This document shows positions 1-64,000 of a stretch of 64,000 nt of DNA, piece after piece. Source of the DNA: Candidatus Micrarchaeota archaeon (GTDB lineage: Archaea > Micrarchaeota > Micrarchaeia > Anstonellales > Bilamarchaeaceae); contig JBFMCO010000022.1 in assembly GCA_040754495.1 (NCBI GenBank), positions 18,233-82,232 of the forward strand, in the 5' to 3' direction. The notes beneath the pieces are model-generated. The model was not told the DNA's origin and did no database searches. It saw only the letters and a program-made list of their open reading frames with translations. Numbering within the stretch: position 1 is the first letter of the stretch; the number at the start of each line of letters is the position of its first letter. The translations under genes were made by a program, and so were the position numbers.

Positions 1-10900: not shown

Positions 10901-13900
10901 GGCGCGTACCAGAACGGGGAGGGGAAGTGGGTCCGCCAGGAGGCGCAGCGCGGGGACGGTCCTGAAGGCATGGCTGCCATTAGCAGGATGCCAGGGTTCG
11001 CGGACTCGGAGCTCGTGAAGCACGCCATAGCGCAGGACGGGGTGAAGCCCGGCGCGAAGCCCGAGGAGCTCACCTGGAACGACTTGGTTGAGCAGGCGGT
11101 GAAGATGGGCGAGCTTCCGGACAGGCCGGAAGTCAGGCAGAACGCGTTCGCGGTGCCTATGGTGATAAACGGGAAGCCCGAAATCGTGGTCAAGGTCATG
11201 TTCGGCAAGCCGCCGGCAGACGCGCTCGAGGTGCGCTCGGTCCTGCAATCAAGGGGAATTGGCGGGCAGGTAGCCGCGGATGCAATAAACCTTTACAAGA
11301 TTTTCAATGGCGAGCAGGTGCCGCTCGAAGTCGCATCAAGATACATGGACGTCACGCTGCATGACCAGTACACGCGCATAAAGCAGGAGAAGATTGCCTC
11401 TGGGATGCCAGAGACGAAAGCCGATGCCGAGGCCCTCGTGGAGGTAGCCAAAAGCATGGCGCCCCGCGCCGGAGAGGGCGGGTTGGAAGCGGGCGGCCCG
11501 ATATCTCAGGAGGGGGTGGAGCTCCTCAGGATGGCCGAGGGGAAGCTCGACCTCGTGGAGGGGCTGACCGGGGCGGATGTCGCGAAGGCGACACTGGACT
11601 GGAGCCAGCCCAGGCTGGAGATGCTCAGGATTCTTACTGTTGAGGGAAGCCCGTACCGGGAGCGGTTCCTCGCAGCGGACCCGGCCGAGCGCGCGGTCAT
11701 CGCGGACGCGATTGCAAGGGGCGCGACACCGGAGCGCGCGTTCCTCAAGGCGGCCGAGGGCATGGTGCCTGCGGATGGCCGAAAACTGCTTGAGGTGGGA
11801 GAGCGGCTGAAGGGGCTTCCCGAAGCAGAGAGGAATCTCAGGTTAAGAGACCTTGAATCGCTGAATCCGGCCCTCGGAAGGATGCTTAAGAGGCTGGCGG
11901 ACCCTGCGACTCCGGAAACTGTGAAACAGGAGATTGCGGCCGAATGGGATTCGGCTGTTGCGGGCGCAGAGAGGCATAAGCGGGTCAATGAGGCGAGAGC
12001 GGCGCGGGACGCTGCGCAGCTTGCTGAGCAGGAGCTCGCCCTGCTGAAAGGGACGCCGGACGAGCAGGCCGCAGGACGCGTGCCGGCATGGATAGAGTCG
12101 GCCGCGAAGGCAAGGGGAAAGGACCCCGCGGCGCTCCATGAGGCGCTCGTGAAGGCATACGGAGAAGGCGGAACCGAAGGCAGGCTCAGGGTGCTTAACG
12201 AGCTGGGCGCGCTCGGCGGGATGCCTGAGGGGGTGCGCTCCACCTTCGTGCAGAACAGCCCGGAGTTCTTCGAGCTCATAGTGCGGGGCGGCCTTGAAGG
12301 CCGCGTGGCGGCGATGCCTGGATTCGAGGGCGGGATCATAGTCAATGCGGAGAAGCTCGAGGGGCTTCGCGGGGCGTACAAAATCGACGTGGAGATGCCG
12401 GACGGGTCAAAGCGCTCGCTGTTCGTGAAGGCCGAAGACCTGGTGCCGGCGCAGCTTGGAAGCGAGCTTGCCGGGGGGCATGGGCTTCTTCCGCCCGTGA
12501 TACACGCGGCCGACGGACAGGGCATGCCCTTCACCTATGATACGGGGATAAGATACACGGACCCCGTCTCAGGGCAGGAGACGGCGCACATGCAGGAGTT
12601 CGGCATAATGGAGGACGTCCATGATTATGCGACAGCCAGGCACAGCGACGTCATCATGCTTCCGGACGGCAGGAGCGCGCAGGTTACCGTGGAGAGCGTG
12701 GCGGTCGTCTCCAGGGAGGTGTTCGCGGACCCGGCGAGGATGCAGGCGATACTAGCGGACGAGCATCATCCCGCGCACAAGGTTGTCAAGGCGTTCTGGG
12801 AGCTTGCAAAAACAGAGGAGGGAAGGCAAAGGATTTTCCAGGCATGGCGGGCCTATCACGAGCTCTCGAGGAGGGCCATGCTCCTCGACCGGTTCGACAG
12901 GAACACGGTGGCAGTGCTCGTCACCACCCCGGAGGGAGAAAGCGTCCTCACGTTCCAGCCCATCGACATGGACTATGTGGCGGGAAAGATAGGCTCGGAC
13001 GGCGACCTTCGGTTCTTCAATGACGACTTCGCGTCAGCGAGCGTGGATTTTGCTACGAAGATTGCGGGGGCTGCGGGGGTTCCCGCAGAGACCGTCCTGG
13101 GAGAGATGGCGAAGGCGTACGGCTCTGACAGTGTGTTCCCGCGCGAAGCCGCGGACGAGAGGGCGGCCGCAGCGGCCTCGGTGCGCGCCACGCTGAACAA
13201 ATACGACGGCAAGCCTTTCGGGGCCGGCTACGACGTCGAGGACTACGGCAAGACGATTGGAAAGGATTACGTCGAATACGGCGGCAGGGACAGGATAGTC
13301 GGCCGGAGGGACGGCCGCGCGATTCTGCACGCCGGCGACATCACCCCGCTCGGCGAGCGGATAGGCGGGGCCGAGGCTGAGGCCGATTTCAGCAGGTTCA
13401 ATCGGGAGAAGTTCGAGAGGATGGCAAAGCCGCTCGAAGAAGCGGCTCCGCCTCCGGCAGTGGAAGCGCAGCCGCCCGCCGGAGAGAAGACTCCGCCCGG
13501 AAAGCGCGGTGCCGGCAACGTAACGCCGCCGGCAAGGCCGGGTGCGATGCGGGGCGCGCCTGCAGGCGGGCCGAGAACCGTGCCGGGCAAACGGGGGGCC
13601 GGAGGCGGGGAGCCGGTTGCAGCGCCGGGCGGAAGGAGGAAGGTGGCAATCGGAGGCGGGGAGGTGGAGCTCGAGCCTGCGCCGGAAAGGGCTCCGGAGC
13701 TCGCCGCGATGAAGATAAGCGAGGACGAGCTTTCGCAGCTCGGCGTCTCATACCAGGGCCTTTATCAGGACGGCGCAGGGAGGAGGCTGAACGTATTCGA
13801 AACGGAGGCCGGGGGGGAGAGGAGGCTTGTCGCCATCCCGGCAGACCTCAGCGGGAAGGCGATGCTCGATGCAATCGGGGCCGAGGTGCGCGCCCTGGGA

Positions 13901-16900
13901 AGGCCGACGGAACTGCCGCCGGAGCTGCGCGGCATGCCGCCGGACGTTTCGTCCCAGGTCGGGATGGACGGGGCGCCAAAGGCAAGGCTGCTCTCGTCCG
14001 AGCCCCTGGGGCGCGGCTCGAGCGCGGACGTGTATCTTGCGGAAATGGTGATTGACGGAAGGCCGACCCGCGTCGCGGTGAAGATATACAAGAACCCGGA
14101 GGGAAACGGGACGTGGCAGGAGCGGGCAGAATATTTCGCGGACGAGGTGAGGAAAGCGAAGATCCTGGGCGATGCAGGCCTCGGCCCGAAGGTGTTCGGG
14201 ATTGCCGATGCGGGCGGGAACATGGCTTTCGCGATGGAGGTCATCGAAGGCAAGCCGATGTACATAGACGAGATGGCGCCCGGGCTCCGCGCGAAATACA
14301 TCAATGAGGACACGTTCGCGCAGGTCCGGAAAATGTATGACGAGCTGATAGCCCACGGATACGAAATCGGCGATTTCGATTTCATGATATTGACCGAAGG
14401 GCCGAATGCCGGCAGGGTTGTGTTCCTGGACGCCGGGGCGCTGCGGGAGGTGCCGCGCGGCGCCCAGGGCGAGCCACGGCCAAGGTACGGCGACGGCGCG
14501 AAGAGGGCGGAGGGCGGGAGGCTTCAGGCTGAGGCCATGACCGCCATGGAATATTTCACGAAGATGGACCGCGACGAGCTTGCCGCGGTAGCCGAGGTCT
14601 CGAAGGGCCTGCTCGGACAGGGCCATGTGGATTCGGACACCATGCGCCTGCTTGCGGTAAGATGGGGGAGCCGCGAGGGAAGGGCCAGGGCGATAGGAGA
14701 GTATATCACCAGTATCGCAGGGGCCGATGAGCAGAAGGCAAAGGCCACGTTCGACGCGCTGAAACGCATCGAGGCGGAAACCGGCATACGGCTGCTGCCG
14801 GATGGCGCGAGGTTCGAGGACCTTGCAGCCAGGGCGGGGGAGGGCGAGATATCGGAGGCGGAAATCATCGCGCCGATGTCAGGGGACGATTACCATGCCG
14901 CGCTCGCAGGGATGCGCACGCAGGCAGCACGCGAAAGCGTAGCGCTCCACTTCAGCGGAAGGGGCGAAATCCCGGACGCGGCCACCTTCGAAAATGCTGC
15001 CATACTGGCCGATGAGGCGGCAGGCGCGAAGGTGCCGGAGCAGGGCCAGGCCGAGCTGTCCGTATATTATGATGGGAACGGCAGGATAATCGGCATAGCG
15101 GATAACGAGCGGCTCTTCTACGGCGACCCCAAGGCGATAAATGACAAGACGCCGGAGGCGAAGGTCAGGGTGGACCTGGAGAGCGGCAGGATAGTCTCCA
15201 TGGACGAGCGCGGCATGAAGAACCCGCTCCTTGCGGACCTGGTAGGGCTGAGGATACTTCCGGGCAAGGGAGCGGAGGGCGCAGGGCCCGGCGGAAGGGG
15301 CCCGCCACCGTTGCCCCCGATGAAAGTGCTTGACGAAGGCAGCATAGTTTCGGCTTATGCAAGCGGGACAGGGCAGGCGCAGAGGACGAGGGCCGCCCGG
15401 TCGTTCGTGATGCTCGATGGCGAGGGGCAGGGGAGGGTGATATCGGAGCTGCGCTCCCAGGGCCGCCATGAAGAGGCCAGGCATCTTACCGAGCTGCAGG
15501 CGATAGGTGGGGAAGCCGGCGCAGGCATCGAAAGGGTTTACGGAATCCCGAGGGACGAGATTATCACGATATACGCGCGGGAGCCGACAGCCCAGGGCGC
15601 GAGGAAGGCGCTCGCGGAGAGGCTCGGCATCGTCATCCTGCCTTTCGAATGGGAGCATTATCCTGCGGACAGGAGGCAGTGGGTGTCCGTCCCGTACCGG
15701 GATTTCAGGTCTTTCGAGGACGACCACTTCCTCTTCGGGCTCATTACCTCAGGGAACATGATTGACACGGTCTCGCAGATGTATCCGGGAGGGAGGATAG
15801 CCTCCATAGAATACCATAACGGGGCGATAGGCGCTTACGAGGTCGCCATCAGGACGCAAAACGGGGAGACGCGCACCGTTTTCGTGAAGAGGCAGGATTT
15901 GCGCCCGGATGCGGCCGGCTCGGACTACTCGGTCCGCTCAGGCGTCCCGGCTCCTGAGGTCATCACCAGCGCCGGAGGCAGGGAGCTTACTTACGTCGGC
16001 CCGGACGGGGAGGTCTCGCGCTACGGCATTATAACCAACATGAGGGATTTCGGGGGGATGATGAGGTTCGGGGGAGTCGAGGCGCAGGTCAGGGCTACGG
16101 ACGAGACCGCGCTGTGGGACCTCGACAGGAGCCCCCTTGCCGGCTCGCTCATGTCTCAGGACCCGCAGGTGAGGGCGAAATTCTGGGAGGAGCTCGGCTA
16201 CATGCTGGCAGGCTCTTACGCGACCGGGATATGGGACAGGCATGCGGGAAACGCGCGCGCGATGGTCCTCGAGGTGCAGAACGCGGACGCGCACACGAAC
16301 CCCGCGGACCAATCATCACCGACAGTGGGCGAGGCGCTGTCGCAGAAGGGCTACTGGGTGTGGCAGCAGGACGGAAAGACGTACATGTTCATGATAGGCG
16401 GCATAGACACCGACACCGCGGCCAACTACCTTGCCGGCGAGGCGCACGGCAGCTTCGACATGACCGGCATGAACATAAGGTACGGCTATGTCGACCTCCA
16501 CAGCCTCTTTAACAGGCTAGCGACGATAAGAGGCACGAGCGTGGATGCGCTCGTCATGGAAGCCTTCGGCGATGTCAGCGGCGGTCAGGTGCCCGGCCCG
16601 GTCGCGATGGGCATGAAGAGGTGGTGGCGCGACTTCGGGAGCGACCCGCACTATGCCGATGAGATGGCCGGCCGGTTCTCCAGCCACGAAGGCGAGAGCA
16701 TAGGCTTCGGATACCCCAGGACCGAGCAGGAGCTGGACGTGATAAGGCAGGGGGGCGTGCTCCATCAGGAGAATCCGCAGAACGGCGACCCTTACACCAT
16801 CATCGCCTTCGCTGACGGCAGGTCTCGGATGAGGCCGGAATACGAGATAGTGCACCGTGAGGACATCGAAGCCCTCGACCCGCGCATAGCCGCGATGTTC

Positions 16901-19900
16901 CCTCCAGGGAGGGACATGTACGCCGTGGAGATAACCGGCGAGGTGCGGAAGGCCGTTCCGGACATAGACAAGAGGACGAACCGCATCCGGACCTCGGACG
17001 GCAGGATGGTCGCGATAATAGACTCGGCCGACCCGCTCGCGAAAACGCTGCTCGACGGGGGAATTCCTATGGTGAAGGCGAGGCGCGACATGCCCCGGCA
17101 GGGAGAAGTTGCCGTGGATGATGCGACCGGCATAATACGGGCCGCTCCAGGGTTCGGAAAGCTGACCGGAATCCAGGCCTACCAGGCCGGCCCGGTTCCG
17201 GTTTTCCGGGCGATGATGGGGGCAGGGGAGGGGTTCATGCTCGGGCAGTTCGCGCACATCGGCCATTATATATTGGCCAAGGAAACGAGCGTGAGGGAAG
17301 CCGCGCAGGTTCCTGCCGGAGTGGTGGCCGGGGAGATAGAAGCGCCGGGAATAGAGCGCATGCCCGCCCCGGCGCAGGTGGAAGGGGTAAGGGGCGGGAT
17401 GAGGGACCTGGTAGGGGCAGTCAGGTCCGGAGACGAGGGCAGGATAAGGGCCGCGGAAGCCGAGTACGATAAGAGGCTCGGAGTGCTGGCCAGGCTAAGG
17501 CCAGATACGGAACTGAGGGTCGTGGAAAACGAGACGCTGTTCGCGGACCTGGCTCCAGGGGGGCAGGCACAAGCGAAGGTGCTCGCGGCAGACTATCTCA
17601 GGAACAGGTCCGCAGGAAAGAAGCTTGACGGCGACCTGCTCGTCATCGACTACCTCGTATCGCATGGAATGAACGCGGTGGATGCGGCTGCGGCAGTCGT
17701 GAATCTGGGGGGCGCCGGGAAGGCGCCTGCCCCTGTGACGCTTCCGCCGTACGTTGCCGAGCACTTCGGGACCAGGCAGCCTGACCCGGTCACGGCTGAA
17801 AACGCGCTGATTCTTGCCGGGGACAGGAATACGCTCGGAAGATTGGGCATACCGGACGGCCTTGGCAGGGTCCTGAAAAGCGAGGGCATGGCTGTCGTGT
17901 CCGAAGGAAAGAGGATGACCGAGGTGAGAGGCTATTACGATCTGGAGAGCGGCAGGATAATATACCTCGGCAGGACGGACGCGCCAAGGGAGGTCACGGC
18001 GGGAGGAGTGGAGTTCGTCCTCCGTTTCGACCATGAGAGCGGGAGGGTATCCATTCCGGAAAGCGAGGACGTGCCGCTTCCGGATTCGATTGCCAGGCTG
18101 AACGGAATGCGCATTGCGCCCCCGCCCCAGGCAGTGCCGTTTGGCGTTTTCGGCATTTTCATGCCACTGTTCAAGTATTTCAGGAAGCCCCCGGCAGCCG
18201 CCCCGCAACCTGAGGCCGTGCCCATCAAGGTCCCGAGGTCCAGGAACGACATCCAGGGAAGGGCCGAGGGCATAAGGGGGCTGCCCCCGGACCAGCAGGC
18301 GCAGGAGCTTGCGGGGCTGCACGATGCCGTGGCCGCCGAGCATGGCGACGTTTATGCGAGGAATTACCGCGACATGATGGAGGAGCTGGTGAAGCATCCG
18401 GAGCATTCGGGCAGGATTCTCGACGAGTGGGAGGCGGTGAGGGCCGAGGAGAAGCATTACGAGGCGCTCGAGAGGGCGAGGAGGTATGCCTTCTCGGCCG
18501 CAGAGGGGTTCGGGATTGTCAGGGGGCAGGACAGGAAGCTCATATCAGGCGGAGAGTACGCGGCGGACATGGCACGCTCGAGGGGCGAGAAGCCCAAGGC
18601 ATTCCGGAAACGGCTCCTCGAAGCGTATGATGCCGGGTTCAGGAGAGGAGGCGTGCTCGATGCGAGGCTCGGCGTGGCAAATTCGCTGGGTGTGCTCGAC
18701 AATATAGTGGTAGAGTCGCGGCCGGGCGTCTTGGACGAAAAGAGGACGATGCAGGCGAGGAAGGAATTCATCAGGAAGAACCCGGAGTTCTTCGACCTAA
18801 TCATGAGGGGCGGACTCGAGGAGGTCATCTCCGCGAACCTCGGGGCCGGCGACGTGAGAATCGCAGGAGTCTCGCACGCGGGCGGCATGGCGCGGGGCGC
18901 GTACGGCGTGGAGGTCCTCCTTCCGGACGGCAGGAGGAAGCGCGTGTTCGTGAAGCTGGAGGACCTCGGGCCTGCCGCGTTCGGGGCTGATTTGGCCAGA
19001 GTCGAGGGCATGATTGCGCCGAAAGTCTTCACTGCGGATTCGCAGGGAAGGCCGCTCTCGTATGACGTGAGCTACAAGGACCCCATCGGAAAGAGGATGG
19101 TGAGCGGCCAGAGGCGCTTTGGCATCATGCTGGATGTCCGCGACACGGTAGGGCAGAAGGCCAGGGTGAGGACCGCGGACGGGAGGTTCAGGGAGATAAC
19201 GGTCACGAGCGTGGCGCTCGTTGGCGACGACATCTTCAATGCCAGGTCGCTTGACGGGATACCCCAGCCCTCCAGGGCCGCCGCGGAGGACTTCTGGACC
19301 GCAATGGGAAGCGAGGGCGGGCGCGAGGAGATGTTCAGGACGTGGTACGCGTACCAGGAGATGTCAAGGCGGGCCACCCTCAGCGACAGGCACACCGGGA
19401 ATTCGATGTACGTCATCGGCGTGACGTCGGATGGCGAGACCGTGAGGACGTTCCAGCCCATAGACCCGGACGATATCGGAGCCAAGGTCGAGGCCAGGCC
19501 GGAGGGCATGAACTTCAGCGAGTTCAACGATTTTTCCGCGCTCTACACGTCGAATTTCGTGAACGGCCTGTACCTCGCGTCGGATAACGCCGCGAGCCTC
19601 GGCCTGCTCAAATCCCCGATCAACCGCGCGCAAGCGAGCAGGGCAGCATCGAGCGACGCCGCGATGTCAGGGTGGAGGCTTCCGGAAGACCCCGGGTGGG
19701 TGAGGTCCGCGGCTGAGTTCATAATCATGGATTACGATGGCAAGCCGTTCGGCCTCGGAACGGACATGACGATAGGCGGGCACGGCTCGTACATAAAATA
19801 CCATGCCGGCAGGAGGAGGGCGGCAGGCTACGACGGCCGCGTCCGGATGTACTCGGACGAGATGCTGGCGGTTTATCGGGGAGCGCAGGACCCTGCCAAC

Positions 19901-22471
19901 GCGGCGGATGTCGCGCGCAGGGTGGATGAGCGGATGGGCTGGGAGAACGCCGGCCACATGAGGGCGCTTGAGCGGAGGTATCCGGACCTCGGCACCCTGC
20001 CTCCGCACATGCAGGAGTACAGGGAGCCCCTCGAGCGTGCGCGCAGGCGCATAGCGGGCGGCGAGAAGCCCGATGACGTTTACCTTGACGAGTCGAAGAG
20101 GATGCTGAGGGCTAATCCCCGGGAGAGGGCGAAGGCCGAGGACATAATCACGAGGCACGGGAGGGGCGTGGCAGACGCCGAGGTGTCCGCGGTCCTGGAG
20201 TTCCAGAAGAGAAACGGCATCGCGTCTTTCGAAGATGCGGCGTATGCATTCGTGAGACAGCAGGCCGCGCCGAAACCTCCAGCGGAACCGCTGCAGCCAT
20301 CCGAAGCCATTTACCGGAAGCATGAAGCGAATATTTTCGGCCCTGCCCGGGGGCAGCTTGGCAGCGAGCTCCTTGCCAGCCTGAGGGGCGCTGAGGAGAG
20401 GATAGCCGGCATGGTGCCTGAGGGGCCGGAGAGGGAGCGCGCGCTCAAAAGATGGGGCGAGTTTGCAGACCGGGCGCTCTCGCGCATCGCCGATCTCCCG
20501 GCACCCGAGCGCGCGGACGCGCTGGCGCGCTTCATGATAGCGGGCGACTATCTCCTCACAAGGGCGGCTGAGAACCCGGCGCGCACGAAGGCATGGCTCG
20601 ATTTCATCGCCGACAACCCGAACGCCGTCGAATACGCCATGCTCGCCAAACGAGGTCTCGACATAAGGGCGCAGGACATAGTCGTGGCCGAAATCCGCCC
20701 CAGCATCCATGACATGTCTGACAGGAAAGCGCTGAAGAAGGCCCTCGGGAAGAGGGTATCGTTCATGGAGGACGTGATACGCGAGATACCGGAAAGGTGG
20801 TTCATGGAGGCGGGGGTGAGGCGCGATTATATGATGGACCTTGCAGGTTCCGACCCGCTCAGGGCGGCGGCCGAGCTCGACCGCGTCACGATGCCGCACG
20901 GAATCAGTGTTGTGAGGAAGGCAACGGGCGTGTACCTCGCAGAGGTCTCGCACACGTTCTCGCTGCATGGCCAGCCGGACATCCGGGGCCTCGTAATAAC
21001 CGGCGCTTACGGGACGGGCGACATGTTCGACGGCATGACCGCGTATTTCAATCCCCTCAGCGGCAGGATTTTCATGCGCGGGACTGCCCATTTCGCGGAG
21101 GCCGGCATACCGGAATCCGCGCTTCCGGGCATGAAGATGACGTACGTGCATGAGATGCAGCACCTGCTCGACAACGCCGGCGGGTATGTCGCGGCACTCT
21201 CGGCCAGGTCTGCAGGGCGCGGAATGGCCTTCATGCCGGAATACCGCGCCAGGCTCGAGACCACGGCGGTCGCGAGAGAGGTCCTGGAGATGGTTCCCCG
21301 GCTGGGGGGCCGCGGGACCGAGGATGCCATCAACGCAGCCATCAGGAAGGACCCGGAGGAATACAAGCAGGCTTACAGGAAGGCGCTGGACGCCATGCGC
21401 ACAGGCGAGGACGGAAGGCCCGACCCGGACTGGGCGGGCAGGCCGCCCGAGGTTCTGCAGAACCGGCTGAGGAAGCTTATAGACGACGAATACCGGAGCC
21501 TTATGCCGCTGAGCTATACCGAGCTCTACGGGCCGACAACCGCAGGGATCGTCCGCGGGGAGATCACGGTCAGGAAGCCGGCCGCCCCCGAGGCCGTTCC
21601 CTTCAAGCCCGCCGTAGCCGCGGACTCGGCTCCGGGACGCGGGGAGCCGGACCTGCTGCGCTCTGCCAAGTATGAAAATGGAATCCTGACGATAGAGGCG
21701 GATTACCTGGGAGGCGAGCTTGCACATGCGGTGAAGCCGCAATTCGCCGAATCCGCGGTGAATGGCGAGTTCATCCCTTCCGGCGACAGGACAAAGCCGA
21801 GCGGCCTGTGGCTCTCGTGGGGCTCCGGCTGGGATTACTTCACAGGGAGCAACCCCGGCCTGATGTTCAAAGGCACCGTGAAGTTCAGGGCCGAGATGAG
21901 GTCCGGATTGAAGCTCTTCCTGCTTGACGGGCGCGAATCTTTCGATAGCATGATGGCCGAATTCCGGCGGGAAGTTAAGGTCGCCGAGACAACGGGGAGC
22001 GGGTATCCGGATGGCACCTGGCCTGATAACAACTGGGTGTACTACGAGAAGAGCCCATGGCAGTGGCTTAGGGAAAGGGGCTATGACGGCGTGGCCGTGA
22101 CGGAGGAGGGATATCTGGATACCAATTTCCAGTTCGGCTGGGACGCGGCCTCCATAGTCATTTTCGAGCCTGCGGGCAATGTGCGCCTGCCTGGAGGCGA
22201 AGCCAGGCTGGAGGAGTACAGGAAGGGTGCCCAGGGCAGCGCGGACGCCATGCTGCCCCTTATTGAAGAGGCAGGCCTGCCGTTATTCGGCCCGAATAAG
22301 GCGTATGACCTCATAGAGGCGTACGCCGGCGGCAGGGCTGAGCGCAGCCCGGGAAAGCGCATCGATGCCGAGGATGAGGCTTTCCTTAAAAAGCTCCTGG
22401 ACGAGAAACCGGGCCTTGAAGAGGCTGCGAAAAGGATTATCGAATACGTTAGAAAGAGGGAAGGGGGATAG
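1946..22471 (+). CDS. Giant multidomain protein (6,841 aa). N-terminal ~1,900 aa are Ala/Glu/Lys/Arg-rich and helical-looking. It also carries an internal hydrophobic helix cluster, three PI3K/PI4K-like kinase modules, one RIO/Bud32-like kinase module, a Pro/Gly-rich linker and a C-terminal HExxH segment
   Basis: A single uninterrupted 20,526-nt ORF, which cannot occur by chance even at 65% GC. Motifs were read directly from the translation (see the sub-features below). No N-terminal signal peptide. Confidence 0.85.
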   Translation: MGQKPAERQPEVRDEGVRVAQPQVPMVPREQPRGGANEAAANAATGLGVMGKFAAVLDFIIADPSRAEGRLAEFSRRLEPYRADYPEETRIALGLFGAASRMYREAQDARAHGDTQRAQELEDSARAHFREGMAKAGSVPGMAQDIHSLAGAGASPEWIESRKAAFNDVGLGTWNRAIAIDQAVEWRVKNDAIIDAGGPAAREAEARMRDEAVRLAEGSRQGQAFSEQDYQDTMRRFSEASAPVTALAAHIHGAAALFHQAAMRQGVSEQYTKAMEDLKKEFDKLLKKLEEGTATKEDVEKAKELADAVKAAETDLEGLSGDDAVTVSGIHARGLSALRQGKGEMARVQRQLAREYAKTKDPGMRKKLERWSADLAKGKAPEAELERWLEAQRPAEFRALTTENIKRETAERAGLLREKGYERSHPRETKRIAELDREAAKALEEAKALRKRGDLDGAGKLEAKAFRLLREARAKVLWLERLDRFQARLAGIKEPPEMKKAAEEVSKALGGAFNFIGTQDGWRARLAFIAADVFIRYGKVLQSKPAAPLLKGILSIVGILSDPRKKVDEKRAQEEVGRLEPKALSAELGGLKGKVDDKAHSKLTDAVKAASGFIGTNQQWRAAYLLRGVKFFLDNREKIGTRGKLFEGIMGFLGRLADPKGEIGEEEAKREFARITGIPAEAPAQAGGRREAALTVAGLKQAGEGFEKRLRAIPGHEEQVRSITETVKLAGEEFRAGNVKKAQELLALAEKKAAALEGVVEREKRIDASGAPEEAREKLKKAGLAAFNDLGKQSGGRFDTVVKATDLFLGGMERKLWLQPGGETAALKLLDFIGRLGEGALQGLEFDSQAAESELSDISAQAGELWKAMLGASITEWLRLIEGWRTMGGLGTANAKFLDDLAESYRALQKRLEEGAKAEDIEQEASALEARAEHAKKIGEELEERERAVAVFRGDVEDFKADTAAFRASERFKKYAADAEPYVKKAEEWEEKAATFMAEAEKLEGDAKAEMIKRAADAVKRSEELLGHAGKIIGLREAGASDEVVSAYRKAANSYIAVFEPAPPGLAGEAQIFPDDVLAYAAIVFSAADSYLFFRKHGRAEAEKRAERLVLGTTFASRIADAEAELRGLDGEMEYAEAIDSDTAARKQKLMDSATELRGDKRKVPKPREGSAEWYGQMALDALERGDFAVADLAVYRGMFEKVAPGGGRNYVPEDIERDISAVLRGEKVPAAGELDRYLTLIDSASLTAQADLLKRDNPVSGSAEERERKQRVHKLAEEIKRRADAHDFAGAERLLEMATVYTGLARDKKWKAFAGADRMEAALDAELAGGDHSGEFQAAVVYQKASEETASFRASLADWGAGLAENKKLVERGLLRVEQLVSEGKTEEAGALFGQLMLYAGAVRTFAAPKKRDVIPGFDPAYDSSKLGGMGLALDALIKGEAEVGGKKPEEVFSQSFLETQREYLNKRADAYLRLSEKMPVGAETVGQGLAEVRRRAAEGDFEGALRLLEMAGNYYGEAAPGKQAGWRYRDATRKGPGYERGRQDMLNAISMEIAAKDPADHDEALETFNSGSQRISVAKAAIERYEIVERNIYNALPTAVIDEWDHHGTIALRGEPTPENEEGPVLGRVSMEKIRRYESEHPDDTALGGGLSLKTLLTKMKKAAEEGDDEAFRKYEKAFFSRLYLVAGRILRREQLEENRQEVKKYIEVLEGFTAAITIDQLVPYGWLEGDDERLKKVTALEKQLKNNEISKAEFESKLNVILSERLQMIEQNKFTDKVPGPMRETVRQLAPRAKALLERARGLYGKLEKMDNNSSEFPLEEYKQVVKDLSALTEEYQTQRKISVAYSHIDQQLQMNKSYHEAIAGEGALASDYPDAYGRAVKFLGFSNGHFKKAQELLLKGEFKQAGAEFERGINRREWALMEADPNVLFGQANTYLGNLPISMLTGVPIIPESTTAMDEVSMIKHRPGWGVLKLAARGRGEDPYKYTYGWAKQQMENDQDVNLGNPARPDYVKDPQQSWAYYNYSPITEYGADFMGYEELGGRLWNSVLEGDGRKVQRYQKQMLVMEASVFYIPVDTFIDGINSKITYKDWQKRIHFQAMYNGDLAYDELFGDWGLMDARTGAKIAEGVGMFALSIATMGLGSVGFVVGGGKMLWDAIDGIQKDLAKYGEVTTMSWVNLGLTVVGLGASAAAGRLVKASQTAIEAAKLGDAAKFTTQVARAGRFATAARVVAYTDITVNVIGMVPQFYYGIKLMAEGKYAEGTQQLAFGAFSAFMAYHGGVQQLRGMRGLKTEIAKMGALREAHAKAPEVFASLSTPEGMFSFLQRVRARDPVSLVIYDNLPKPQRILFDGMLADRNVVSALKKNDIGLARGAFDSGLETFKQLSDLGGTRALTDAAHLGTQAGLEPFMRDLLIPESATGPQRTRRDAAYARLGEMKKRPETAEAAATIETLLKDKDVQKGNETGVLKIGWAADEIRSQQMQTINRYTDSVVSGEQARLGLYSSEGEAARANAKRIGDSYLAYARARSEGKPFDWDYHAKRMGMGPEDAKKLFAKLDAVPDARTVAGVISREGVRQAVRNRVALDGRAILGDTPLTELAGEGALFSRWGELTPEDLFGMALNRRERAAEELEGAGRETDGRLAAAKRERATALSREADALDAEVKRRQAPEEVLTPDSLRSGAKEKFGRAQRLRSEGRDEEAFALESEARRSIALAADLEKFGEYGIVRATPDGQFIHRDFPDRRFTRAELDDAAILVRAIRKRGVPTDKRLLAIYDALPKEVKKDYRGGEDALMKSVLDVIYSRRGQAAEAAAPVLRSEELPVPSDPALAAVAGMTVPGTNLRWGVIPPDQVLQWQAKVYEAYKAAYGKIGLIYDSPEAMFAKNPEVLVATDGEGRIVAFTILKKTAFGTKLSLVGAVPDIPEGRAAARAMIQGFPALEGAYITAPGAPAHLAIKAGVPVVPYDSARIIQGEVPAEAGSPGAYQNGEGKWVRQEAQRGDGPEGMAAISRMPGFADSELVKHAIAQDGVKPGAKPEELTWNDLVEQAVKMGELPDRPEVRQNAFAVPMVINGKPEIVVKVMFGKPPADALEVRSVLQSRGIGGQVAADAINLYKIFNGEQVPLEVASRYMDVTLHDQYTRIKQEKIASGMPETKADAEALVEVAKSMAPRAGEGGLEAGGPISQEGVELLRMAEGKLDLVEGLTGADVAKATLDWSQPRLEMLRILTVEGSPYRERFLAADPAERAVIADAIARGATPERAFLKAAEGMVPADGRKLLEVGERLKGLPEAERNLRLRDLESLNPALGRMLKRLADPATPETVKQEIAAEWDSAVAGAERHKRVNEARAARDAAQLAEQELALLKGTPDEQAAGRVPAWIESAAKARGKDPAALHEALVKAYGEGGTEGRLRVLNELGALGGMPEGVRSTFVQNSPEFFELIVRGGLEGRVAAMPGFEGGIIVNAEKLEGLRGAYKIDVEMPDGSKRSLFVKAEDLVPAQLGSELAGGHGLLPPVIHAADGQGMPFTYDTGIRYTDPVSGQETAHMQEFGIMEDVHDYATARHSDVIMLPDGRSAQVTVESVAVVSREVFADPARMQAILADEHHPAHKVVKAFWELAKTEEGRQRIFQAWRAYHELSRRAMLLDRFDRNTVAVLVTTPEGESVLTFQPIDMDYVAGKIGSDGDLRFFNDDFASASVDFATKIAGAAGVPAETVLGEMAKAYGSDSVFPREAADERAAAAASVRATLNKYDGKPFGAGYDVEDYGKTIGKDYVEYGGRDRIVGRRDGRAILHAGDITPLGERIGGAEAEADFSRFNREKFERMAKPLEEAAPPPAVEAQPPAGEKTPPGKRGAGNVTPPARPGAMRGAPAGGPRTVPGKRGAGGGEPVAAPGGRRKVAIGGGEVELEPAPERAPELAAMKISEDELSQLGVSYQGLYQDGAGRRLNVFETEAGGERRLVAIPADLSGKAMLDAIGAEVRALGRPTELPPELRGMPPDVSSQVGMDGAPKARLLSSEPLGRGSSADVYLAEMVIDGRPTRVAVKIYKNPEGNGTWQERAEYFADEVRKAKILGDAGLGPKVFGIADAGGNMAFAMEVIEGKPMYIDEMAPGLRAKYINEDTFAQVRKMYDELIAHGYEIGDFDFMILTEGPNAGRVVFLDAGALREVPRGAQGEPRPRYGDGAKRAEGGRLQAEAMTAMEYFTKMDRDELAAVAEVSKGLLGQGHVDSDTMRLLAVRWGSREGRARAIGEYITSIAGADEQKAKATFDALKRIEAETGIRLLPDGARFEDLAARAGEGEISEAEIIAPMSGDDYHAALAGMRTQAARESVALHFSGRGEIPDAATFENAAILADEAAGAKVPEQGQAELSVYYDGNGRIIGIADNERLFYGDPKAINDKTPEAKVRVDLESGRIVSMDERGMKNPLLADLVGLRILPGKGAEGAGPGGRGPPPLPPMKVLDEGSIVSAYASGTGQAQRTRAARSFVMLDGEGQGRVISELRSQGRHEEARHLTELQAIGGEAGAGIERVYGIPRDEIITIYAREPTAQGARKALAERLGIVILPFEWEHYPADRRQWVSVPYRDFRSFEDDHFLFGLITSGNMIDTVSQMYPGGRIASIEYHNGAIGAYEVAIRTQNGETRTVFVKRQDLRPDAAGSDYSVRSGVPAPEVITSAGGRELTYVGPDGEVSRYGIITNMRDFGGMMRFGGVEAQVRATDETALWDLDRSPLAGSLMSQDPQVRAKFWEELGYMLAGSYATGIWDRHAGNARAMVLEVQNADAHTNPADQSSPTVGEALSQKGYWVWQQDGKTYMFMIGGIDTDTAANYLAGEAHGSFDMTGMNIRYGYVDLHSLFNRLATIRGTSVDALVMEAFGDVSGGQVPGPVAMGMKRWWRDFGSDPHYADEMAGRFSSHEGESIGFGYPRTEQELDVIRQGGVLHQENPQNGDPYTIIAFADGRSRMRPEYEIVHREDIEALDPRIAAMFPPGRDMYAVEITGEVRKAVPDIDKRTNRIRTSDGRMVAIIDSADPLAKTLLDGGIPMVKARRDMPRQGEVAVDDATGIIRAAPGFGKLTGIQAYQAGPVPVFRAMMGAGEGFMLGQFAHIGHYILAKETSVREAAQVPAGVVAGEIEAPGIERMPAPAQVEGVRGGMRDLVGAVRSGDEGRIRAAEAEYDKRLGVLARLRPDTELRVVENETLFADLAPGGQAQAKVLAADYLRNRSAGKKLDGDLLVIDYLVSHGMNAVDAAAAVVNLGGAGKAPAPVTLPPYVAEHFGTRQPDPVTAENALILAGDRNTLGRLGIPDGLGRVLKSEGMAVVSEGKRMTEVRGYYDLESGRIIYLGRTDAPREVTAGGVEFVLRFDHESGRVSIPESEDVPLPDSIARLNGMRIAPPPQAVPFGVFGIFMPLFKYFRKPPAAAPQPEAVPIKVPRSRNDIQGRAEGIRGLPPDQQAQELAGLHDAVAAEHGDVYARNYRDMMEELVKHPEHSGRILDEWEAVRAEEKHYEALERARRYAFSAAEGFGIVRGQDRKLISGGEYAADMARSRGEKPKAFRKRLLEAYDAGFRRGGVLDARLGVANSLGVLDNIVVESRPGVLDEKRTMQARKEFIRKNPEFFDLIMRGGLEEVISANLGAGDVRIAGVSHAGGMARGAYGVEVLLPDGRRKRVFVKLEDLGPAAFGADLARVEGMIAPKVFTADSQGRPLSYDVSYKDPIGKRMVSGQRRFGIMLDVRDTVGQKARVRTADGRFREITVTSVALVGDDIFNARSLDGIPQPSRAAAEDFWTAMGSEGGREEMFRTWYAYQEMSRRATLSDRHTGNSMYVIGVTSDGETVRTFQPIDPDDIGAKVEARPEGMNFSEFNDFSALYTSNFVNGLYLASDNAASLGLLKSPINRAQASRAASSDAAMSGWRLPEDPGWVRSAAEFIIMDYDGKPFGLGTDMTIGGHGSYIKYHAGRRRAAGYDGRVRMYSDEMLAVYRGAQDPANAADVARRVDERMGWENAGHMRALERRYPDLGTLPPHMQEYREPLERARRRIAGGEKPDDVYLDESKRMLRANPRERAKAEDIITRHGRGVADAEVSAVLEFQKRNGIASFEDAAYAFVRQQAAPKPPAEPLQPSEAIYRKHEANIFGPARGQLGSELLASLRGAEERIAGMVPEGPERERALKRWGEFADRALSRIADLPAPERADALARFMIAGDYLLTRAAENPARTKAWLDFIADNPNAVEYAMLAKRGLDIRAQDIVVAEIRPSIHDMSDRKALKKALGKRVSFMEDVIREIPERWFMEAGVRRDYMMDLAGSDPLRAAAELDRVTMPHGISVVRKATGVYLAEVSHTFSLHGQPDIRGLVITGAYGTGDMFDGMTAYFNPLSGRIFMRGTAHFAEAGIPESALPGMKMTYVHEMQHLLDNAGGYVAALSARSAGRGMAFMPEYRARLETTAVAREVLEMVPRLGGRGTEDAINAAIRKDPEEYKQAYRKALDAMRTGEDGRPDPDWAGRPPEVLQNRLRKLIDDEYRSLMPLSYTELYGPTTAGIVRGEITVRKPAAPEAVPFKPAVAADSAPGRGEPDLLRSAKYENGILTIEADYLGGELAHAVKPQFAESAVNGEFIPSGDRTKPSGLWLSWGSGWDYFTGSNPGLMFKGTVKFRAEMRSGLKLFLLDGRESFDSMMAEFRREVKVAETTGSGYPDGTWPDNNWVYYEKSPWQWLRERGYDGVAVTEEGYLDTNFQFGWDAASIVIFEPAGNVRLPGGEARLEEYRKGAQGSADAMLPLIEEAGLPLFGPNKAYDLIEAYAGGRAERSPGKRIDAEDEAFLKKLLDEKPGLEEAAKRIIEYVRKREGG
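8320..8800 (+). other. Cluster of 2-4 predicted transmembrane or amphipathic helices inside the giant ORF (about aa 2126-2286)
   Basis: Hydrophobic, Gly-rich stretches: VGMFALSIATMGLGSVGFVVGGG, TTMSWVNLGLTVVGLGASAAAG, VVAYTDITVNVIGMVPQFYYGI and LAFGAFSAFMAYHGGV. Confidence 0.5.
12260..13080 (+). other. PI3K/PI4K-like module A (about aa 3439-3712); probably degenerate because the catalytic loop reads DRFDRN instead of DRHxxN
   Basis: Has SLFVKAEDL (compare IFKxGDDLRQD), LDRFDRNTVAVLV and FQPIDMDY. Shares the ~270-aa architecture of modules B and C, beginning PEFFELIVRGGLE. Confidence 0.55.
13440..13640 (+). other. Pro/Gly/Arg-rich low-complexity linker with repeated PGKRGAG units (about aa 3832-3899)
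   Basis: PPPAVEAQPPAGEKTPPGKRGAGNVTPPARPGAMRGAPAGGPRTVPGKRGAGGGEPVAAPGGRRK. Confidence 0.6.
13990..14450 (+). other. RIO/Bud32-like (ePK-fold) kinase module (about aa 4016-4169)
   Basis: Glycine-loop-like LGRGSSADVYLA, VAIK-like RVAVKIYK, catalytic-loop-like YEIGDFDFMIL and DFG-like VVFLDAG. Confidence 0.6.
15805..16520 (+). other. PI3K/PI4K-like module C (about aa 4621-4859) with an intact catalytic loop
   Basis: TVFVKRQDLRPD, GIWDRHAGNARAMVLEV and FMIGGIDTDTAANY. Confidence 0.65.
18781..19590 (+). other. PI3K/PI4K-like module B (about aa 5613-5882) with an intact catalytic loop
   Basis: NPEFFDLIMRGGLEE, RVFVKLEDLGP, LSDRHTGNSMYVIGV and FQPIDPDD. Collinear with modules A and C. Confidence 0.65.
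21060..21330 (+). other. HExxH-containing segment near the giant-ORF C-terminus (about aa 6403); a possible metallopeptidase-like module
   Basis: MTYVHEMQHLLDNAGGY. The same HExxH-x-LD pattern occurs in ORF 577..1545. Confidence 0.4.
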
Positions 22472-22489
22472 CTGCCGCTGGAAGGGGAC

Positions 22490-23032
22490 TCAGGGCACGG
22501 CCTGCCCGTTTATCACGAAGCTGAATTTCTGCCTCTCCTTCTCAAGCGCCTTCACGGTTTCCAGAGAGTCCTTCAGCATGCGCAGGAAAGGCTCCCAGGA
22601 GCCGCTGCCGGAATGGATGCTGCGGATGGCCTCGGAAACGACGACCTTCCTTTTCTTGTCCACGAAAGTGCAGTAGATGCTGCTTCCCCGGCGCCTGACA
22701 TCGATGCCGTATTCCGCGAAATCCTCCTCCGGCGGAAGTGTGGCGCCGAGCGCGAGCGCGGATGCGACGGATTCTATCCCCTTCCTCGGCTCGGACGAAT
22801 AGGACTGGACGCCGACGCCGTCCTTGAGATAAAGGCTGTCCGGAATCCTGAGGAGCGGCTCCAGCTCCCGGGGCATCCCGCCGGCGATTTCCGCGAGGGT
22901 GTCCATGAGGCGCTCTTTAGTTGCGCGGTCCCGCAGGAGCGGATCTGCCAGCATCTTCTGGAACCTTTTTTCGCCTATGTCCGTTACGGTTGCTCCGGCC
23001 GTTTTCTTTTTTCTCTTTCCTGCCATCGTCAC
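22490..23032 (-). CDS. Small hypothetical protein (180 aa); member of a three-paralog set with 24133..24663 and 23029..23577
   Basis: Basic N-terminus (MTMAGKRKKKTAG). The C-terminal half aligns with 24133..24663 (YGIDVRRRGSSIYCTFVDKKRKVVV..GSWEPFL versus YGIHISSRGDNTFCTLVDRKRGVVV..GSWTGFL). Its start overlaps the upstream stop by 4 nt. Confidence 0.6.
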   Translation of the reverse strand: MTMAGKRKKKTAGATVTDIGEKRFQKMLADPLLRDRATKERLMDTLAEIAGGMPRELEPLLRIPDSLYLKDGVGVQSYSSEPRKGIESVASALALGATLPPEEDFAEYGIDVRRRGSSIYCTFVDKKRKVVVSEAIRSIHSGSGSWEPFLRMLKDSLETVKALEKERQKFSFVINGQAVP

Positions 23033-23577
23033 ACCAGGTACATGTCGCCGCAGTCGCTGACCGCTACTCTCCCCGGCTTCGCCTTCGCGGCTGCCTCGGC
23101 GGCCCTTATCGCGCCAGCGACTTCCGCCCAGTCCTTTTTTTGCGGCTTGTCCATATAGCGCATGAGCGGCTCCCTCACCATTATCCTCCGGCCCATGTCC
23201 GCGAGCACGAGATAGACTGTGCTTGTCGTCTCATAGACGGCGATGCCGTATCCCATGTCGGGCTTCCGGTCCATATGGCCGGATGAAAGGAAACGCGCCA
23301 GGACAGCGTTTATCCCGAACCCGGCGTCATCCGAAAGCGTGATTGCATTACCGGCCTCGCGCCGGTAAAGGCGCGCGGGGAGCGCAAGCGCCGCCTTGAC
23401 ATCCTCGCTCCAGTTCTGCGCGTATCCTGCAAGGCCCGAAGCGGCGTCCTCCCGCGACACGGAGGCAGGTGGCGCAGCTTCTGCAAGATGGCCTTCAGTG
23501 GCGCCGGCCTTCGCGATGAACGGCTTTTCCGGCGGAGGCAGGGGCACTGGACCGCGGGCATCCCTTTTCTTTGGCAT
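23029..23577 (-). CDS. Small hypothetical protein (182 aa); a more distant paralog in the same set
   Basis: Basic N-terminus (MPKKRDARG). Shares LPARLYR and YGIAVYETTSTVYLVLAD motifs with its neighbours. Confidence 0.5.
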   Translation of the reverse strand: MPKKRDARGPVPLPPPEKPFIAKAGATEGHLAEAAPPASVSREDAASGLAGYAQNWSEDVKAALALPARLYRREAGNAITLSDDAGFGINAVLARFLSSGHMDRKPDMGYGIAVYETTSTVYLVLADMGRRIMVREPLMRYMDKPQKKDWAEVAGAIRAAEAAAKAKPGRVAVSDCGDMYLV

Positions 23578-23609
23578 GAGTAAAACTTGCGATGAACCGT
23601 TTAAAATGG

Positions 23610-24107
23610 CTAGGTCGCCTCGATGAGCCGCCAGTAGGTGTTGTTGTCGAGGATGTTCCTCGCCTTCGCGAGGTCGGCCGGGGGAATCTGCGCCCCCGTA
23701 TCCAGCGCCTTCTTCACCGAGCGCAGGAATGCGAGGTCGGCCCGGGCGGCGGTTATGCAGCCCTGGACGATGCGTTCTATCTTGCCCTTGGCTTCCTCCC
23801 GCGACGCCTCCCCGCTTTCCAAGGATACCTCGATTTTTGACGGGTCTGCCAGGCTCCTGAAAACCACGCCGGAGCCGCCAAGCTCGTCTTTCTTCCCTCC
23901 GGCCATGCCCCGGACGAAGCTCTCGACGCCCCTCCGGAGGACGCCTGCCCCGTTCTCCAGGTCCCGCTCGAGGTATTCGATTTTGCCATCAATCCCGCGG
24001 GCAAGGCCGGCCATCTCCAGGCCCTCGCCTTTTTCCGGGGCGGCGCCTCTTGACGGGAATTTTCCTGAATCGCGCTTTTTCGGGAAGGGAATCACCTTTC
24101 TCTCCAT
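23610..24107 (-). CDS. Small hypothetical protein (165 aa) in the same operon
   Basis: Co-directional and tightly spaced with its neighbours. Basic N-terminus (PFPKKRDSGKFP). Confidence 0.45.
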   Translation of the reverse strand: MERKVIPFPKKRDSGKFPSRGAAPEKGEGLEMAGLARGIDGKIEYLERDLENGAGVLRRGVESFVRGMAGGKKDELGGSGVVFRSLADPSKIEVSLESGEASREEAKGKIERIVQGCITAARADLAFLRSVKKALDTGAQIPPADLAKARNILDNNTYWRLIEAT

Positions 24108-24132
24108 GGGGGGTTATTGGCGAATCGGGATT

Positions 24133-24663
24133 TTAAATTGAGCTAACCGAGCCTTCTTTCACAATCACGAACTCGAAGCGCCTGCCGCTGCGCCTGTAGG
24201 ACTCGGCGAGCCTGAGCGCCTGGGAGAGGCTGTCCAGGAATCCGGTCCAGGAACCGGTGCTGACGTACATGTTCTTTATGTCGTCGAACACGACTACGCC
24301 CCGCTTCCGGTCCACCAGCGTGCAGAAGGTGTTGTCGCCCCGCGAGCTGATGTGTATGCCATAATCCGGAAGGCCGGGCGGGAACCCTGAGCCCAGCATG
24401 AGCGCCCCTGCGGCTTTCGCCGCGCCTTTCTCGGCATCAGATGAGAAGGACGATTCGCCGGTGCGGTAAAGCCTGGCAGGGATTCCAAGAAGGTGGGCCT
24501 GCTCGTCGCTCATCGGGACGATTCTCCGCAGCTGTCCGATGCACTCTTCCCGCGTTACTGAATTGGCGTCGGTCATATTGCGCCTCCTCCTCCACTCCGC
24601 AAGGTCCGTCATCCCCGACTCGCGCTCCGGCGCGCCGGAGGAGCGGCCCTTCCCGCCAAGCAT
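24133..24663 (-). CDS. Small hypothetical protein (176 aa); paralog of 22490..23032
   Basis: See the alignment quoted for 22490..23032. It also shares the IPARLYR motif. Confidence 0.6.
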   Translation of the reverse strand: MLGGKGRSSGAPERESGMTDLAEWRRRRNMTDANSVTREECIGQLRRIVPMSDEQAHLLGIPARLYRTGESSFSSDAEKGAAKAAGALMLGSGFPPGLPDYGIHISSRGDNTFCTLVDRKRGVVVFDDIKNMYVSTGSWTGFLDSLSQALRLAESYRRSGRRFEFVIVKEGSVSSI

Positions 24664-24703
24664 GCCATCTAACTCTTGCGAAGATATTTTAATGGGGCAC
24701 GGA

Positions 24704-25228
24704 CTAGCGGCCCGTCCTGATTCTGTCCGCGAAGCGCTCCATGGAGCAGGATGGGTTCCCGGGGTCGCGGACCGCCATCTCCAGCTCCTTGAGCCGCAAT
24801 CCGTCGGGATGGGCGCGGTCTATGAAGCGCGCGATAATTTTTCCGCCCTCTTCATGGAGCGAGAGATACCAGTATTTCACCCACTGCGAGATGTCGCCGA
24901 GAGTCTCGCCTTCCATGCGCGGCCTCTGCCTCGACGACTTGGTGTCGCAGAGCTCGAGGCCGCCCTCGAAGCGGGAGAGCCGGACCTTCGGCGGGAACGC
25001 GAGCGCCACGTAGATGTCGAAGCCCGGCTCTGCGCCGAGCGTCCTGCAAAGCTCGGCGATGGCTTGCCGGGCCTCCACGGTCTTCCGCATGGGTATCGGC
25101 CAGCCGGGGCTCGCCTTCCCGGCACGGTCGCCTTCCGGTTTCATGGCATCCAGCTCCCGCCTGGGGGGCCGGCCTGGCTTTTCCGGCGTGTCCGTTTCGC
25201 GGGGCGGGCCGGTGATCCTTTTGACCAT
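24704..25228 (-). CDS. Small hypothetical protein (174 aa); first gene of the convergent five-gene operon
   Basis: ORF with mixed composition. An AT-rich promoter-like spacer lies upstream (higher coordinates). Confidence 0.45.
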   Translation of the reverse strand: MVKRITGPPRETDTPEKPGRPPRRELDAMKPEGDRAGKASPGWPIPMRKTVEARQAIAELCRTLGAEPGFDIYVALAFPPKVRLSRFEGGLELCDTKSSRQRPRMEGETLGDISQWVKYWYLSLHEEGGKIIARFIDRAHPDGLRLKELEMAVRDPGNPSCSMERFADRIRTGR

Positions 25229-25283
25229 AGGATATTACTTATGGTTATCAACATTTTTAAACAGAATTAATGACATATTGTGC
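25229..25283. promoter_or_regulatory. Divergent AT-rich intergenic spacer with a TATA-like TTTTTAAA about 26-33 nt before the ATG at 25284. This spacing suggests a leaderless transcript
   Basis: ttatggttatcaacaTTTTTAAAcagaattaatgacatattgtgcATGATG. Confidence 0.3.
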
Positions 25284-26207
25284 ATGATGCTCGCAGGACC
25301 CAGGGCCAGGCTTGCGCAGAGGGCTGCAAGGTTCTCTTCGTACGCGGTGCTTGCCGGCAGCCTGATGGGCGGATGCCATGACAAAGGCGGTGCCGCCCCT
25401 GCCGAAGACGGGGGCGCCGAACTTCCGTTCTACCGGCTTCCGAGGGAGAGGGACGCGTCAGCGCCGGATTCCGCAGGGGCAATGCCGCCGGCGGCTGCTC
25501 CGCCTGGCACGCAGAGCGCCATACGAGGCCCCCCGCCGCAACGCTCAAGCCTCGGCTGCCAGGACGGGATGGCGAATGCGGGCAGGTACTGCATAGACGC
25601 TTACGAAGTCCACCTCGTGGACGGAACGGGCTCGCCCCGTCCCTATTACACGCGCCCGCCGGAGGACATGCGGGGGCTTAGGGCGGCGACTGCTCCGGGC
25701 GTGTTCCCGCAGGGCTACCTGAACCAGCTCCAGGCGCGCACGGCGTGCCGGAATGCGGGCAAGAGGCTCTGCACGCTCGAGGAGTGGCAGGGCGCGTGCA
25801 GGGGAAGCGGAGGCATGAGGTATCCATATGGCATGTCGTTCGAGGAAGGGAGATGCAATACGCTGAAGTCGCCGCACATACTCGACAAAATCTTCCCGGA
25901 CATACCGCACCTCCGGCGCATGGGCAGGGAGTTCAACGACCCGAGGCTCCTGCAGGAGCCGGGCTACCTGGCGAGGGGCGGCGAATACAGCGGCTGCGCC
26001 ACGGAGAGCGGGATTCACGACATGGCCGGAAACCTCTCGGAATGGGTGGATGATTCCGTGGAGCGGGACGGCATGCTGTATGGGACTTTCGCGGGCGGAC
26101 CTTTCAGCGGGCCGGTGAAAGGCGGGTGCGGGCACTGGACGAGCGTGCATGCGGCGAAATACTCGGATTACTCGATAGGGACAAGGTGCTGCGCGGACGG
26201 GCGGTAG
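25284..26207 (+). CDS. FGE-sulfatase (SUMF1/formylglycine-generating-enzyme-like) domain protein; predicted lipoprotein
   Basis: Lipobox-like LMGGC. GRYCIDAYEV, RTACRNAGKRLCTLEEWQGAC and GNLSEWVDD resemble the GNVWEW core of FGE domains. The upstream in-frame extension from 25014 was judged spurious. Confidence 0.65.
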   Translation: MMLAGPRARLAQRAARFSSYAVLAGSLMGGCHDKGGAAPAEDGGAELPFYRLPRERDASAPDSAGAMPPAAAPPGTQSAIRGPPPQRSSLGCQDGMANAGRYCIDAYEVHLVDGTGSPRPYYTRPPEDMRGLRAATAPGVFPQGYLNQLQARTACRNAGKRLCTLEEWQGACRGSGGMRYPYGMSFEEGRCNTLKSPHILDKIFPDIPHLRRMGREFNDPRLLQEPGYLARGGEYSGCATESGIHDMAGNLSEWVDDSVERDGMLYGTFAGGPFSGPVKGGCGHWTSVHAAKYSDYSIGTRCCADGR

Positions 26208-26222
26208 CGGTTTCCTGCCTTA

Positions 26223-26837
26223 TTATTTCGGGACGAACGAGACGCGCCTCCCTTCGACCGCATAAGCGCCTTTCGAGAAAGAGTCCACGACTTTCGCATA
26301 CGCCTTGTGCTCGTGCGCGAGTATTTTCGCGGCGACCTCCTCCGCGCTAATGCAATCCGCGATATCCACGGCCTCCTGGTAGATTATGGGGCCGGCGTCC
26401 AGGCTCTCGTCCACGAAATGGATGGTGAGCCCTGACACCTTCGCGCCGTAGTCGAAAGCCTGCTTCTGCGCGTCCGAGCCCGGGAAGGACGGGAGGAGGG
26501 CCGGGTGGATGTTGATTATCCTGTTCCGGTACGCATCGAGAAGCGCCTTTCCCTTGAGGAGCAGCATGTAGCCGGCCAGCACGACGAGCTCCGCCCCGTA
26601 TCGTTCAAGCAGCTCGAGGATGCGCATATCGAGCTCGCCGCGGCTCCCGAACGACTTCCGCTCCACCAGCTCGACAGGGATGCCGTTCTCCTTTGCGATT
26701 GAGACGGCCGGCGCATCAGGGTTGTTGGTGATGAGCACCTTCACTTCTGCGTCGCAGCGGCCGGCACGGATTTCCCCGAGAATCGCGCTGAAGTTGCTTC
26801 CCCTCCCGGAGGCCAGGACCGCCACCTTGACTGCCAT
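26223..26837 (-). CDS. purN: Phosphoribosylglycinamide formyltransferase (PurN)
   Basis: MAVKVAVLASGRGSNF..NIHPALLPSFPG..HFVDESLDAGPII; canonical formyltransferase motifs. Confidence 0.85.
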   Translation of the reverse strand: MAVKVAVLASGRGSNFSAILGEIRAGRCDAEVKVLITNNPDAPAVSIAKENGIPVELVERKSFGSRGELDMRILELLERYGAELVVLAGYMLLLKGKALLDAYRNRIINIHPALLPSFPGSDAQKQAFDYGAKVSGLTIHFVDESLDAGPIIYQEAVDIADCISAEEVAAKILAHEHKAYAKVVDSFSKGAYAVEGRRVSFVPK

Positions 26838-26872
26838 GCATATATGCGGGGAGAAAATGTTTTAATTATCTT

Positions 26873-27175
26873 GTGCGAAAGGAGCGCATGGGGGAAAATT
26901 ATTCCGGCAGGTTCGCGATACCGGATGTGCCGGGGACGGAGCCTATTGAGAGCATCGTGGCCAGGCTTCGGCGCGACATCGCCTCCGATTGCTCGGGCCT
27001 CCTGCGGAGGGCGAAAACCGCCAGGGTGTCCCAGGCCGGCTCTTACCGGGCCCGCGTCTGGGAGAGCAGGATTTGCAGGATAATCGAGGCGAACGCGACG
27101 ACTTTCAGCATACTGGAGCTGAGGCGGCTCAAGCGCGAATGCACCGTGCTTTCGCAGGAGCTGCGGGGATTCTGA
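26873..27175 (+). CDS. Hypothetical protein (100 aa)
   Basis: ORF only; no recognisable motif. Confidence 0.3.
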   Translation: MRKERMGENYSGRFAIPDVPGTEPIESIVARLRRDIASDCSGLLRRAKTARVSQAGSYRARVWESRICRIIEANATTFSILELRRLKRECTVLSQELRGF

Positions 27176-27208
27176 GCCTTGCCCTTTGCGCAAGCCGCGT
27201 GGCCAGGC

Positions 27209-28393
27209 CTACTCTTCGGTTATCCTCAGATTAGGATTGCACATCGCCCGCTCGATGAATTGCATGTGCTCCATGCTTATCGGGGCGATGCCCGCCGCTT
27301 CCCGTATTTTCTGCCCGTCGAGCATCTCCTCGTGGCTGCGGCCGCCAAGGCTCGTGAAGATTGCGCCCGCGAGGATGTCGGCCCACTTTCGCAGGAAATC
27401 CTCCCCCACCGCGAATGCCCCGGCGCCGAGCTGGCGCATGGAGCTGTCGAAAGACGGCAGTACCACCGTAACGTCAACTCCGTGCAGCATCATAGAGCGG
27501 AACGCTTCCGCCGGGTCGGAATAAAGCGCCTGGAGCATGTATGCCGCAATCTCCATCACGTCGCGCGGGAGCGGAACGTTGCCGTTGGCCTCGCGCTCGA
27601 GCATATGGGCCACCTCGTGCGCGAATGCCGAGCCTATCTGCGCGTTCAGTGAGCGCATCAGGAACTCGCGGGGGCTGCCGCTTTCCGCGGCGATCGACGC
27701 GAGCCTGGATATCATCAGCCGCAGGCACGACACATCCAGCGCGAAAAGGACGCTTGCCTCCTCCGTCAGCCCTTCCGCGGCGAACGCCCTTGCGAGGGCC
27801 TCTCCGGCCGCCCCGGCCCCGGTCCTTGCAAGGGATATCCTCATGCCTTCCGGGCGGCAGTCCAGCTCTTCCGGGCCGGCCAGCCAGAAATCAAGCAGCT
27901 GCGCGAGCCTGGCGGCGTTCTGCGTGGCGTTGAGCTCGAACCACAGGAGGCCCTCCATGCCCATGTTGAACCTGGCCCGGCCCACCCTCATCCCGTCCGA
28001 CTCGTCAAGGAACACGTGAACGGGCCGGCCGAAGGCCTCGAAACTGTGCAGCATGAGGCCCACGCTCTCCGGCCGGCCGAAGCGGGAGTGGAGCCCCCGG
28101 GAGAGGAACACCTCCCTTATCCCGGAGAGCACCTGGTGCCTCACGATTTCAGGGCTGTCGCCGCCGAGGGGGCGGAGGGCCTCCGAGATATCGCAGCGAA
28201 GGTTGTGATCCGTCATGCGCAGCTCCCGGATGAAGCGGCGCGAGGACGGGCCCGGGTTTCCGAACGCCTTTGCCAGCTTCAGGCCCTCCAGCACCGGCTC
28301 GTCAACTAGTCCTTTGAGCCGTCCGAACTTGAATGTCTTGCGCCGGAGCATGGGCGCGCAATATGACTTTATCTGCTCCTTGCCTACTGCCAC
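27209..28393 (-). CDS. Hypothetical protein (394 aa) with an HExxH motif (AFAHEVAHMLE)
   Basis: Protein-like composition. Single HExxH. Confidence 0.5.
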   Translation of the reverse strand: MAVGKEQIKSYCAPMLRRKTFKFGRLKGLVDEPVLEGLKLAKAFGNPGPSSRRFIRELRMTDHNLRCDISEALRPLGGDSPEIVRHQVLSGIREVFLSRGLHSRFGRPESVGLMLHSFEAFGRPVHVFLDESDGMRVGRARFNMGMEGLLWFELNATQNAARLAQLLDFWLAGPEELDCRPEGMRISLARTGAGAAGEALARAFAAEGLTEEASVLFALDVSCLRLMISRLASIAAESGSPREFLMRSLNAQIGSAFAHEVAHMLEREANGNVPLPRDVMEIAAYMLQALYSDPAEAFRSMMLHGVDVTVVLPSFDSSMRQLGAGAFAVGEDFLRKWADILAGAIFTSLGGRSHEEMLDGQKIREAAGIAPISMEHMQFIERAMCNPNLRITEE

Positions 28394-28474
28394 GTCATGA
28401 TTATCCTAGGGAACGTTTTAAAAAGTGGTCTAACGTTAAATATGATGGGCAATGCTTCAAAATGATTTAATTCC

Positions 28475-29209
28475 TTGCCAATCCAGTACATCACGGCGGT
28501 AGTCATGCTGAGCATCGTGATACCAACATACAACGAGGAGGAGCACATCGGGGGGCTCCTCGAATCACTTAAGCCTCAGCTCGCGGAAGGCGACGAGATA
28601 ATAGTAGTGGACAGCCGCAGCCATGACCGCACAGCGGAGATAGCGCGGAGGCATGGCGCGAGGGTGATAGAGGAGCCCAAGAGAGGGAACGGCCTTGCGA
28701 GGACGGCCGGCGCGAGAGCCGCCCGGAACGGCATAGTGGTATTCGTTGACGCAGACTGCGTCCCCTCGGGCGGCTTCCTGGCGCGGATAAGGAGGCATTT
28801 TGCCTCGCAGGAGACCGTTGCCGTGGGCGGCCTCGACTTATATCACTCCGAATCCGGCCTGAACAGGCTCGTATATGACACGTTTTCCAGGAGCGTGTTC
28901 TTTTCCGCCATGCTGACGCACGCGCTGACAGGCAGGTATTGGCTCGCCTCGAACAACTCCGCCTACAGGAAGGACGTGTTCCTTTCCGCAGGCGGCTACC
29001 GCTCCGTGATATGCGAGGACACGGACCTCACGCGGAGGCTCCCTCCATCTAAGCACGTGGTGTATGACGCTCATCTCGTGCTCTCGCTCTCGGACCGCAG
29101 GTTCAAAAAAGACGGATTCCTGAGCACCATCTCGCTCTGGGGCAGGAGCAACATAGCCGCATGGACCGGCAGGGGCGCCGACAGCTCCGCCTACAAGACG
29201 TCCTATTAG
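28475..29209 (+). CDS. Family 2 glycosyltransferase (dolichyl-phosphate sugar transferase-like)
   Basis: LSIVIPTYNEEEHIGGLL, VVDSRSHDRT and VFVDADC: GT2 signature. The start may be at the internal MLSIV. Confidence 0.8.
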   Translation: MPIQYITAVVMLSIVIPTYNEEEHIGGLLESLKPQLAEGDEIIVVDSRSHDRTAEIARRHGARVIEEPKRGNGLARTAGARAARNGIVVFVDADCVPSGGFLARIRRHFASQETVAVGGLDLYHSESGLNRLVYDTFSRSVFFSAMLTHALTGRYWLASNNSAYRKDVFLSAGGYRSVICEDTDLTRRLPPSKHVVYDAHLVLSLSDRRFKKDGFLSTISLWGRSNIAAWTGRGADSSAYKTSY

Positions 29210-30660
29210 GCGCGCTTCCATCTGACGCCGCCGGCCGCGGCCTTGTCCTCGAGCATGATGCCTGCTTCCTTCAGCCTCGCCCGGATGGCATCCGACTTCC
29301 CGTAGTCCTTTTTGGCTCTCGCCTCGTCGCGCATGCGGATTAGCGCCTCGAGCGCCGCCTCCGCGCTTCCGGCCGCCGGCGCCCCGAATTCAAGCAGGAG
29401 CGCGGAGAGCGCCGCGGCCAAATCATCGAGGCCAGCCTTCTTCTCCTCGAGGCCGAGCACCCACAGCATGCCTGAAAGCGAATCCGAGACCTTCCGGAGC
29501 TGCTCGTGGTCTACGCGGCCGCTCATGTGGGCATTCGCGATGCGGAGCAGGTTGAAGAGGGAGGCGATCGCCTCGGGCGTCCGGAGGTCGTCTTCCATGC
29601 AGGCGTGGAAGTCCGCAATCAGCGCGTCGCTCTTTTTCCTGAATTCCTCGTCCCTGTGCCCGTCGCCCTTCGTGGTGTCTATCTCGCGGATGAGGCCCAG
29701 CGAGTTGAATATCCTCTCCACGCTCTCCTCCATCGAGTCGAGAACGTCCTCGTCGTAGTCAAGCGGGCTGCGGTAGTGGGCCTGGAGGTAGAAGAGGCGG
29801 AGGGCGTTCGGGCTGCTCCGCGATAGGGCCTGCGCAAGCGTCACGAAGTTCCCGAGGGACTTGCTCATCTTCTCCCCTTCCACGGTCAGGAAGCCGAAGT
29901 GCATCCAGTGCCTGCAGAACTGCTCCCCGCTCGCAGCCTCGCTTTGCGCGATTTCGTTCTCATGGTGCGGGAATATCAGGTCCCGCCCCCCGCCGTGGAC
30001 GTCGAGCGTGCCGCCCGCGTACTTTCCCGCCATCGCAGAGCATTCTATGTGCCAGCCGGGCCTCCCCCTGCCCCAGGGGCTGTCGAACTCGATGATTTCG
30101 CCGCTCGTCTTTTTCCACAGCGCGAAATCGGCCGGGTCCTTCTTCGTTTCCTCGACCTCGAAGCGCGAGCCGGCCCGTATCTCCTCCAGGTTCTGCCCCG
30201 AGAGCGAGCCGTAACGGGGGAATGAGGAGATGTCGAAATAGACGCCGCTTTTCGTCTCGTACGCCTTCCCGCGCGCAATCAGCTTCTGCACGAGCGCGAT
30301 GATGTCCGGGATGTGCCCTGTGACCTTCGGATAGACGTCGGCCGGGAGGATGGAGAGCTTGCCAAAAAGCTCGAGCGCCTCGTCGTGGTTGGCTTTCGTC
30401 AGCGCGGCCGGGTCTGCCCCGGTCTCCTTGCAGCGCCTGATTATCTTGTCGTCAACGTCGGTTATGTTCTGGATATGGTAGATGATATGCCCACTGCGGA
30501 GGAGGTAGCGCTTCAGCACGTCGAATGAGACGTACGCCCGGGCGTGGCCTATGTGCGCGCTGTCGTAGGGGGTGAGGCCGCAGACGTACATCACGACCTT
30601 CCTGCCGCGCGGCGGGGAGAAGTCTTCCGCCCGCTTTGTGAGCGAATTGAAAAGGCGCAT
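29206..30660 (-). CDS. cysS: Cysteinyl-tRNA synthetase
   Basis: MRLFNSLTKR..YVCGLTPYDSAHIGHAR (HIGH motif) and KMSKSLGN (KMSKS motif). The listed ORF extends to 30936 but the conserved N-terminus begins at the Met at 30660. Confidence 0.9.
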   Translation of the reverse strand: MRLFNSLTKRAEDFSPPRGRKVVMYVCGLTPYDSAHIGHARAYVSFDVLKRYLLRSGHIIYHIQNITDVDDKIIRRCKETGADPAALTKANHDEALELFGKLSILPADVYPKVTGHIPDIIALVQKLIARGKAYETKSGVYFDISSFPRYGSLSGQNLEEIRAGSRFEVEETKKDPADFALWKKTSGEIIEFDSPWGRGRPGWHIECSAMAGKYAGGTLDVHGGGRDLIFPHHENEIAQSEAASGEQFCRHWMHFGFLTVEGEKMSKSLGNFVTLAQALSRSSPNALRLFYLQAHYRSPLDYDEDVLDSMEESVERIFNSLGLIREIDTTKGDGHRDEEFRKKSDALIADFHACMEDDLRTPEAIASLFNLLRIANAHMSGRVDHEQLRKVSDSLSGMLWVLGLEEKKAGLDDLAAALSALLLEFGAPAAGSAEAALEALIRMRDEARAKKDYGKSDAIRARLKEAGIMLEDKAAAGGVRWKRA

Positions 30661-30756
30661 CGGAGATTTGTGCGCTCGAAAAATATTTATAAAGATACCA
30701 TACGAGTATAAGCCCAAACCGCTCCGGAATCCGGAGGGGAGTCTAGCAGGGAGGTA

Positions 30757-31134
30757 TTGATTATGGCAGAAGAGAAAAAAGAGGTCAAAGCGCCTGCGAT
30801 GGCGTCGACCACCGTCTCTGGGCTGAGCAATGAGAGCAAGTTGTGGGCGGCGTTGTGCTACGTCTTCCCCATCCTCATGTTCATCCTGGTCTACGTGATG
30901 GAGGACAAGAAGAAGGACAAGTTCATCTTCTTCCATGCATGGCAGAGCCTCCTGGCAGGCCTTGCGGGCTGGGCAATCTCCATGGTGATTGCGGTCGTCA
31001 CGTTCGGCATCGGCTCGCTGTGCTTCCCGGTTTACTGGCTGGTGCTGCTCTACTTCGCGTACAAGGCATACCAGGGCGAGAAGTTCCTGCTGCCGACGAT
31101 TGGCCCGATGGCCGAGCAGTACGCCAGCAAGTGA
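30757..31134 (+). CDS. Small membrane protein, DUF4870-like
   Basis: ALCYVFPILMFILVYVMEDKKKDKFIFFHAWQSLL pattern, followed by TM helices. Confidence 0.55.
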   Translation: MIMAEEKKEVKAPAMASTTVSGLSNESKLWAALCYVFPILMFILVYVMEDKKKDKFIFFHAWQSLLAGLAGWAISMVIAVVTFGIGSLCFPVYWLVLLYFAYKAYQGEKFLLPTIGPMAEQYASK

Positions 31135-31137
31135 GTT

Positions 31138-31175
31138 TTTTTCATTTTTCTTTCTTATTTTCCCTCTTTATCCGG
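31138..31175 (+). terminator. Oligo-T tract (archaeal intrinsic terminator) after 30757..31134
   Basis: gtttttttcatttttctttcttattttccctcttt. Confidence 0.35.
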
Positions 31176-31235
31176 GAATTCGGACACCAATAGCGGATTT
31201 TTAAAACTTATCCCCGATTTATCCGCGGTGATAAT

Positions 31236-31685
31236 TTGGGTATTGATATTGGCAAATCGCTGAAAGTGGCGACAATTCCGATCGTGATTCTTATCGCCAT
31301 CGGGGTGTTTTCGAGCATCGTCGGGGCCATCCCGGTCCTGAACATACTCTTGTGCCTCGTGGGCATACCCCTCGCGCTTGTGAGCTGGGTGGTTACCGCC
31401 TGGTCCGGGTACAAGGCGGTCAAGGAAGCGCAGATGGACCTCGTAGGCGGCGCGGTCACCGGCGGCCTCACGGCCCTCATAGCGGGCATAGTGAACGGCA
31501 TCGTCAGCTTCGTGCTCAGCCTCCTCGGCATGGGCGTCGGGGTTGCTACCGGCGGTGACGTTGGCGGCGCTGCGGTTGGCGCGGGCTTCGGCCTGGTCTT
31601 CATCGTGATAGGCATCGTGGTCGGCACGATATTCGGCCTGGTGCTCGGTGCGATAGGCGCTTTCGTAGCAGGGATGAAGAAGTAG
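31236..31685 (+). CDS. Gly-rich integral membrane protein (149 aa); hypothetical
   Basis: Three or four hydrophobic helices. Followed by a T-rich tract. Confidence 0.5.
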   Translation: MGIDIGKSLKVATIPIVILIAIGVFSSIVGAIPVLNILLCLVGIPLALVSWVVTAWSGYKAVKEAQMDLVGGAVTGGLTALIAGIVNGIVSFVLSLLGMGVGVATGGDVGGAAVGAGFGLVFIVIGIVVGTIFGLVLGAIGAFVAGMKK

Positions 31686-31777
31686 GTTTCTTTTTCCCTT
31701 ATTTTTCCCTTTTCTCTATTCTTCAAGACCCTAGACCGGAAACTGGAAACCGCAAGTCATACCTGAGGCCCGGGAGT

Positions 31778-34700
31778 TCACAGGAAATCGGACAGCCCCA
31801 TCTGCTTGACCTTGTCGTCCTCGAATATGCTCTTTATCTCCCGCTCGACAAGCACCAGCCTCTGCTTCAGGTAGGAGGGAAGGTCGTAGCGGTCGCATAT
31901 GTCGCGGGATATCTCCAGGTATTTCTCGATTCCGCCCTTGTTGATTGTGAGGAGGAGGTTGCCCCCGCAGCGCGCGCACTTGCCCGCCAAGGGCACCCTG
32001 CGGAAGATGGTGTTGCACGAGACGCAGCGGAAGGTCTGCCTTGAGAAGGAGCGCAGGTTGCCGTAGAGGTCCGGGATGAAATGGCTCAGTATCAGGCGCT
32101 CGGCTGCATCGCGCCTATCAACCGGGCGGAGGCGGCCCTGGAGCCTGAACTGTATGTCTATCTTGTCCGGTATGGACTGCAGCTCCACGTAAGCCGTCCG
32201 TATGTTCCCGACATCAAGCGTGCCGCCCGGATGCGTGATGGGAAGCTCGTACTGCTCGTCGGTCCCCAGGACGTCCTTCACGGTCTTGAGCTTCACCTCG
32301 CCCGGCGGCGCGAAGCGCTCCGCGGCCTCGTAGAACTCGAGGGGGTAGCGCGAGACGATTTCGATGCAGTGCGCCTCGTCGTCCACCTCCTTGGGGTTTA
32401 TCTCTATGGAGAGCACGAGGGGCGCGTCCATGGTGCCCCCGCGCTTCTCGTCGAGGAACCTGCGGGAGAAGTTGATGAGGGCGTCCATCAGGAGCATCAC
32501 GCAGTCCTCGTCGCCGTCGCACCGAATCGTAAAGACCTGGTTGTTCAGAAGAACATTCTTTTCTTCCAGGGATTGGCCTTCCACATCGAGGCAGTATGCC
32601 GGAACTCCGTCTGTGAATTTCTCAATCGACCTGACCTTATCGAAAATATAGTCGCTTTGAGGCACGACCGTGAACAGCTTATTCTGGTATTTGATAAATC
32701 GCGCATCGCTCGACAGACCGTTTCTTCTCAGTTCGGACATTCGTTCTGCCTTATGCTTCACAGAGGGCGCGCAGATATTTGCAAAGGCATATAGGTCGGT
32801 GCCATAAAGACTAATGAATCTCTGCGAAAGCAAACGCGGGGTTTTTCCGAGCTCTTTATACCTTTCAAGGACCTTTTTGCCAGGCAAACGCGGTTTGGTT
32901 TTGCCATACCTGCAGAAGATTCCAAATCGCAAAAGCAGCGTGCCGAAATCCTCCAAAAGATTTTGTGAAACGGAGTAGAAGTGCATTCTCGGGGGGGTGG
33001 CGATTACACTTCCATCTCCGTCAAAATAAGCAGAAATAAAGGATTTGACAAGACGGTCAGGCAGTGAAAAGACGAGATTTGGAACCCGTTTCGTGTAGGC
33101 ATTTGAGCCGGTCTTCAAGACTTTATCAAACAGAAGGTGGATTATCCGGCTGCACATTGTTATCTGAGTGCCGTTCTCGCCAAGATAAGGGTTCGTCATA
33201 AAAACGCTTTTGATGGCGGCAATAAGCCGGTTCTGCATTATTTTATTGCAAACCCTGAAGCTGACCTGATAACACGAAGGGCTTCTCCGTGCATACCCCT
33301 CTGAGACGAAGTAGCCGAGAATGAGCATCAGGTCCTCATCTATTGGAATTCTTACCGGCAGCCCCAGGTTATCTCTCTTCATGGCAATTTTTGCATCCAT
33401 GGGCAAATCCTCAAAATTGCACACCCCCTCTTCCACAAGGATTTCGAAATGGGAGAGTGGAACGCGTCCATACCACCTGCTCGGAGTCCGTCTCTCGATT
33501 TTGTTGAGCGGCAGGATTCTGAGCAGCAAATCGCGATGATTATAGAATATTTTCTTGAAAAAATCCTTCGAGCGAAGTATTATCGCTTCTTTTTCTTCCT
33601 TTTTTAGTGGAGATAGGGCCTTTGCAAGATTGAGCACGCGGGAGTCGTCTATCGTGTGCGGATTGAATTTTATGCAAACTGGCAGATCGGAGCCTTCAGT
33701 CATATCTTTTGCCTGAACTGCGCTAAGCGCCCCTTTGTTGAGGCAAAGAATATTATGGTCGGGAGTCACGGTAATCTCCCGGTGGGTGGTTGTCGTAAGC
33801 TTAATCCATTTATCGGGAGCCTTTGCTCTGATGAAGCATTTGATTTTTTTACGGATTGTTTTGTGGGATTGGAGGTCTATTCCGAATGAGTAAAGAGTTC
33901 CGGGAACTTCCACTTTTTCTGTATAAGCATCAAGCCGCTTGACCCTGTCGGGGTATTTGGCAAACATTTCTTCGGTAACATCGCCCAGTGCCCTTTTGAT
34001 ATATTTTTTCTCGTGCTCATCAAATATGATAATCTCGGTTGCCGGATGGAAGCAGTTCCTTCTCTTCGCCGTGTGGAAATACGGGTGGCCGTAGCCGACG
34101 TTGGCCTTGTTGAAGCCCACGATGCGGCACAGGACGCCGGCGCTCGTGTGCGGCGAGAGCCCGACTGCCAGGTGGCCTATCAGGTCGTCCTTCGACTTCA
34201 CGTTGTAGAAGGGCTTCATGCCGTAGAGGTTGATTAGCATGTCGTCGATGAAATCCGCCACACGCATGAAGTACGCGGCGCCGTTCTCGGAGAGGACGAT
34301 GTCCTGGTGCCGCAGCGCCAGCGTCTGGGAGCCGCTCTCGAGGGGCTTGCCAAGATAATCCACGGCATAACCGAGCGCCCTGGCCCTATCGAGGCTTATG
34401 CCCACCTCGTCCGGCGTGAAATGCGTGAGCGGGATGTCTGTCGCGTCGAAGCGGGAGGTGCCGTCCCTGAAAACGTAGACGTCGTGCTTTGCGCGGAGGA
34501 AGCCCTTCTCCAGCCGCTCCGGGATGCGGATGGTGTTCGAGAGGCCCTTCACCCCCTTCACGTCTTCCGGGGAGCTCCCCACCCGGTCCTTCACGCGCTC
34601 GAAGAGCTCCATTATGTCTACGGGCCTGCGGTCGTAGGAGAGCGTCTTCATCTCGCAGTGGATTTCGTACTCGCAGATGCGGCCGCACTTCTGGCATATC

Positions 34701-36658
34701 CGCTCCTCGGCGGCCCTGCCGCCGCAGACGTCGCAGCGCCGGTAATAGCCGAGGCGGCGGCATTTTTCGCATCGCAGCCTGGCGAGCTCCAGGTTGATCG
34801 TCTTCTCGCCCTCGGCACCCCTGAGGGCACGGTGGACCTTGCTCAGGCTCCGGTTCTTGAACGAGCCGGTCGGGAAGAGGACGTGCGGCGAGCCGTCCAT
34901 CTTCCTTTCCTTTGCCTTCTCCGGCCTGCCCATGCGCGCTCCTATATAAGTAGGAGCCTTGGCCTTGATGCGTATCTGGGAGGCCGCGTTCACGATTTCG
35001 AGCGCGCCCTTTGCGGCATCGTATGCCGCTTCGAAGCGGGAGAGGTCTATGCGGCCATCCGAAAGCGCCCCCAGCGAAGAGAGGAGCGCGTACGCGTCGT
35101 CGCCGTCAAGGATGACATTCCCGTCGTGCACCCTGTGCTCCGCGAGGAGCTCCTCCAGGGCCCTTTTCGCAGGCGATGGCGGAAGGACGAGCGAGCGGAG
35201 CCTGCCATCGTGCATCTCCAGCTTCCCGCCCTTGAGCCAGTCCGCCAGGGATTTGAGCTGGTCCGGCGACAGGTCGTGCCAGTGGAATGTGTAGCGCGGA
35301 TGTAGAGGCACGCCATGCGTCCGCGAGAATGCAAAAAGCCCCGGCGCGTCCATGGCGGCAGGAGGCTGGACTCCCTTGGATTCGAGCTCGCGCTCCCACC
35401 ACTCTTCGCAGTAGCCGGATGGCATGAGGGGGTGGTTGGACTTGTGGAAATCGCCGTACGTGCAGAGCAGGTCGCCCAGGAAAAGGATTTCTTCCACCTC
35501 GTCCTTGATGCCGTACGACTCCTCCAGCGTCCGCACCTTCATCACGCGCCCGCTTTTGAGCTTCACGACCGGCGGCTCGAGCCCCTCGTGCGCCGCGACC
35601 ACGCAGCCCTTCCCGGGGCGCTCTATCTTCATGTGAGTCCCGTAGGCCAGGAAGTTGTCGAGCAGTATCATCGTGGCAGGATGGACGTCCTTGCCCATGA
35701 GGCAGGTGGTCTTGCTCCTGCCGTAGCGCAACCGGAACCCGCCCTTGGCCGAAGGGTGGCTGAAGACCGGCCTCCCCGCTACAAGCCCTTCCATGTAGGT
35801 CCAGTCCGGCTTCACCTCGACCTTGTCCGCCTTTTTCTTTATCTTGATGATTTTCTCGAGCCAGTCCCAGCCCAGCTTGAGCTTCTTGGCGTATTTGAGG
35901 AGCTTGGCGGCCTTCGCTGCCACGCCCTCGCACATGACGAGGGGCACGCCGCCGCGCACGCGGTCCGTCTCCACTCCCGGCACCCCGCGGTAGGTCGAGA
36001 CCTCGATTTCCTCGGTCGGGTCGCCGTCTATGCAGACCGGGCAGTTGGATGCTATCACGCGCACGTCGTCCTCCGGCGGCATGTACTGGAGGTGGGTTAC
36101 GCGCGTCTCGTATGTCGTTACCTCCTCGTAGTATCTTGCAATCTGGGAGTCCGTGGCGCGGTAGTCCCCCACGCTGCATACGCGGCGCGCGATGTCGGCA
36201 AGCACCAGGCTGAGGGCGGCCGCAGTGCCTCCTGCGCTCCGGATGGGGCCCGCATAATAGACCGCCACGTAGTCGCTCCCGTCCGGGTTGCGCTTTATCC
36301 TCACTTTCGCTATGCCCTCGGTCGGGGCGACCAGGACGCCCTCGGTGAGTATGCCGAGGCCCGTCCTCACCGCCTGTTCGATGAGAAGCTCCTTGGACGC
36401 CTTCATCAGCTCGCCGCCGGCGATTTTGCGTGCGATTTCGAACGCGATGTCCTCGCGGCCCATGCCACCTTTTTCCATGTCCCGGATGAGATCTGCCACT
36501 CCGGGGGGGCCGACGATACCCTCCACGCGGGCGGCGATGTCCTTGGCTATCTTGACTTCTATGTCGTCGCTCGGGTCATAGCCGAGCCTCCTTGCCTCTG
36601 AGGCGACGGCGTATGCCTTCTGCAGCCCCTCGCGGAGCGTCTCCACATACTCTCCCAT
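31778..36658 (-). CDS. polC: DNA polymerase II (PolD) large subunit DP2, interrupted by an intein
   Basis: N-terminus MGEYVETLREGL..GPIRSAGGTAAALS. KRRN|C..|CDGDEDCVMLLMDALINFS flanks an approximately 511-aa insertion. 1,626 aa in total, about 1,115 aa without the insertion. Confidence 0.9.
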   Translation of the reverse strand: MGEYVETLREGLQKAYAVASEARRLGYDPSDDIEVKIAKDIAARVEGIVGPPGVADLIRDMEKGGMGREDIAFEIARKIAGGELMKASKELLIEQAVRTGLGILTEGVLVAPTEGIAKVRIKRNPDGSDYVAVYYAGPIRSAGGTAAALSLVLADIARRVCSVGDYRATDSQIARYYEEVTTYETRVTHLQYMPPEDDVRVIASNCPVCIDGDPTEEIEVSTYRGVPGVETDRVRGGVPLVMCEGVAAKAAKLLKYAKKLKLGWDWLEKIIKIKKKADKVEVKPDWTYMEGLVAGRPVFSHPSAKGGFRLRYGRSKTTCLMGKDVHPATMILLDNFLAYGTHMKIERPGKGCVVAAHEGLEPPVVKLKSGRVMKVRTLEESYGIKDEVEEILFLGDLLCTYGDFHKSNHPLMPSGYCEEWWERELESKGVQPPAAMDAPGLFAFSRTHGVPLHPRYTFHWHDLSPDQLKSLADWLKGGKLEMHDGRLRSLVLPPSPAKRALEELLAEHRVHDGNVILDGDDAYALLSSLGALSDGRIDLSRFEAAYDAAKGALEIVNAASQIRIKAKAPTYIGARMGRPEKAKERKMDGSPHVLFPTGSFKNRSLSKVHRALRGAEGEKTINLELARLRCEKCRRLGYYRRCDVCGGRAAEERICQKCGRICEYEIHCEMKTLSYDRRPVDIMELFERVKDRVGSSPEDVKGVKGLSNTIRIPERLEKGFLRAKHDVYVFRDGTSRFDATDIPLTHFTPDEVGISLDRARALGYAVDYLGKPLESGSQTLALRHQDIVLSENGAAYFMRVADFIDDMLINLYGMKPFYNVKSKDDLIGHLAVGLSPHTSAGVLCRIVGFNKANVGYGHPYFHTAKRRNCFHPATEIIIFDEHEKKYIKRALGDVTEEMFAKYPDRVKRLDAYTEKVEVPGTLYSFGIDLQSHKTIRKKIKCFIRAKAPDKWIKLTTTTHREITVTPDHNILCLNKGALSAVQAKDMTEGSDLPVCIKFNPHTIDDSRVLNLAKALSPLKKEEKEAIILRSKDFFKKIFYNHRDLLLRILPLNKIERRTPSRWYGRVPLSHFEILVEEGVCNFEDLPMDAKIAMKRDNLGLPVRIPIDEDLMLILGYFVSEGYARRSPSCYQVSFRVCNKIMQNRLIAAIKSVFMTNPYLGENGTQITMCSRIIHLLFDKVLKTGSNAYTKRVPNLVFSLPDRLVKSFISAYFDGDGSVIATPPRMHFYSVSQNLLEDFGTLLLRFGIFCRYGKTKPRLPGKKVLERYKELGKTPRLLSQRFISLYGTDLYAFANICAPSVKHKAERMSELRRNGLSSDARFIKYQNKLFTVVPQSDYIFDKVRSIEKFTDGVPAYCLDVEGQSLEEKNVLLNNQVFTIRCDGDEDCVMLLMDALINFSRRFLDEKRGGTMDAPLVLSIEINPKEVDDEAHCIEIVSRYPLEFYEAAERFAPPGEVKLKTVKDVLGTDEQYELPITHPGGTLDVGNIRTAYVELQSIPDKIDIQFRLQGRLRPVDRRDAAERLILSHFIPDLYGNLRSFSRQTFRCVSCNTIFRRVPLAGKCARCGGNLLLTINKGGIEKYLEISRDICDRYDLPSYLKQRLVLVEREIKSIFEDDKVKQMGLSDFL
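32522..34054 (-). mobile_element. Intein in PolD DP2 with an embedded LAGLIDADG homing-endonuclease domain
   Basis: Starts CFHPATEIIIFD directly after KRRN. Contains ILGYFVSEGYARR and ISAYFDGDGSV. Ends ..VLLNNQVFTIR before CDGDED. The lower-GC island at about 32700-34050 matches. The C-terminal junction is uncertain because there is no terminal HN. Confidence 0.7.
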
Positions 36659-36745
36659 CAGTCCGCCCTGGAAAATTCGAATACCAATTTAAACATGAGC
36701 AAATTAAATAACTCTGCTCTTCCGGCAGAGGCCGGAGGCTCTTTC

Positions 36746-36960
36746 GCCGAGGTAGCTCAGTCGGCTAGAGTGCTCGACTCATAGGTAAAGTCCGATGAGT
36801 GATGAGGTCTGAGACCGATGATATTAGCGCACTCAACTGAGACATCGAGAGGTCGGGGATTCGAAACGGTCTCCTGCAGCCCGCATCCGGCATCCAGAAC
36901 CCGAAACGGCTGGTTGCTGGCGACTGGTTGCTGGAAACCGCGAACCTTCCCCCCTCGGCA
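36746..36960 (+). tRNA. Elongator tRNA-Met(CAU), or possibly tRNA-Ile2, with two introns: canonical 37/38 and within the T-loop
   Basis: Acceptor GCCGAGG/CCUCGGC with discriminator A (G1:C72). D-arm GCUC-AGUCGGCUA-GAGU. Anticodon stem CUCGA/UCGAG, loop CUCAUA|about 60-nt intron|A. GGGGA-UUCGAAA|about 80-nt intron|UCCCC. Reconstructed by hand. Confidence 0.6.
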
Positions 36961-37105
36961 TTTTTCCACTGGTTTACAGTTTCCGGTCCCGGGTTTTCAC
37001 TTGGGAAAAATGCCGGCCCTTGGAGCCGCAGCTCCAAGCGGACGGCAAGCAAAACATATATACGCTTTTTCTCCGATTGACATCCCGCGACCAAAAGGTG
37101 AGACT

Positions 37106-37345
37106 ATGGAACTTCGGAAATGCGAAAGCTGCGGCATGGCTATGGTAAGGCTCTCTGACTTCGGCGGCATGAAGAACGACAACAGGTACTGCAAGCACTG
37201 CGCTTACGACAACGGCGACCTGCGCCCCAGGCACGAGGTGCGCGAGGGGATGATACTCTACTACATGAAGACCAAGGGGAAGGACCGCAGGAGCGCGGAG
37301 GAGTACGTTGACGAAGTGATGGCCGGCCAGCCCGCCTGGCAGTAG
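37106..37345 (+). CDS. Small zinc-ribbon protein (79 aa) with two CxxC pairs
   Basis: CESCG..CKHCAY. The longer listed ORF (36818) overlaps the tRNA and was trimmed to the Met at 37106. Confidence 0.5.
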   Translation: MELRKCESCGMAMVRLSDFGGMKNDNRYCKHCAYDNGDLRPRHEVREGMILYYMKTKGKDRRSAEEYVDEVMAGQPAWQ

Positions 37346-37434
37346 TGGCAGAGAGAAAAGTTTTCTGTCGCAAGGATTCCGGCGTGAAAACAACCATTTA
37401 TAATTTGTTGATGCGTTTAGCGTAAGGGATTCCC

Positions 37435-37608
37435 ATGACAGACGAAATCAAATTCCCGGCTCCTGAGGGCGGATTGGCCGTGCCGGCCGAGGTGCTTTCG
37501 GAAGCCCAGAAAATAAAGAAAGGCATCTGCCCTTCGTGCGACGGCAGCCTCGTCTTCCAGGAAGGCTGCAAGGTCTGCTATTCCTGCGGCTGGGGCGGCT
37601 GCGAGTAA
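37435..37608 (+). CDS. Very small zinc-ribbon peptide (57 aa) with CxxC..CxxC..C
   Basis: MTDEIKFPAPEG..CPSCDGSLVFQEGCKVCYSCGWGGCE. Below the ORF-track length cut-off; hand-translated. Confidence 0.35.
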   Translation: MTDEIKFPAPEGGLAVPAEVLSEAQKIKKGICPSCDGSLVFQEGCKVCYSCGWGGCE

Positions 37609-37672
37609 TTCTTGAAAAATCCCTTCGGGATTTTTATTGTTTTCCCTGCTATCCAGTTCCGATGGTGATTGC

Positions 37673-37966
37673 ATGGGGCTCAAGGAACTGAAGCCGGACA
37701 TAGTGAAGGCGTATTTCGATTTCAGCAAGCTCGTCGACAAGACTGACAAGCTCAGCCAGAAGGAGAAGGAGCTGATAGCGGTCGGCGTCTCGCATGCACT
37801 GCTTTGCAGCTTCTGCATAGAGGACCATGTGCAGAAGGCCAGGGTAGCTGGCGCGACTGAAGAGGAGATTGCCGAGGCGATACTGGTAGCCGCGAAGGTA
37901 AGGGCAGGCTCCGCGCTTACATACGCCCAGAAATATGCCTTCAGGAACGAGCCGCCCAAAGGCTAA
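37673..37966 (+). CDS. Carboxymuconolactone decarboxylase / AhpD-like family protein
   Basis: GVSHALLCSFCIEDHVQKA matches the CxxCxxxH motif of the AhpD core. The opposite-strand ORF 37417..37959 was rejected. Confidence 0.65.
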   Translation: MGLKELKPDIVKAYFDFSKLVDKTDKLSQKEKELIAVGVSHALLCSFCIEDHVQKARVAGATEEEIAEAILVAAKVRAGSALTYAQKYAFRNEPPKG

Positions 37967-37996
37967 TTAATCCCTTTTACCAAGTATTTTTTCATT

Positions 37997-38165
37997 GGGC
38001 TCGTAGCTCAGCATCTTGAGGGAAAAGCGCCTAACAATGGGTTTTGGCCCAGCTTTTCCCAAAAGCTGGAAGCAGAGCACTCGCCTTGCAGTTTCCTCGA
38101 AACCGGAAACGGGAAACAGGAGACCGGAACGCGAGGGGCCGGGGGTGCGAGTCCCCCCGAGTCCA
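37997..38165 (+). tRNA. tRNA-Ala(UGC)-like with two introns (D-loop and canonical 37/38) and an atypical T-loop (UGCGAGU)
   Basis: Acceptor GGGCUCG/CGAGUCC with discriminator A. GCUCAGC|about 56-nt intron|UGGAAGCAGAGC. Anticodon stem CUCGC/GCGAG, loop CUUGCA|about 39-nt intron|C. T-stem GGGGG/CCCCC. Confidence 0.55.
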
Positions 38166-38235
38166 TTTTCTCATTTTGAACCATATGGAAACACTTAAAA
38201 AGCGTAATATACACAATACCCCTAGAGTGGTACTT

Positions 38236-38937
38236 ATGAAGCTTGTTCACGAGCAGGACCGCAAGAAGGACGAGGACAAGGGCATCCCGAAGGGGAAGGC
38301 GCCGCTTCTCGAGGAGATAGGCGGCACCGGGGGATTTTCCAGGAAGGGCTTTGTTCTGGCGGCAGCCGCTGCAGCCATTATCGCGGGCAAGTCCGGCTGC
38401 ACTTACGAAATCGGCGGCGTGCCCGTCCCTGAAGAGGAGGACGGGGGCAACGATGCCGGAGGGGCGGATGCCGATGTAGACGGAGGCGAGGTCACCGACG
38501 GCGGGCATGACGAGGACGCGGGCATGGACGGCGGTCCGGACGCGGATGTCGACGGCGGAGAGACGGATGGCGGCGTCACGGACGGCGGAGAGACCGACGG
38601 TGGCGTAGAAGACGGCGGGACCGATGGCGGCGCTGATGCCGGCGGCCCGCTCTGCGCGGGAGTATACAACGAAGTTGTCGTCAACGGACCTTTCGACAGG
38701 AACGTTGATACGGAAGTCGGCGGGTACTACTTCAGATACCTGTCCTACACGACGACCACGGTCACGATGGACATCCGCTGCGGCTCGGACAGCTCGTTGG
38801 TCGAGGCCGCCCATGTGTTCACTGTCGGCGTGGAGGGCACGATAAACGTCCCTGCCGACAGCAAGAGGATACGCGTCACCGTGAACAGCAAGAACACGTT
38901 CACCGCGAACTGCGATGTAACGGTGGAGAACCTGTAG
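38236..38937 (+). CDS. Predicted lipoprotein, GDT-repeat family member 1: signal anchor plus lipobox, Gly/Asp/Thr-rich linker and a conserved ~95-aa C-terminal domain
   Basis: IIAGKSGC lipobox-like. DGGETDGGVTDGG repeats. C-terminus GPLCAGVYNE..IRCGSDSS..VPADSKRIRVTVNSKNTFTANCDVTVENL. The start was trimmed from 38044, which overlaps tRNA-Ala. Confidence 0.65.
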   Translation: MKLVHEQDRKKDEDKGIPKGKAPLLEEIGGTGGFSRKGFVLAAAAAAIIAGKSGCTYEIGGVPVPEEEDGGNDAGGADADVDGGEVTDGGHDEDAGMDGGPDADVDGGETDGGVTDGGETDGGVEDGGTDGGADAGGPLCAGVYNEVVVNGPFDRNVDTEVGGYYFRYLSYTTTTVTMDIRCGSDSSLVEAAHVFTVGVEGTINVPADSKRIRVTVNSKNTFTANCDVTVENL

Positions 38938-38946
38938 GGTGATTTA

Positions 38947-39540
38947 TTGAGATTGCAGCCCCGGAATGAGGAACACAAGGAAGAAAAGAAGGAAGGATTC
39001 GCGAGAGAGCCCCTTCTCGAGAGGGCAGGGAAGAAGGCGGGAATAGCCCTCCTCGCAGCCGGACTTGCCGCAGGCTGCACGTATCAGAGCAGCAGCCTCC
39101 CCAGTGGTGATGGCGGAACTGACGCCCACCAGGATGCCGGCATGGACGGCGGCGCCGATGCAGGACCGGACCTCGATGCGGGACCGGATTCCGGTCTTCC
39201 GGATGCGGGAACGGATGCAGGTTTCGATGCCGGCACGGACGGCGGAGGGCCGCTGTGCGTAGGCGTCTTCAACGAGGCAGTGGTCAATGGGGCCTTCGAC
39301 AAGAACGTGCCGAGGGCCGTGGGCGGATACAGCTTCAATTACACGGCTTACACCACGAGCACAATCACCATGGACATCCGCTGCGGCTCGGACAGCTCGG
39401 GCGTAGCGCTCGGCCAGGTCTTCACTGTCGGAGTCGAGGCCGTAATAGACGTCCCTGCCGACAGCAAGAGGATACGCGTCACCGTGAACAGCAAGAACAC
39501 GTTCACCGCGAACTGCGATGTGACCGTGGAAAACCTCTAG
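38947..39540 (+). CDS. Predicted lipoprotein, family member 2
   Basis: LAAGLAAGC lipobox. D/G/A-rich linker. Its C-terminal domain is near-identical to member 1, and the last ~90 nt are almost identical. Confidence 0.65.
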   Translation: MRLQPRNEEHKEEKKEGFAREPLLERAGKKAGIALLAAGLAAGCTYQSSSLPSGDGGTDAHQDAGMDGGADAGPDLDAGPDSGLPDAGTDAGFDAGTDGGGPLCVGVFNEAVVNGAFDKNVPRAVGGYSFNYTAYTTSTITMDIRCGSDSSGVALGQVFTVGVEAVIDVPADSKRIRVTVNSKNTFTANCDVTVENL

Positions 39541-39650
39541 CCTACCCTTATCCCTTTATTCTTATCGCTCCATGCTTCTTATGCGGTCATGATGAGAAGA
39601 GGTATTCCTGAATGATGATGGGACGTCAGAGCTGAACCGCACAGATTTCC

Positions 39651-40175
39651 ATGGAGAAGAAGGCAGAGGGGATTGTAGAGATCGTTTCGGCAGCAGCCAT
39701 CGCCGGAGCTGTCCTTTATTTCTCGAGCGACATATCGGCCCTCGGCTCCTATGGGTATGCCGGGGCATTCCTCATAGCGATGCTCAGTTCGGCCACGATA
39801 ATATTCCCTGCGCCAGGCTGGGCTGCGGTGGTGGCCCTCAGCGGCACCCTGGACCCCCTTCTTCTTGGCATAGTGGTGGGGGCGGGCTCCGCCATCGGCG
39901 AGATTACGGGCTACCTTGCCGGCGACGGCGTGCGGGACATCATGAACAGCCGGCTGAAGGAGGCCAGGAAGTTCGAGGATTTCGTGAAAAAATACGGAAT
40001 CATGGCGATAGCCGTGCTAGCGTTCATACCCAACCCCCTATTCGACATAGCCGGGATTATAGCAGGCGGGCTGAGGATACCGTGGTGGAAGTACCTACTC
40101 TCATGCGCTGCAGGCCGGATAATCAGGTATGTGCTCCTTGCTTACATCGGGGCGTTCACGATAGGCCTGCTCTAG
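39651..40175 (+). CDS. DedA / SNARE-associated (VTT-domain) membrane protein
   Basis: FLIAMLSSATIIFPAPGWAAVVALSG..LYFSS, typical DedA organisation. Confidence 0.7.
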   Translation: MEKKAEGIVEIVSAAAIAGAVLYFSSDISALGSYGYAGAFLIAMLSSATIIFPAPGWAAVVALSGTLDPLLLGIVVGAGSAIGEITGYLAGDGVRDIMNSRLKEARKFEDFVKKYGIMAIAVLAFIPNPLFDIAGIIAGGLRIPWWKYLLSCAAGRIIRYVLLAYIGAFTIGLL

Positions 40176-40295
40176 CCTGATGGGAACGTATATAAAGAGG
40201 GAAAAACATAATTATCTGCTTAAAAAAGGGACAAAGTTCGCAAGAAATCTGTTTCTGCGGCCCTTTTTGATACAAAATTACAGGGAGGTGGGGAG

Positions 40296-40751
40296 ATGAA
40301 GATGGGGGCAATAGACCTGGATATCCTGCGGGAGCTGCGCGAGAACTCAGACAGGCCGGTGCGGGAGCTTGCCAAGAAGATGGGATTGCACCCGAACACC
40401 CTGCTGCAGCACATAAGGAAGATGGAGAGCAGCGGCATCATCGTGAAGTATACGGCAGAGATAGACTACACCAAGCTCGGCTACGACCTGCAGGCTCTTG
40501 TGATGATAAAGGTCGGCAAGGAGGTCCGGAGCGACTGGAAGGTTCTCGATGAGCTGCGCGCGTTCAAGGACGTCTCGGCGCTCTATGCGATAACCGGGGG
40601 CTACGACCTTTGCGCCATCGTGAAGACGAAGAACAGGGAAACGCTCGCAAACCTGCTCTCCGAGATAAACAAGAGGCCGTACGTGGTCGAGACGAACACG
40701 ACGCTCATGCTCCACGCTTTCAAGCACGCGTACGAGTTCAACCCGCTCTGA
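40296..40751 (+). CDS. Lrp/AsnC-family transcriptional regulator
   Basis: DLDILRELRENSDRPVRELAKKMGLHPNTLLQHIRKMESSGII followed by a RAM domain. Confidence 0.8.
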   Translation: MKMGAIDLDILRELRENSDRPVRELAKKMGLHPNTLLQHIRKMESSGIIVKYTAEIDYTKLGYDLQALVMIKVGKEVRSDWKVLDELRAFKDVSALYAITGGYDLCAIVKTKNRETLANLLSEINKRPYVVETNTTLMLHAFKHAYEFNPL

Positions 40752-40754
40752 GGC

Positions 40755-41690
40755 TCAGTCCTTGTGGAATACCATGCCATACATGTCATGGTATTCGTCT
40801 ATCCTCTTCCGCATCAGCGTGGCAGGCACATAGTGGAATCCGGTGAGCTGGAAGATGGAGCTGATTTCAGGAATCTGGAGGACGGTGACGGCGATGCGTA
40901 TAAGCCTGGCCAGCTTCTGGACTTCATTGTCATCCGGATGGAGGTCCGTCCTGACGACAAGGGGCGACTCCTCGATGGAAATGAGCCTGCCTCCAGGGGG
41001 GAGCGTGTTGAAAAGCATGCTGGCGACGTTGCATTTCTCATCCGAGCCCCTGATCCAGTGCATGACGTAAGACAGGATGGCGGTCCTTACTTCCCCGCCG
41101 TCCTCCACCTCGCGGAGGTCCTTTGCGTCCCTGCACTCGAAGCGGACACGCAAGAGCTCCAGCTCCCGCACCATCAGCTGCATTTTCCGCCCGTCGTCGG
41201 AGTCAACGATGTGGAGCGATGCGGGGTGGATGCCCGGGGATACGAAAGGCATGGACTCGATGAGCCTCTGCATCGCATTCCTCACGTTGGCCCGTGCCAG
41301 GCCGAGCATCACTTCCGACATGTCCAGCAGTATGAACTTGAGGGGGAGCTTCGGCACCTGGAGCAGGCTGTCCTGTGTGGAGAGGACTTCTGCGGACATG
41401 CTCACCATGAGGTTAGCGGAAAGGACGCCGGTGCCGCATCCCAGTTCCGCAATCGGGCCGGCCGAATGCCCTTCGGCGACATAGTTCCTGAGAATCTCGA
41501 GCGCAATCGGGTGGTGGCTTTCGCGCATCCATTCATCGTAGCGCGGCGCGAACCTTTCCGTAGCCCGGAGCACGGTTGCCAGGGTCGGCGGTTTCATGAG
41601 ACGGGCGTCCGGCGAGCGGCTTATGATAAGCGGCATCGGCCTTCCTGAAGCCATAGAATTGCCGCCTGCGTCCCCTCCCATTATACCCAC
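40755..41690 (-). CDS. Class I SAM-dependent methyltransferase
   Basis: ELGCGTGVLS motif I. Confidence 0.6.
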   Translation of the reverse strand: MGIMGGDAGGNSMASGRPMPLIISRSPDARLMKPPTLATVLRATERFAPRYDEWMRESHHPIALEILRNYVAEGHSAGPIAELGCGTGVLSANLMVSMSAEVLSTQDSLLQVPKLPLKFILLDMSEVMLGLARANVRNAMQRLIESMPFVSPGIHPASLHIVDSDDGRKMQLMVRELELLRVRFECRDAKDLREVEDGGEVRTAILSYVMHWIRGSDEKCNVASMLFNTLPPGGRLISIEESPLVVRTDLHPDDNEVQKLARLIRIAVTVLQIPEISSIFQLTGFHYVPATLMRKRIDEYHDMYGMVFHKD

Positions 41691-41730
41691 AGGGATATAT
41701 GTTCTACCATTTATTTAAAAAGGCTTCCGC

Positions 41731-42687
41731 TCAGGAGGGTTTCTTGAAGCAGAGGCAGCGCATCTCGCCCCAGTAATCCGGAGGCAGGCCCGGGCCGCGG
41801 AGCACCTCGGCCAGGCGGACCACTTCCACCCGCGTCTCGGCCGCGGCCTGCATGTCGGTCTCGGCCACCCGGGCTATCCACTTGTCCCTCACCCAGCCGG
41901 AAACATCCTCGCTCATGTCGAGCGGGCGGCTTATGAATGCCAGGAGCTTGGCGCCTTCGGAGCCGACGACGCCGTAGGGAAGGGGCAGCCATGGGTAGAC
42001 GTCCATAATTATGAACCGCCCGCCGTCCCTCAGGAGGTCGAACGCATTCGTCATCACGGCCCCCCTGCTCGCCAGCGTCTGGAAAGAGCCCCACCAGAGG
42101 ACTATGTCGAACATGGCCGGCTTCACCACCGGGCTTTCCCGGACGAGGCCCTCCATGGAGAGGTCGATTGACGCCATCGTGACGGCCTTCCCGTCCGGCC
42201 TGATGAACTCCGCCAGGTTCGACCTCGCTATTAGGTTCAGCTCGGGCGACACCTCGTTGGCGAATACGCGCAGGCCCGAGTTAGCGGTGTGGAGGAGATA
42301 GCGCGACACCATCCCGGTGCCGCAGGTGGCATCAAGGATGAGTTTCGCGTGGTTGATGTCAGGCACGAGGGACCGGAGCTTCATCCAGTTGACCGCGATA
42401 GCGGTATACTGGCCCGTCAAATCCATGAAGACGTCGAGGGAGCTCCCGCCGCCCTCGTGCGGGCGGGCCAGATACCCGCCCGTGGTAACCCGGACGGCCC
42501 CGAAGCCTCTTTCGCGCAGGACTTCATCTTCGTGCTGGCTTCCGTTTCCGAAAAGCGCGGGTGATTCTTCCACAAGCGGGGCAGCGCCGCCGCCTGCGCG
42601 GCGCAGGCCGGAGATGGGGACGCTCCGCTCGCCCTGGACTACGAACACGCGCTGGGGCTTCCTGAAACGTTCCGGCATATCACCCAC
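41731..42687 (-). CDS. Class I SAM-dependent methyltransferase, adjacent to the previous one
   Basis: LDATCGTGMVS motif I. Confidence 0.6.
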   Translation of the reverse strand: MGDMPERFRKPQRVFVVQGERSVPISGLRRAGGGAAPLVEESPALFGNGSQHEDEVLRERGFGAVRVTTGGYLARPHEGGGSSLDVFMDLTGQYTAIAVNWMKLRSLVPDINHAKLILDATCGTGMVSRYLLHTANSGLRVFANEVSPELNLIARSNLAEFIRPDGKAVTMASIDLSMEGLVRESPVVKPAMFDIVLWWGSFQTLASRGAVMTNAFDLLRDGGRFIIMDVYPWLPLPYGVVGSEGAKLLAFISRPLDMSEDVSGWVRDKWIARVAETDMQAAAETRVEVVRLAEVLRGPGLPPDYWGEMRCLCFKKPS

Positions 42688-42816
42688 TCGGGACTTTATT
42701 AGACTGGAAAGGTATTTAAGTTATTATATATGTCGCGTCTTGGATAATAACGCGTTGCACCCGGAAAACAGAACTCGGGCCCGGGGCACTGAACCGGAAA
42801 CCGGCTGCCGGGGGCT

Positions 42817-42853
42817 GGATGCAGGAAAAAAATAGCGGGGGGTAGATTTGAAC
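42817..42853. repeat. 37-bp direct repeat, copy 1: a partial duplicate of the initiator-tRNA 3' end plus its oligo-T flank
   Basis: ggatgcaggaaaaaaatagcggggggtagatttgaac is identical to 42960..42996. Confidence 0.8.
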
Positions 42854-42959
42854 CCCCAGCCTTTTTATAATCGGAATCCTGGCCCCGGAGAAAAAGGCTA
42901 GGGTTAACCCAAAAACCAGTTTCTCGGAACCCTGAACCCGAAACGGGAAACCGGAAACA

Positions 42960-42996
42960 GGATGCAGGAAAAAAATAGCGGGGGGTAGATTTGAAC
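42960..42996. repeat. 37-bp direct repeat, copy 2; it overlaps the 3' end of the initiator tRNA gene
   Basis: Identical 37-mer. Sequence after the repeat differs between the copies. Confidence 0.8.
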
Positions 42997-43080
42997 TACC
43001 GGTCCCTGGGTTATGAGCCCAGTGGGAACTCCAAGCTTCCCATAGGGCAAATTCTAGATGTTAGAATTTGTTACCCCGCT
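42976..43080 (-). tRNA. Initiator tRNA-Met(CAU) with a ~30-nt intron near the D-arm
   Basis: Minus strand: AGCGGGG..CCCCGCU-A gives an A1:U72 pair. Anticodon stem CUGGG/CCCAG has three G:C pairs next to the loop CUCAUAA. T-arm GGUAG-UUCAAAU-CUACC. AGCGGGG and CCCGCUA match archaeal tRNAi. 105 nt versus about 75 mature. Followed by TTTTTTT. Confidence 0.65.
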
Positions 43081-43221
43081 TTGCTTGGAGCACTTTAACC
43101 CAGATTGTCCTAACAGAAGTCAGAACGAGAATAATTAGCGGGCTAATGCTTTATAATGGTGATTGAAATTCAGGCGCTAGATGAAGTAAAAGAGAAAGAA
43201 GGAGAAAAGGGAGGAAGAAAC

Positions 43222-43791
43222 TCACTTCCTCTTTTTCGCCGGCGCGACGGGCCGCGGCGGAGGCTCCTCCTCTTCCACCGGCTCCTCTTCGGACATCCCG
43301 GCCTCTTCCTCCGCAGGCTCTTCCTCCTGCGGCTCCTCTTCCTCAGGCTCGGGCCTCCTCGCTGCGGGCCTCGGGGACGGGGCTGCCATCCTCTGCGGCG
43401 GCGGGGCCTTCTCGGTCTCCATCTTCTTCACGATTTTGTGGACCATCTCGCGCTCCATCTGCTCGCTCTTGCGCGAGTCGTCCTCGAGCTTGCCCTTGTG
43501 GTAGTAGAAGCCGGCCATGAACATGAGGCCCGAGATTACCAGCGGGACCAGCAGGGAACCGAGGTAGAGCGACGGCAGTATGACTGTCGCGAACTCGTTC
43601 TTCAGCTTCGCGAACTCGGATGGAGGAGTGACGCCGCACTGCTGCAGCTTGGTGAAATCGTTCGTGGTGACGAAATCGACTACTGCTCCGATTATTCCGC
43701 TTGCATACGATATTATCACATAGGCCGCGCCCACGATGACCAGGAGGCCCAGCACTACAAACAGATAGCTTACAACCTTGAATTTACTCAT
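43222..43791 (-). CDS. Membrane protein with an acidic, Pro/Glu-rich C-terminal tail; hypothetical
   Basis: Two or three TM helices, then PEPEEEEPQEEEPAEEEAGMSEEEPVEEEEPPP. Confidence 0.55.
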   Translation of the reverse strand: MSKFKVVSYLFVVLGLLVIVGAAYVIISYASGIIGAVVDFVTTNDFTKLQQCGVTPPSEFAKLKNEFATVILPSLYLGSLLVPLVISGLMFMAGFYYHKGKLEDDSRKSEQMEREMVHKIVKKMETEKAPPPQRMAAPSPRPAARRPEPEEEEPQEEEPAEEEAGMSEEEPVEEEEPPPRPVAPAKKRK

Positions 43792-43812
43792 ATTTACACC
43801 CCCTCGATTATA

Positions 43813-44586
43813 TTAGGATAAAGTAAAATAAATCCTCCTGTTGTCCTTCCCCTTGTTGTCGAGACGGAGTATGGCTATCCTGCCTACCTCCGCAAGGCTC
43901 CGCACGTGAGTCCCGCCGTCCGCCTGGACGTCTATGCCGGGAATCTCGACGATGCGAAGCTCGCTTATGGATGGCGGCAAAGCGCCTGCAAGCTTCACGA
44001 CGCCAGGTATCTTCATCGCTTCCGCGCGCGGAAGAGTATAGACCTTGAGCGCTGCGCCGCTTGAGAGCGCGTCGTTCGCCTTCCGGACGATTTCCTCGAA
44101 TTGCGGGCGGTCGAACGAAGCGAGGCTGAAGTCGAAGCGCGCCTTGTCCTCCTCGAGCTGATTTCCCGTAATCAGCACGCCGAGCTCCTTGTACATGGCA
44201 GCTCCGAGCACGTGCGCTGCCGTGTGCATGCGCATGAGCTTGTAGCGCCGCTCCCAGTCTATCACGCAGCGGACATGGTCGCCGGCCCCGAGTTTCCAGT
44301 TCCCGGTTTCGTCTTTGGGTTCAGCGTCCAGAAGGTGGACGATTTGGCCGTCTTTCTTGAATACGTCCACGACACTGAACACGGAACCGGGAGCGGGCGG
44401 CCCTGCGCCGGAGACCGGCTGCCCGCTGCCGGAAACCAGCGCGATGCTGCCCCGGTCGGCAGGCTGGCCGCCGCCCCTCGGATAGAACACGGTCCTGTCG
44501 AGGACGACCTCCTTGCCGCTCACCGACAGGACCTGCGCGGCGCACTCGCGCATGTAGCTGTCATCGAGATAAAGGGCCTGGCTCAT
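43813..44586 (-). CDS. alaX: AlaX-type misacylated tRNA(Ala) editing deacylase
   Basis: HTAAHVLGAAM (HxxxH) and DGGTHVRSL (CxxxH-type zinc motif variant). AlaRS editing-domain homolog of about 250 aa. Confidence 0.75.
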   Translation of the reverse strand: MSQALYLDDSYMRECAAQVLSVSGKEVVLDRTVFYPRGGGQPADRGSIALVSGSGQPVSGAGPPAPGSVFSVVDVFKKDGQIVHLLDAEPKDETGNWKLGAGDHVRCVIDWERRYKLMRMHTAAHVLGAAMYKELGVLITGNQLEEDKARFDFSLASFDRPQFEEIVRKANDALSSGAALKVYTLPRAEAMKIPGVVKLAGALPPSISELRIVEIPGIDVQADGGTHVRSLAEVGRIAILRLDNKGKDNRRIYFTLS

Positions 44587-44640
44587 AAAGCTTTTAAATG
44601 CAGGAAAACATTAATAGGTTGGGATTAGGAGCTGATTGTC

Positions 44641-45150
44641 ATGGCAGGAAGGGACACGAGGCCGAAAGAGGAGATTCTGGAGACGCACGCCCAGACGGGC
44701 GAGGCGCAGAGGCAGCAGCAGGAGGCTGCGCAGAGGCAGGTCGGGGGGATAGACCTCTCGAGGCTGGTCGCCGCAAAGCAGCAGGTCCGCGGAGCTGTGA
44801 CCGAGCAGTCTGCGCACGCGTACCAGGTTGCCTCCACGACAAGAAGGGTGTTCATGGAGGAGGTCGAGCGCAGCAGGGACATCACCCTGAGGGGCAACGT
44901 CCGCGATTCCGAGATGATGAGGATAGCCGCCAACCCGGAAGCCTTCGAGAACTGCAAGGTCCAATACGGATACAACCAGAGGCAGAGGATATACAGCGTC
45001 GCAACCGAGTTCGACGGCAGGCCGAGAATCCTCACGGTGCGCGTCGGGGAGAACTTCATGGAGATGTCGCTCGCAGACAGGCAGGGCACCGTCCTCGAGA
45101 CCATGAGGCAGGAAGACGGAAGGGGCATAACATACAGCAGGGCAGGCTGA
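44641..45150 (+). CDS. Hypothetical protein (169 aa)
   Basis: ORF with a Gln/Arg-rich N-terminus. No motif recognised. Confidence 0.45.
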   Translation: MAGRDTRPKEEILETHAQTGEAQRQQQEAAQRQVGGIDLSRLVAAKQQVRGAVTEQSAHAYQVASTTRRVFMEEVERSRDITLRGNVRDSEMMRIAANPEAFENCKVQYGYNQRQRIYSVATEFDGRPRILTVRVGENFMEMSLADRQGTVLETMRQEDGRGITYSRAG

Positions 45151-45152
45151 TT

Positions 45153-45806
45153 ATGAGCCAGGCGAAAATTAACGCCGCAAGAGCAGCGCTCGGATACGTG
45201 AAGGACGGCATGTGCATAGGCCTTGGCAGCGGCACGACAGTCCGGGAGTTCATAAGGCTGCTCGGGGAAAAGGTCCGCGGCGGCCTGAAGGTGAGCTGCG
45301 TGACGACATCGTTCGATTCGCGCATGCTGGCAATCGAGTGCGGCATATTCGTGACCGAGACGGACGCCATCGACGAGATAGACCTCACGGTGGACGGGGC
45401 CGACAAGGTCACGAAGACCGCCCTCCTCAAGGGAGGCGGGGGGGCGCTGACAAGGGAGAAGATAATCGGCTACAACGCGAAAAGATTCATAATCATTGCA
45501 GACGAGGGCAAGGTCCAGGAGGGGACGCTGGAAGGCGAGGTAAATCTCGAGGTGCTCCCTTTCGCGGCCCCGCTTGTCATGCGAGCGCTCAAGAGATACA
45601 ACCCCAGGATACGGATGGCGAAAGCCAAGCTGGGGCCGGTGATAAGCGACAACGGGAGCTTCATAATAGACTGCGAGATGAAGCTCGACGACCCGAGGAA
45701 GACGGAGCAGTGGCTAAAGAGCATCCCGGGCATAGTCGAGAACGGAATCTTCACGAGATTCGACGTCATAATAGTCGGCAGCGAGAAGGGCCACAGGGTC
45801 CTCTGA
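45153..45806 (+). CDS. rpiA: Ribose-5-phosphate isomerase A
   Basis: MSQAKINAARAALGYVKDGMCIGLGSGTTV..DGADKV..GGGGALTREK. The long upstream in-frame extension from 44598 was judged spurious. Confidence 0.85.
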   Translation: MSQAKINAARAALGYVKDGMCIGLGSGTTVREFIRLLGEKVRGGLKVSCVTTSFDSRMLAIECGIFVTETDAIDEIDLTVDGADKVTKTALLKGGGGALTREKIIGYNAKRFIIIADEGKVQEGTLEGEVNLEVLPFAAPLVMRALKRYNPRIRMAKAKLGPVISDNGSFIIDCEMKLDDPRKTEQWLKSIPGIVENGIFTRFDVIIVGSEKGHRVL

Positions 45807-46045
45807 TTAACGGCTTATAAAAATCCAGAAGAATGGCTTTCCGCTGTTGGCACGGGGGAACCGTCCGCAGACGGTGGGTCCTGTGCCCAAAGGGCGTCCT
45901 GGGGTCAAGAATCAGACTAGCCCGGCATGGCGCCTAAGGTTTTCTACAGAGCCGATTTTACGCTATTCGTTTTGGGATTTCGGAATTTATGACAAAGAAA
46001 TATACTTTTAAACACATCTGCACAGAAGAGAGGTAGGTGTTTTTC

Positions 46046-46747
46046 ATGACTATTGAGAGGATGAAATCCCAGAGGGGGGCTAACGAGGCGAGGAATGCGA
46101 GGGTCGCGAAGGTTGCGGCAACGGTTCTGCTCATAGAGGGGCTTGCGTCCATATGCGCTGCCCAGGGCTGCAGCGACCCGTTCACGTCTTCGGGAATAAA
46201 GACCGAAACCGATTCCGGCACAGGCGGGCATGGAGGCACTTCCGGCTCCGGGGGCAGCAGCGGCATGGCCGGCTCGGGCGGGCTCGCGGGAACAGGAGGC
46301 GAGGCCCAGGGCGGCAGCGGCGGCGTTGGCGGAACCGGCGGAGCCGCAGGCATGGGGGGAAGCGGCGGCTTTGCCGGAGCGGGAGGCCAGGGGGGCGTAG
46401 CAGGGCAGGGAGGAGCGGGCGGCATGGCTGGCGCAGGAGGCGCCGGCGGAGCGGGCCCTCTGTGTGCCGGGGTTTATAACGAGTTCGTGGACCACGGGAC
46501 GTTCCCGAAGAACACGCCAACCGAAGCCGGAGGCTACTACCTCAACTACCTGTCCTACACTGCCACCACGATAACCATGAATATCCTGTGCGCCTCGGAC
46601 AATTCAGCCGTCGCGAGCGGCGAGGTTTTCACGGAGAACGTCGAGAAGACCGTCAACGTCCCGGCCGATGGCAAGAAAATCAGGGTGACGCTGCATAACA
46701 TGAACACTTTCCAGGCCGTTTGCAGCGTGACCGTAGAGCCCCTCTGA
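46046..46747 (+). CDS. Predicted lipoprotein, family member 3 (Gly-rich linker variant)
   Basis: LASICAAQGC. A long GGxGG linker. C-terminal domain GPLCAGVYNEFVDHG..ILCASDNS..VPADGKKIRVTLHNMNTFQAVCSVTVEPL. Confidence 0.6.
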   Translation: MTIERMKSQRGANEARNARVAKVAATVLLIEGLASICAAQGCSDPFTSSGIKTETDSGTGGHGGTSGSGGSSGMAGSGGLAGTGGEAQGGSGGVGGTGGAAGMGGSGGFAGAGGQGGVAGQGGAGGMAGAGGAGGAGPLCAGVYNEFVDHGTFPKNTPTEAGGYYLNYLSYTATTITMNILCASDNSAVASGEVFTENVEKTVNVPADGKKIRVTLHNMNTFQAVCSVTVEPL

Positions 46748-46866
46748 AAGCCGCTCCGGCGGCTTTCCTTTTTCAGCTTTTTTTCATCCGTTGTTTTGGC
46801 TAATGTTTAAAAATGCTAGCCATTAAATCACAAACAGACAAAAATCTTAACAAAAGGTGGGAGAGG

Positions 46867-47850
46867 ATGGGCAGACTACACAGCAAGCAGGAAGCGGACG
46901 CAGCGCCGCACGGGGGAAGGACTGTTTCTGAGAAAAGAAGGGCTCTTTCGAAATGGCTGATAGGGGCCTCGGTGGCCGCTTCCGCCGCTCTTGCAGCCGC
47001 ATCGTGCAGCGAGAGGAACGAGAATCTGTACATCCCGATTCCGCCGAGCGGAAACACGACGGATGGCGGAACCACGAACGATGGCGGGCCGGAAACAGAC
47101 GGGGGGCAGACGAGCGACGGCGGCACTACCGACGGCGGATGCGTTTCGCCTGCGCCGGTCTGCAACTCGCAGTACGTCTACGGCCTGCTCAATGTAGGCG
47201 AGATGCTGCTGATAGGGGATTACCGGGTGAGGCTGGCCGACACGAACGAAGCCGGCGGGGAGCAGAGGGCAGTTGTCGAGGTCCTCGACTCCTGCAACAG
47301 CGTGATAACCAGCCAGCCGGTCAACGAGAACGACACGGTCGTCTTCCAGGTCATGGGGACAGATATCGAAATCGAGGTCGCGGTTACGCATGTAACCGTT
47401 TCGGCGCCGAAATCCGCACGCATCACTGCCGAGATGACCTGCACTGACGGCGGGGTCACGGATGGAGGAGTGACGGACGGAGGCAATACCGACGGCGGCC
47501 CGGCTGACGCAGGCCCTGACGTTGATGGCGGCGCGGCCGATGGCGGAAGCGACGGCGGCCCATCCTGCACCGGCGTGTACAACGAGTCTGTCGATAACGG
47601 AGAGTTCGACAGGAACGTGGACGTCGAGGTCGGCGGCTACCATTTCAGGTACCTTTCCTACACGACCACCAGCGTCACCATTGACATCAGGTGCGGCGCG
47701 AGCAGCGCGGACGTGGCCCTCGGCGAGACGTGCGGGACCGGCGTCGAGAGGGTGATAGACGTCCCCGCAGACGGCAAGAGGATACGCGTCACCCTTGAGA
47801 ACAAGAACACGTTCCGCGCCATAATGGACGTAACGGTCGAGGACCTCTGA
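46867..47850 (+). CDS. Predicted lipoprotein, family member 4, with an extra N-terminal ~100-aa domain
   Basis: AAASC lipobox. N-terminal domain CVSPAPVCNSQYVYGLLNVGEMLLIGDYRVRLADTNEAGGEQRAVVEVLDSCN.. matches member 5. DGG repeats. C-terminal domain ..VPADGKRIRVTLENKNTFRAIMDVTVEDL. An AT-rich TATA-like tract lies at 46800-46815, and GGTGGGAG sits before the ATG. Confidence 0.6.
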   Translation: MGRLHSKQEADAAPHGGRTVSEKRRALSKWLIGASVAASAALAAASCSERNENLYIPIPPSGNTTDGGTTNDGGPETDGGQTSDGGTTDGGCVSPAPVCNSQYVYGLLNVGEMLLIGDYRVRLADTNEAGGEQRAVVEVLDSCNSVITSQPVNENDTVVFQVMGTDIEIEVAVTHVTVSAPKSARITAEMTCTDGGVTDGGVTDGGNTDGGPADAGPDVDGGAADGGSDGGPSCTGVYNESVDNGEFDRNVDVEVGGYHFRYLSYTTTSVTIDIRCGASSADVALGETCGTGVERVIDVPADGKRIRVTLENKNTFRAIMDVTVEDL

Positions 47851-47855
47851 GGGGG

Positions 47856-49133
47856 ATGCACATGGACAATCTCAAATTGCGCAGGGGAAGCGTCGATGAG
47901 AAAGAGGGGAGGGAGGACGCGAAGCCGAAGGAGAAATGGGGCAAGTGGCTTCTTGGAAGCGGAGCGGTCACATCCGTGGCTGCGGCTGCAATCATCGCAA
48001 TCTCGTGCGGCGACTCAAACACGGACCATTACATACCGATCCCGCCTAACGGCAATGTCGACGGCGGGACTACGGAGGACGGAGGCCCGGTCACGGACGG
48101 CGGGGACGAGGACGGCGGGGTTACCGATGGAGGGGATGGGGGGACCTGCACGCCGCCAACGCCATCTTGCGCCACCCAGACGGTCAACGTTCTCATGAAC
48201 GTAGGCGAGCAGCTTGTCGTCGGCGATTACAGGATAAGGCTGGCAGACACGAACGAAGCCGACGGGGAGCAGAGGGCCGTTATCGAGGTCCTGGATTCCT
48301 GCAACCAGCTCATCCGCTCCGAGCCTATTAACGAGGACGGCAGCAAGGTCTTCCAGGTGATGGGCACCGATATAGAGATAGAAGTCAGCGTCACGAACGT
48401 AACGATAACCGGCGCGAAGTCTGCCAGGGTAAGCGCGGAGATGAGATGCACAACCGGCACCGACGGAGGCCCGGTCACGGATGGCGGCCCGGAGACGGAT
48501 GGAGGGCCGACCGAGACTGACGGAGGGCCTGCCGATGCAGGCCCGGACGTCGATGGCGGAGAGACCGATGGCGGGCCTGTTACGGACGGCGGGACCGAAG
48601 AGGACGGTGGCGCCACGGATGGAGGCCCCACTGACGGCGGGCCGGACGTGGACGGCGGGCCTGTCGAGGAGGACGGCGGAGTTAGCGACGGCGGCCCCAC
48701 GGATGCCGGCCCTGACGTCGATGGCGGCGCGGCCGAAGACGGCGGCGTAACCGATGCCGGGCCCGATGTGGACGGCGGGGCTGACGCCGACGCTGGCGTG
48801 ACCGACGGAGGCGCGGATGCCGACGGCGGCACTGTAATCGTCTGCAGCGGCCTGTACAACGAGCACGTTGACAACGGCGAGTTCCCGAGGAACGAGGACG
48901 TGGAGCTGGGCGGATACTACTTCAGGTATGTCTCCTACACGCCAAACACGGCCACGGTCGAAATATACTGCTCGGCCGACAGCTCTCTTGTCAGCGGCGG
49001 GATGACGCTCACGCAGGGGCACGAGGAGACCCTCGAGCTTCCTACAGACGGGAAGCGCATCCGGTTCTTCCTCGAGAACAAGAATACGTTCAGGGCCATA
49101 ATCGACGTAAACGTCGAGGACCTCCCACCCTGA
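47856..49133 (+). CDS. Predicted lipoprotein, family member 5 (the longest; same two-domain layout as member 4)
   Basis: AISC lipobox. CTPPTPSCATQTVNVLMNVGEQLVVGDYRIRLADTNEADGEQRAVIEVLDSCN.. An extensive D/G/T/P linker. C-terminal domain ..GKRIRFFLENKNTFRAIIDVNVEDLPP. Confidence 0.6.
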   Translation: MHMDNLKLRRGSVDEKEGREDAKPKEKWGKWLLGSGAVTSVAAAAIIAISCGDSNTDHYIPIPPNGNVDGGTTEDGGPVTDGGDEDGGVTDGGDGGTCTPPTPSCATQTVNVLMNVGEQLVVGDYRIRLADTNEADGEQRAVIEVLDSCNQLIRSEPINEDGSKVFQVMGTDIEIEVSVTNVTITGAKSARVSAEMRCTTGTDGGPVTDGGPETDGGPTETDGGPADAGPDVDGGETDGGPVTDGGTEEDGGATDGGPTDGGPDVDGGPVEEDGGVSDGGPTDAGPDVDGGAAEDGGVTDAGPDVDGGADADAGVTDGGADADGGTVIVCSGLYNEHVDNGEFPRNEDVELGGYYFRYVSYTPNTATVEIYCSADSSLVSGGMTLTQGHEETLELPTDGKRIRFFLENKNTFRAIIDVNVEDLPP

Positions 49134-49177
49134 TTCTTTTCCTTCAATTTTATAAACTGCCGCAGCGATAGCAGCGC

Positions 49178-49702
49178 ATGCGCATCCCTGAGAGGATAAG
49201 GAGCGAGCTCAAGAAGCCGCTCGGTGCGCTGCACAGGGACTTTCGGGAAATCAGGCGGCTCAGCCGGACCCACAGGGTAATTTCCGTCGGGGACGTCTGC
49301 ACCCTCGGCCTGCTGGCCATGGGCATAAAGCCGCATCTGGCTGTCTTCGACCATCTTTTCATGAGGCACCGCCTCGACCCCGGCATGGTGAGGATTCTGG
49401 AGCTCCATTTCAGGAAGCCAAGGAGATACCGGAACCCGCCCGGAACAATCTCCCGGAAGATACTTGATGATGCGGCAGGGCTCTTGTCGCATGGCGGGGC
49501 CGTGCTCATAGACGGGGAGGAGGACCTCACGGCGCTGGCGTTCATACTTGCCGCTCAGGAAGGGGACGTAGTCATATACGGACAGCCGGGGCAGGGGATG
49601 GTGGTCGTCAAGCCTGATGAGAAGATAAAGAAGAAGGTCAGGGGGTGGCTTTCAGCCGCCGCCGCCCTTGGTCATGAAGTAGAAGGCCATGTAGGCGAAT
49701 AG
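49178..49702 (+). CDS. DUF359 family protein (GTP-dependent dephospho-CoA kinase-like)
   Basis: ISVGDVCTLGLLAMGIKPHLAVFD and an overall ~170-aa layout typical of archaeal DUF359. Confidence 0.55.
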   Translation: MRIPERIRSELKKPLGALHRDFREIRRLSRTHRVISVGDVCTLGLLAMGIKPHLAVFDHLFMRHRLDPGMVRILELHFRKPRRYRNPPGTISRKILDDAAGLLSHGGAVLIDGEEDLTALAFILAAQEGDVVIYGQPGQGMVVVKPDEKIKKKVRGWLSAAAALGHEVEGHVGE

Positions 49703-49846
49703 CGTAAGCACGACGGCGATTATTATCTGTGTCTGCTGGTCGAGCATCACCGCCGGCTCAAGAAGGGAGGTGCCTAGGAACGTCACTCCTGCCCCTATGC
49801 CCAGGGAGATGACCAGGAGGATGATGTTCTTAAGCGTGCTTCCCAT
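49652..49846 (-). CDS. Small two-TM membrane peptide (64 aa); hypothetical
   Basis: Hydrophobic ORF. Overlaps the 3' end of the previous gene, so low confidence. Confidence 0.3.
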   Translation of the reverse strand: MGSTLKNIILLVISLGIGAGVTFLGTSLLEPAVMLDQQTQIIIAVVLTLFAYMAFYFMTKGGGG

Positions 49847-49858
49847 CGTCGCACCGCA

Positions 49859-50110
49859 TTACTGGGACTGAACTGACGGGCCTTTCGTGACTACTATCAC
49901 GTCCTCGACTGATTTGACGTTCTTGTAGAGTATGCTCTTTTCGCGGAGCGCCTTCTTCGCGTCGTCCTTGCCCGCAGGGAGCGGCTCGATGAGAATCCTA
50001 GATACCTCGCCGCCCTCCAGGTCGACTATGAAGTCCTGGGCGTTGCCGATGAACTTCCCGGAGTCCGTGAAGATGTCCATGCCGTAGAGTCTGGATAGCT
50101 TCGTGCTCAT
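49859..50110 (-). CDS. PRC-barrel domain protein (83 aa)
   Basis: Size and pattern (MSTKLSRLYGMDIFTDSGKFIGNAQDFIVDLEGGEVSRILIE) typical of archaeal PRC-barrel proteins. Confidence 0.55.
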   Translation of the reverse strand: MSTKLSRLYGMDIFTDSGKFIGNAQDFIVDLEGGEVSRILIEPLPAGKDDAKKALREKSILYKNVKSVEDVIVVTKGPSVQSQ

Positions 50111-50176
50111 TCTAGATCACCTTGCGTTCCTAATCGCTGAACAAATTAAAAAACCTTCCCTCATACCAATACGACG

Positions 50177-50794
50177 ATGGAACGGGAAATGCTCGCATAT
50201 GCAGGGTACGTCGTTTTCTTCGCCCTTCTTGTCGGCTCAGTGTTCGCAGTGCCTTGGCTCGCTTTCACAAGCGACATGGACGCGGCTTATAAGGCATTCT
50301 CATTTACCTGCCACCAGAAGCTTTCGCGCTCGCTCTGCCTCTTTGGCGGCGGAAGCGGTTACTGGATAGCCGACTGCACCCCGCAGGAAGGCGCTTTCAT
50401 CCCGGGCGCGAGCGACAGGACGGCCGTGAAGGTCGTTGCGGACTCGGTCACCGGATACAAGATGCCGGTCTGCTCGCGCGATGTTGGGCTCTATGCCGTG
50501 ATGCTCCTTGGCGGCCTCGTTTACCCCTTCGTCCGGAGGCTTGATGACGGGGCCATGTACCCGGCGGTTTTCCTTGTGCTCGCAATCGTGCCGCTGGGAA
50601 TCGACGGCAGCCTGCAGCTCGTGTCTGAGCTCGGGCTCCTGCCTTTCATATACGAGAGCACCAACATTATACGGCTCGCTACCGGCGCGATAGCCGGATT
50701 CGCAGCCGCATTCTACGCGATACCGGTGCTGGCCAATCTCGTAAGCCCTGCCGAGGCGGGGCCGGCGGCTCCGGCGAAGCGGAAAAATCAGTAG
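50177..50794 (+). CDS. DUF2085-like membrane protein
   Basis: SFTCHQKLSRSLCLFGG plus multiple TM helices. Confidence 0.55.
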   Translation: MEREMLAYAGYVVFFALLVGSVFAVPWLAFTSDMDAAYKAFSFTCHQKLSRSLCLFGGGSGYWIADCTPQEGAFIPGASDRTAVKVVADSVTGYKMPVCSRDVGLYAVMLLGGLVYPFVRRLDDGAMYPAVFLVLAIVPLGIDGSLQLVSELGLLPFIYESTNIIRLATGAIAGFAAAFYAIPVLANLVSPAEAGPAAPAKRKNQ

Positions 50795-52029
50795 TCGGCA
50801 AGGCTCTTCTGGCTCCTGTCCACCGCCTTCCTCGCCGCCTGCAAATCGTCGAGGACCAGCTGGCCGAAGACGCCGTCGTAGCCGGGCACCCACTTCACCT
50901 TTCCGGTGTTCACCCGCACGAGGGCGTCGGCTATGTCCTTCCCGGTCGCGAGCCGGAGCTGCTCCTCCGGCGCCTCATAGACTGCGAACTCGTTGCCGAA
51001 ATAGCGGATGAGCTTGGAATATTCCTCCGCGACCAGGGCTGAGGTCTCCGGCTTCTTCATCGCCTTCGAAATGACCGTGGTCAGGGGGACGATGTACTGG
51101 AACGGCACGGCATCAGCCGGCCTGAAGCCGGCCTTGCGGTCTGCAAGGTCGCTCACCCGATGGAGCACGCCTATCGTGAGCTTCTTCCTGCACACCGGGC
51201 AGATGTTCCCCTTCGCCTTGGATTCCGCTGGCGAGAGGAGCACCTTGCAGTCCCTGTGGCCGTCGAAATGGTACTTGCCCTCCTCGGGATAGAACTCGTA
51301 CGTCTTGAGGAGCCCCTTCCTGCTCTTGATTGCGTCAGTGACGGATTTGTATGTGGGTTCGCCGAGCTCGAAGACGTTGGCCTCGCGGCCGAGCTTCTCC
51401 GGGCTGTGCGCGTCGCTGTTCGAGAGGAGCGTGAAGCGGTCGAGCCCGCTCACGGTCCAGTTCATGGCAGGGTCGCTTGAGAGGCCGGTCTCGAGCGCGT
51501 AAATCCTGCGCGCCTTCTCCTCGAACGCCTCCTCGACCGAATCCACCCCGCCCCGCGAGCCGAATACCGAGAACCAGGGCGTCCAGGCATGGGCGGGGAT
51601 TATCATGATGTCTTCCGAGATGGAGAACAGCTCGTCGGCAAGGGCCGCGCTCGACATCATGAGCGTCGGCCGCCCGTCCTCTTTCAGGTTGCCATGATGC
51701 GAGAGCCGCTCGTTTACCTGCGCGACGATATCAAGGGAAGGTGCAAGGAGCACATGGTGCATGCGGCGGTTCTTCCCGCGGTAGTCGTAGGTCACGCTCA
51801 CTTCCGTGGAGAGTATGAAGCGGATGCCGCCAAAAGAGAACAGCCCGCTCCCGTCCTCCTGCAAATCGCGCCTGAGCTCGGAGAAATACCCCGGGTGGGT
51901 GAAATCCCCTGTGCCCATCAGGCTTATGCCCTTCACCTTCGCGCCTTCGGTGAGGCCGGATATGTCGCAGCGCGGGCTGGTGGCGCGTGCGTATTTGCTG
52001 TGCACGTGGAAGTCAGCGATTATCCGCAT
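50788..52029 (-). CDS. Endonuclease Q-like PHP-domain protein with a zinc finger
   Basis: MRIIADFHVHSKYARATS (PHP motif I), GTGDFTHPGY and CPVCRKKL..; about 413 aa. Confidence 0.65.
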   Translation of the reverse strand: MRIIADFHVHSKYARATSPRCDISGLTEGAKVKGISLMGTGDFTHPGYFSELRRDLQEDGSGLFSFGGIRFILSTEVSVTYDYRGKNRRMHHVLLAPSLDIVAQVNERLSHHGNLKEDGRPTLMMSSAALADELFSISEDIMIIPAHAWTPWFSVFGSRGGVDSVEEAFEEKARRIYALETGLSSDPAMNWTVSGLDRFTLLSNSDAHSPEKLGREANVFELGEPTYKSVTDAIKSRKGLLKTYEFYPEEGKYHFDGHRDCKVLLSPAESKAKGNICPVCRKKLTIGVLHRVSDLADRKAGFRPADAVPFQYIVPLTTVISKAMKKPETSALVAEEYSKLIRYFGNEFAVYEAPEEQLRLATGKDIADALVRVNTGKVKWVPGYDGVFGQLVLDDLQAARKAVDRSQKSLADY

Positions 52030-52080
52030 CGGCTGGAAAAGGCGGCCAAACTATTTAAAGAGCCCCTGCGATATGCGCTC

Positions 52081-52845
52081 ATGGGAGGAAAGAGGAAGGC
52101 GGAGCCCGTGCCATCGCGCAGCCCGTCAACGGCAATGCGTCCCTTCGAAAACGCTTTCGAAAGGGCATTCGGGATGAAGACCGGAGACATCGGAAAGAGC
52201 TGGGAGGGGGCCAAGTCACTCTTCAACCATGGAAAGGCCGAACCCGCCATGAAGGAGCTCCTCGAGCGCGCGGACGAGCGGCTCGGATACGCCCTCATCG
52301 GAGCCGGATGCCTGCTCCTTTTCGTCCTCACCTTCGCCGCCTCGGCCGAATACGTGCATGTGGTCAATTTCGAGTCCAGGACGGTAGGCGACATAGTCGG
52401 GGAGCAGCTTCCGACGCTGGACCCGCCCATACTCATTCCCATAGCGGCTTATTCGTTCATCCTCCACGCCGTCCTGACCTTTGCCCTCAATCTGGCGCAG
52501 GAGTTCGCGGCGTTCCACATCGCGAGGCTGACCGGGGGGACCGGGACTTTCAGGCAGCAGCTTTATCTTTCCTCGGTGGTGTGGCTGGCCGTGTCGATGT
52601 CCTGGTCCGTGACGCTCCTCGGGCCGCTATACTGCCTTGCGTTCGTGGCGATAGCGTCCCTCATCCTCGTCACCTTCCTCTACCTCATGGTCTACATGAA
52701 CGGGAGGGCGTATGCGATAGCGCACAACATCTCCCTCCTTCACGGAGCGACGATAGCATTCGTGCTCGTAGTCCCGAAGATAGCCATCTGGATGCTCGCC
52801 TCCTCGGCGCTCGCCACCCTGATGGGCCTCCCGATAGGTGCCTGA
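52081..52845 (+). CDS. Yip1-like multi-pass membrane protein
   Basis: Soluble N-terminus followed by four or five TM helices. The upstream extension to 51589 is antisense to the EndoQ gene and was rejected. Confidence 0.5.
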   Translation: MGGKRKAEPVPSRSPSTAMRPFENAFERAFGMKTGDIGKSWEGAKSLFNHGKAEPAMKELLERADERLGYALIGAGCLLLFVLTFAASAEYVHVVNFESRTVGDIVGEQLPTLDPPILIPIAAYSFILHAVLTFALNLAQEFAAFHIARLTGGTGTFRQQLYLSSVVWLAVSMSWSVTLLGPLYCLAFVAIASLILVTFLYLMVYMNGRAYAIAHNISLLHGATIAFVLVVPKIAIWMLASSALATLMGLPIGA

Positions 52846-53803
52846 CATGCCGTTCGACCCGAAAAAATTCATAGCCCAGGCGGAGAAGGAAATCGCGAAG
52901 ACCCTTGGCAGGGAAACCGCCGTCACCGCAGTCTCTGGCGGAGTGGATTCGTTCGTTGCCGCGACGCTCGCGGCAAGGGCATCCCCCGGCCAGGTCCACA
53001 TCGTCTATGTGGACAACGGCCTGATGCGGAAGAATGAAACCGAGAAGGTCAGGTCCGCGGCCCGCGCGCTCGGCGTCGAGCTGCACGTCCTTGACGGCAG
53101 GGCGAGGTTCCTCGGGGCGCTTGCAGGAGTAGCCGAGCCCGAGGCCAAGCGGAAAATCATAGGAGAGGTCTTCGTGAGGATGTTCGAGGAGGAGGCGAAA
53201 AAGCTCAACGCCGCCTTCCTCATCCAGGGCACCATCGCACCCGACTGGATAGAAAGCGGAGGCATGGGCCGCGACACGATAAAGAGCCACCACAACGTGG
53301 GCGGGCTGCCCGAGAAAATGCACCTCAAGCTGTGCGAGCCTCTGCGCGAGCTGTACAAGCACGAGGTCCGGATGGTCGGGAAGGAGCTCGGGCTCCCGGA
53401 GAGCATATACCAGAGGCAGCCGTTCCCGGGCCCGGGCCTCGGCGTCCGCATAGTGGGGGAGGTCACCGCGGAGAAGGTGCTGATTGTGCAGGATGCGTGC
53501 GACATCGCCGAGACCGAGATAGACGCCGCGGTCGCGGCCGGGAAGATGGAGAGGCCGTGGCAGTATTTCGCTGCTCTCCTGCCCTCGAAGACCGTAGGCG
53601 TGCGCGGGGACGAAAGGGCGTACCAGTATACGGTCGTCGTCCGCGCGGTCCGCTCTCTTGACGGCATGACCGCGAATTTTTCCCACATCCCGCCCGAGGT
53701 TCTCGAGAGGATTTCCACGCGGATAACGAACGAAATCAGGACGGTGGGGCGCGTGGTCTACGACATCACGAACAAGCCGCCCGGGACGATAGAGATGGAG
53801 TGA
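52838..53803 (+). CDS. guaAB: GMP synthase (glutamine-hydrolysing) subunit B (ATP pyrophosphatase subunit)
   Basis: AVSGGVDSFVAATL (PP-loop), QGTIAPDWIESGG, KSHHNVGGLP, RQPFPGPGL. Confidence 0.9.
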   Translation: MPDMPFDPKKFIAQAEKEIAKTLGRETAVTAVSGGVDSFVAATLAARASPGQVHIVYVDNGLMRKNETEKVRSAARALGVELHVLDGRARFLGALAGVAEPEAKRKIIGEVFVRMFEEEAKKLNAAFLIQGTIAPDWIESGGMGRDTIKSHHNVGGLPEKMHLKLCEPLRELYKHEVRMVGKELGLPESIYQRQPFPGPGLGVRIVGEVTAEKVLIVQDACDIAETEIDAAVAAGKMERPWQYFAALLPSKTVGVRGDERAYQYTVVVRAVRSLDGMTANFSHIPPEVLERISTRITNEIRTVGRVVYDITNKPPGTIEME

Positions 53804-53812
53804 CGGAGTGGC

Positions 53813-54793
53813 CTAGACGAGGGACGGCTCGATGGATACCGGCCACTTCGTCCCCTGCGGCCCGGCGACCAGCCCGCTTTTTATCAGCTTGGCCCTGCCG
53901 CATGCCTGGTGCAATGCCGAATGGATGTCGTCCTTGAAGAACCAGGACTCGAAAAAATTGTTGCCCTGCGGATAGAACGAGGCAAGCTCTGCAAGGGTCC
54001 CGAGCACCCCGTTCGAGATGTCATGCAGGCAAAAGCCATGGTAATCCTCGAAATATGCGAAATAGGAAGGATTCGCCCTCGAATAGTGCCGCAGCATGGC
54101 AGCATACATCAGGGAAAGGAGCGCAAGCGACTCCTCGGGGTTTGCGGAAAGCTCGTTCGCAAATGCGAACGCCCTCCGAAGCCTTATTCCGAGCACCTCG
54201 AAAAAAACGACGTTCCCCCCGCATGCATGATAATTGGCTTCAGGATGCGGGATTATGATGCCGGACAGCTCCATGTCTCTCATCGCCTCATCAAGGTCCG
54301 GGCAGGAAGCGCGCTCGGACGAGTCGAACTTCGCCTGGATGGCATCGCGCTCGCCGCGTCCATCGGCCTCGTAATACCGCCGCATGAAATCGGCACGGCG
54401 CGCGATGACGCCCGTCCCGTCCTCCACGTAGCCGGAGTACATGGCCGAGACCGCCCGGCCGCCGAGGGCGGATATACGGAGCTCGCGCGCATCGATGAAA
54501 TTTTGGGGGAACATGCTCCTGGCAAAACGCAGGGCGAGGAAGCGCATGACGTGGTTGGCCGGCTCCCGCGGCGAAACCTGGTACGGGGAGACGTATTTTC
54601 CATCGGCGTGGTACAGCTGGAAACTCATACCCCGGGCGCCGTCCATATCCTGCAGCCGCTCGACCATGCCGGAATATCTCCCGGAAAGCATGCGGCTGAC
54701 GCTGGCCTCGTCGGTCCGGCAAAACGGCTCGCGCTCTCCCCGGACAGGCTGCGCGCAGCGTATCCGCGGGCGGGCCCGGCTGGTCCCATCCAT
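53813..54793 (-). CDS. Hypothetical protein (326 aa)
   Basis: Aromatic-rich, protein-like composition. The antisense ORF 53909..54823 is Arg/Gly/His-rich and was rejected. Confidence 0.5.
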   Translation of the reverse strand: MDGTSRARPRIRCAQPVRGEREPFCRTDEASVSRMLSGRYSGMVERLQDMDGARGMSFQLYHADGKYVSPYQVSPREPANHVMRFLALRFARSMFPQNFIDARELRISALGGRAVSAMYSGYVEDGTGVIARRADFMRRYYEADGRGERDAIQAKFDSSERASCPDLDEAMRDMELSGIIIPHPEANYHACGGNVVFFEVLGIRLRRAFAFANELSANPEESLALLSLMYAAMLRHYSRANPSYFAYFEDYHGFCLHDISNGVLGTLAELASFYPQGNNFFESWFFKDDIHSALHQACGRAKLIKSGLVAGPQGTKWPVSIEPSLV

Positions 54794-54819
54794 GTTATAC
54801 TAAGTAGTTTGACGTGTTT

Positions 54820-55413
54820 TTAAATGGGCTGCCATGCGCGTTCGGCGGCGGACAGCCGGTGCCGGCCGCCCGGCACGATGCTCCTCCTGAAGGCCATGCG
54901 CAGGGACTGCTCGCCATCGTCGTTGTGGGCCAGCCTCAGGCCGGCCGCTTCCAGCGTTGGGCGTATGCACCCGGCAAATGCCTTCATTGCATCCCTGTCG
55001 CGGAAGTTCTCGACGCTCCGTATCGCAGCCCCGCCCCGCGTGAGCACCATGCAGCCGCCCCCGGATTTCCCCAGCCACAGCTCGGCCGCGGTTATTTGCC
55101 CGTAGGTAAGCCTCTTCGGGCCCATGCCGAGCGTCGGCTGGATGAGCAGCCCCTCCTCGAACACCCTGAGCGGCACCTTGAAGAGGAGGCCGTTCGACTT
55201 CAGGTACATGCCGAAGAATCCCATGAACGCGAGCCCGCTCAGGGCGAATACGAATGCCGTAGGGGCCGCGCCGGAAAGGGGCTCGTGAGGGGAGGCGAGG
55301 ATGTATATGGGGATGACCAGCAGCGGCATGAAGGAGAGTGCAAGCACCACGAGCCCGGCTGAGCTGTGGTCTTGCGAATAGTCCCTTGCGTCAGCGACCA
55401 TCTTCATGGGCAA
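54820..55413 (-). CDS. Membrane protein (197 aa); hypothetical
   Basis: Three TM helices followed by a soluble C-terminal domain. Confidence 0.5.
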   Translation of the reverse strand: MPMKMVADARDYSQDHSSAGLVVLALSFMPLLVIPIYILASPHEPLSGAAPTAFVFALSGLAFMGFFGMYLKSNGLLFKVPLRVFEEGLLIQPTLGMGPKRLTYGQITAAELWLGKSGGGCMVLTRGGAAIRSVENFRDRDAMKAFAGCIRPTLEAAGLRLAHNDDGEQSLRMAFRRSIVPGGRHRLSAAERAWQPI

Positions 55414-55424
55414 ACCATCCGGGG

Positions 55425-55703
55425 TCAGATGCTCTCGAGCAGCCTGAGGAACCTGGAATGCAGCGGCGTCGAGCCATCCAGCCGCAGCTCCGAAACGTTC
55501 CTGGCGACACGCATGTCTAGGTCGGCCCGCGCCATCGCTTGCGCGCCGCCCGTCCTCGCGCCCTCTGCCGGGGTGCGCACGTGCCTCGCGGCCCTCCCGA
55601 GGGAGTCGAGCGCGCCATGGAGCTCCCGCTCCTCCCTCCTTATTGAAGGCAGCTGCCGCTCGGCCTGCTTCGGGGCAACTCTTTCGCGGAACGTCTCCAC
55701 CAT
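55425..55703 (-). CDS. Small hypothetical protein (92 aa)
   Basis: ORF only. Confidence 0.3.
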   Translation of the reverse strand: MVETFRERVAPKQAERQLPSIRREERELHGALDSLGRAARHVRTPAEGARTGGAQAMARADLDMRVARNVSELRLDGSTPLHSRFLRLLESI

Positions 55704-55822
55704 GTTCCCACTTTTTAACGTTTATTGCGATAAATTAGTGCATGAAAGAGTTTTAATGCCTATCGAGCGCCTATTGGGGTGCGTATCATAGGTTTAATTG
55801 TCTTCACGCATATGAATAGTGC

Positions 55823-56245
55823 GTGAGAAAAAGTCTTGTCCGGAGCGATGAGGAATTCGGCCAGGGTATGCGGCTCCTCGAGCGCGACCTGGGCAACGTC
55901 TTCAGGAATGCCCAGAACGCCCCTCCCGAGCAGCGGGCGTGGGCGCGGGACGTGCTGGAGGAGGCGGCGAGAATCGCAAGGAGCGGCGGCGACAGGCGGA
56001 GCCTTGAGCGCATGCTCCGCTCTCCGCCAAGCGGCGTATCGGCACAGCTCGTTTCCGCCCTCGCGACTGCGGCGAATTCTGCGCTCTCGCTTCCGGATAC
56101 GCAGCAGCAGAGGGCGGCCGTTGGCAGCGAGCTTGAAAATGCCGCGTCCCAGCTTTACAGCGGCCACCTTCCGGGGCAGGGGCCTCCGGCCGGCATGCTC
56201 GAGCATTACCGGCGCGTGATGAAAAGCACGCCGCGGAAGCAGTGA
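55823..56245 (+). CDS. Hypothetical protein (140 aa)
   Basis: ORF with helical-looking composition. Confidence 0.4.
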   Translation: MRKSLVRSDEEFGQGMRLLERDLGNVFRNAQNAPPEQRAWARDVLEEAARIARSGGDRRSLERMLRSPPSGVSAQLVSALATAANSALSLPDTQQQRAAVGSELENAASQLYSGHLPGQGPPAGMLEHYRRVMKSTPRKQ

Positions 56246-56275
56246 TTAAGTTACTTTCGGCGCCTTGTTCTCTCC

Positions 56276-56782
56276 ATGGAAGGGATAGAGGAGGCGAAGG
56301 GGCTCGTCGTCCAGCAGCGCTACCGGGAGGCGGCCGACGCCCTCGACCGCATGCTCGCAACCGATAGCGGCCGGGACGACCTGTGGTACCTGCGGGGCAT
56401 CGTCTCGCTGAAGATGAAGAACTACGACGCGGCCCTGGAGTGCTTCGAGCGCGCCCTCCTGCTCGGCCGCCGCTCGCGCTATTATCAGATAAAGGGTATG
56501 GCCCATTTCGAGCTCTTCGAGATGGACCAGGCCGTGGAGGCCTTCGGCGAGGCCCTCGCCATAGAGCCCAAGGACGCCACCACCAATTTCTTCCTGGCCA
56601 TCTGCTACATGTTCATGGACGACCCGCGCTCGGATGCGCACATACGCCGCGCGCGAGAGCTTGATGGCCGCAAGACAAGGCAGCTCCTGCTGAACTTCTA
56701 CACGCTCTTCATGAAGGACGACCCACGCATCAACGATGCGCAGAAGAAGAGGATTGAAGAGCGCATGAATGGGCTGAAGTGA
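56276..56782 (+). CDS. TPR-repeat protein
   Basis: Repeated 34-aa units of the W-LG-Y-A-F-A-P type (for example AADALDRMLATDSGRDDLWYLRGIVSLKMKNYDAALECFERALLL). Confidence 0.7.
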   Translation: MEGIEEAKGLVVQQRYREAADALDRMLATDSGRDDLWYLRGIVSLKMKNYDAALECFERALLLGRRSRYYQIKGMAHFELFEMDQAVEAFGEALAIEPKDATTNFFLAICYMFMDDPRSDAHIRRARELDGRKTRQLLLNFYTLFMKDDPRINDAQKKRIEERMNGLK

Positions 56783-56850
56783 AACGTGATTAGGCTTTTC
56801 CCTAATGAAATCCCCGCTTTTTAAGTGAAGAAAACGCAGTATAATCGGTC

Positions 56851-58029
56851 ATGAAGAACAGCATATTGTTGCTCGGACTAATGATTTGGGGAGTTCTTTC
56901 CTTTGCGTATGGGGGTGCGGCTTATTCGACGAACGCCTACTATGCCGTGATGTTCGATGACCGGGGCCTCGCTAGCACCGCGCTGCGGCTCGATTACGTG
57001 AACAACGGGCAGGGTGCGATTGACCACATCAGCCTGGACATACCCGGGAACGACGTGCGCATCGTCAGCGCTTATGTGAAAGAGGAGTGCCTGCCGGAAA
57101 ACAGCTCGCCCCGGGATTACGGCTATTACTACTACGATGACTGTCCTTACCCGGGTTACAGTTTCGTGCCGGCGAAACTGACGGCATTGGGCGGCGGCAG
57201 CTACAGCATCGCATTGAACAAGACAGTCCAGAAGGGCGGCGGCACCAGCATTCTGGTTTTCTACCGCGCTTTCGGATATGTGGACGATACCCTGACCGGG
57301 AAGAGGTTCGATTTCGAGACACCCGGGTACGATTTCGATGTGGAGAGCACGCGGGTGGCCATCGACGTGGATGAGGACCTGCACCTCAAAGAAGGCGGCA
57401 GCGAGGGCAATTATAACCAGATGCGGAGTGCCGTGCTTGCGGGGGGCGCGGCACCGGGCTCAAGCAACCTGCAGTCAGCTCTCTCCAGCTCGTACAGCTA
57501 TGTCAGCTATGCACACGGATATGTGAGGCAGAAGAGCGCCCTGCTTGCAGGCGAGTCGTTCACGATGAGCGGCAATTACGGGAAGGAATGGCTACAGCTT
57601 TATCTGCCCGAGATGGCTGCCATGTTGCTGGTCCTGGCAGGGGTCGGTTGGTTCGTGCGGAAGAAGGCAAACGAGGCGGAGCGTCAGGTGCAAAAGGGCA
57701 ACGGCGAGAGGAAGGGCGACCTGGCCGATGTCGCCGTGTTTTCATTCATCTCCGCGGTGGGATTTGCGCTGCTCATATCGCTCGCGGTGCTCGTGATTTT
57801 GTGGAGCAGGACGAAGGCGGAGGACCCCGGCGTGCTGGCGCTTGCCGGATTCCTTGCATGGCTGTCGGTCACGGCATACCTCTACATCCAGAAGAGCAAG
57901 GAAGGGAACGGCCTTGCAGCGGCGATGATGTTCGTCGGCTTCAGCGTTATAATCACTCCCTTCATGCTCCTGATGGCGCTGTGGATATGGTCGCTGGTGG
58001 CGTATCATCCGCCCTATTACTACTATTGA
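56851..58029 (+). CDS. Secreted and membrane-anchored protein: signal peptide, extracellular domain, C-terminal TM helices
   Basis: MKNSILLLGLMIWGVLSFAYG signal. Tyr-rich domain. TM segments at about aa 280-390. Confidence 0.6.
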   Translation: MKNSILLLGLMIWGVLSFAYGGAAYSTNAYYAVMFDDRGLASTALRLDYVNNGQGAIDHISLDIPGNDVRIVSAYVKEECLPENSSPRDYGYYYYDDCPYPGYSFVPAKLTALGGGSYSIALNKTVQKGGGTSILVFYRAFGYVDDTLTGKRFDFETPGYDFDVESTRVAIDVDEDLHLKEGGSEGNYNQMRSAVLAGGAAPGSSNLQSALSSSYSYVSYAHGYVRQKSALLAGESFTMSGNYGKEWLQLYLPEMAAMLLVLAGVGWFVRKKANEAERQVQKGNGERKGDLADVAVFSFISAVGFALLISLAVLVILWSRTKAEDPGVLALAGFLAWLSVTAYLYIQKSKEGNGLAAAMMFVGFSVIITPFMLLMALWIWSLVAYHPPYYYY

Positions 58030-58052
58030 GGATGGGTGCGGGTGCCATCTTT

Positions 58053-58625
58053 TTATCCTTTTTTCCCGCTCATGCGCTGGAACACGAGCACCGCAACGAG
58101 CGCCAGCGTGAGCAGCAGGAAGAACATCGCCAGGACGCCTACGAAGCTCTGCGAACCTGATTGAAGGGAGCCGAGTGCCGAGGACAGGCATGCGCCCTCT
58201 CCGCAGCCTGTTGGGATTGTGGCATTCTGGGACGGGGGGGCAGTCACCGCCGGCGAACCGGTAAGCGCGCTGATTATTATGGGCATTGCGGCATAAAGGA
58301 AGAGTAGCCCGACGCTGATGATTGCGGAGCCGCTGGCAAGGAGCATGACGACGCTCATGCGCCTTCCTTCCACTATCCCCCTCCCGGTGCGGGTGAGGCG
58401 GTAGTATTTCCATTTTTTTTCGGCATACTCCGGAACCAGCTCGATAAGACCCGCCTTCTGGAGCTGCCCCACGTGCTCCAGGACCGTCGGCGCGGAGATG
58501 CCGAGTTCGGCGGCAAGCTCGCTCTGGGTCTTCTGCCTCTCGCGCAGCGCCTTGAGCATTTTCGTGCGGGTCTCGGCCCCCATGGCGCGGAGCATCTGGC
58601 GGCTCACGACAACGTCCTCGTCCAC
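58053..58625 (-). CDS. ArsR-family winged-helix regulator fused to a C-terminal transmembrane region
   Basis: TRTKMLKALRERQKTQSELAAELGISAPTVLEHVGQLQKAGLI followed by two TM helices. Confidence 0.7.
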   Translation of the reverse strand: MDEDVVVSRQMLRAMGAETRTKMLKALRERQKTQSELAAELGISAPTVLEHVGQLQKAGLIELVPEYAEKKWKYYRLTRTGRGIVEGRRMSVVMLLASGSAIISVGLLFLYAAMPIIISALTGSPAVTAPPSQNATIPTGCGEGACLSSALGSLQSGSQSFVGVLAMFFLLLTLALVAVLVFQRMSGKKG

Positions 58626-58714
58626 GGAAAGGGTACGCAGGGCGCATTTAATTGTTTTACGAAATGATTAGGCGACGCCGGCAAGCGCAGGGAGCGCATA
58701 CGCTCCATGGGGAG

Positions 58715-59044
58715 CTAGCCGAAAAGCAGCACGCCCGCCACGATGGACGCGTTCACGAGGGTGAAGAGCGCGTATATCGCTATGATATGCCTCTCATTAT
58801 GCACTATGCCATAGAGCATCCAGAAGACCGCCCCGACCGTGTATGCAAACCACGACAGGGCGGAAACGCCGGAGGCGTCCTTCTCCAGCCAAATCTTGGC
58901 CGCCTGGGGAACTGTCATCAGCACGGTGAAAAGGGCCACCGCGAAGACAAGATTGTCGAACGCGGCTTTCCACTTCTCCGTCACGGGCCTCCGCACGGCC
59001 CTGGCCGCTGGGGCCGATGACGACAACTTTCCGGGTTTTACCAT
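58715..59044 (-). CDS. PQ-loop / SemiSWEET-like 3-TM transporter
   Basis: Three TM helices with TVPQAAKIW (PQ motif); about 100 aa. Confidence 0.5.
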   Translation of the reverse strand: MVKPGKLSSSAPAARAVRRPVTEKWKAAFDNLVFAVALFTVLMTVPQAAKIWLEKDASGVSALSWFAYTVGAVFWMLYGIVHNERHIIAIYALFTLVNASIVAGVLLFG

Positions 59045-59096
59045 GCAATGCAGATGCCCGGGCGGGTTAATATTTCTTCGCTAAGTTGCCTATTGC

Positions 59097-59558
59097 ATGA
59101 GGACGCCCGTCCTTGCGCTTATCGCGCTCCTTGCCGTCGGTTGCATCGAGCCGCAGGTCAGCCAGGAGCTGCCTCCTGACCTGTATATAGCCTATTCGTA
59201 CGGAGCGTGCCACGCCGAGTGGGGCCGCACGGTGATAGAGATAGACGCCGAGGGCCGCGGCACCTACGAGAGCGGCATAGGGAACGGGGATGCCGGAGAT
59301 GGGCCGGGCGTCGTGAGCGAAACGAGGCTGTTCAGGCTGGACCGGACCGAGCTTCTCTCGCTCCTCAACGGGATAGAGAGGTCCGGATTCTTCTACCTCG
59401 AGGACAGGTACGCGAACCCGCTCATCGTGGACGGCGACTGCAACTATATCTCCGTGACGCGAAACGGAACGGAGAAGATGGTTTCCATCTCGAACACGAA
59501 GCCGCCGGAAGCGTATTCGAAGGCGGCCGCGCTGATATCCGAAGCCGCTTCGGGCTAA
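59097..59558 (+). CDS. Predicted lipoprotein (153 aa); hypothetical
   Basis: LLAVGC lipobox. Confidence 0.55.
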   Translation: MRTPVLALIALLAVGCIEPQVSQELPPDLYIAYSYGACHAEWGRTVIEIDAEGRGTYESGIGNGDAGDGPGVVSETRLFRLDRTELLSLLNGIERSGFFYLEDRYANPLIVDGDCNYISVTRNGTEKMVSISNTKPPEAYSKAAALISEAASG

Positions 59559-59962
59559 TGGCCTGCGGCGTAGCCGGGCCATAATCCATCGCAGTCCTCC
59601 GAGCTCTCCCCGGTCTTGCTCGAAGTCAGCACCGCGCACTGGTCGCCCTCTTCCACGCGGTAGATATCCAGGGCGAAGCCCTCGCCGCCGGCCGATGCCG
59701 TGCCTGATGAGCGGCACGCCTGCCTGCCCCGCCAGCTCTCGATGCCCTGGACCGTGAAATTCAGCTTCGTGCCGAAGACATCCATGTATCCCTTGTCCCC
59801 GGCATGGCAGCGGGCCGCGTCGAATGAGACGTTTTCCAGCTCCACGCGCACGCTGCTCCCGATGCTCCGGTAGGTCAGATAGCTGAAAAAGCCGGCCGCG
59901 GCAAGGCACGAGAGCAGGAGGAAGGAGAATACTATGAGCGCCTCCCTCGGCCCTATGCTCAT
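59555..59962 (-). CDS. Membrane-anchored hypothetical protein
   Basis: The start was chosen at MSIGPREAL. Its ATG overlaps the upstream stop (ATGA). Confidence 0.4.
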   Translation of the reverse strand: MSIGPREALIVFSFLLLSCLAAAGFFSYLTYRSIGSSVRVELENVSFDAARCHAGDKGYMDVFGTKLNFTVQGIESWRGRQACRSSGTASAGGEGFALDIYRVEEGDQCAVLTSSKTGESSEDCDGLWPGYAAGH

Positions 59963-60858
59963 GACGCTTCCTCCAGCTTCTTGCGCATCTGGTTCAGCCA
60001 CACGCGCTCCTTGACAGCCCTGGGAACTACGGACTGCGCCAGCTTGTCCAGGTTGCCGAGGCGCTCCCGCGACGTCCAGACCTTCTTTTTCTTGAGCGAG
60101 CGCAGGTAATCCGGGTTGGCGAGCAGTATCTGCCGCACCATCCGCTCGTAATGCTGGCGCTTCCGCGTGACCTCCTGGAATTTCCGGAGGGCTGTCGTTT
60201 CTGCGACCGTCCCCTTGCCGCGCATGCGCATAAGCTGCCCCTGCGCCTGCATCTCTGCGTACCTGAGATTGTTTATCAGCGTCATGAACTTGGCAATCGG
60301 TATCTGGATGAGCGAATCGGAAAGAAGGAGGAGCCAGCCTTCCTTGAGGAGCATCTTGTCTGCCTTCTCTATAGCCGCCATCGCATCCTGCTTGTCCATC
60401 TCGCCGCTAACATAGCCCCGCAGCTGGGGGTACGTGGCCGCGAGGGCCTTGGAATCTACCGTGCCCACCCAGCCCTTGAGGAAGCCCTTCGCGTCCTTGA
60501 GCTGGGCGCGCCATGAGCGGAGCGTCGCAAGCTTCGCCGCGGCCTCCTTGGCCGGCACGCTCTTGAAATCCAGGAGCCACGCCTTCTTCTGGAGGACCTT
60601 GCCGATGTACTCGTCATCCATGAACGCCTGGAGCAGTTCGGGGTAGTATTTGTGGAGGGCGCGGAATTCCTCCAGGCAATAAAGCAGCTCGTCGTATATC
60701 TCCGAGGTCTTCTTCGCTATCTCCAGCCTTGTTTCGGCCATCTCCTTCTTGATGTCGCGGTCGTAGATGCGCCGGTACTGCTCGTCAAGCCTCTTTAGCT
60801 TCTCCTTCTTCTCGCGCAGATATGCGGCGGCTTCCTCGAGGTATTCGACGAGAAGCAT
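59959..60858 (-). CDS. Hypothetical helical-looking protein (about 300 aa)
   Basis: The start was chosen at MLLVEYLEE. The TGATG overlap with the upstream gene's stop suggests translational coupling. Confidence 0.5.
   Translation of the reverse strand: MLLVEYLEEAAAYLREKKEKLKRLDEQYRRIYDRDIKKEMAETRLEIAKKTSEIYDELLYCLEEFRALHKYYPELLQAFMDDEYIGKVLQKKAWLLDFKSVPAKEAAAKLATLRSWRAQLKDAKGFLKGWVGTVDSKALAATYPQLRGYVSGEMDKQDAMAAIEKADKMLLKEGWLLLLSDSLIQIPIAKFMTLINNLRYAEMQAQGQLMRMRGKGTVAETTALRKFQEVTRKRQHYERMVRQILLANPDYLRSLKKKKVWTSRERLGNLDKLAQSVVPRAVKERVWLNQMRKKLEEAS

Positions 60859-64000: not shown

Follow-up and report, generated by a model that had tools for sequence, protein, structure and literature searches.

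A giant open reading frame with three related modules

The window, a 64,000-nucleotide stretch of DNA from a Candidatus Micrarchaeota archaeon, contains a giant ORF encoding 6,841 amino acids in a single reading frame, with 20.5 kb of uninterrupted coding sequence. The window also encodes PolD, a tRNA and a protein with a formyltransferase domain (PF00551), and is therefore chromosomal; a viral or plasmid origin was rejected on these grounds. The features discussed below are as follows.

1946..22471, + strand: giant ORF containing modules A, B and C (6,841 aa)
8318..8890, + strand: central hydrophobic Gly/Ala-rich helical segments (aa ~2125-2315; Kyte-Doolittle scan)
11933..13423, + strand: module A, type I kinase-like (aa 3330-3826; BLASTP against B, family profile, motifs); GLRGAY G-loop, FVKAEDL 12422-12442, DRFDRN 12887-12904, IDMD 12962-12973
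13973..14755, + strand: possibly a fourth kinase-like domain, small and RIO/ePK-like (aa ~4010-4270; motifs, weak profile matches, AF2)
15344..16864, + strand: module C, type II kinase-like (aa 4467-4973; BLASTP, family profile, motifs); GAIGAY G-loop, FVKRQDL 15881-15901, DRHAGN 16235-16252, IDTD 16403-16414
18416..19936, + strand: module B, type I kinase-like (aa 5491-5997); ARGAY G-loop, FVKLEDL 18947-18967, DRHTGN 19385-19402, IDPD 19460-19471
20474..21568, + strand: conserved C-terminal HExxH domain (aa 6177-6541); HEMQH at 21149-21163
22490..25228, - strand: five small ORFs of 165-182 aa, three or more of them paralogues, in convergent orientation to the giant gene

The N-terminal ~2,100 aa of the giant form a long helical region. 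The hydrophobic segments at aa ~2125-2315 lie upstream of the enzymatic part and are a possible membrane-inserting region, and a similar cluster is present at aa ~1,700-2,400 in most related giants. None of the 6,841 residues is a cysteine; across 43 giants the cysteine content is 0.08%, compared with 1.18% in neighbouring ORFs.

The preliminary description reported three modules with collinear motifs, and all the motifs it quoted were found, in collinear order and in one frame of one ORF, with the modules where it had placed them. The limits it gave to the modules were too narrow, and the boundaries listed above replace them. Pairwise comparison revealed similarity well beyond the motifs: A and B align over ~500 aa with ~36% identity (BLASTP E=1e-38), and the N-lobe of module C matches A and B with E=4e-9 and E=1e-10, respectively. 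The three modules match the homologue-iterated family profile over their full length (E=8e-163, 6e-106 and 2e-138, the first of these values being that of module A). Judged by their sequences, A, B and C are true paralogues. No further copy was found in the six frames of the window. The motif residues are K3495 (of FVK), D3648-R-F-D-R-N3653 and I-D3674-M-D3676 in module A, K5670, D5814-R-H-T-G-N5819 and I-D5840-P-D5842 in module B, and K4648, D4764-R-H-A-G-N4769 and I-D4821-T-D4823 in module C. The catalytic Asn is separated from IDxD by 51 residues in C and by 20 in A and B; because of this insertion MAFFT left the IDxD of module C unaligned, and an HMM-based alignment was used for its register. 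The stretch spanning module C (aa 4462-5243) is the best conserved of the giant, with ~50% identity to the relatives P0001 and P0002. The entire giant protein was scanned with Pfam, NCBIfam, PHROGs and PADLOC, none of which matched A, B or C. A HipA_2 match at aa 6245-6290 (E 0.32) was set aside as noise.

The modules belong to a family with two types

A k-mer-indexed homologue search was nearly empty (module B gave no match and the family alignment recovered only P0015), so an exhaustive search of representatives was needed. This profile search of 1.84 billion representatives yielded 81 relatives at E<=1e-3, 66 of which scored at E<=1e-10. Most are hypothetical proteins of 3,000-7,300 aa from Candidatus Micrarchaeota MAGs with one to three modules apiece, including proteins of 6,000-7,300 aa from independent MAGs, and every relative with an organism name is a hypothetical protein from a Micrarchaeota or Micrarchaeia MAG. 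No relatives were found in viral contigs or in two metagenome scans. Pfam, NCBIfam and PDB sequence searches recognise no module, no kinase among the PDB sequences was matched by phmmer or by profile searches, and the literature searched contained no description of these giant proteins. The modules are a previously undescribed family, so far seen only in giant Candidatus Micrarchaeota 'hypothetical' proteins.

Conservation was evaluated over 104 domain instances. The catalytic-loop Asp and Asn are each retained in 103/104, the first Asp of IDxD in 104/104 and the second in 99/104, with the Gly at 99/100 and the Lys at 91/101. The Arg of DRxxxN (86/104) and the Asp of EDL (73/101) are less strictly kept. 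The residues K, D, N, D and D occur together in 80 instances, and at least one of them is missing or unaligned in the other 24. The type I consensus is DR[F/H/Y/R]xRN...QPIDxD, its spacer being 19-26 residues long in nearly all modules; the type II consensus is D[R/G]HxxN...GxIDTD, with 38-67 residues in the spacer. The two types often co-occur in the same protein, one type I plus one type II being the commonest multi-module layout, and the three-module architecture, for which the preliminary description suggested a phospho-relay or substrate-trapping arrangement, is rare (3/41 giants). Modules B and C, which that description called intact, both read DRH and keep the family-invariant residues; as a correction to it, C forms a distinct subtype.

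The His of DRH is present in 46/104 instances (44%). Type II has it in 33/37 (89%) and type I in 13/67; the commonest type I residue at this site is Phe (18), followed by Arg (12) and Tyr (11). Module A had been called a probably dead pseudokinase on account of its lost His, and since the His is not conserved in the family, this call is not supported. Module A carries the commonest type I residue at that position, the first modules of related giants likewise read DRF or DRY, and the GLRGAY G-loop, K3495, D3648, N3653, D3674 and D3676 are all kept. Its sequence leads us to predict that A is an ordinary member of type I rather than a decayed copy.

The predicted fold is nearest to PI3K/PI4K/PIKK kinases

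The AF2 model of the module B core (aa 5612-5975) has a pLDDT of 92.9 and a pTM of 0.91, and its elements run in the canonical kinase order β1-β2-β3(K)-αC-β4/5-hinge-αE-catalytic loop-β-IDxD. The hallmarks of the protein-kinase-like (PKL) superfamily are present: a bilobal fold, the β3 Lys, a catalytic-loop D...N and a metal-binding Asp after a β-hairpin. Three independent structure searches ranked PI3K/PI4K/PIKK catalytic domains highest; the best 45 Foldseek matches in the PDB (E 6e-5 to 1e-3) are all PI3K/PIKK, and giant-virus PI3K/PI4K take the first place in BFVD and three of the first five. The kinase-like structure anticipated for these modules, with such neighbours, was thus borne out for module B.

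At the sequence level, hhalign against a profile of 98 class I PI3K sequences gave a score of 26.4-27.7 (P 0.008-0.012) at a low probability (3.5%). Column-shuffled controls scored 15.0 +/- 2.7 (maximum 21.2), and none of the 60 reached the real score. The alignment places FVKxEDL with IFKxGDDLRQD and DRHxxN with DRHxxN, with K, DL and hinge aligned. The real score stands above the shuffles. It does not support a specific affinity to PI3K, because the PI3K signal is no stronger than that to the RIO/ePK-like domain of the same giant (score 23.5, P 0.016). As hhalign does not separate the two profiles, we make no claim of sequence-level PI3K membership. PF00454 gave no match at E<=1 for the three window chunks or for any of 30 diverse family members, the PDB profile search with the family found no kinase, a CotH profile left the modules unmatched, and I-D-x-D replaces the DFG motif. 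Of the label 'PI3K/PI4K-type' in the preliminary description, what the model-based searches support is PI3K/PI4K/PIKK as the nearest fold, not a detectable membership in PF00454.

Comparison with PF00454 kinases (p110α 4ykn, Vps34 2x6f, PI4KIIIβ 4wae, mTOR, ATM/Tel1 and DNA-PKcs) reveals common traits: N-terminal helices before β1, a Lys-bearing strand followed by an acidic-Leu pair, the D-R-H-x-x-N loop (in modules B and C and 89% of type II), and a location in very large proteins after helical regions. By contrast, the modules are ~11-15% identical to these kinases, have a Gly-rich G-x-x-G-A-Y loop and IDxD, do not conserve the His in type I, and are archaeal (DPANN) with several copies per polypeptide. 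Their C-terminal subdomain differs, carrying hDGxPxGxG and DGR motifs with small β-hairpins, where PI3Ks have helices kα7-12. A D-x-x-x-x-N catalytic loop is shared with CotH (5jda), APH/amicoumacin kinase, choline-kinase type enzymes, actin-fragmin kinase, Bud32 and RIO, but these have other N- and C-terminal elaborations, show no sequence-profile match to the modules and are not known to occur as repeated modules in giant proteins. APH and choline kinases carry a metal-binding motif of the I-D-x-[D/E/G] type, similar to IDxD. A HipA-like kinase, whose loop would read D-x-H-x-x-N, was rejected, having neither profile nor structural support.

Predicted phosphotransfer and alternative explanations

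Since A, B and C keep every family-invariant residue, all three are predicted to bind ATP-Mg and transfer phosphate. Each module comprises a ~100-aa helical N-terminal extension, a bilobal kinase core and a ~130-aa C-terminal subdomain in which hDGxPxGxG and DGR motifs are conserved. In a mechanism drawn by analogy from PI3K/ePK/APH-type kinases, ATP would be held by the G-x-x-G-A-Y loop together with the FVK Lys, the Asp of D-R-x-x-x-N would act as catalytic base, and Mg2+ would be bound by the Asn and by both Asp of I-D-x-D. Given the variable 'His' position, type I modules could use another mechanism or merely bind nucleotide. On the basis of sequence and model, we consider it probable, with moderate confidence, that A, B and C are paralogous PKL-fold modules acting as ATP-dependent phosphotransferases in a giant multi-enzyme protein.

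A different assignment would make the family a very divergent true lineage of PI3K/PI4K/PIKK, either lipid-headgroup kinases (acting, for instance, on inositol lipids) or PIKK-like protein kinases, with A as a pseudokinase that has lost its His and regulates B and C. Such a lineage is favoured by the best-ranked structures in PDB and BFVD, the motif register and the His of type II, but PF00454 is silent, IDxD stands where DFG is expected, the G-x-x-G-A-Y loop follows the ePK and not the PI3K pattern, and hhalign to PI3K is no better than to the RIO-like domain. A pseudokinase role of A sits poorly with the lack of a conserved His in type I, with its invariant residues and with the DRF/DRY usual in the first modules of related giants. 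We know of no phosphoinositide signalling in archaea, which also counts against this lineage, and we regard it as unlikely.

The fold might also serve without phosphotransfer, as nucleotide-binding scaffolds (family-wide pseudokinases) or in AMPylation (SelO-like), glutamylation or amide-bond ligation (NIS-synthetase-like). The highly variable residue after D-R in type I, the 24 instances with an incomplete residue set and the C-terminal motifs, which have no counterpart in known kinases, would agree with this. Against it, the invariance of the catalytic-loop Asp together with the Asn and metal-binding Asp (103-104/104) is a phosphotransfer signature, and the nearest structural neighbours are bona fide kinases. 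SelO-type AMPylases lack the catalytic-loop Asp in its canonical position. This explanation appears slightly less likely still than a true PI3K lineage. The absence of database families and the empty first k-mer-indexed search could even suggest fortuitous motifs in a low-complexity or repeat, mis-assembled or non-coding ORF; the 20.5-kb uninterrupted frame, the paralogy of A and B at E=1e-38, the 81 relatives with giants of 6,000-7,300 aa in independent MAGs, the confident model (pLDDT 92.9) and the near-invariant catalytic residues make this scarcely credible, and chance motifs or an artefactual ORF were rejected.

Because type II keeps the His, whereas type I has Phe, Tyr or Arg, the family provides a natural experiment on the 'DRH' histidine. 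Within archaea, the protein-kinase-like superfamily gains with it a new branch of PI3K-like structure. As Pfam, NCBIfam and PDB sequence searches do not detect the domain and the relatives found are all unannotated, the predicted ATP-dependent phosphotransfer is a first functional handle on these giants, which take a strikingly large share of coding capacity in the genome-reduced, host-dependent Micrarchaeota.

Other domains of the giant and a possible effector role

The possible RIO/ePK-like domain contains LGRGSSADVY, VAVK, GDFDF/GDFQF (with no Asn at +5) and LDAG, of which DAG is conserved. Its N-lobe (aa 4017-4103) matches PADLOC PD-T4-6 with E=4.8e-4, its PDB matches are weak (Rio1 E 0.086, StkP E 0.1), and its AF2 model (pLDDT 85) has the kinase-like order β1-3/αC/β4-5/αD-E/β. 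The domain is conserved in seven related giants. From its sequence, the C-terminal domain at aa 6177-6541 is a putative zincin-type metallopeptidase; HE[LMFS]QH..D occurs in 8/10 aligned copies (the window protein and eight relatives), and searches of Pfam and PDB sequences gave no match.

The helical N-terminus, the hydrophobic region, the RIO-like and HExxH domains and the near-absence of Cys together suggest an effector, and we infer that the giant may be a membrane-inserting or exported multi-enzyme effector of a host-dependent archaeon. Neither a signal peptide nor a secretion-system gene could be recognised. In a more specific and rather improbable version, about as doubtful as a non-phosphotransferase role, the modules would be a DPANN-specific, deep-branching PI3K/PI4K/PIKK relative, carried in one to three copies (type I and II pairs) by cysteine-free membrane-inserting giants that are delivered to, or presented at contact with, Thermoplasmatales hosts and phosphorylate host targets. 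Such an arrangement would parallel in archaea the multi-enzyme effector toxins of bacteria, with the small-ORF array encoding cognate chaperones or immunity proteins. Legionella LepB, MavQ and LegK, Shigella OspG, and NleH are examples of bacterial effectors whose kinase folds are cryptic; neither for these nor for large multi-enzyme toxins such as MARTX and the large clostridial toxins was homology to the modules seen beyond the PKL fold. For the giant, neither a secretion system nor a receptor-binding or autoprocessing domain was recognised, and its delivery to a host is purely what we infer. Should the giants be host-directed effectors, DPANN-host interaction would have in their kinase modules its first candidate enzymatic effectors.

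The small-ORF array has no Pfam match. The ORFs at 22490-23032 and 24133-24663 are 34-36% identical (E 1e-20 to 8e-24), and in L001 the homologous giant gene has relatives of the small ORFs (E 1e-19 to 7e-31) directly downstream of it, there too on the opposite strand.

The giant protein contains three related kinase-like modules

The giant gene is one uninterrupted ORF (window positions 1946..22471, plus strand) encoding 6,841 residues. The motifs from which the preliminary description proposed three tandem PI3K/PI4K-type catalytic modules (A, C, and B from the N- to the C-terminus) are all present at the three sites, in a single frame and in the same order. Pairwise alignment showed that the mutual similarity extends well past these motifs. 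Over ~500 residues, A (aa 3330-3826) is 36% identical to B (aa 5491-5997; E=1e-38), and the N-lobe of C matches A (E=4e-9) and B (E=1e-10). A simple alignment missed the IDxD of C because the spacer between the catalytic Asn and IDxD is 51 residues in C versus 20 in A and B. A family profile, obtained by two local iterations on homologues, matched A, C, and B over their full length (E 8e-163, 6e-106, and 2e-138, respectively), and a six-frame scan detected no further copy in the window. The three sites had been correctly located, with true boundaries wider than first described.

Domains of the giant protein (window positions; types I and II are the two subtypes of the module family)
8318-8890 (aa ~2125-2315), plus strand: hydrophobic Gly/Ala-rich helix cluster, mid-protein
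11933-13423, plus strand: module A, type I
13973-14755 (aa ~4010-4270), plus strand: RIO/ePK-like domain between A and C, a possible fourth, small kinase-like domain
15344-16864, plus strand: module C, type II
18416-19936, plus strand: module B, type I
20474-21568 (aa 6177-6541), plus strand: C-terminal domain with HEMQH (HExxH); HE[LMFS]QH..D is conserved in related giants

Relatives are giant proteins of Micrarchaeota

No match on the modules was found in Pfam and NCBIfam at E<=1, nor in Pfam scans of each of 30 diverse family members. PDB sequences yielded no match to single modules or to the 30-member family profile, and a k-mer-indexed protein search found no relative. A profile built from A, B, and the N-lobe of C was then run with HMMER exhaustively against 1.84 billion representatives and retrieved 81 proteins at E<=1e-3, of which 66 reached E<=1e-10 and 45 reached E<=1e-30. 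These are mostly 3,000-7,300 aa long with one to three modules each, and each relative with a named organism is annotated as a hypothetical protein and comes from a MAG of Candidatus Micrarchaeota or Micrarchaeia. A genome scan identified two loci, the first from a Micrarchaeota MAG and the second from an unclassified archaeon; viral contigs and JGI metagenome contigs contained no relatives, and a literature search found no description of these giant proteins. Two distinct giants of 6,652 and 6,147 aa, P0006 (MEW6035948.1) and P0008 (MEW6035941.1), share a 47-kb contig of one Micrarchaeota MAG, so the family can be multi-copy per genome.

In the 41 relatives that reach 3,000 aa or more, some of them possibly cut by contig ends, a type I and type II pair is the most frequent multi-module layout and three modules are rare.

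Module layouts among the 41 relatives (N- to C-terminal order, number of proteins)
I only: 17
I-II: 8
II only: 7
I-I: 4
II-I: 2
I-II-I: 1 (the window giant)
I-I-II: 1
I-II-II: 1

The modules adopt a predicted protein-kinase-like fold

AlphaFold2 modelling of the module B core (aa 5612-5975), with a 30-sequence family alignment as input, gave a mean pLDDT of 92.9 and a pTM of 0.91. The N-terminal part of the model comprises two helices followed by β1, the G-loop, β2, β3 ending in Lys, and a helix. In the middle part, β4/5, the hinge, and a hairpin insertion are followed by a long helix, which leads into the catalytic loop and a β-hairpin ending in IDxD; the C-terminal part is helical. As modelled, this element order is the topology of the protein-kinase-like (PKL) superfamily. 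In a Foldseek search of the PDB, the top 45 matches were all Vps34, ATM, DNA-PKcs, PI3KC2α, or PI3Kγ (E 6e-5 to 1e-3), with probabilities up to 0.97 and low global TM-scores of ~0.25. Against BFVD, giant-virus PI3K/PI4K proteins were the top match and three of the top five (best E 1.2e-5). The predicted fold is thus PKL, with PI3K/PI4K/PIKK as the nearest known branch by a modest margin.

We then retrieved 120 kinase domains of class I PI3K, each carrying a PF00454 annotation, and compared their profile with the family profile by hhalign. The score was 26.4-27.7 (P 0.008-0.012), compared with 15.0 ± 2.7 for 60 column shuffles (maximum 21.2) and 13.9 for the reversed profile. The register places FVK on IFK, EDL on DDLRQD, FGIMxDV on the hinge GMIEVV, and DRHxxN on DRHxxN. 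However, a comparison of the family profile with the giant's own small RIO/ePK-like domain also reached a score of 23.5 (P 0.016). At the level of sequence profiles, the signal indicates PKL relatedness and does not demonstrate specific PI3K membership. The designation PI3K/PI4K-type holds only for the nearest fold and for the motif analogy; membership in the PI3K/PI4K family is not supported, because PF00454 is unmatched, DFG is absent, and the His is not conserved in the family.

Module A retains the conserved residues of the family

Conservation was counted over 104 aligned domain instances, in which identity among paralogues is 20-35%.

Conservation of motif positions in the module family (instances)
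G of GAY: 99/100
K of FVK: 91/101
D of DRx: 103/104
R of DRx: 86/104
N of the catalytic loop: 103/104
first D of IDxD: 104/104
second D of IDxD: 99/104
"His" position: His in 46/104

The K, D, N, D, and D are all kept in 80 of the 104 instances. Retention of these residues across such divergent paralogues points to a functional nucleotide/metal site, and phosphotransfer would be the simplest reading. Type I, which includes A and B, has an Asn-IDxD spacer of 15-26 residues (44 in one instance) and the pattern DR[x]xRN...QPIDxD; its "His" position is variable (F 18, H 13, R 12, Y 11, and A 5 among 67 instances). Type II, which includes C, has a spacer of 38-67 residues and the pattern D[R/G]HxxN...GxIDTD, with His kept in 33 of 37. 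Module A had been considered a probable pseudokinase for the lost His in its DRFDRN. The comparison does not support this claim: every family-conserved residue is retained in A, and DRF or DRY is usual in the first modules of relatives (P0001, P0004-P0008, P0010, P0013, and P0016-P0018), so DRFDRN is the normal state of its subtype. We predict that all three window modules act as ATP-dependent phosphotransferases.

The possible RIO/ePK-like domain is a better pseudokinase candidate than module A. It carries LGRGSSADVY, VAVK, LDAG, and a GDFDF motif that lacks the catalytic-loop Asn, and is kept in 7 related giants. It matches PADLOC PD-T4-6 (E=4.8e-4) and Rio1 (E 0.086), and its AF2 model (pLDDT 85) has a kinase-like element order.

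Taken together, the best explanation is that the modules constitute a new PKL family with two subtypes, found so far only in Micrarchaeota giant proteins, and their setting, in multiple copies within giant proteins, is unusual.

C-terminal of the kinase core, hDGxPxGxG and DGR motifs (at window 19730-19760 and 19835-19845, for example) are near-invariant: in the 30-sequence alignment, both Gly residues and the Gly-Arg are at least 90% conserved. To our knowledge, they have no counterpart in PI3K or other PKL kinases, and they may mark a site, specific to this family, for substrate binding or regulation.

Other regions of the giant protein and its locus

Conservation with other giants covers, among other regions, aa 309-688, module A together with the helical extension that precedes it, module B, and module C with ~270 further residues, the last being 50% identical to P0001 and P0002. 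The HExxH domain, which Pfam and PDB sequence searches did not recognize, is a putative zincin-like metallopeptidase. Hydrophobic clusters resembling that in mid-protein occur at aa ~1,700-2,400 in most related giants, their sequence not being conserved by BLAST. Cysteine is absent from all 6,841 residues of the giant, and accounts for 0.08% of residues across 43 related giants versus 1.18% in 17 neighbouring window ORFs. Strong Cys depletion, a hydrophobic centre, and the union of several enzymatic domains in a single very large polypeptide are reminiscent of exported multi-domain toxins/effectors. By this analogy, we infer as a working model that the giant would be an exported multi-domain toxin/effector.

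Three weak internal repeats lie outside the modules: 2436-2848 with 4299-4714 (aa 164-301 and 785-923, E 9e-5), 5780-6070 with 6422-6727 (aa 1279-1375 and 1493-1594, E 7e-4), and 14939-15262 with 17753-18121 (aa 4332-4439 and 5270-5392, E 7e-4). The copies of the last lie 28 aa upstream of the start of C and 99 aa upstream of that of B.

Genes neighbouring the giant gene
22490-25228, minus strand: array of five small ORFs of 165-182 aa, downstream of the giant gene and convergent with it; three or more are paralogues
31778-36658, minus strand: PolD DP2 large subunit with a LAGLIDADG intein

The small ORFs have no Pfam match. In a Micrarchaeota MAG (locus L001, 16499-17922), their relatives occupy the same position and orientation beside the homologous giant gene, and the array could supply partners, chaperones, or immunity proteins. 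The window is chromosomal DNA of an archaeon; further genes encode a formyltransferase, a GT2 glycosyltransferase, and tRNA-Gly. Purine excess is strong and uniform on the coding strand of the giant gene (1946-22000; GC skew +0.13 to +0.20, AT skew +0.12 to +0.28) and ends abruptly at the gene end. The PolD DP2 intein, with its LAGLIDADG homing-endonuclease domain, coincides with a local GC dip to 0.51 at 32-34 kb.

Follow-up and report, generated by a model that had tools for sequence, protein, structure and literature searches.

A compact protein-kinase-like-fold domain of a previously unannotated family within a giant protein of a Candidatus Micrarchaeota archaeon

The window analyzed in this study is a stretch of 64,000 nucleotides from a metagenome-assembled genome (MAG) of a Candidatus Micrarchaeota archaeon, a tiny symbiotic member of the DPANN archaea; all features described below are located on its plus strand unless stated otherwise. 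The ORF list and the translation revealed a single open reading frame (ORF) at 1946..22471 that encodes 6,841 amino acids, and an exact look-up showed that the product is identical to MEW6035399.1 (AB1529_02190), annotated as "hypothetical protein." The gene has a length of 20.5 kb and is unannotated throughout, and the whole protein matched zero Pfam, NCBIfam, or PHROG families above threshold. The protein is one of at least three paralogues of 6 to 7 thousand residues encoded by the MAG, the genes of which together amount to ~59 kb of coding sequence, and four of its proteins carry the kinase module that is the subject of this work. A typical DPANN genome measures ~1 Mb. The recognizable content of the giant protein consists of three or four kinase-like modules and a zincin-type motif. 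There is one clear hydrophobic segment (aa 2133 to 2151), with weaker ones up to ~aa 2290, and the translation shows a Pro/Gly/Ala-rich low-complexity linker (13433..13645) upstream of the kinase module.

The giant ORF is flanked by housekeeping genes (formyltransferase, CysRS, and PolD), and a tRNA-Gly(CCC) is located 1.4 kb upstream. The proximity of this tRNA gene raises the question of an integrated phage or conjugative element, in which case the kinase would be an injected anti-host effector, and the chain of unrelated enzyme modules does recall the so-called polyvalent proteins reportedly described by Iyer et al. in 2017. We consider this origin highly improbable. No integrase was seen, the neighboring genes are of the housekeeping type, the GC content of the gene (0.59 to 0.66) is close to that of the remainder of the window, none of the PHROG families rose above noise, and a single-protein scan of viral (IMG/VR) contigs retrieved zero relatives.

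The interval 13990-14450, which corresponds to aa 4015 to 4169, had been flagged in a sequence-only reading as a eukaryotic-type protein kinase (ePK) module. The HMM envelope exceeds this interval and delimits a minimal protein-kinase-fold module at aa 3991 to 4195 (13916..14530). As that reading had proposed, a glycine loop, a VAVK lysine, a catalytic loop, and a metal-binding loop are all present, in the order expected for a kinase and in frame with the 6,841-aa ORF. (i) The glycine-rich loop, or P-loop, LGRGSSADVYLA is found at 14006..14041; it reads G-S-S-A-D-V-Y, in agreement with the family pattern G-S-[ST]-[AG]-x-V-[YF], retains one of the three canonical glycines, and contains Gly4024, which is kept in 56 of the 63 domain copies over which all residue counts were taken. 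(ii) The VAVK motif (14072-14083) includes Lys4046 (14081..14083), the β3 ATP-anchoring lysine, which is invariant in the alignment of 34 sequences (alignment A1), is present in 60/63 copies, and aligns with the VAVK lysine of PknA. (iii) Between VAVK and the catalytic loop, Glu4067 (14144..14146) aligns with the αC glutamate of PknA and is conserved in 54/63 copies. (iv) The catalytic loop G-D-F-D-F (14369..14383) contains Asp4143 (codon 14372-14374), the equivalent of the HRD aspartate, with Asp in 61/63 copies. (v) The metal-binding loop L-D-A-G (14426..14437), which continues as L-D-A-G-A, is the DFG equivalent and is aligned to the DFG of PknA; its Asp4162 (codon 14429-14431) is an aspartate in 62/63 copies. 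In the numbering of alignment A1, K57, D154, and D173 are invariant and E78 is nearly so. Homology at the module is confined to the plus frame. Two antisense ORFs lie opposite to it (13748..14626 and 13765..14385) and are a usual by-product of the 63% GC content.

The module was modeled on the basis of the alignment, and this model replaced a single-sequence AlphaFold2 prediction that was unusable (pLDDT of 39.5). The predicted elements are, in order, a short N-terminal extension, an N-lobe, αC, a hinge, αE, the catalytic loop, the DAG loop, and one terminal helix. The N-lobe is five-stranded, and Glu4067 falls within the predicted helix 68-87. Together with the hinge, αE, and the catalytic and metal-binding loops, this is the bilobal arrangement of the protein-kinase-like (PKL) fold. 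Downstream of D173, the model, which covers the module without the helical tail that extends to aa 4289, has a pair of short strands and a single helix (195-210). It shows neither an activation segment nor subdomains IX to XI, and the family alignment contains no APE-like conserved motif. The helical tail itself (aa 4196 to 4289; 14531..14812) accompanies the module in some of the relatives, since the BLAST matches of P0001, P0002, P0003, P0007, P0010, P0012, P0014, P0024, P0028, and P0032 extend to aa 4281 to 4315. Positions 13916-14530 of the window thus encode a compact PKL-fold domain of ~200 residues, the architecture of which resembles that of the "minimal" kinases RIO, Bud32, OspG, and HopBF1.

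A phmmer scan of 1.84 billion representative sequences retrieved 62 proteins with E values of ≤1e-3, 21 of which had E values of ≤1e-10, well beyond what chance would produce. A word-index protein homologue search, conducted with aa 3920 to 4300 as the query and then with alignment A1, returned zero matches; these are regarded as false negatives, since the index-free HMMER scan readily recovered the family. Single-protein scanning retrieved zero relatives in metagenome contigs and, in genomes, one relative (L001), encoded on an 8.2-kb contig of "archaeon isolate DeMMO3_33." By eye, the N-terminal part of this protein gave a GGDEF-like impression, which was dropped for want of Pfam support. Nine of the 62 relatives come from a named organism, and these sources are Micrarchaeota/Micrarchaeia, Woesearchaeota, Gottesmanbacteria, Omnitrophota, and Elusimicrobia. 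The length of the relatives is at least 1,000 aa in 37 cases and at least 5,000 aa in 9; a member from Omnitrophota has 7,727 aa. The fusion of a RIO or Bud32 kinase into a giant protein had been called unusual in the sequence-only reading, which holds for those two kinases, whereas members of the present family are as a rule housed in giant proteins. The order of modules varies from relative to relative, and the kinase module is frequently found within 250 residues of the C terminus. One relative from the candidate phyla radiation (CPR) contains two FHA (phospho-Thr-binding) domains, and in an Elusimicrobia relative a RamC_N domain, which we take to be the phospho-Ser/Thr lyase domain of lanthipeptide synthetases, is located ~140 residues upstream of the kinase module. 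A literature search identified no publication on these modules. They form a previously unannotated kinase family whose members reside mostly in very large proteins and, as far as the sources are named, in ultra-small archaea and bacteria.

The family profile was compared with the PDB to relate it to known kinases. The best match was PknA (E = 3.8e-10, profile positions 26 to 187). The aligned segment stretches from the P-loop as far as the DFG position, the Lys, Glu, Asp, and DFG residues all being in register, and substantiates the ePK-like kinase fold that had been proposed. MARK2 (3e-6), StkP (4e-6), HopBF1 (9e-5), and ArkI (9e-5) were also matched. The window ends with a partial Hanks-type kinase gene (Pfam Pkinase, 2.2e-12), which aligned with the family profile at a probability of 95% (E = 2.4e-8). 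Judged by sequence, the nearest relatives are the Hanks-type Ser/Thr kinases, by orders of magnitude in profile score. In Pfam, the window module gave nothing at E ≤ 10 except one irrelevant DUF, and both it and its relatives missed the gathering thresholds of Pkinase PF00069 and PF07714; among the 34 relatives, weak matches to Pkinase were noted in 2 (best, 0.011) and to PK_Tyr_Ser-Thr in 4 (best, 0.0056). The module shares with the Hanks-type kinases (PknA, PknB, and StkP; PF00069) the β3 Lys, the αC Glu, the catalytic Asp, and the DFG-type Asp but differs from them in that its catalytic loop is three residues shorter and lacks His, Arg, and Asn, in that the model contains no activation segment/APE or subdomains IX to XI, and in its size (~200 residues, compared with ~270).

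The module had initially been described as RIO/Bud32 like. Were it a true RIO or Bud32 kinase fused into a giant protein, it would be expected to act as an ATPase or kinase in ribosome maturation or in tRNA t6A synthesis. RIO kinases are stand-alone, near-universal housekeeping genes of ~200 to 300 aa, and their signatures, according to what LaRonde-LeBlanc and Wlodawer are said to have reported, are an STGKEA P-loop, an [LIV]-H-x-D-L-S-E-Y-N catalytic loop, and an I-D-x-x-Q metal loop. Bud32 is characterized by a G-A-E-A P-loop, an H-G-D-L-T-T-S-N catalytic loop, and its association or fusion with Kae1. What the module has in common with RIO is the missing activation loop, a C-lobe that is truncated in the model, an N-terminal extension ahead of the N-lobe, and a partly similar P-loop pattern; moreover, single-sequence phmmer lists Rio1 (E = 0.26), aligned over the P-loop and β3. 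In contrast to the Archaeoglobus fulgidus proteins Rio1 (1zp9) and Rio2 (1tqi), it contains neither the STGKEA Lys nor the D-L-S-E-Y-N and I-D-x-x-Q motifs, and the H-G-D-L-T-T-S-N loop that would place it with Bud32/TP53RK (KEOPS) and ArkI is equally absent, as is the G-A-E-A P-loop of Bud32. Although profile matches of the RIO1 and Kdo/Bud32 type were expected from the earlier assignment, neither RIO1 nor Kdo was among the Pfam families matched by the window copy or by any of the 34 relatives. In the PDB search, no RIO chain appeared among the top 60 matches, and the Bud32-type entries, Arabidopsis Bud32 (4e-3) and TP53RK (8e-3), scored far below PknA. Foldseek ranked Rio1 37th, and the lead of Rio1/Rio2 over ordinary kinases in structural Z score was less than 1.2 units. 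The genetic context also differs: the module is embedded in a giant protein, its family is patchy, multi-copy, and lineage restricted, which is the opposite of a universal single-copy housekeeping gene, and the window ORFs covered by the scans included no Kae1/Cgi121 context. The resemblance in C-lobe truncation and P-loop pattern thus stands, but membership in either family has very little probability. OspG/NleH and HopBF1, which are similarly compact, belong to the small substrates that proteobacterial pathogens export by type III secretion, and their catalytic loops are canonical; the present kinase, by comparison, forms part of an archaeal protein of 6,841 aa and has a G-D-F-[QD] loop.

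The catalytic loop deserves particular attention with respect to activity. The family loop reads G-D-F-[Q/E/D]-[FY]; position +2 is Gln in 55, Glu in 4, and Asp in 2 of the 63 copies, the window copy having Asp, and there is no Asn at position +5. Nearly all active kinases use the catalytic-loop Asn to bind their second metal, and in one HMMER alignment the family Gln is aligned with the Asn of PknA only via a 3-residue gap. The absence of this Asn and of the HRD His and Arg, the degenerate glycine loop, and the departure of the window copy from the consensus Gln to a residue found in 2/63 copies all count against activity and would suit a catalytically dead pseudokinase, with a scaffolding or nucleotide-sensing function in the giant protein. 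We think this reading unlikely. Pseudokinases typically lose at least one of the key residues, whereas Lys, Glu, and both Asp are kept in 54 to 62 of the 63 archaeal and bacterial copies, and a polar Q, E, or D occupies the position where a metal ligand is required in 61/63 copies. The conservation of the four catalytic residues in copies from both domains of life points to purifying selection on an enzyme.

The sequence-only reading had placed the kinase between PI3K-like modules. Three paralogous modules of two types do enclose it: type A copy 1 (aa 3433 to 3707; 12242..13066), identified by self-BLAST, a local HMM, and alignment A3; type B (aa 4589 to 4880; 15710..16585), identified by self-BLAST and a local HMM; and type A copy 2 (aa 5607 to 5876; 18764..19573), which shares 39% identity with copy 1 (E = 1e-47). 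The PI3K/PI4K look-alike motifs are invariant in both types, namely, FVKRQDLRPD, D-R-H-x-x-N, and I-D-T-D in type B and a K-x-E motif (K...E in alignment A3), D-R-x-x-x-N, and I-D-x-D in type A, and these motifs are the basis for a putative PI3K-like identity. PI3K/PI4K-type kinases themselves carry K...D-L-R-Q-D, D-R-H-x-x-N, and D-F-G. Neither type had a Pfam match or a PDB profile match, hhalign gave a probability of <1% against an approximate PIK3CA kinase-domain sequence, and the comparison with the ePK family was nonsignificant, with an in-register alignment of the N-lobe only (E = 0.027). The embedding between paralogous modules is established, and the label "PI3K-like" applies to the flanking modules at the level of motifs.

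These neighbors bear on the nature of the substrate. With lipid-kinase-like modules on either side, whose D-R-H-x-x-N and I-D-x-D motifs recall PI3K/PI4K, the kinase could be a small-molecule, lipid, or glycan kinase, similar to APH or choline kinases, that acts with them on components of the membrane or envelope. Weak matches to APH, a small-molecule phosphotransferase family, were obtained for 2/34 members (best, 1.8e-4), the model is devoid of peptide-binding C-lobe elements, and the RNA 2'-O-kinase ArkI is found among the matches. This substrate class nevertheless seems doubtful to us, as protein Ser/Thr kinases are closest to the family in sequence, the module occurs in relatives together with FHA and RamC_N lyase domains, the PI3K-like nature of the neighbors is motif based with no Pfam/PDB profile match, and the flanking modules are absent from most family members.

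The module is most likely an active minimal Ser/Thr-type kinase within a multi-enzyme giant protein, as far as can be judged from its sequence. In the mechanism that we propose, ATP/Mg2+ would be held by the Lys4046-Glu4067 pair and Asp4162, and the γ-phosphate would be transferred with Asp4143 as the catalytic base. The Gln of the family loop (G-D-F-Q), or the Asp found here (G-D-F-D), may replace the usual Asn of the shortened loop as the second metal ligand. Since the domain has no activation segment and no substrate-binding C-lobe, the choice of substrate probably depends on neighboring regions of the giant protein or on a docked partner. The likeliest substrate would be Ser/Thr on a protein, for which we count the FHA-bearing CPR relative, the RamC_N domain of the Elusimicrobia relative, and the lanthipeptide-synthetase kinase CurKC, which together with ArkI was among the structural matches. 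The module is one bead among shuffled enzyme modules with low-complexity linkers in between, and the array may target the partner (host) cell or work where the two are in contact.

Giant, poorly annotated multi-enzyme ORFs of small-genome episymbionts have been proposed to enable these organisms to attach to partner cells or to attack them (PMC10066038; bioRxiv 10.1101/2023.11.21.568195); the giant-protein literature that we found concerns Omnitrophota, CPR, and nanohaloarchaea. The giant ORFs or "Archaeovorins" of Omnitrophota and the giant proteins of nanohaloarchaea are, like the window ORF, very long, poorly annotated, and multi-enzyme. In term searches of these two sources, "kinase" referred to acetate/propionate kinase, pyruvate-phosphate dikinase, and histidine-kinase-like ATPase domains, with no protein-kinase-fold module among the matches, whereas the recognizable content of the window ORF is three or four kinase-like modules and a zincin-type motif. 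Lineage and analogy thus suggest that the giant protein may have a role in host interaction. Taken together, the data are best explained, with good though not full confidence, by a PKL-fold domain of an unannotated family nearest to the Hanks-type kinases that would catalyze ATP-dependent phosphotransfer to a Ser/Thr protein substrate and act on a partner cell. A broader proposition, which we put forward tentatively, is that "G-D-F-Q" minimal kinases of ultra-small episymbionts in both domains of life (DPANN archaea, CPR bacteria, Omnitrophota, and Elusimicrobia) reside in giant proteins with other enzyme modules and phosphorylate components of the partner cell, the shortened loop using Gln/Asp in place of the otherwise near-universal Asn; the present domain would then be a founding example of this cross-domain family.

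These data correct a plausible but wrong RIO/Bud32 assignment and predict, from sequence, the first recognizable catalytic function for part of a wholly unannotated 20.5-kb gene. For kinase biology, they add a family in which the catalytic loop is shortened and Asn-less but the Lys-Glu-Asp-Asp set is kept. A conserved kinase module common to DPANN, CPR, and Omnitrophota provides an experimental handle on the function of giant proteins.

Residues 3991-4195 of the giant protein (13916-14530), here termed the kinase module, have a kinase fold. The module lies in a single uninterrupted ORF on the plus strand (1946..22471; 6,841 codons), in which the interval 13990-14450 covers residues 4015-4169. 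An exact-sequence look-up identified the product as MEW6035399.1, "hypothetical protein AB1529_02190," encoded on an 88.9-kb contig of a Candidatus Micrarchaeota MAG. The four motifs quoted in the sequence-only reading were all found in this interval, in frame with the giant ORF, namely, the glycine loop LGRGSSADVYLA (14006-14041), VAVK (14072-14083), GDFDF (14369-14383), and LDAG (14426-14437); an alpha-C-type Glu, E4067 (14144-14146), is spaced as would be expected of helix alpha-C. The motif set is more than chance. Pfam, NCBIfam, and PHROGs recognized no family over the entire giant protein. That it might be a polyvalent protein of a mobile element is highly improbable, given the lack of PHROG matches and viral relatives, the native-like GC content, and the housekeeping genes that flank the giant ORF; a tRNA-Gly(CCC) gene (461-540, plus strand) is located 1.4 kb upstream. 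The DNA is archaeal; the window encodes CysRS and PolD DP2 with an intein. This PolD large subunit (31778-36658, minus strand) is split by the intein, which bears a LAGLIDADG homing-endonuclease domain.

Searched with the single sequence, the PDB yielded no match that passed the threshold; the hits (E of 0.07 to 2) were mostly kinases with the N-lobe in register. When 1.84 billion representative proteins were scanned with HMMER, without an index and with residues 3990-4200 as the query, 62 relatives were retrieved, 21 of them with E values of 1e-10 or below. In an alignment of 34 family sequences, exactly three columns were invariant, those of the Lys in beta3 and of one Asp each in the catalytic loop and the metal loop; the alpha-C Glu and several glycines were nearly so. 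Among 63 domain copies, these residues were conserved in 60 (Lys), 61 (catalytic Asp), 62 (metal-loop Asp), and 54 (Glu) cases. The profile of this alignment matched Mycobacterium tuberculosis PknA best among PDB entries (E = 3.8e-10; profile positions 26-187; all four residues in register), followed by StkP, MARK, HopBF1, ArkI, STK24/25, PknB, and TP53RK. With the alignment as input, AlphaFold2 produced a model with a pLDDT of 92.8 and a pTM of 0.87; the pLDDT with single-sequence input was 39.5.

We class the kinase module as a family of its own within the protein-kinase-like superfamily, RIO-like in architecture and a member of neither RIO nor Bud32, for the following reasons. (i) By sequence, the family is nearer to Hanks-type kinases: the Bud32 orthologue TP53RK was matched with an E value of 8e-3, against 3.8e-10 for PknA, and no RIO chain was among the top 60 PDB matches of the profile. 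In addition, a partial Hanks-type Ser/Thr kinase at the end of the window matched the alignment in hhalign (95% probability, E = 2.4e-8). The start of its gene (LGEGGMGRVYRG ... REVAIKV; 63344-64000, plus strand, cut by the window end; Pfam Pkinase, 2.2e-12) represents the nearest "ordinary" relative of the module within the window. (ii) The Pfam RIO1 and Kdo/Bud32 models matched neither the window copy nor any of 34 relatives, for which the Pkinase, PK_Tyr_Ser-Thr, and APH models gave only sporadic sub-threshold matches. (iii) The RIO signatures STGKEA, D-L-S-E-Y-N, and I-D-x-x-Q and the Bud32 signatures G-A-E-A and H-G-D-L-T-T-S-N are absent; the P-loop pattern G-x-x-A-x-V-[YF] is the sole RIO-like motif. 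The AlphaFold2 model consists of a short N-terminal extension, N-lobe strands, alpha-C, hinge, alpha-D/E, catalytic and metal loops, two short strands, and one helix, and contains no activation segment, APE, or alpha-F to alpha-I. This predicted build matches that of the "minimal kinases" RIO, Bud32, OspG/NleH, and HopBF1. The proposed RIO/Bud32 nature of the module thus holds for its minimal architecture and fails for membership, and a true RIO or Bud32 kinase is very unlikely. In five relatives (P0010, P0020, P0024, P0026, and P0032), ~60-80 extra residues are inserted between beta3 and alpha-C, where RIO kinases have a flexible loop.

The catalytic-loop consensus of the family is G-D-F-Q-[FY], with Gln (55/63 copies), Glu (4/63), or Asp (2/63, the window copy and its closest relative) at position +2; there is no His/Arg ahead of the catalytic Asp and no Asn at +5. 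HMMER matches the family Gln to the Asn in the catalytic loop of PknA via a 3-residue gap, and this single alignment suggests that the shortened loop may supply the second metal ligand in the form of Gln or Asp. The missing Asn counts against an active kinase that acts on a partner cell and might speak for a pseudokinase; we consider the latter unlikely, the Lys-Glu-Asp-Asp set being intact and conserved across both domains of life. The kinase fold itself is already known; neither Pfam nor NCBIfam covers this family, its Asn-less shortened catalytic loop, or its giant-protein habitat in DPANN, CPR, and Omnitrophota, and no description of them was found in the literature searched.

The kinase module is a modular unit of giant multi-enzyme proteins. 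Its relatives comprise at least 1,000 amino acids in 37 of 62 cases and at least 5,000 in 9; four contain two copies, and in many the module is at most about 250 residues from the C terminus. Self-comparison of the giant protein revealed three paralogous modules around the kinase module, namely, two type A copies (residues 3433-3707, 12242-13066, and residues 5607-5876, 18764-19573; 39% identical) and one type B copy (residues 4589-4880, 15710-16585), all on the plus strand. Eight relatives combine the kinase module with type A modules, six of them also with type B, in differing orders: the kinase module ranks last in P0003, first in two paralogues from the same MAG, and second in the window protein. 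These are therefore shuffled, separable units. In the closest relative, which is 54% identical and lies on contig L001 ("archaeon isolate DeMMO3_33"), the module and a helical tail are C-terminal in an otherwise unrelated protein. The named sources are Ca. Micrarchaeota/Micrarchaeia, Ca. Woesearchaeota, Ca. Gottesmanbacteria (CPR), Ca. Omnitrophota, and Elusimicrobia. Besides AB1529_02190 (6,841 amino acids), the MAG encodes three carriers outside the window: AB1529_04980 (P0021; 6,147 amino acids), AB1529_05015 (P0025; 6,652 amino acids), and AB1529_07945 (P0008; 1,228 amino acids, two module copies). It thus has at least three paralogous multi-module proteins of 6-7 thousand residues, and coding for these three giants takes up about 59 kb; a typical DPANN genome is close to 1 Mb in size.

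The flanking modules share, in order, the invariant motifs K-x-E or FVKRQDLRPD (the latter in type B), D-R-x-x-x-N or D-R-H-x-x-N, and I-D-x-D. At the motif level only, these recall the K...D-L-R-Q-D (also found in PIKK), D-R-H-x-x-N, and D-F-G motifs of PI3K/PI4K. The kinase module had been placed between PI3K-like modules; it does lie between repeated modules, but their PI3K likeness lacks statistical support, as they had no Pfam or PDB profile match and hhalign comparisons with the kinase family and with an approximate PIK3CA kinase sequence were non-significant. Elsewhere in the giant protein (plus strand throughout), the N-terminal helical region (residues 120-680, ~2300-3990) shares 25-32% identity with P0002, P0003, P0007, P0013, and P0015, otherwise different module-bearing proteins, and may serve them all for anchoring or targeting. 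A single cluster is strongly hydrophobic (residues 2133-2290, 8342-8815); it is mid-chain, after ~2,100 residues of helical sequence rich in Ala, Glu, and Arg, and has one clear candidate membrane helix and two or three weaker ones. Residues 2829-3087 (~10430-11200), 57% and 31% identical to parts of P0009 and P0014, respectively, look by eye like a GNAT-type acetyltransferase core. Pro/Gly-rich linkers (residues 3830-3900) separate the modules, and the region of residues 6165-6557, with a domain shared with the Micrarchaeia giant P0003 (48% identity, no Pfam match), contains the zincin-type metallopeptidase motif H-E-M-Q-H (residues 6402-6406, 21149-21163).

Few partner domains were recognizable in the relatives. 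They include HD-GYP, a metallophosphatase, a transglutaminase-like peptidase, and, as a weak match below the threshold, PIN (E = 3.8e-4). Two FHA domains occur with the kinase module in P0018 (Ca. Gottesmanbacteria, 3,148 amino acids), and in P0033 (Elusimicrobia, 2,201 amino acids) RamC_N, which we take to be the lyase domain of lanthipeptide synthetases, is ~140 residues upstream of it (residues 1573-1673 and 1813-2016, respectively). This company hints at phospho-Ser/Thr chemistry; since the FHA domains and a lyase domain for phospho-Ser/Thr speak for phosphorylation of Ser/Thr on proteins, a kinase for small molecules or lipids seems an improbable alternative. We infer that the module would be an active ATP-dependent phosphotransferase, most likely on protein Ser/Thr, with specificity supplied by neighboring modules or docking because it has no substrate-binding lobe of its own. 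Its carriers with a named organism belong to ultra-small, host-dependent lineages, and PMC10066038 and bioRxiv 10.1101/2023.11.21.568195 propose that giant ORFs in such organisms help them to attach to or attack partner cells; by analogy, the module array probably acts at or in the partner cell.

Follow-up and report, generated by a model that had tools for sequence, protein, structure and literature searches.

The window analysed here (that is, the whole stretch of 64,000 nucleotides from a Candidatus Micrarchaeota archaeon) carries five small minus-strand genes (g1–g5) that converge on the 3′ end of an open reading frame (ORF) of 6,841 amino acids, with 18 nt between the stop codon of g1 and that of the giant ORF (Table 1). 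As the original prediction had it, ORFs are found at all five positions and all are co-directional. The spacers between g5 and g4, g4 and g3, and g3 and g2 measure 40, 25 and 32 nt, which agrees with the short gaps that had been described, whereas the 4-nt overlap between g1 and g2 that had also been described is lost, as it requires a GTG start for g1 (bounds 22490–23032). Because the N-terminus MAGKRKKK fits those of the closest g1 relatives, we assign the start of g1 to ATG 23026, leaving a 2-nt gap after the g2 stop codon; given this gap and the lack of a TATA-like box of its own, g1 is probably translationally coupled to g2. Compared with an orthologous contig (L001, 95–98% identical), all five genes have dN/dS values of 0.11–0.57; they are real and appear to be under purifying selection.

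Table 1 Features of the locus (window positions; M modules and boxes are predicted)
Feature	Position	Strand	Description
Giant ORF	1946..22471	+	6,841 aa; homologous to large ORFs beside B genes elsewhere
Hydrophobic block	8324..8815	+	aa 2127-2290; 2-4 candidate membrane helices by hydropathy scan
M1 module	11933..13369	+	aa 3330-3808; M1 type
M2 module	15347..16864	+	aa 4468-4973; M2 type
M3 module	18416..19891	+	aa 5491-5982; second M1-type copy
g1	22490..23026	-	178 aa from ATG 23026; 180 aa if GTG 23032 used
g2	23029..23577	-	182 aa; B family, g2 type; NCBI AB1529_02200
TATA-like AT box of g2	23600..23607	-	-31 to -23 from ATG
g3	23610..24107	-	165 aa; small protein family unrelated to B
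TATA-like AT box of g3	24130..24139	-	-32 to -23 from ATG; overlaps g4 stop codon
g4	24133..24663	-	176 aa; B family, g4 type; chosen for structure model
TATA-like AT box of g4	24684..24693	-	-30 to -21 from ATG; kept in L001
g5	24704..25228	-	174 aa; NCBI AB1529_02215; probable remote B relative
TATA-like AT box of g5	25253..25261	-	~27 nt upstream of ATG

The five encoded proteins have pI values of about 9–9.4 and net charges of +3 to +5 over their first 30 residues, so that the basic N-termini noted at the outset hold for all of them. Their lack of recognisable function also stands: g2–g5 match nothing in Pfam, NCBIfam, PHROG or PADLOC, and g1 matches nothing in Pfam, NCBIfam or PADLOC and has a single marginal, partial PHROG match (phrog_26379, of unknown function; E = 0.0011). 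The g2 protein, which is 100% identical to family member P0153, is annotated as ‘hypothetical protein’ of Candidatus Micrarchaeota archaeon. Small, lineage-specific and unannotated genes that have formed paralogous arrays might be the cargo of a mobile element, virus or defence island inserted beside the giant gene. We disfavour this origin as highly improbable, as the g1 match is the only one to PHROG or PADLOC, a pattern scan of IMG/VR found no relatives, integrase or repeats were not noticed, the block has the same G+C content as its flanks and the chromosomal position is kept across the phylum.

Upstream of g5, g4, g3 and g2, AT-only boxes occupy positions between −33 and −21 relative to the start codon within DNA of 61% G+C; no TATA-like box was seen when one was looked for upstream of g1. 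In archaea, the TATA boxes of leaderless mRNAs fall in this interval. The g5 box sits in a short spacer common to g5 and a divergent FGE-sulfatase-like gene, and the box layout recurs in related loci. Because four of the five genes would each have their own promoter-like box, predicted at the level of sequence, the single five-gene operon originally proposed is doubtful, and convergent orientation combined with own promoters does not imply co-regulation with the large gene.

A family of small proteins with a variable N-terminal part

Three of the genes had been predicted to be paralogs, and BLASTP and a family HMM confirm this for g1, g2 and g4. Clear paralogy links g1 and g4 (34–35% identity; BLASTP E = 1e-24 to 1e-27), which are nearer to each other than either is to g2, a weaker but real paralog (pairwise E of about 1e-5; family HMM E = 8e-40, as against 1e-52 for g1). 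We distinguish two types of what we call the B family: the g4 type (g1 and g4) and the g2 type (g2). The motifs reported for these proteins, (I/L)PARLYR and YGI...CT(L/F)VD(K/R)KR...GSW..F, were recovered as the conserved core of a family of 235 clusters. The family HMM detects neither g3 nor g5. By hhalign, g5 aligns colinearly with the B family (probability 65%, E = 6e-5) and is a probable remote relative; an AF2 model of g5 built from four sequences is of low confidence (pLDDT 53), and the order of its secondary structures, the only aspect of use, corresponds to that of the B fold over its first two thirds. By contrast, g3 (hhalign probability of 0.2% against the B family) is assigned by profile comparison to a different family unrelated to B, which goes against the claim that all five are alike.

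The profile search, for which exhaustive HMMER was used (a word-indexed protein search recovered few members), gave 235 clusters (50% identity), 177 with E ≤ 1e-10 and nearly all with lengths of 140–230 amino acids; a metagenome contig scan for relatives returned only two short contigs. Organism names, where a source supplies them, are all Micrarchaeota or Micrarchaeia, and the proteins are conserved at 30–45% identity across genomes of 38–63% G+C. Across the family, the basic character lies on average in the N-terminus, with a mean charge of +3.5 over the first 30 residues and −1.1 over the rest of the protein. Pfam searches with 71 members gave single chance-level matches, with no Pfam family matched by more than one member; the family profile found nothing below E = 0.69 among PDB sequences; and nothing on the B family or on Micrarchaeota giant proteins was found in the full-text literature. 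We consider B to be a previously undescribed family with g1, g2 and g4, plus probably g5, as members.

The model of g4 has a confident predicted fold of mixed alpha/beta topology without a helix–turn–helix (HTH), and this modelled B fold has no detectable relative among the PDB (solved) and BFVD (viral, predicted) structures searched. Three known identities were considered and rejected: SUKH (a single chance-level match, to SUKH_5 with E = 0.03, among the 71 members), SuFu (a Foldseek match to the SuFu N-terminal domain with E = 1.5 and TM = 0.23) and HipB-type or other DNA-binding antitoxins (no HTH, RHH or AbrB match in Pfam, and no HTH in the model).

Fused B domains always stand at the C-terminus, preceded either by an A-type helical domain (P0104, P0130 and P0162) or by an AP_endonuc_2 TIM barrel (P0031, L004 and L012), and P0004 is a tandem B duplication. 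Of 119 representatives of the family, 35 carry a [VIL][VIL]x[FLI] motif among their N-terminal 35 residues, compared with 4.2 ± 1.9 after shuffling. The N-terminal tag of g3, MERKVIPFPKKRD, is of the same kind, and the g5 orthologs in L008/L009 (164 amino acids, directly upstream of B genes) have the N-terminus MAGKVIKFPAHK. A homolog of g3 in L013 (11028–11537; phmmer E = 9e-12) adjoins a B-family fusion gene. The A-type helical proteins found in L003 and L010 match neither g3 nor g5. Both g3 and the A-type proteins of other loci are neighbourhood components that our proposed model, set out below, fails to account for, which speaks against it.

Such tags would be explained if the B, g3, g5-type and A-type proteins were cargo or effectors that the giant protein hands over or exports to a host, with the N-terminal tail as the signal. 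The excess of the motif over shuffled sequences, its presence on unrelated neighbours (MERKVIPFP in g3, MAGKVIKFP in g5-type proteins, GKVLEF or NVILFPKR in A-type proteins), its position at the extreme N-terminus of A–B fusions and a DUF87/TraG-like ATPase nearby in L013 all speak for this. However, the motif occurs in only about 30% of members, the g2-type proteins have a different N-terminus, and neither the window nor 10 of the 11 other loci compared yielded a secretion ATPase or channel component, L013 being the only exception. We also know of no experimental evidence for such an export route in Micrarchaeota, and export does not predict the type-for-type match described below. We consider this explanation unlikely. 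Hydrophobic N-termini were found in no B protein.

The giant protein and its repeated modules

DPANN archaea are tiny and host-dependent, and most of their lineage-specific genes are without a known role; to our knowledge, their giant genes have repeatedly been proposed as host-interaction machines, with almost nothing known of how they work. The giant ORF of the window begins with ~2,000 charged, alanine-rich amino acids, followed by a hydrophobic block that is kept in the minimal large protein of L015; the hydropathy scan gave no N-terminal signal-like segment. Three predicted modules, termed M, lie towards its C-terminal side. Neither half of the giant protein nor its M modules match Pfam, and neither phmmer with the giant protein nor two M profiles found a match among PDB sequences.

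These M modules are repeated units of ~500 amino acids that occur in the large proteins in two ancient types. In the window, M1 and M3 are nearer to each other than to M2, whose type is the sole one that the minimal large proteins from L014 and L015 contain. Eleven diverse copies share the invariant residues G30, K49, D202, N207, D228 and D230 (that is, the pattern G..G / K / D-x4-N / D-x-D), which, read by eye, we liken to the signature of the protein-kinase-like, PI3–PI4-kinase and HipA superfamily, presumably comprising a Gly-rich loop, a catalytic Lys, a D-x4-N loop and a metal-binding Asp; G30, K49, D202, N207 and D228 are invariant in kinase-like order. M thus looks like a kinase from its invariant residues only, and may represent a new branch of kinase-like enzymes. 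The last ~300 amino acids of the large ORFs show no match between loci.

Linkage and copy number across loci

Paralogs widespread away from any giant gene, or a lack of conserved linkage, had been named beforehand as findings that would speak against a tie between the small genes and the giant gene. Twelve loci have usable flanks (the window, L003, L004, L005, L008/L009, L010, L011, L012, L013, L014, L015 and the P0009 contig), and in all 12 the B genes are encoded opposite to a homologous large ORF (2,259–7,286 amino acids) and run towards its 3′ end. Both the conserved linkage and the convergent arrangement seen in the window have therefore held up, and no B gene away from a large ORF was seen in these 12 contexts.

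Copy numbers of the two families correspond by type. The window contains two M1-type modules and one M2-type module, and two g4-type genes and one g2-type gene; L014 and L015, both with a complete large ORF, have one M2-type module only and one g2-type gene only; and L008/L009, L010 and L011 have one module and one gene of each type (M1 with the g4 type, M2 with the g2 type), L010 carrying in addition a third, degenerate B-like ORF. The counts match in six loci, three of them complete (the window, L014 and L015) and three nearly complete (L008/L009, L010 and L011), with the large ORF readable over its C-terminal ~2,700–3,200 amino acids only in three of the six. Loci that are partly seen give no clean counts: L003 (two g2-type genes), L004 and L012 (TIM-barrel-fused B) and L005. 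Because inheritance is vertical for the B genes and the large ORFs alike, shared phylogeny rather than pairing could account for some of the covariation.

Adjacency might also be no more than inherited synteny, with the B proteins having their role elsewhere (for example, in nucleic acid binding or RNA metabolism). Four loci share a chromosomal neighbourhood that includes Rpo11-like, Ham1, S15, S3Ae, NAC and RTC genes, and the pair’s place in these housekeeping surroundings (RTC, NAC and ribosomal protein genes) would suit such a view, as would the own promoters, the opposite orientation, the high pI of the window proteins and their basic tails. Yet in the window, L013, L014 and L015, the neighbours are entirely different and the B genes and the large ORF are still adjacent; counts and types covary; B genes were not met apart from a large ORF; and the globular part is slightly acidic on average, with no nucleic-acid-binding domain detected. 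We give the absence of a functional tie a low probability.

A proposed partner model and its relation to known systems

We tentatively favour, at somewhat less than an even chance, the explanation that the B proteins are dedicated partners of the convergent giant protein, each serving one M module. The B proteins would be small cytoplasmic partners of a very large membrane-anchored protein, and the globular C-terminal domain of each would dock onto one copy of M, so that M1-type modules would take g4-type proteins and M2-type modules g2-type proteins. What would remain exposed is the variable N-terminus, whether this is a short basic tail bearing a hydrophobic motif, an additional helical domain or a TIM-barrel enzyme. 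Given that the invariant residues of M look like a kinase active site, B may regulate the modules or load something onto them, as a keeper (inhibitor) or an adaptor subunit; B might also be a substrate of M, for which Ser74 in the SFSS loop would be the candidate site. Here we infer physical binding, one-to-one pairing, a cytoplasmic location of M and kinase chemistry, and likewise the direction of any effect. A wider version, which we regard as possible but rather doubtful, is that Micrarchaeota have a phylum-wide, vertically inherited megaprotein (2,000–7,000 residues, membrane-anchored) with one to three copies of a hitherto unrecognised kinase-like module, every copy having a B subunit of its own with a new fold, in which the B tail or fused domain would recruit substrates or restrain the enzyme.

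If this version is right, modular megaproteins with subunits would form a new kind of system, and one that may be central to action on the host or to self-control. An unannotated protein of 6,841 amino acids is now linked to an unannotated set of small proteins, and a block of ‘hypothetical proteins’ becomes a testable subunit–module hypothesis (g4 or g1 with M1 or M3, and g2 with M2); if the pairing is real, the largest proteins of an entire archaeal phylum would become open to experiment.

The partner explanation has a special case in which the direction of effect is fixed: the M modules would be toxic enzymes used against the host archaeon, and each B protein would neutralise its cognate module in the producer, in the manner of an immunity protein or antitoxin. 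Arrays of small paralogs encoded next to the 3′ end of a gene for a giant, multi-domain protein, type-specific partner copy numbers, the kinase-site resemblance of M, and the host dependence of DPANN archaea together with the thought that their giant proteins act on hosts (PMC10266531) favour this idea. Against it, the B genes lie on the opposite strand with own promoter-like boxes, whereas in classical systems the immunity gene comes after the toxin gene on one strand; B retains 30–45% identity across genomes of 38–63% G+C, while the large proteins have different C-terminal tips; and TIM-barrel or helical-domain fusions would be unexpected for an inhibitor. We judge it improbable. Of the roles first suggested for the set, that of cognate partner thus gains from the linkage in 12 of 12 loci and from the type counts, whereas immunity in the classical sense is disfavoured by the opposite strand in all 12 loci and by unmatched C-terminal ~300 amino acids beside conserved B proteins.

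Among giant proteins of other DPANN archaea, the SPEARE proteins of Nanohaloarchaeota (SVXNc_0300) are membrane-anchored, have 6,000–9,000 amino acids, and carry a Sec signal, Ig-like repeats and a VirB4/TraG-like ATPase; accessory genes downstream on the same strand are thought to be part of the same host-interaction apparatus (PMC10266531). By Pfam, the Micrarchaeota giant protein lacks these features; it contains M modules, and its putative partners belong to an unrelated family. With CdiA–CdiI, Rhs, SUKH and SuFu systems, the locus shares a giant multi-domain protein, arrays of small paralogs at its 3′ end and, as proposed here, type-specific pairing. In toxin–immunity systems, however, the immunity genes are downstream on the same strand and match a variable C-terminal toxin tip, whereas the B genes are convergent, individually promoted (as predicted) and phylum-wide, and track internal repeated modules. 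HipA–HipB and HipBST pair a kinase that has a D-x-H-x-x-N type catalytic loop with a small dedicated partner that controls it; by comparison, M has no profile match to HipA or any kinase and is embedded in a protein of more than 2,000–7,000 amino acids, B lacks an HTH and the operon arrangement is missing. MbtH-like proteins are small, stand-alone chaperones or activators encoded beside a multi-modular megaprotein, a non-ribosomal peptide synthetase, in which they bind one kind of repeated catalytic module, one per module. The B proteins differ from them in having no Pfam match, in being 2–3 times larger and in their basic N-terminal tail, and the M modules are not adenylation domains and the organisms are archaea; in working logic, the MbtH-like proteins are nonetheless the closest to the match between B and M counts, with binding by B as proposed here.

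Gene cluster and predicted transcription

The five small minus-strand genes considered here (g1–g5; 22490-25228) are separated by spacers of 40, 25 and 32 nt and converge on the giant ORF, whose stop codon lies 18 nt from that of g1. The original prediction that they form one five-gene operon now appears doubtful, as a predicted promoter box (8–10 nt, AT only, at −33 to −21 from the ATG) precedes each of g5, g4, g3 and g2 in DNA of 61% G+C, with only 137 AT runs of at least 7 nt in the whole 64-kb window. The layout is repeated upstream of homologous genes at related loci (L001, L003, L005, L010 and L011). In archaea, a TATA box centred ~26–27 nt before the start codon is the mark of an mRNA that lacks a leader. 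Judged from these boxes, the cluster most likely comprises four separate transcription units, the final one bicistronic (g2-g1). The 4-nt overlap claimed for g2 and g1 holds with the GTG start of g1 and gives way to a 2-nt gap after the g2 stop with ATG 23026, from which g1 begins MAGKRKKK, in keeping with the N-termini of its nearest relatives. The FGE-sulfatase-like gene and g5 point away from each other, and the promoters of both are probably located in the AT-rich stretch of ~55 nt between them; the true start of the FGE-like gene is likely near 25284, which gives the protein an N-terminus like that of a lipoprotein (…LAGSLMGGC).

At L001 (another assembly, 95–98% identical to the window), all five genes are present in unchanged order, and the dN/dS of 0.11–0.57 across g1–g5, from just 11–25 substitutions counted per gene, indicates that all are coding; they appear to be under purifying selection. 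An indel at L001 that throws the first 31 codons of g3 out of frame would reflect a fault of assembly or else a frameshift of recent origin; the more distant L002 is in frame, and the FGE-like gene of L001 contains a run of N. Elsewhere in the window, the encoded DP2 subunit of PolD marks the DNA as archaeal, and a weak tRNA match may come from an archaeal tRNA that is truncated, split or interrupted by an intron.

Positions of the features discussed (nt, unless aa is stated)
Feature	Location	Position	Strand	Remark
g1	window	22490-23032	minus	ORF call; GTG start
g2	window	23029-23577	minus	ORF call; 100% identical to NCBI AB1529_02200
g3	window	23610-24107	minus	ORF call
g4	window	24133-24663	minus	ORF call
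g5	window	24704-25228	minus	ORF call; 100% identical to NCBI AB1529_02215
Giant ORF	window	1946-22471	plus	6,841 aa
M1	giant	aa 3330-3808		self-comparison
M2	giant	aa 4468-4973		self-comparison
M3	giant	aa 5491-5982		self-comparison
Second repeat	giant	aa 4332-4439, aa 5270-5392		similar to each other
Short segment	giant	~aa 4060-4250		small Rio/Kdo-type kinase look by eye
HEMQH motif	giant	aa 6402		
FGE-sulfatase-like gene	window	25014-26207	plus	
394-aa ORF	window	27209-28393	minus	no family match; kept in L001; HEVAH (HExxH-like) motif
DNA polymerase D large subunit DP2	window	31778-36658	minus	split by intein with LAGLIDADG homing-endonuclease domain
tRNA match	window	42984-43041	minus	Rfam, barely above threshold (30 bits, model positions 10-63); no ARAGORN call
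g3 indel	L001	8103-8190		
Two same-strand giant ORFs	L003	1-6175, 10776-17732		
Two same-strand giant ORFs	L010	1-7564, 10980-20531		
Conserved ~105-117-aa gene	L003; L010	6182-6493; 7574-7927		precedes upstream-lying giant
337-aa ORF	L004	7922-8935	minus	between B gene and giant
Ankyrin-repeat protein and conserved ~130-aa gene	L005; L011	1606-2328; 11244-12038		between B genes and 7,280-aa giant
DUF87/TraG-like P-loop ATPase (HerA/VirB4-like)	L013	2624-4207	minus	with 1,003-aa ORF, ~6 kb from A-B fusion

The B family and its linkage to large ORFs

Three of the proteins are paralogs, as anticipated: g1 and g4 clearly so (34–35% identity over ~170 residues, BLASTP E 1e-24 to 1e-27), and g2 as a more distant member (pairwise E ~1e-5; family HMM E 8e-40) of what we call the B family. 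The family HMM detected neither g3 nor g5. A colinear hhalign alignment of g5 with the family profile (probability 65%, E 6e-5) and an AF2 model of low confidence (pLDDT 53), in which the order of secondary structures over the first two thirds is that of B, make g5 a probable remote relative; g3 is unrelated by hhalign. The motifs originally noted are real and form the conserved core of the family, with near-invariant positions (g4 numbering) L45, P62 (IPxxLY), S74 (SFSS), D118 and R121 (VDxxR), V125 and W139, and the basic N-termini are likewise borne out in g1–g5 (net +3 to +5 over the first 30 residues). A word-indexed search returned only two close homologs; an exhaustive HMMER profile search (1.84 billion representatives) yielded 235 clusters at E<=1e-3, of which 177 reached E<=1e-10. 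Almost all are 140–230 aa long, and every source naming an organism assigns them to Micrarchaeota or Micrarchaeia. That the five have no recognisable function agrees with the known-library searches: g1–g5 had no match in Pfam, NCBIfam or PADLOC, the B family none among PDB sequences, and PHROGs gave a single marginal, partial match (g1 to phrog_26379, of unknown function, E 0.0011). NCBI annotates g2 and g5 as 'MAG: hypothetical protein [Candidatus Micrarchaeota archaeon]', and on this identity the DNA belongs to the phylum Micrarchaeota within the DPANN archaea.

Genomic context for members from widely separated parts of the family, taken from two GTDB genomes (L003, L004) and ten exact-sequence look-ups, ties the family to large proteins: at 12/12 loci with usable flanks, B genes stand beside a large ORF homologous to the giant, on the opposite strand and converging on its 3' end at a distance of 0 to ~3 kb. 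The outcome named at the outset as a refutation, paralogs without conserved linkage to a giant-protein neighbour, is thus not what these loci show. At L004, L008, L011 and L012 the pair lies within one conserved neighbourhood (Rpo11-like, Ham1, S15, S3Ae, NAC, RTC), which suggests that the pair was inherited vertically and is not a mobile island; an IMG/VR pattern scan for B relatives found none, and a mobile-element origin is essentially excluded. The adjacency might instead be mere inherited synteny, to which such a shared neighbourhood would be congenial; in the window, L013, L014 and L015, the remaining neighbours all differ and the pair is still together, and G+C over the loci ranges from 38% to 63%.

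Modules of the large proteins

The giant has no match to Pfam or PDB sequences anywhere in its 6,841 aa. Self-comparison reveals three copies of a ~500-aa module (M), with M1 and M3 the most similar pair and M2 further from both. Searched with an M HMM, nearly all large ORFs adjoining B genes contain between one and three copies, each either M1-like or M2-like; both types are ancient. Among 11 diverse aligned cores, G30, K49, G59, D202, N207, I227, D228 and D230 are invariant (G27 and R203 nearly so), within local motifs GxxGAY, VFVKxEDLxPA, DRHxxN and IDxD. We take their order and spacing to resemble the Gly-loop/Lys/D-x4-N/Asp signature found in protein-kinase-like enzymes; in its DRHxxN loop, M is also reminiscent of PI3/PI4-kinases and HipA. 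Profile searches of Pfam and PDB did not confirm this likeness, and we infer that M may be a kinase-like enzyme module. The giant has no signal-like segment at its N-terminus and one hydrophobic block (aa 2127–2290, two to four candidate helices), kept in the minimal L015 protein. If the helix number is even, the M modules would be cytoplasmic, a location in keeping with an enzyme that uses ATP and with the lack of signals in B proteins.

Two types can be told apart among the B proteins as well, g4-like (to which g1 belongs) and g2-like, and their numbers match those of the M types at six loci, a small sample in which phylogeny is a confounder. In L008/L009, L010 and L011, the part read corresponds to the region containing every M copy of the giant; the g2-type call at L011 is ambiguous (second B gene 69.7 bits versus g2, 57.4 versus g1). 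L003, L004, L005, L012 and L013, too incomplete or fused, lie outside the count.

Large ORFs beside B genes, with M modules and B genes by type
Locus	Large ORF (aa)	Part read	M1-type	M2-type	g4-type B	g2-type B
Window	6,841	complete	2	1	2	1
L014	2,865	complete	0	1	0	1
L015	2,259	complete	0	1	0	1
L008/L009	6,158	C-terminal ~2,700-3,200 aa	1	1	1	1
L010	5,879 and 6,069	C-terminal ~2,700-3,200 aa	1	1	1	1
L011	7,279	C-terminal ~2,700-3,200 aa	1	1	1	1
L005	7,286					
P0009 contig	>5,635					
L012	>3,704					
L013	>822 (cut by contig end)					
L003, L004	partial					

A putative partnership

Type-for-type agreement, together with parallel duplication (M1 with M3, g1 with g4), is what a one-subunit-per-module arrangement predicts. 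We suggest that B proteins work in the cytoplasm as partners dedicated to the large protein: each would dock on one M module of matching type and act as a regulatory or adaptor subunit. That the small and large genes are functionally tied we consider quite probable; that B proteins pair with M modules in particular is a more tentative proposal, at slightly less than an even chance.

In fusions, the B domain is C-terminal in every case, following an A-type helical domain (P0104, P0130, P0162), an AP_endonuc_2 TIM barrel (P0031, L004, L012) or a second B domain (P0004). Stand-alone A-type genes occur at L003 and L010, a g3 homolog adjoins the A-B fusion at L013 (E 9e-12), and 164-aa g5 orthologs lie immediately upstream of the L008/L009 B genes. 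A hydrophobic N-terminal motif (for example, KVIDLAERRR or KVIPFPKR; residues 6–18) is present in 35/119 B members (~30%) versus 4.2 ± 1.9 in shuffled sequences, and similar tags on g3 (MERKVIPFP), g5-type (MAGKVIKFP) and A-type (NVILFPKR) proteins suggest that the tail may be a shared recognition element, with the B domain as the docking part. A rival reading of the same tag is that it marks the small proteins as export cargo; the L013 ATPase is the sole secretion-type ATPase near any examined locus. At L003 and L010, two giant ORFs flank the small-gene cluster, and no M module was seen in the visible part of the upstream-lying one. The L004 337-aa ORF looks like an orphan module: it stands alone and is paralogous to the C-terminal domain of the giant beside it (motif ELPW(I/V)KQI(V/I)IR…YRRRLFL).

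Of the cognate-partner, immunity or adaptor set originally proposed, the tie to the giant stands, whereas three observations speak against toxin immunity in its classical form: B genes run on the opposite strand under predicted promoters of their own, they are conserved across the phylum while the C-terminal tips of the large proteins differ, and they form fusions. Within the partnership, B may be an inhibitor (immunity-like), adaptor or substrate.

In full-text literature searches, neither Micrarchaeota giant proteins nor the B family turned up, and the giant proteins of Nanohaloarchaeota differ in architecture (PMC10266531). As no tested defining feature of a family, fold or known system was found, we rate the set as outside known kinds, its function inferred solely from genomic context. 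In working logic, the nearest analogy to B is provided by the MbtH-like proteins of NRPS megaenzymes.

Follow-up and report, generated by a model that had tools for sequence, protein, structure and literature searches.

SlaB of the Sulfolobales combines a C-terminal anchor with a coiled-coil stalk. Gfrerer et al. have pointed to SlaB-type stalk proteins as a model, and for Micrarchaeota, whose S-layer protein carries a domain resembling DUF1608 but lacks a known anchor, a second, stalk protein has been proposed (bioRxiv 10.1101/2021.04.28.441871). S-layer attachment to the membrane in Micrarchaeota is an open question. DPANN archaea rely on cell-surface contact with their hosts, and almost none of their envelope proteins have been characterized. 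Lipoproteins are predicted to be prevalent in DPANN, where the lipidation enzyme AliA has been found and is reported “with some gaps” (Hong et al. 2025, PMC12462473). Here we describe a protein family that may bear on the question of S-layer attachment, encoded by five paralogous genes in a stretch of 64,000 nucleotides (the whole of the DNA analyzed, hereafter the 64-kb window). We read its members as lipobox-like, membrane-tethered envelope proteins of Micrarchaeota (DPANN) that carry one or two binding heads on a disordered, polyanionic stalk, and give this reading a probability of about 0.55.

Results

The five ORFs that an earlier note on this DNA had listed are all present on the + strand, and a tblastn search of the window with their common C-terminal domain (C-domain, ~98 aa, 45–78% identity) found exactly five copies, with E values from 1e-25 to 1e-65. 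The paralogues, designated M1–M5, have sizes of 20–43 kDa and a computed mature pI of ~4.05; the most acidic residues, 78, are in M5. M1 (38236..38937, +, 233 aa) starts at an ATG within a longer ORF beginning at 38044, and consists of an N-terminal module (aa 1–55, anchor Cys codon at 38398–38400), an acidic DGG stalk (aa 56–135) and a head (38641–38934). M2 (38947..39540, +, 197 aa) starts with TTG 9 nt downstream of M1 and has its anchor Cys codon at 39076–39078, a 55-aa stalk and a C-domain head at 39244–39537; downstream of this pair lies a gene for a VTT/DedA-like membrane protein (39651..40175, +; Pfam PF09335, E 2.8e-15). M3 (46046..46747, +, 233 aa) has its anchor Cys codon at 46169–46171 (C42), followed by a 93-aa Gly-rich GGxGG stalk and a C-domain head at 46451–46744. 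In M4 (46867..47850, +, 327 aa), for which a start at 46813 is also possible (the strain variant P0002 likewise begins MGRLHS), the anchor Cys codon at 47005–47007 precedes an N-domain head with four Cys (47134–47448), a 35-aa second stalk and a C-domain head (47554–47847). M5 (47856..49133, +, 425 aa) begins 5 nt downstream of M4 and has the same layout, with the anchor Cys codon at 48006–48008, the N-domain head at 48141–48455, a 125-aa second stalk and the C-domain head at 48831–49124. The head domain is absent from the giant neighboring ORF. The source organism was assigned to the Micrarchaeota from the N-extein of PolD, which is 72–83% identical to Micrarchaeota MAGs.

The family extends beyond these five genes. 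Proteins identical to M1 and M3 are present in the public library (P0001 and P0003, respectively), as are strain variants of M2 (P0004), M4 (P0002) and M5 (P0006), and an exhaustive profile search returned 87 matches at E<1e-3, with ~84 related protein clusters upheld by iterated HMM. Nearly all share one architecture: the N-terminus is charged, a hydrophobic stretch rich in Ala and Gly ends in an invariant Cys, and a low-complexity stalk, either acidic or Gly-rich, leads to one or two heads. Among the relatives, P0030 is a canonical LSGC lipoprotein whose head domain is accompanied by two adhesin-type domains (Lcl_C). Searches for homologues by word index gave no match with either domain alignment, pattern scans of genome, metagenome and viral contigs with the five-sequence alignment yielded no relatives, and tblastn against GenBank phages was likewise negative.

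The C-domain contains the motifs GPLCxGVYNE, PADxKRIR, NTF and VTVExL described in the earlier note, as well as VGGY, and is most divergent in M5. Its description as a two-Cys domain holds for the family as a whole (over 85 instances, C5 is invariant and C47 is conserved in >90%) but not for M1 to M4, each of which has a third Cys. The additional N-domain (~105 aa) occurs in exactly two copies in the window, in M4 and M5 (66% identity); it is indeed common to these two members, as had been claimed, yet it is no separate domain, since it aligns with the C-domain (hhalign 95.4%, E 1.7e-8) and shares its 8-strand pattern. The N-domain of M4 and M5 is a divergent copy of the C-domain fold. That fold, predicted with high confidence, is the expected beta-sandwich, all-beta and carrying the two conserved Cys, which probably form a disulfide holding each head. 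The head is the conserved part of the proteins, doubled in M4 and M5, and all five end 0–2 residues past the last beta strand as ...VTVE(N/P/D)L(PP).

The impression that the domain resembles nothing recognizable was borne out by database searches. The head gave nothing above cut-off in Pfam or NCBIfam, relaxing the limit to E<=5 brought up no recurrent Pfam family among the 85 heads, the PDB profile search returned nothing below E 0.49 (3u2h was not among the matches), and Foldseek against the PDB produced noise only (best E 0.12, TM <=0.35). Judged by sequence matches to Pfam, NCBIfam and the PDB, the family is undescribed in curated databases. In fold comparisons the heads match both the beta-sandwich of a DUF1608 subdomain and the 8-stranded, domain I-like beta fold seen in class II fusion proteins and fusexins, and they score equally well against class II fusogen domain I, CcmF and DUF1608.

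The N-termini have the positively charged n-region and the hydrophobic h-region that a lipobox signal needs. Among the 65 full-length relatives the n-region has a median length of 31 aa and is K/R-rich (on average 8.9 K+R vs 4.9 D+E), while the h-region is rich in Ala, Leu and Gly (29% Ala, 13% Gly). A Cys closes an uncharged stretch (median 16 aa) in all 65 and is preceded at position −1 by G, S or A in 55 of them. The hydropathy maximum over 19 residues has a median of 1.51 and lies below the usual transmembrane threshold of 1.6 in 42/65, and so a cleavable signal fits better than a stable helix. Motifs are kept on both sides of this stretch: PLxER..K or FSKWLL ahead of the h-region, and C-T-[FY]-x3-G-[IL]-P or C-G-x5-NY[IV]PIPP past the anchor Cys (NLYIPIPP in M4, HYIPIPP in M5). 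The earlier note's lipobox-like Cys thus stands as an invariant Cys after a hydrophobic stretch, but not as a strict bacterial lipobox: the pattern [LVI][ASTVI][GAS]C is found in 9/65 members and in none of M1–M5, while four of the five members in the window, and 39 relatives, match a looser PROSITE-type core that ~10% of arbitrary ORFs from this GC-rich window also contain. By the positional rule of PROSITE PS51257, a lipobox Cys lies within about the first 35 residues. The anchor Cys here departs from that rule, with a median position of 47 and only 5 of the 39 pattern matches at or before residue 35. In M3, analogy to P0026 and P0046 makes C42 (AAQG/C) a likelier anchor than C37. No AliA-like lipidation gene was recognized among the ORFs scanned in the 64-kb window.

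Because the signal-like hydrophobic stretch ends in a Cys invariant in 65/65, an extracytoplasmic, surface-displayed location, as the earlier note had suggested, is the best inference from the sequences; the conserved Cys of the heads, the low mature pI and the make-up of P0030 speak for it as well. A few relatives (P0044, P0049 and P0074) have no hydrophobic N-terminus, so the domain is not strictly extracellular; the genes around P0074 gave no further clue. Other export and anchoring signals were considered and set aside. A type IV pilin-like class III signal (cleavage motif [KR]-[GA]) fits by eye only M1 (RKG/FVLAAA) and a few Ala-rich relatives; it misses M2, M4 and M5, and what is conserved is not the h-region sequence but the Cys that follows it. 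FSKWLL, the class B motif, resembles the twin-arginine position of a Tat signal, but RR occurs in few members only (e.g., P0054 and P0078). PGF-CTERM/archaeosortase anchoring was rejected, as all five proteins are free of a C-terminal sorting signal (motif, TM helix and basic tail).

The low-complexity linkers were as previously described, with five-codon DGG-x-TDGG repeats in M1, M4 and M5 and GGxGG in M3; the M2 stalk is of a DAG/DGG type. Acidic stalks prevail among the relatives, while M3 and several others have an uncharged Gly/Ala/Ser stalk. Since the stalks are built of imperfect 15-nt repeats, their length would change easily, and it is polymorphic between strains: P0002 has a stalk insertion of 37 aa relative to M4, and P0006 differs from M5 by four stalk indels. 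N-glycosylation was discounted as a major feature, the proteins having just 0–2 sequons each.

The family genes lie in conserved core synteny with housekeeping genes, and their copy number is stable at 4–5. The order of two family genes followed by the VTT gene recurs in four lineages, the same order being seen in L041, L040 and L047. Within the head domains, M1 and M2 share an identical 73-nt tract (38846..38918, +, in M1; 39449–39521 in M2), inside which third-codon positions are identical at 24/24 sites, vs 41/74 outside; an identical run of this length was reached by none of 20,000 codon shuffles, and we read it as a gene-conversion tract. Heads are 45–78% identical within the window vs 31–56% to their positional orthologues, and compared with a syntenic relative the family members are 40–46% identical while neighboring housekeeping genes are 60–90% identical, and heads diverge about twice as fast between genomes as the genes around them. 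By these identities, the heads are homogenized within a genome and fast-diverging between genomes.

Discussion

In the reading that we prefer, a signal-like segment with a positive n-region and an Ala/Gly-rich h-region would carry each protein across the membrane, and the invariant Cys would most likely be lipid-modified and become the mature N-terminus, as in lipobox proteins. The intrinsically disordered stalk that follows, strongly acidic or Gly-rich, would lift the heads, one or two compact beta-sandwiches of eight strands each, some nanometres off the membrane, where they may bind or dock to a single partner specific to the lineage. Gene conversion would keep the heads of one genome alike, while those of different genomes diverge fast. 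We favor the cell's own S-layer or pseudoperiplasmic envelope as the partner, in which case the proteins would be membrane-to-S-layer tethers differing in reach; the main alternative is the surface of the host cell. A simple stoichiometric anchor would not call for five paralogues with differing stalks, which counts against the tether.

If the host were the partner, the proteins would be adhesins or variable antigens, as the earlier note had also considered, whose heads bind a receptor on a Thermoplasmatales-type host and whose variation in stalk and head tunes or diversifies attachment. This we regard as possible but unlikely. Micrarchaeota are host-dependent episymbionts, the fast divergence of heads between genomes and the polymorphic stalks fit a surface-interaction role, P0030 joins the head to adhesin-type domains, and M5 alone shows a weak, sub-threshold likeness to Mycoplasma variable lipoprotein N-termini (NCBIfam Vlp N-terminal and variable-lipoprotein models, 23.3 bits vs a cut-off of 160 and 17.3 vs 22). 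Against this, fixed positions in core synteny and a stable copy number, with no cassette or contingency loci, argue against antigenic variation of the contingency-locus type, heads are homogenized rather than diversified within a genome, and stalks of 55–125 aa may not clear an S-layer. A tentative alternative of a different kind, also improbable in our judgment, concerns the N-terminus, which could be an uncleaved signal-anchor helix of type II membrane proteins, with the charged tail as a cytoplasmic domain and no lipid on the Cys. A cleaved signal would not usually have so long an n-region with motifs of this kind (PLxER, FSKWLL and M[RK]L[TH]R), the Cys lies past position 35 in most members, and a strict lipobox is rare. 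Yet the h-region is short, Ala/Gly/Ser-rich and low in 19-residue hydropathy, and an invariant Cys exactly at its end, with G, S or A at −1, is a need of lipoprotein processing and not of a plain anchor; moreover, another secreted-looking ORF of the window, which has no such Cys, also has a long charged n-region, which may therefore be a habit of the lineage.

The remaining explanations shift the function to the stalk or to membrane contact. A polyanionic surface brush, in which the acidic D/G/T-rich stalk would itself be functional (cation binding, charge barrier, hydration) and the beta-sandwich a cap, would suit the low pI, the 78 acidic residues of M5 and the prevalence of acidic stalks, but sits poorly with the uncharged stalks of M3 and several relatives and with a head that is the conserved, confidently predicted and duplicated part; we consider it quite unlikely. 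Still less credible is a combined proposal in which the heads would be domain I-like modules related to both class II fusogens and the S-layer DUF1608, deployed on polyanionic stalks for contact with the host membrane or envelope as the first step of DPANN cytoplasmic bridges, and the N-terminal module would be a DPANN-specific sorting and lipidation signal. That the proteins are relatives of class II membrane fusogens (fusexins, HAP2, viral E) serving host membrane contact or fusion is the least probable of all: of the fusogen domains only the 8-stranded, domain I-like one is present, its fold scores just as high against CcmF and DUF1608, Foldseek against the PDB finds nothing, and domain II with its fusion loop, domain III, the C-terminal stem and a TM segment are missing. 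With DI-like heads, stalks and an N-terminal anchor in place of a three-domain ectodomain, membership of the class II fusogens is largely refuted.

Envelope proteins tethered at their N-termini thus remain our preferred reading. The family is conserved in the phylum, occupies fixed genomic positions, has a confidently predicted fold and is modular, with an anchor, an adjustable stalk and a head, which makes it a concrete candidate for a module that tethers the envelope or contacts the host. The study of lipoprotein signals in archaea has only recently opened up, and the family contributes a non-canonical, motif-rich variant to it. By its predicted fold, the family also adds a stand-alone member to the fold class that class II fusion proteins and the S-layer proteins of archaea have in common.

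Among known systems, the lipobox proteins of archaea (Haloferax volcanii lipoproteins and the AliA/AliB pathway, PMC12462473), which are predicted to be widespread in DPANN, share with the family a signal-like segment, a Cys preceded by small residues and a predicted extracytoplasmic, membrane-tethered location; here, by contrast, a strict lipobox is rare (9/65), the n-region is longer and motif-bearing, and further motifs directly follow the Cys. The Methanosarcina acetivorans S-layer protein MA0829 (DUF1608, PDB 3u2h) is large and lattice-forming, whereas the proteins described here are small, their disordered stalks bearing one or two heads, and have no sequence similarity to it in Pfam or PDB profiles. 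Flavivirus E, alphavirus E1, HAP2 and archaeal Fsx1 have domains II and III, a fusion loop, a stem and a C-terminal anchor that the family does not have, and sequence identity of the heads to class II domain I is 5–16%. The periplasmic domain of CcmF/CcsBA (PDB 6zmq, 7s9z) sits in a large polytopic membrane enzyme, unlike the heads, which come with neither haem-handling motifs nor a membrane domain. Mycoplasma Vlp/Vsp proteins resemble the family in their lipoprotein-type N-terminus, strain-variable repeat length and tandem paralogues, but here there is a conserved folded head, core synteny and no sign of phase-variable promoters. SlaB differs in that the anchor here is N-terminal and the stalk disordered, with no homology expected, yet the proposed principle would be the same: a membrane-anchored stalk that connects membrane and S-layer.

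A family of surface-type proteins with a recurrent C-terminal head

All five plus-strand paralogues are present in the window, M1 at 38236-38937, M2 at 38947-39540, M3 at 46046-46747, M4 at 46867-47850 and M5 at 47856-49133, and multiple alignment revealed a common C-terminal block of ~98 aa (hereafter the head) with 32 positions invariant in all five. The earlier note had counted five members, and tblastn across the 64-kb window recovered exactly five copies of the block (E 1e-25 to 1e-65), with nothing else above noise. It had likewise assigned an additional N-terminal domain of ~100 aa to M4 and M5 (hereafter the N-domain; ~105 aa in the present analysis), and the M4 domain indeed recurs once, in M5 (66% identity). 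Its description of the head as a two-Cys domain stands as an observation but is incomplete, as the heads of M1 to M4 carry a third Cys. The linkers (stalks) between anchor Cys and head are imperfect 15-nt (five-codon) GACGGCGG-type repeats, and minus-strand ORFs that overlap the family genes are by-products of GC-rich repeats.

The head had been thought to match no known family, and this was borne out: Pfam and NCBIfam gave no match above cut-off for the five proteins, a PDB profile search with the domain was negative (best E 0.49), and no Pfam family recurred among 85 head sequences even at E<=5. Word-indexed and pattern-based homologue searches found no relatives. When 1.84 billion cluster representatives were searched exhaustively with an HMM, 87 matches appeared at E<1e-3 (35 at E<1e-10), ~84 of which were upheld by an iterated HMM, with ~100 head instances. 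Nearly all of these relatives are 180-430 aa long with the head at the extreme C-terminus, and ~20 have two heads. They include proteins identical to M1 (P0001) and M3 (P0003), strain variants of M4 (P0002), M2 (P0004) and M5 (P0006), and one protein (P0030) in which a short, canonical LSGC lipoprotein signal is joined with two Lcl_C domains and a C-terminal head. We conclude that the head domain family and its protein architecture are real, previously undescribed and of Micrarchaeota.

A few public relatives (P0044, P0049 and P0074; L050 819-2552) have two heads without a hydrophobic N-terminus, and some of their head copies have lost the second conserved Cys; these proteins may therefore be intracellular, or variants of the fold that differ in some other way.

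The beta-sandwich anticipated in the earlier note was also predicted by AlphaFold2, which, run on the M1 head with an 85-sequence alignment, returned eight strands and no helix (pLDDT 95.6, pTM 0.84). The M4 N-domain model (pLDDT 94.5) has the same strand pattern, and the head and N-domain profiles are related (hhalign 95.4%, E 1.7e-8), so that M4 and M5 are two-headed.

N-terminal module and anchor

N-terminal modules were compared across 65 full-length members. In every one a Cys ends an uncharged stretch (median 16 aa), with G, S or A at position -1 in 55 of the 65 and G, T or S at +1, and the n-region preceding the hydrophobic h-region is long (median 31 aa) and net positive. The flanking motifs, which within the window occur only in the family, define two classes. 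In class A, to which M1, M2 and probably M3 belong, the h-region is preceded by [KR]xPLxE[RG][IL]xK and followed by C-[TS]-[FY]-x3-G-[ILV]-P; in class B (M4 and M5) it is preceded by F-[SG]-K-W-L-L and followed by C-G-x5-N-Y-[IVY]-P-I-P-P. As to the lipobox-like Cys claimed for each member, a PROSITE-type core is present in four of the five window proteins, but also in ~10% of arbitrary window ORFs, and a strict bacterial lipobox occurs in none of the five (9/65 among full-length members). Across the family the anchor Cys lies at a median position of 47, which breaks the usual lipobox positional rule. In M3 it is probably C42.

Lipoproteins are predicted to be prevalent in DPANN archaea, where the lipidation enzyme AliA is found (Hong et al. 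2025, PMC12462473), and on these grounds Cys lipidation is the most likely anchor. The composition of the h-region (29% Ala, 13% Gly), together with a best 19-residue hydropathy below 1.6 in 42 of 65 members, looks like that of a cleavable signal rather than a stable helix; a plain signal-anchor is the less likely reading.

Elsewhere in the window, a 497-aa ORF without Pfam match (61750-63243, minus strand) has a 24-aa charged n-region (MKFSNRES...), a signal-like h-region without Cys, a P/V/Q-rich spacer and a Gly/aromatic-rich C-terminal half. Its product is probably another envelope protein, and since it shares the long charged n-region, such n-regions may be a lineage habit.

Genomic setting

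The family lies among housekeeping genes (Zn-ribbon, CMD, VTT/DedA, Lrp, two methyltransferases, AlaX, RpiA and DUF359). The window is collinear with a metagenome contig of 31.6 kb (L041/L044), on which the order is GT2, CysRS, PolD, CMD, [P0010][242-aa member], VTT, AlaX, RpiA, [P0013][P0024], DUF359, PRC, DUF2085, and which has four family copies versus five in the window. From this collinearity, the family occupies two fixed loci of the core genome; four GTDB Micrarchaeota MAGs also have truncated members next to polD. In four lineages of differing GC content (0.41 to 0.61), a tandem pair is followed directly, after gaps of 25-110 nt, by a VTT/DedA-like membrane protein gene (window 39651-40175; L041 11546-12073; L040 3007-3534; L047 1060-1584), which could reflect functional coupling, e.g., lipid-carrier flipping for glycosylation or lipidation, or plain synteny. 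On contig L043 the family member is solitary.

Between the VTT gene and a tRNA, window 40296-42687 holds an Lrp/AsnC regulator and two class I methyltransferase genes. Their absence from the otherwise collinear L041 identifies a lineage-specific insertion adjoining a duplicated tRNA 3' half. The tRNA (42984-43041, minus strand, in region 42782-43050; Rfam, 30 bits, missed by ARAGORN) can be read with a CAT anticodon and an insert that follows the 5' acceptor arm; its 3' half, together with an oligo-T, is repeated at a distance of 143 nt (72-nt direct repeat, 83% identity). An intron-containing tRNA, a split tRNA or an integration scar could each account for this arrangement.

The DNA polymerase D (PolD) large subunit (31778-36658, minus strand) has 1626 aa versus 1126 aa in L041; the ~500 added residues, placed between two conserved blocks, resemble an intein that includes a homing-endonuclease-like region. 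Comparison of the N-extein gave 72-83% identity with MAGs that carry the label Candidatus Micrarchaeota or Micrarchaeia, against 36-46% with other DPANN and Altiarchaeia. One third of the window is a single 6841-aa ORF (1946-22471, plus strand), in which GC and AT skew are both strong; its product is largely charged and helical, has hydrophobic segments around its middle, and shows neither a head domain nor, in either half, a Pfam match. A 392-aa ORF (56851-58029, plus strand), also without Pfam match, encodes a short signal peptide of classical type, a soluble domain of ~240 aa and, towards the C-terminus, several transmembrane segments.

Concerted evolution of the heads

Between the window and its collinear relative, housekeeping neighbours are 60-90% identical, whereas family members reach only 40-46%. 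The five window heads share 45-78% identity across loci 8 kb apart, but only 31-56% with their positional orthologues, and pair identity is 69% in L041 and 86% in L040. M1 and M2 have an identical 73-nt tract, in which third-codon positions match at 24/24 sites compared to 41/74 outside; 20,000 codon shuffles never produced a run this long. What distinguishes strain variants is chiefly indels in the stalk: a single 37-aa indel aside, M4 and P0002 share 97% identity, and four indels separate M5 from P0006. This pattern points to heads that evolve in concert within a genome and fast between genomes, on stalks of variable length.

Proposed function and relation to known folds

The function of the family is a matter of inference. 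In the best-supported mechanism, the protein would be exported and tethered to the membrane at its N-terminus, probably by lipidation, and its one or two beta-sandwich heads of disulfide type would be held within the envelope space by a disordered, polyanionic stalk 55-125 aa long (mature pI ~4.05). The concerted evolution of the heads in a cell suggests a single fast-evolving binding partner for all of them, and for this role we favour the cell's own S-layer: the family loci are core and stable, the predicted head fold matches the DUF1608 class reported for the Micrarchaeota S-layer protein, and that protein has no known anchor, its discoverers having proposed a second stalk protein (bioRxiv 10.1101/2021.04.28.441871). 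Adhesion to a host surface, the earlier note's idea, is a serious alternative for such heads; a mere polyanionic brush, which the stalks might form, is less likely. The family offers a tangible point of entry to the biology of the DPANN envelope and to archaeal lipoprotein signals of non-canonical form.

Foldseek with the head gave no significant match. Fold comparison ranked the CcmF periplasmic domain (8.5 and 7.8), Dengue E domain I (7.8 and 7.5), CcsBA (7.5 and 6.8) and Methanosarcina S-layer DUF1608 (7.4 and 7.3) above a large set of class II fusion proteins (HAP2, EFF-1 and archaeal Fsx1 among them). A fusogen relationship is nevertheless less likely, as every other defining fusogen part is missing from the family proteins. 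These also show no sequence match to DUF1608. That DUF1608 sandwiches resemble viral envelope proteins has been published before (PMC5744192), and the predicted likeness of the head to both is a fold-level relationship only. In kind, the family belongs with tethered surface proteins, and its fold class is known.

Follow-up and report, generated by a model that had tools for sequence, protein, structure and literature searches.

The 3′ part of the initiator tRNA gene occurs twice in the DNA analysed here, a stretch of 64,000 nt (64 kb, hereafter the window) from a Candidatus Micrarchaeota MAG. One copy is the true end of the gene, and the other, which appears to be a dead duplicate, lies 143 bp further on. 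Our tentative explanation, held with somewhat less than even confidence, is that this arrangement is an att-like miniature insertion scar, and neither an occupied site nor a freshly excised element. A single Campbell-type, att-like recombination event would have joined the tRNA gene, at the border of its T stem and T loop (G52/G53), to a short DNA segment that brought along its own tRNA-iMet tail, a copy of the usual downstream spacer and a 50-nt palindrome. The functional gene would now terminate in the incoming tail (copy 2), and copy 1 would be the displaced original tail, 143 bp downstream and still joined to its old flank toward a methyltransferase promoter. The insert would be miniature and non-autonomous (127-143 bp, with neither an ORF nor a recombinase). 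The insertion would be older than the split of the window organism from GCA_964540525.1, with older versions at the same tRNA in three other Micrarchaeota, and ongoing gene conversion would keep the two repeat units exchanging sequence.

The repeat is an exact 37-mer (GGATGCAGGAAAAAAATAGCGGGGGGTAGATTTGAAC) that consists of the last 21 bases of the tRNA and 16 bases of trailer. Its two copies are separated by 106 bp (143 bp start to start), just as a preliminary description of the locus had reported. When the window was searched with up to three mismatches allowed, only these two matches to the 37-mer were found. Dinucleotide shuffles of the window gave zero matches even at three mismatches, so none is expected by chance. 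Ungapped similarity between the copies extends over 72 nt at 83% (42782-42853 versus 42925-42996), and a gapped alignment adds about 40 nt on the low-coordinate side (score 35.5 versus 16.3 ± 3.0 for shuffles). The duplicated block is about 95 bp long, covering tRNA positions G53-A73 and the usual downstream spacer, and the 37-mer is its still-identical core. Its upstream breakpoint coincides exactly with the border of T stem and T loop (G52/G53); upstream of G53, alignment of the spacer with the tRNA body was not significant (p = 0.2-0.56). TRF finds no period-143 array, and the block is present twice and the palindrome once, so the locus is not a simple head-to-tail tandem repeat. The overall layout is better described, on sequence comparison, as block-palindrome-block, in which each block is a tRNA tail with ordinary spacer, because the first ~60 nt of the spacer between the copies resemble both the flank of copy 1 and native spacers, and the palindrome part resembles neither the tRNA body nor the neighbouring VTT gene. 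The preliminary description had raised the possibility that the repeat would vanish on re-assembly. It persists in an independent assembly, GCA_964540525.1 (locus L206), where the layout recurs with an exact repeat of 35 nt, and this in practice rules out an assembly artefact.

Features of the duplicated initiator-tRNA tail and its surroundings, in window coordinates
Feature	Coordinates	Strand	Description
Copy 1 (putative displaced tRNA tail)	42817-42853	-	G53-A73 at 42853-42833, T7 at 42832-42826, CCTGCATCC at 42825-42817
G-run/T-loop hairpin	42838-42857		GGGGGT-TCAAATCT-ACCCCC, built from copy 1 and the preceding G run
Palindrome	42854-42903		50 nt; 13-bp arms CCCTAGCCTTTTT / AAAAAGGCTGGGG (one G.T), 24-nt loop with TTATAAAAA box
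End of native-like spacer	42901-42923	-	GAAACTGGTTTTTGGGTTAACCC; counterpart GGTTTTTGGATAAACCC just before the VTT stop codon in L209
Proximal spacer	42924-42959	-	five tandem heptads GTTYCNG (CNGRAAC on the + strand); homologous to native spacer of relatives
Copy 2 (functional tRNA tail)	42960-42996	-	G53-A73, T7, CCTGCATCC
Initiator tRNA (CAU) gene	42976-43080	-	intron-containing; exon 1 at 43080-43072, exon 2 at 43041-42976
Flank after copy 1	42740-42816	-	second, diverged heptad-spacer copy; runs into methyltransferase promoter (TATA ~42722-42735)
Methyltransferase genes (neighbours, outside the feature)	41731-42687 and 40755-41690	-	class I; Pfam
Lrp/AsnC gene (neighbour, outside the feature)	40296-40751	+	Pfam
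VTT/DedA gene (neighbour, outside the feature)	39651-40175	+	tblastn

That copy 2 is the true 3′ end of the minus-strand initiator tRNA, from G53 to A73 with a 16-nt trailer, follows from the reading of the tRNA itself (its exons, its fold and the T7 run after the discriminator base), and agrees with what had been proposed initially. The gene reads as exon 1 (AGCGGGGUA), an insert of ~30 nt and then exon 2 (GGGAAGCUUGGAGUUCCCACUGGGCUCAUAACCCAGGGACCGGUAGUUCAAAUCUACCCCCCGCUA); the insert, at 43071-43042, is a non-canonical intron between tRNA positions 9 and 10. The acceptor halves AGCGGGG/CCCCGCU, the A1:U72 pair, the CAU anticodon and an anticodon stem with three G-C pairs can all be read directly. 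Rfam model RF00005 matches with its positions 10-63 at 43041-42984, and the predicted fold of the precursor contains the acceptor stem, an intron hairpin, the D arm and the T arm (z = -3.9). In intronless orthologues (L041, L209, L213, L208) the exons are identical apart from a few positions, which confirms the exon boundaries. ARAGORN, run on the window, did not detect the gene. Copy 2 itself spans G53, the T loop, the 3′ strands of the T stem and acceptor stem, the discriminator A (42976), the T7 run (42969-42975) and CCTGCATCC. As a separate observation, the intron content of tRNA-iMet differs between the very close genomes of the window and L206, and the tRNA-iMet locus shows fast intron turnover and has neighbouring LAGLIDADG genes.

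Copy 1 is identical to copy 2 and is adjoined by different sequence. We regard it as a probable dead duplicate that is non-functional, having no 5′ half and a replaced T stem: it is preceded by GGGGG where the 5′ strand of the T stem, GGTAG (GGUAG in RNA), would be expected, and this run mismatches CUACC. Neither ARAGORN nor the Rfam tRNA models matched copy 1, and there is no second tRNA 5′ half within the 64-kb window. As had been pointed out in the preliminary description, the sequence adjoining copy 1 rebuilds a hairpin, in that GGGGG, standing in place of GGTAG, pairs with CCCCC. In RNA form this hairpin is GGGGGU-UCAAAUCU-ACCCCC, with a T run after it on either strand. Its terminator-like score on both strands arises because the G+C-rich stem lies between an A run on one side and a T run on the other; in archaeal termination, a T run alone suffices. 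The hairpin and the palindrome compete for the same G run, and a TATA-like box ends 10 nt before G53 of copy 1.

The GAAAC-rich sequence between the copies had been called an intron-like module. It is instead a heptad repeat (TRF, period 7), and a motif search found the heptad at two other intergenic sites in the window as well; it also occurs in the native spacer of relatives. The first ~60 nt of the spacer are similar to the flank after copy 1 (score 35.5 versus 16 ± 3 for shuffles), to the native spacer of L209, which has no duplication (50-52 versus 17 ± 3), and to that of L095 (48.5-50.5 versus 17-18 ± 3.4). In L209, the match extends to the stop codon of the convergent VTT/DedA gene. Over half of the 106-bp interval is therefore a copy of the normal downstream spacer of tRNA-iMet, and the only ORF in it is a 17-codon frame. 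The native-like part ends in GAAACTGGTTTTTGGGTTAACCC, which is nearly invariant among the five genomes that carry the module (see below). The left arm of the palindrome overlaps this end, and the right arm is an inverted copy of the left. Folded alone, the palindrome reaches -21.6 to -24 kcal/mol. All five carriers (window, L206, L041, L214, L216) have the same arms and the same adjoining G run, and differ in the loop and the heptad spacer; we write the arm pattern as TAGCCTTTTTC-N(18-24)-ATTMTAAAAAGGCTGGGGGTTCAA and the junction of module and tail as AAAAAGGCTGGGGG-TTCAAAT-CTACC. Two candidate sources of the palindrome were rejected: a decayed tRNA body, of which the TTATAA box would be the mutated anticodon loop, gave no significant alignment, and the 3′ end of the VTT gene showed no homology. 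The Rfam search returned no family for the spacer.

On the other side of copy 1, the flank leads into a methyltransferase promoter block that is conserved in L206, L207, L208 and L114. The distal tail in the window is ~100 nt from the methyltransferase TATA box, a distance similar to the ~83 nt that separate the real tRNA from that box in L208. Besides the genes in the table, an editing protein, AlaX, and a 189-aa membrane protein, 100% identical to a protein of an NCBI MAG, are encoded near the repeat; together with the two methyltransferases, they assign the window to Candidatus Micrarchaeota (DPANN).

The comparison with related strains that the preliminary description had proposed proved informative. 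We inspected 26 Micrarchaeota-type tRNA-iMet loci, including L127 from an AlaX-based metagenome scan whose other loci are mostly distant, and found the module in five of them, with empty sites in both gene contexts. The carriers, namely the window and four other Micrarchaeota genomes, fall into three separate clades, each nested among empty-site relatives in a neighbour-joining AlaX tree, which is only a proxy for host phylogeny. Closest to the window is L206 (AlaX 91% and methyltransferase 96% identical), with a start-to-start distance of 127. In L041 (DeMMO3_13; start-to-start 138) the tail has decayed to CCCCC-GTTA (2 changes), in L214 (Logan SRR5198901; about 135), a close relative of L041, there is a 21-nt exact repeat, and in L216 (GCA_976560605.1; about 100) the tail has three substitutions. 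The second tail is accordingly exact in three carriers and decayed in two. The module core of the window and that of L041 are 91% identical over 79 nt (E = 6e-23), against only ~69-74% for AlaX between these genomes, whose remaining intergenic DNA could not be aligned. A covariance model of the module retrieved only these five copies, all at tRNA-iMet, from ~1.1 Mb of fetched loci, and the window contains no further copy.

The module is always at the tail of tRNA-iMet. In the window and L206, the methyltransferase block comes next; in L041, L214 and L216, where the module sits between convergent genes, VTT does. Empty, unduplicated sites occur in the tRNA-methyltransferase context (L208, L114) and in the tRNA-VTT context (L209, L213, L010, L035, L002 and L005, among others). 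Sixteen further relatives lack the module. Six module-less loci bear a different hairpin, termed hairpin C, which has no Rfam family; it co-occurs with the module in L041. The preliminary description had allowed that equivalent loci in relatives might show the same duplication as a structural feature of the gene. This holds by half: the duplication is present in 5 of 26 loci and is therefore an inherited or recurrent module and not a fresh, strain-specific event, but it is absent from most relatives and is thus not a structural feature of the tRNA gene.

L041 also bears on which copy is the original. There, the decayed distal tail is followed by the flank TATCCTTAT and hairpin C, and the same TATCCTTAT with hairpin C lies directly 3′ of the intact tRNA in the module-less loci L085, L095 and L127. 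Because its flank matches that found after the intact tRNA, the distal tail is the old one in L041, and the proximal tail, spacer and palindrome are probably the added part. The two copies have, moreover, changed in concert: both read T7CC-TGCATCC in the window, and both read T5AC-TGCATCC in L206. Such a co-change of both copies in sister genomes indicates that gene conversion has probably taken place between the two repeat units. In L041, the proximal flank is pieced together from both flanks of L214: its first 38 nt match the distal one (36/38) and its last 25 nt the proximal one (23/25). Movement of sequence between the two units would be the reason why a perfect 37-mer lies inside a diverged duplication.

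Direct repeats of the attL/attR kind are left by elements with tRNA-targeting tyrosine integrases, in archaea those of the SSV and pNOB8 types. The crossover sites of such integrases reportedly lie in the anticodon loop, in the T loop or at the 3′ end of the tRNA gene, and the T loop is said to form a sublocation class of integrase sites. Like attL/attR, the repeat studied here is the 3′ part of a tRNA, of which one copy completes the gene; it is bounded at the T loop (G53), and identity continues past the tRNA 3′ end; relatives have the unoccupied site, and tRNA-iMet is a recurrent target in other archaea. Unlike attL/attR, only 106 bp separate the repeats, with no cargo and no integrase between or next to them. 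Searches of IMG/VR, JGI, phage and plasmid collections found no free attP-bearing form, and in the ~1.1 Mb of fetched loci the module occurs only at tRNA-iMet. Native-type spacer, furthermore, makes up more than half of the insert, the tiny module is common to five genomes, and the repeats have been homogenised. The reading as attL/attR scars in the preliminary description thus survives as far as the repeat pair, the breakpoint at the T-stem/T-loop border and the empty sites in relatives are concerned, but is not matched by an integrase, cargo or a free form. What is integrated now is just 106 bp of non-coding DNA, mostly native spacer. The five copies also share one internal junction, which points to descent from one module and not to independent decay of large elements.

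The searches for a mobile element covered several sources. Among the five genes adjoining the repeat (the methyltransferases, AlaX, Lrp/AsnC and one unannotated protein), Pfam identified no integrase or recombinase. Ten ORFs in a part of the one 64-kb window were likewise checked for an integrase and matched no Pfam family, including one that a crude tyrosine-recombinase regex had flagged. IMG/VR gave 0 hits for the 37-mer, for the palindrome arm with the T loop, for the left arm and for hairpin C, and JGI metagenome contigs gave 0 hits for the right arm with the T loop. In blastn comparisons of the whole unit with phage and plasmid collections, only chance or short haloarchaeal plasmid matches appeared. 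The integrase and the circular element with the same 37-mer that the preliminary description had proposed to look for were therefore not encountered in these sets, nor was a viral or plasmid counterpart of the 37-mer or the palindrome. The matches listed from a scan with the 21-mer tail came from many phyla and did not include the window's own genome. Among the matches listed, the same tRNA tail is duplicated at a range of 100-210 nt in other archaeal phyla, and in Nanoarchaeota, Altiarchaeota, Bathyarchaeia and other loci these short-range duplicates begin within the T loop or beside it. Also among the matches listed, Bathyarchaeia and Thermodesulfobacteriota loci have this tRNA 3′ end at the flanks of integrase-like ORFs or of tRNA-fragment remnants; in Bathyarchaeia, putative integrase-like ORFs, read from the downstream sequence alone, directly follow tRNA-iMet, and in a Woesearchaeote locus a 258-codon ORF has exact tails on both sides.

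For the insertion scar, we infer that a site-specific recombinase and not illegitimate recombination made the junction, and that the module has no essential function, serving at most as a transcription stop through its hairpin and T run. Several points count against this explanation. No recombinase and no free, viral or plasmid form turned up in the searches made, and a 127-143-bp circle is implausibly small for an integrating molecule. With native spacer forming the larger part of the insert, a plain tandem duplication would explain it equally well. Finally, palindrome arms that stay unchanged across five diverged genomes suggest selection, which would be superfluous in a dead scar.

A local tandem duplication without any mobile element is a less probable but serious alternative. 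Illegitimate recombination or template switching would have copied ~95 bp, from the T loop to the end of the spacer, and fold-back filler at the junction would have become the palindrome. Inheritance, together with homologous exchange among related Micrarchaeota at the conserved tRNA and its flanking genes, would then have spread the allele, and recombination between the direct repeats would have removed it repeatedly. The block-palindrome-block layout, with both blocks homologous to each other and to native spacers, fits this account well, as does a palindrome whose left arm overlaps the native-like spacer end and whose right arm is its inverted copy. Neither a recombinase nor foreign DNA was found in the window and collection searches, gene conversion between the blocks is observed, and precise loss through direct repeats of 21-37 bp is easy, so the patchy distribution could follow from it. 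However, the AlaX tree would demand at least six independent losses, or transfer of the allele. The breakpoint lies at the T-stem/T-loop border, as in recombinase sites, and recurs there in unrelated phyla; and the invariance of the palindrome amid diverging spacer is left unexplained.

On balance we think it unlikely that the module is retained for a function, either as a two-way transcription stop or insulator that separates the tRNA from its neighbour, with an A run, hairpin and T run, or as a small RNA that mimics the tRNA acceptor and T arm and ends in ...CCGCUA. Conservation speaks for such a role: across the five genomes, the loop and the heptad flank vary, and meanwhile the palindrome arms and the hairpin of G run and T loop either stay the same or change in compatible ways (G-C to G-U); the changes in the decayed tails, too, are compatible with the hairpin. 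The hairpin is terminator-like in both directions, the module lies between convergent genes in L041, L214 and L216, and the hairpin C of relatives occupies the same place, has compensatory stem changes and ends in CCGCTA and a T run. Yet the second tail has decayed by 2 changes in L041 and by 3 in L216, so that its exact sequence can be dispensed with, and the majority of relatives do without the module. Sites with a hairpin and a T run are not enriched across the genome (17 found versus 16.3 expected). No workable promoter is present, given that the TATA-like box is 10 nt from G53 and reads TCTA in L216. The covariation is not significant, 39 of 500 shuffles reaching it in what is an underpowered test, and the module has no Rfam match.

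A rather unlikely extension is that the palindrome module and hairpin C belong to an undescribed class of recombinase-less miniature modules that home to the T loop or 3′ end of the single initiator-tRNA gene of Micrarchaeota. These would move between lineages, with at least three acquisitions, each supplying a new tail and displacing the old one, and the initiator tRNA would be a battleground between host and selfish DNA. The latter idea is put forward because of the fast intron turnover and the LAGLIDADG neighbours at the same locus. In a variant of this proposal, the modules would be expressed mimics of the tRNA acceptor.

Two other kinds of system invite comparison with the insertion scar. 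MITE- and REP-like elements share with the module a short palindrome, whose arms are conserved and whose loop varies, and a target duplicated on both sides. They differ from it in that the module is single-copy in the window and absent outside tRNA-iMet in ~1.1 Mb, that the duplicated target varies from 21 to ~95 bp, and that the inverted repeats lie inside the duplication and not at the ends of the unit. In Caldiarchaeum subterraneum, a tRNA-Thr fragment and an intron gain were linked to a mobile element, and the fragment was explained as a side effect of integration and recombination (Sugahara et al. 2012, PMC3293823). There too a tRNA fragment stands beside an intact, intron-bearing copy, and intron content is also variable here, between the window and L206. 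In that case, however, 1.8 kb and a recombinase gene separate the fragment, a 5′ piece, from the intact copy (PMC3293823), whereas here the fragment is a 3′ piece at 143 bp with no gene between.

It is highly improbable that copy 1 represents a split-tRNA 3′ half, of the kind known in Nanoarchaeum and Caldivirga (Chan et al. 2011, PMC3218864), or that it serves as an alternative 3′ exon joined to the tRNA body by splicing. Standing alone, with a complete T loop, a 3′ acceptor strand and a T run behind them, it does resemble such halves, and the organism tolerates non-canonical introns; but the complete gene for the same tRNA adjoins it (42976-43080), 143 bp upstream with the T7 terminator between. 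Its T stem is defective through the mismatch of GGGGG with CUACC, it has no promoter ~25 nt upstream (the box ends 10 nt before G53) and no leader complementary to a 5′-half trailer, a second 5′ half is missing from the window, and the tail has decayed in L041 and L216. Equally far-fetched is an occupied or just-excised integration site with the two methyltransferase genes as cargo: the preliminary description had rightly placed these genes immediately beside copy 1, and the content of the interval from tRNA-iMet to VTT does differ between genomes, but they lie outside the repeat pair, no tRNA fragment that could be a third tail occurs beside the VTT gene in the window, and they are not cargo, because the same genes occur at unduplicated sites, as the block MTase-MTase-Lrp between tRNA-iMet and VTT/DedA in L208 and at the same tRNA-to-MTase junction as in the window in L114, with divergence similar to that of AlaX.

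For annotation, the locus carries a warning, since tRNA scanners overlook both the real gene, with its non-canonical intron, and the pseudo-tail. Repeats of a tRNA 3′ end are a standard footprint of integrating elements; here, this footprint encloses only a conserved palindrome of ~50 nt and a copy of host spacer, is common to diverged DPANN genomes and appears to be held identical through gene conversion. Were the module mobile, no smaller tRNA-targeting insert would have been described, and an essential, single-copy initiator tRNA gene would often be remodelled in reduced genomes. As a mere scar, it would still mark recombination and gene conversion cleanly in uncultured Micrarchaeota.

Immediately 3′ of the initiator tRNA (tRNA-iMet, anticodon CAU), six Micrarchaeota share a conserved element, which we call hairpin C, with the sequence GCGGGC-UUUGGACGG-loop-CCGUCCAAA-CCAA-CCGCUA followed by a T run; the window does not contain it. 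The stem shows compensatory changes (GGAC/GUCC versus GAAC/GUUC), and an Rfam search with hairpin C gave no match. The right half of the element looks like a decayed tRNA tail (the 3′ end of the tRNA, G53-A73). In L054, one of the tRNA-iMet loci fetched from other genomes (L-numbers), hairpin C lies between direct repeats of ~20 nt that comprise the tRNA end and trailer. Initiator-tRNA tails duplicated at short range, with copies 100-210 nt apart, were found in Nanoarchaeota, Altiarchaeota, Bathyarchaeia and an unclassified archaeon, and fragments of the bacterial fMet tail occur in Thermodesulfobacteriota (loci L025, L084, L061, L058, L023, L031, L019, L123 and L036). In the woesearchaeote L123, exact tails enclose a single ORF of 258 codons, and no integrase lies between them.

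Downstream of tRNA-iMet, the window and its relatives carry tandem heptads of variable copy number, GTTYCNG (CNGRAAC on the opposite strand), which also occupy two further intergenic sites in the window; 6 heptad matches were found, versus 0.02 expected. The short insert with a palindrome 3′ of the tRNA (the palindrome module) is overlapped by a 17-codon frame (MNPQPFYNRNPGPGEKG), which is open in all three carriers translated (the window, the sister MAG L206 and L041) out of five, the other two being L214 and L216. Between the window and L206, three of the four differing codons are synonymous; the changes are too few for a coding call.

The intron site in tRNA-iMet is not the same among close relatives, as judged by a comparison of loci that also took in L010, L035, L054, L066, L086, L095 and L210. 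L049 has two introns and 14 of the loci have none; intron turnover in this tRNA is very fast. The contig of the sister MAG (L001/L206) ends within its intron, a break that may reflect population heterogeneity. Free-standing LAGLIDADG homing-endonuclease genes directly adjoin tRNA-iMet in L049 and L210. A second tRNA in the window is interrupted by two long inserts, one in the D-loop region (~40 nt) and the other at the anticodon loop (~58 nt), and ARAGORN recovered it only as a partial 'tRNA-Gly' (461-540). One open reading frame in the window runs to 6841 codons, and its product may be a giant surface protein.

On its 5′ side, tRNA-iMet is immediately preceded by a conserved leader, found at the equivalent site in L001, L054, L010, L035, L066, L086, L049, L095 and L127. 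Within this leader, CUCCAAGC has its complement in the D-loop (GCUUGGAG). Other relatives have another upstream type, with a TATA box ~45 nt from the tRNA.

Coordinates of features in the window and in tRNA-iMet loci of other genomes
Feature	Location	Strand	Remark
Second tRNA	window 375-540	+	Rfam 40 bits
6841-codon ORF	window 1946-22471	+	
5′ leader CUGGGUUAAAGUGCUCCAAGC	window 43081-43110	-	
Hairpin C	L041 2619-2656		
Hairpin C	L085 6764-6801		
Hairpin C	L095 243-280		
Hairpin C	L127 1890-1927		
Hairpin C	L054 6947-6979		
Hairpin C	L086 100-136		
tRNA-iMet intron	window 43042-43071	-	30 nt, positions 9/10
tRNA-iMet intron	L001/L206 1-75		43 nt, in the anticodon stem; site 9/10 lacks an intron
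tRNA-iMet intron	L005 2890-2935		T loop
17-codon frame	window 42848-42901	+	TTG start in displaced tail (copy 1), TAG stop in left palindrome arm
LAGLIDADG gene	L049, first 660 nt downstream of tRNA-iMet	opposite	intact
LAGLIDADG gene	L210 3916-4570		upstream of tRNA-iMet, frameshifted
GTTYCNG heptads	window 42924-42959	-	downstream of tRNA-iMet
GTTYCNG heptads	window 42750-42800	-	downstream of tRNA-iMet
GTTYCNG heptads	window 31730-31750	-	intergenic
GTTYCNG heptads	window 38097-38117	-	intergenic
Heptad match	window 44292-44312	+	within the editing-protein gene AlaX

Between tRNA-iMet and the VTT/DedA gene, gene content differs among genomes (window 40176-42975; L066, L108, L114 and L208). 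The alternative contents are nothing, hairpin C, the palindrome module, or two methyltransferase genes with an Lrp/AsnC regulator (MTase-MTase-Lrp). L066 carries here a gene for a 183-aa protein, which, reading it by eye, we take to be YdeI-like, and L108 encodes an uncharacterised 320-aa protein. The interval between tRNA-iMet and VTT/DedA is a local insertion hot spot.
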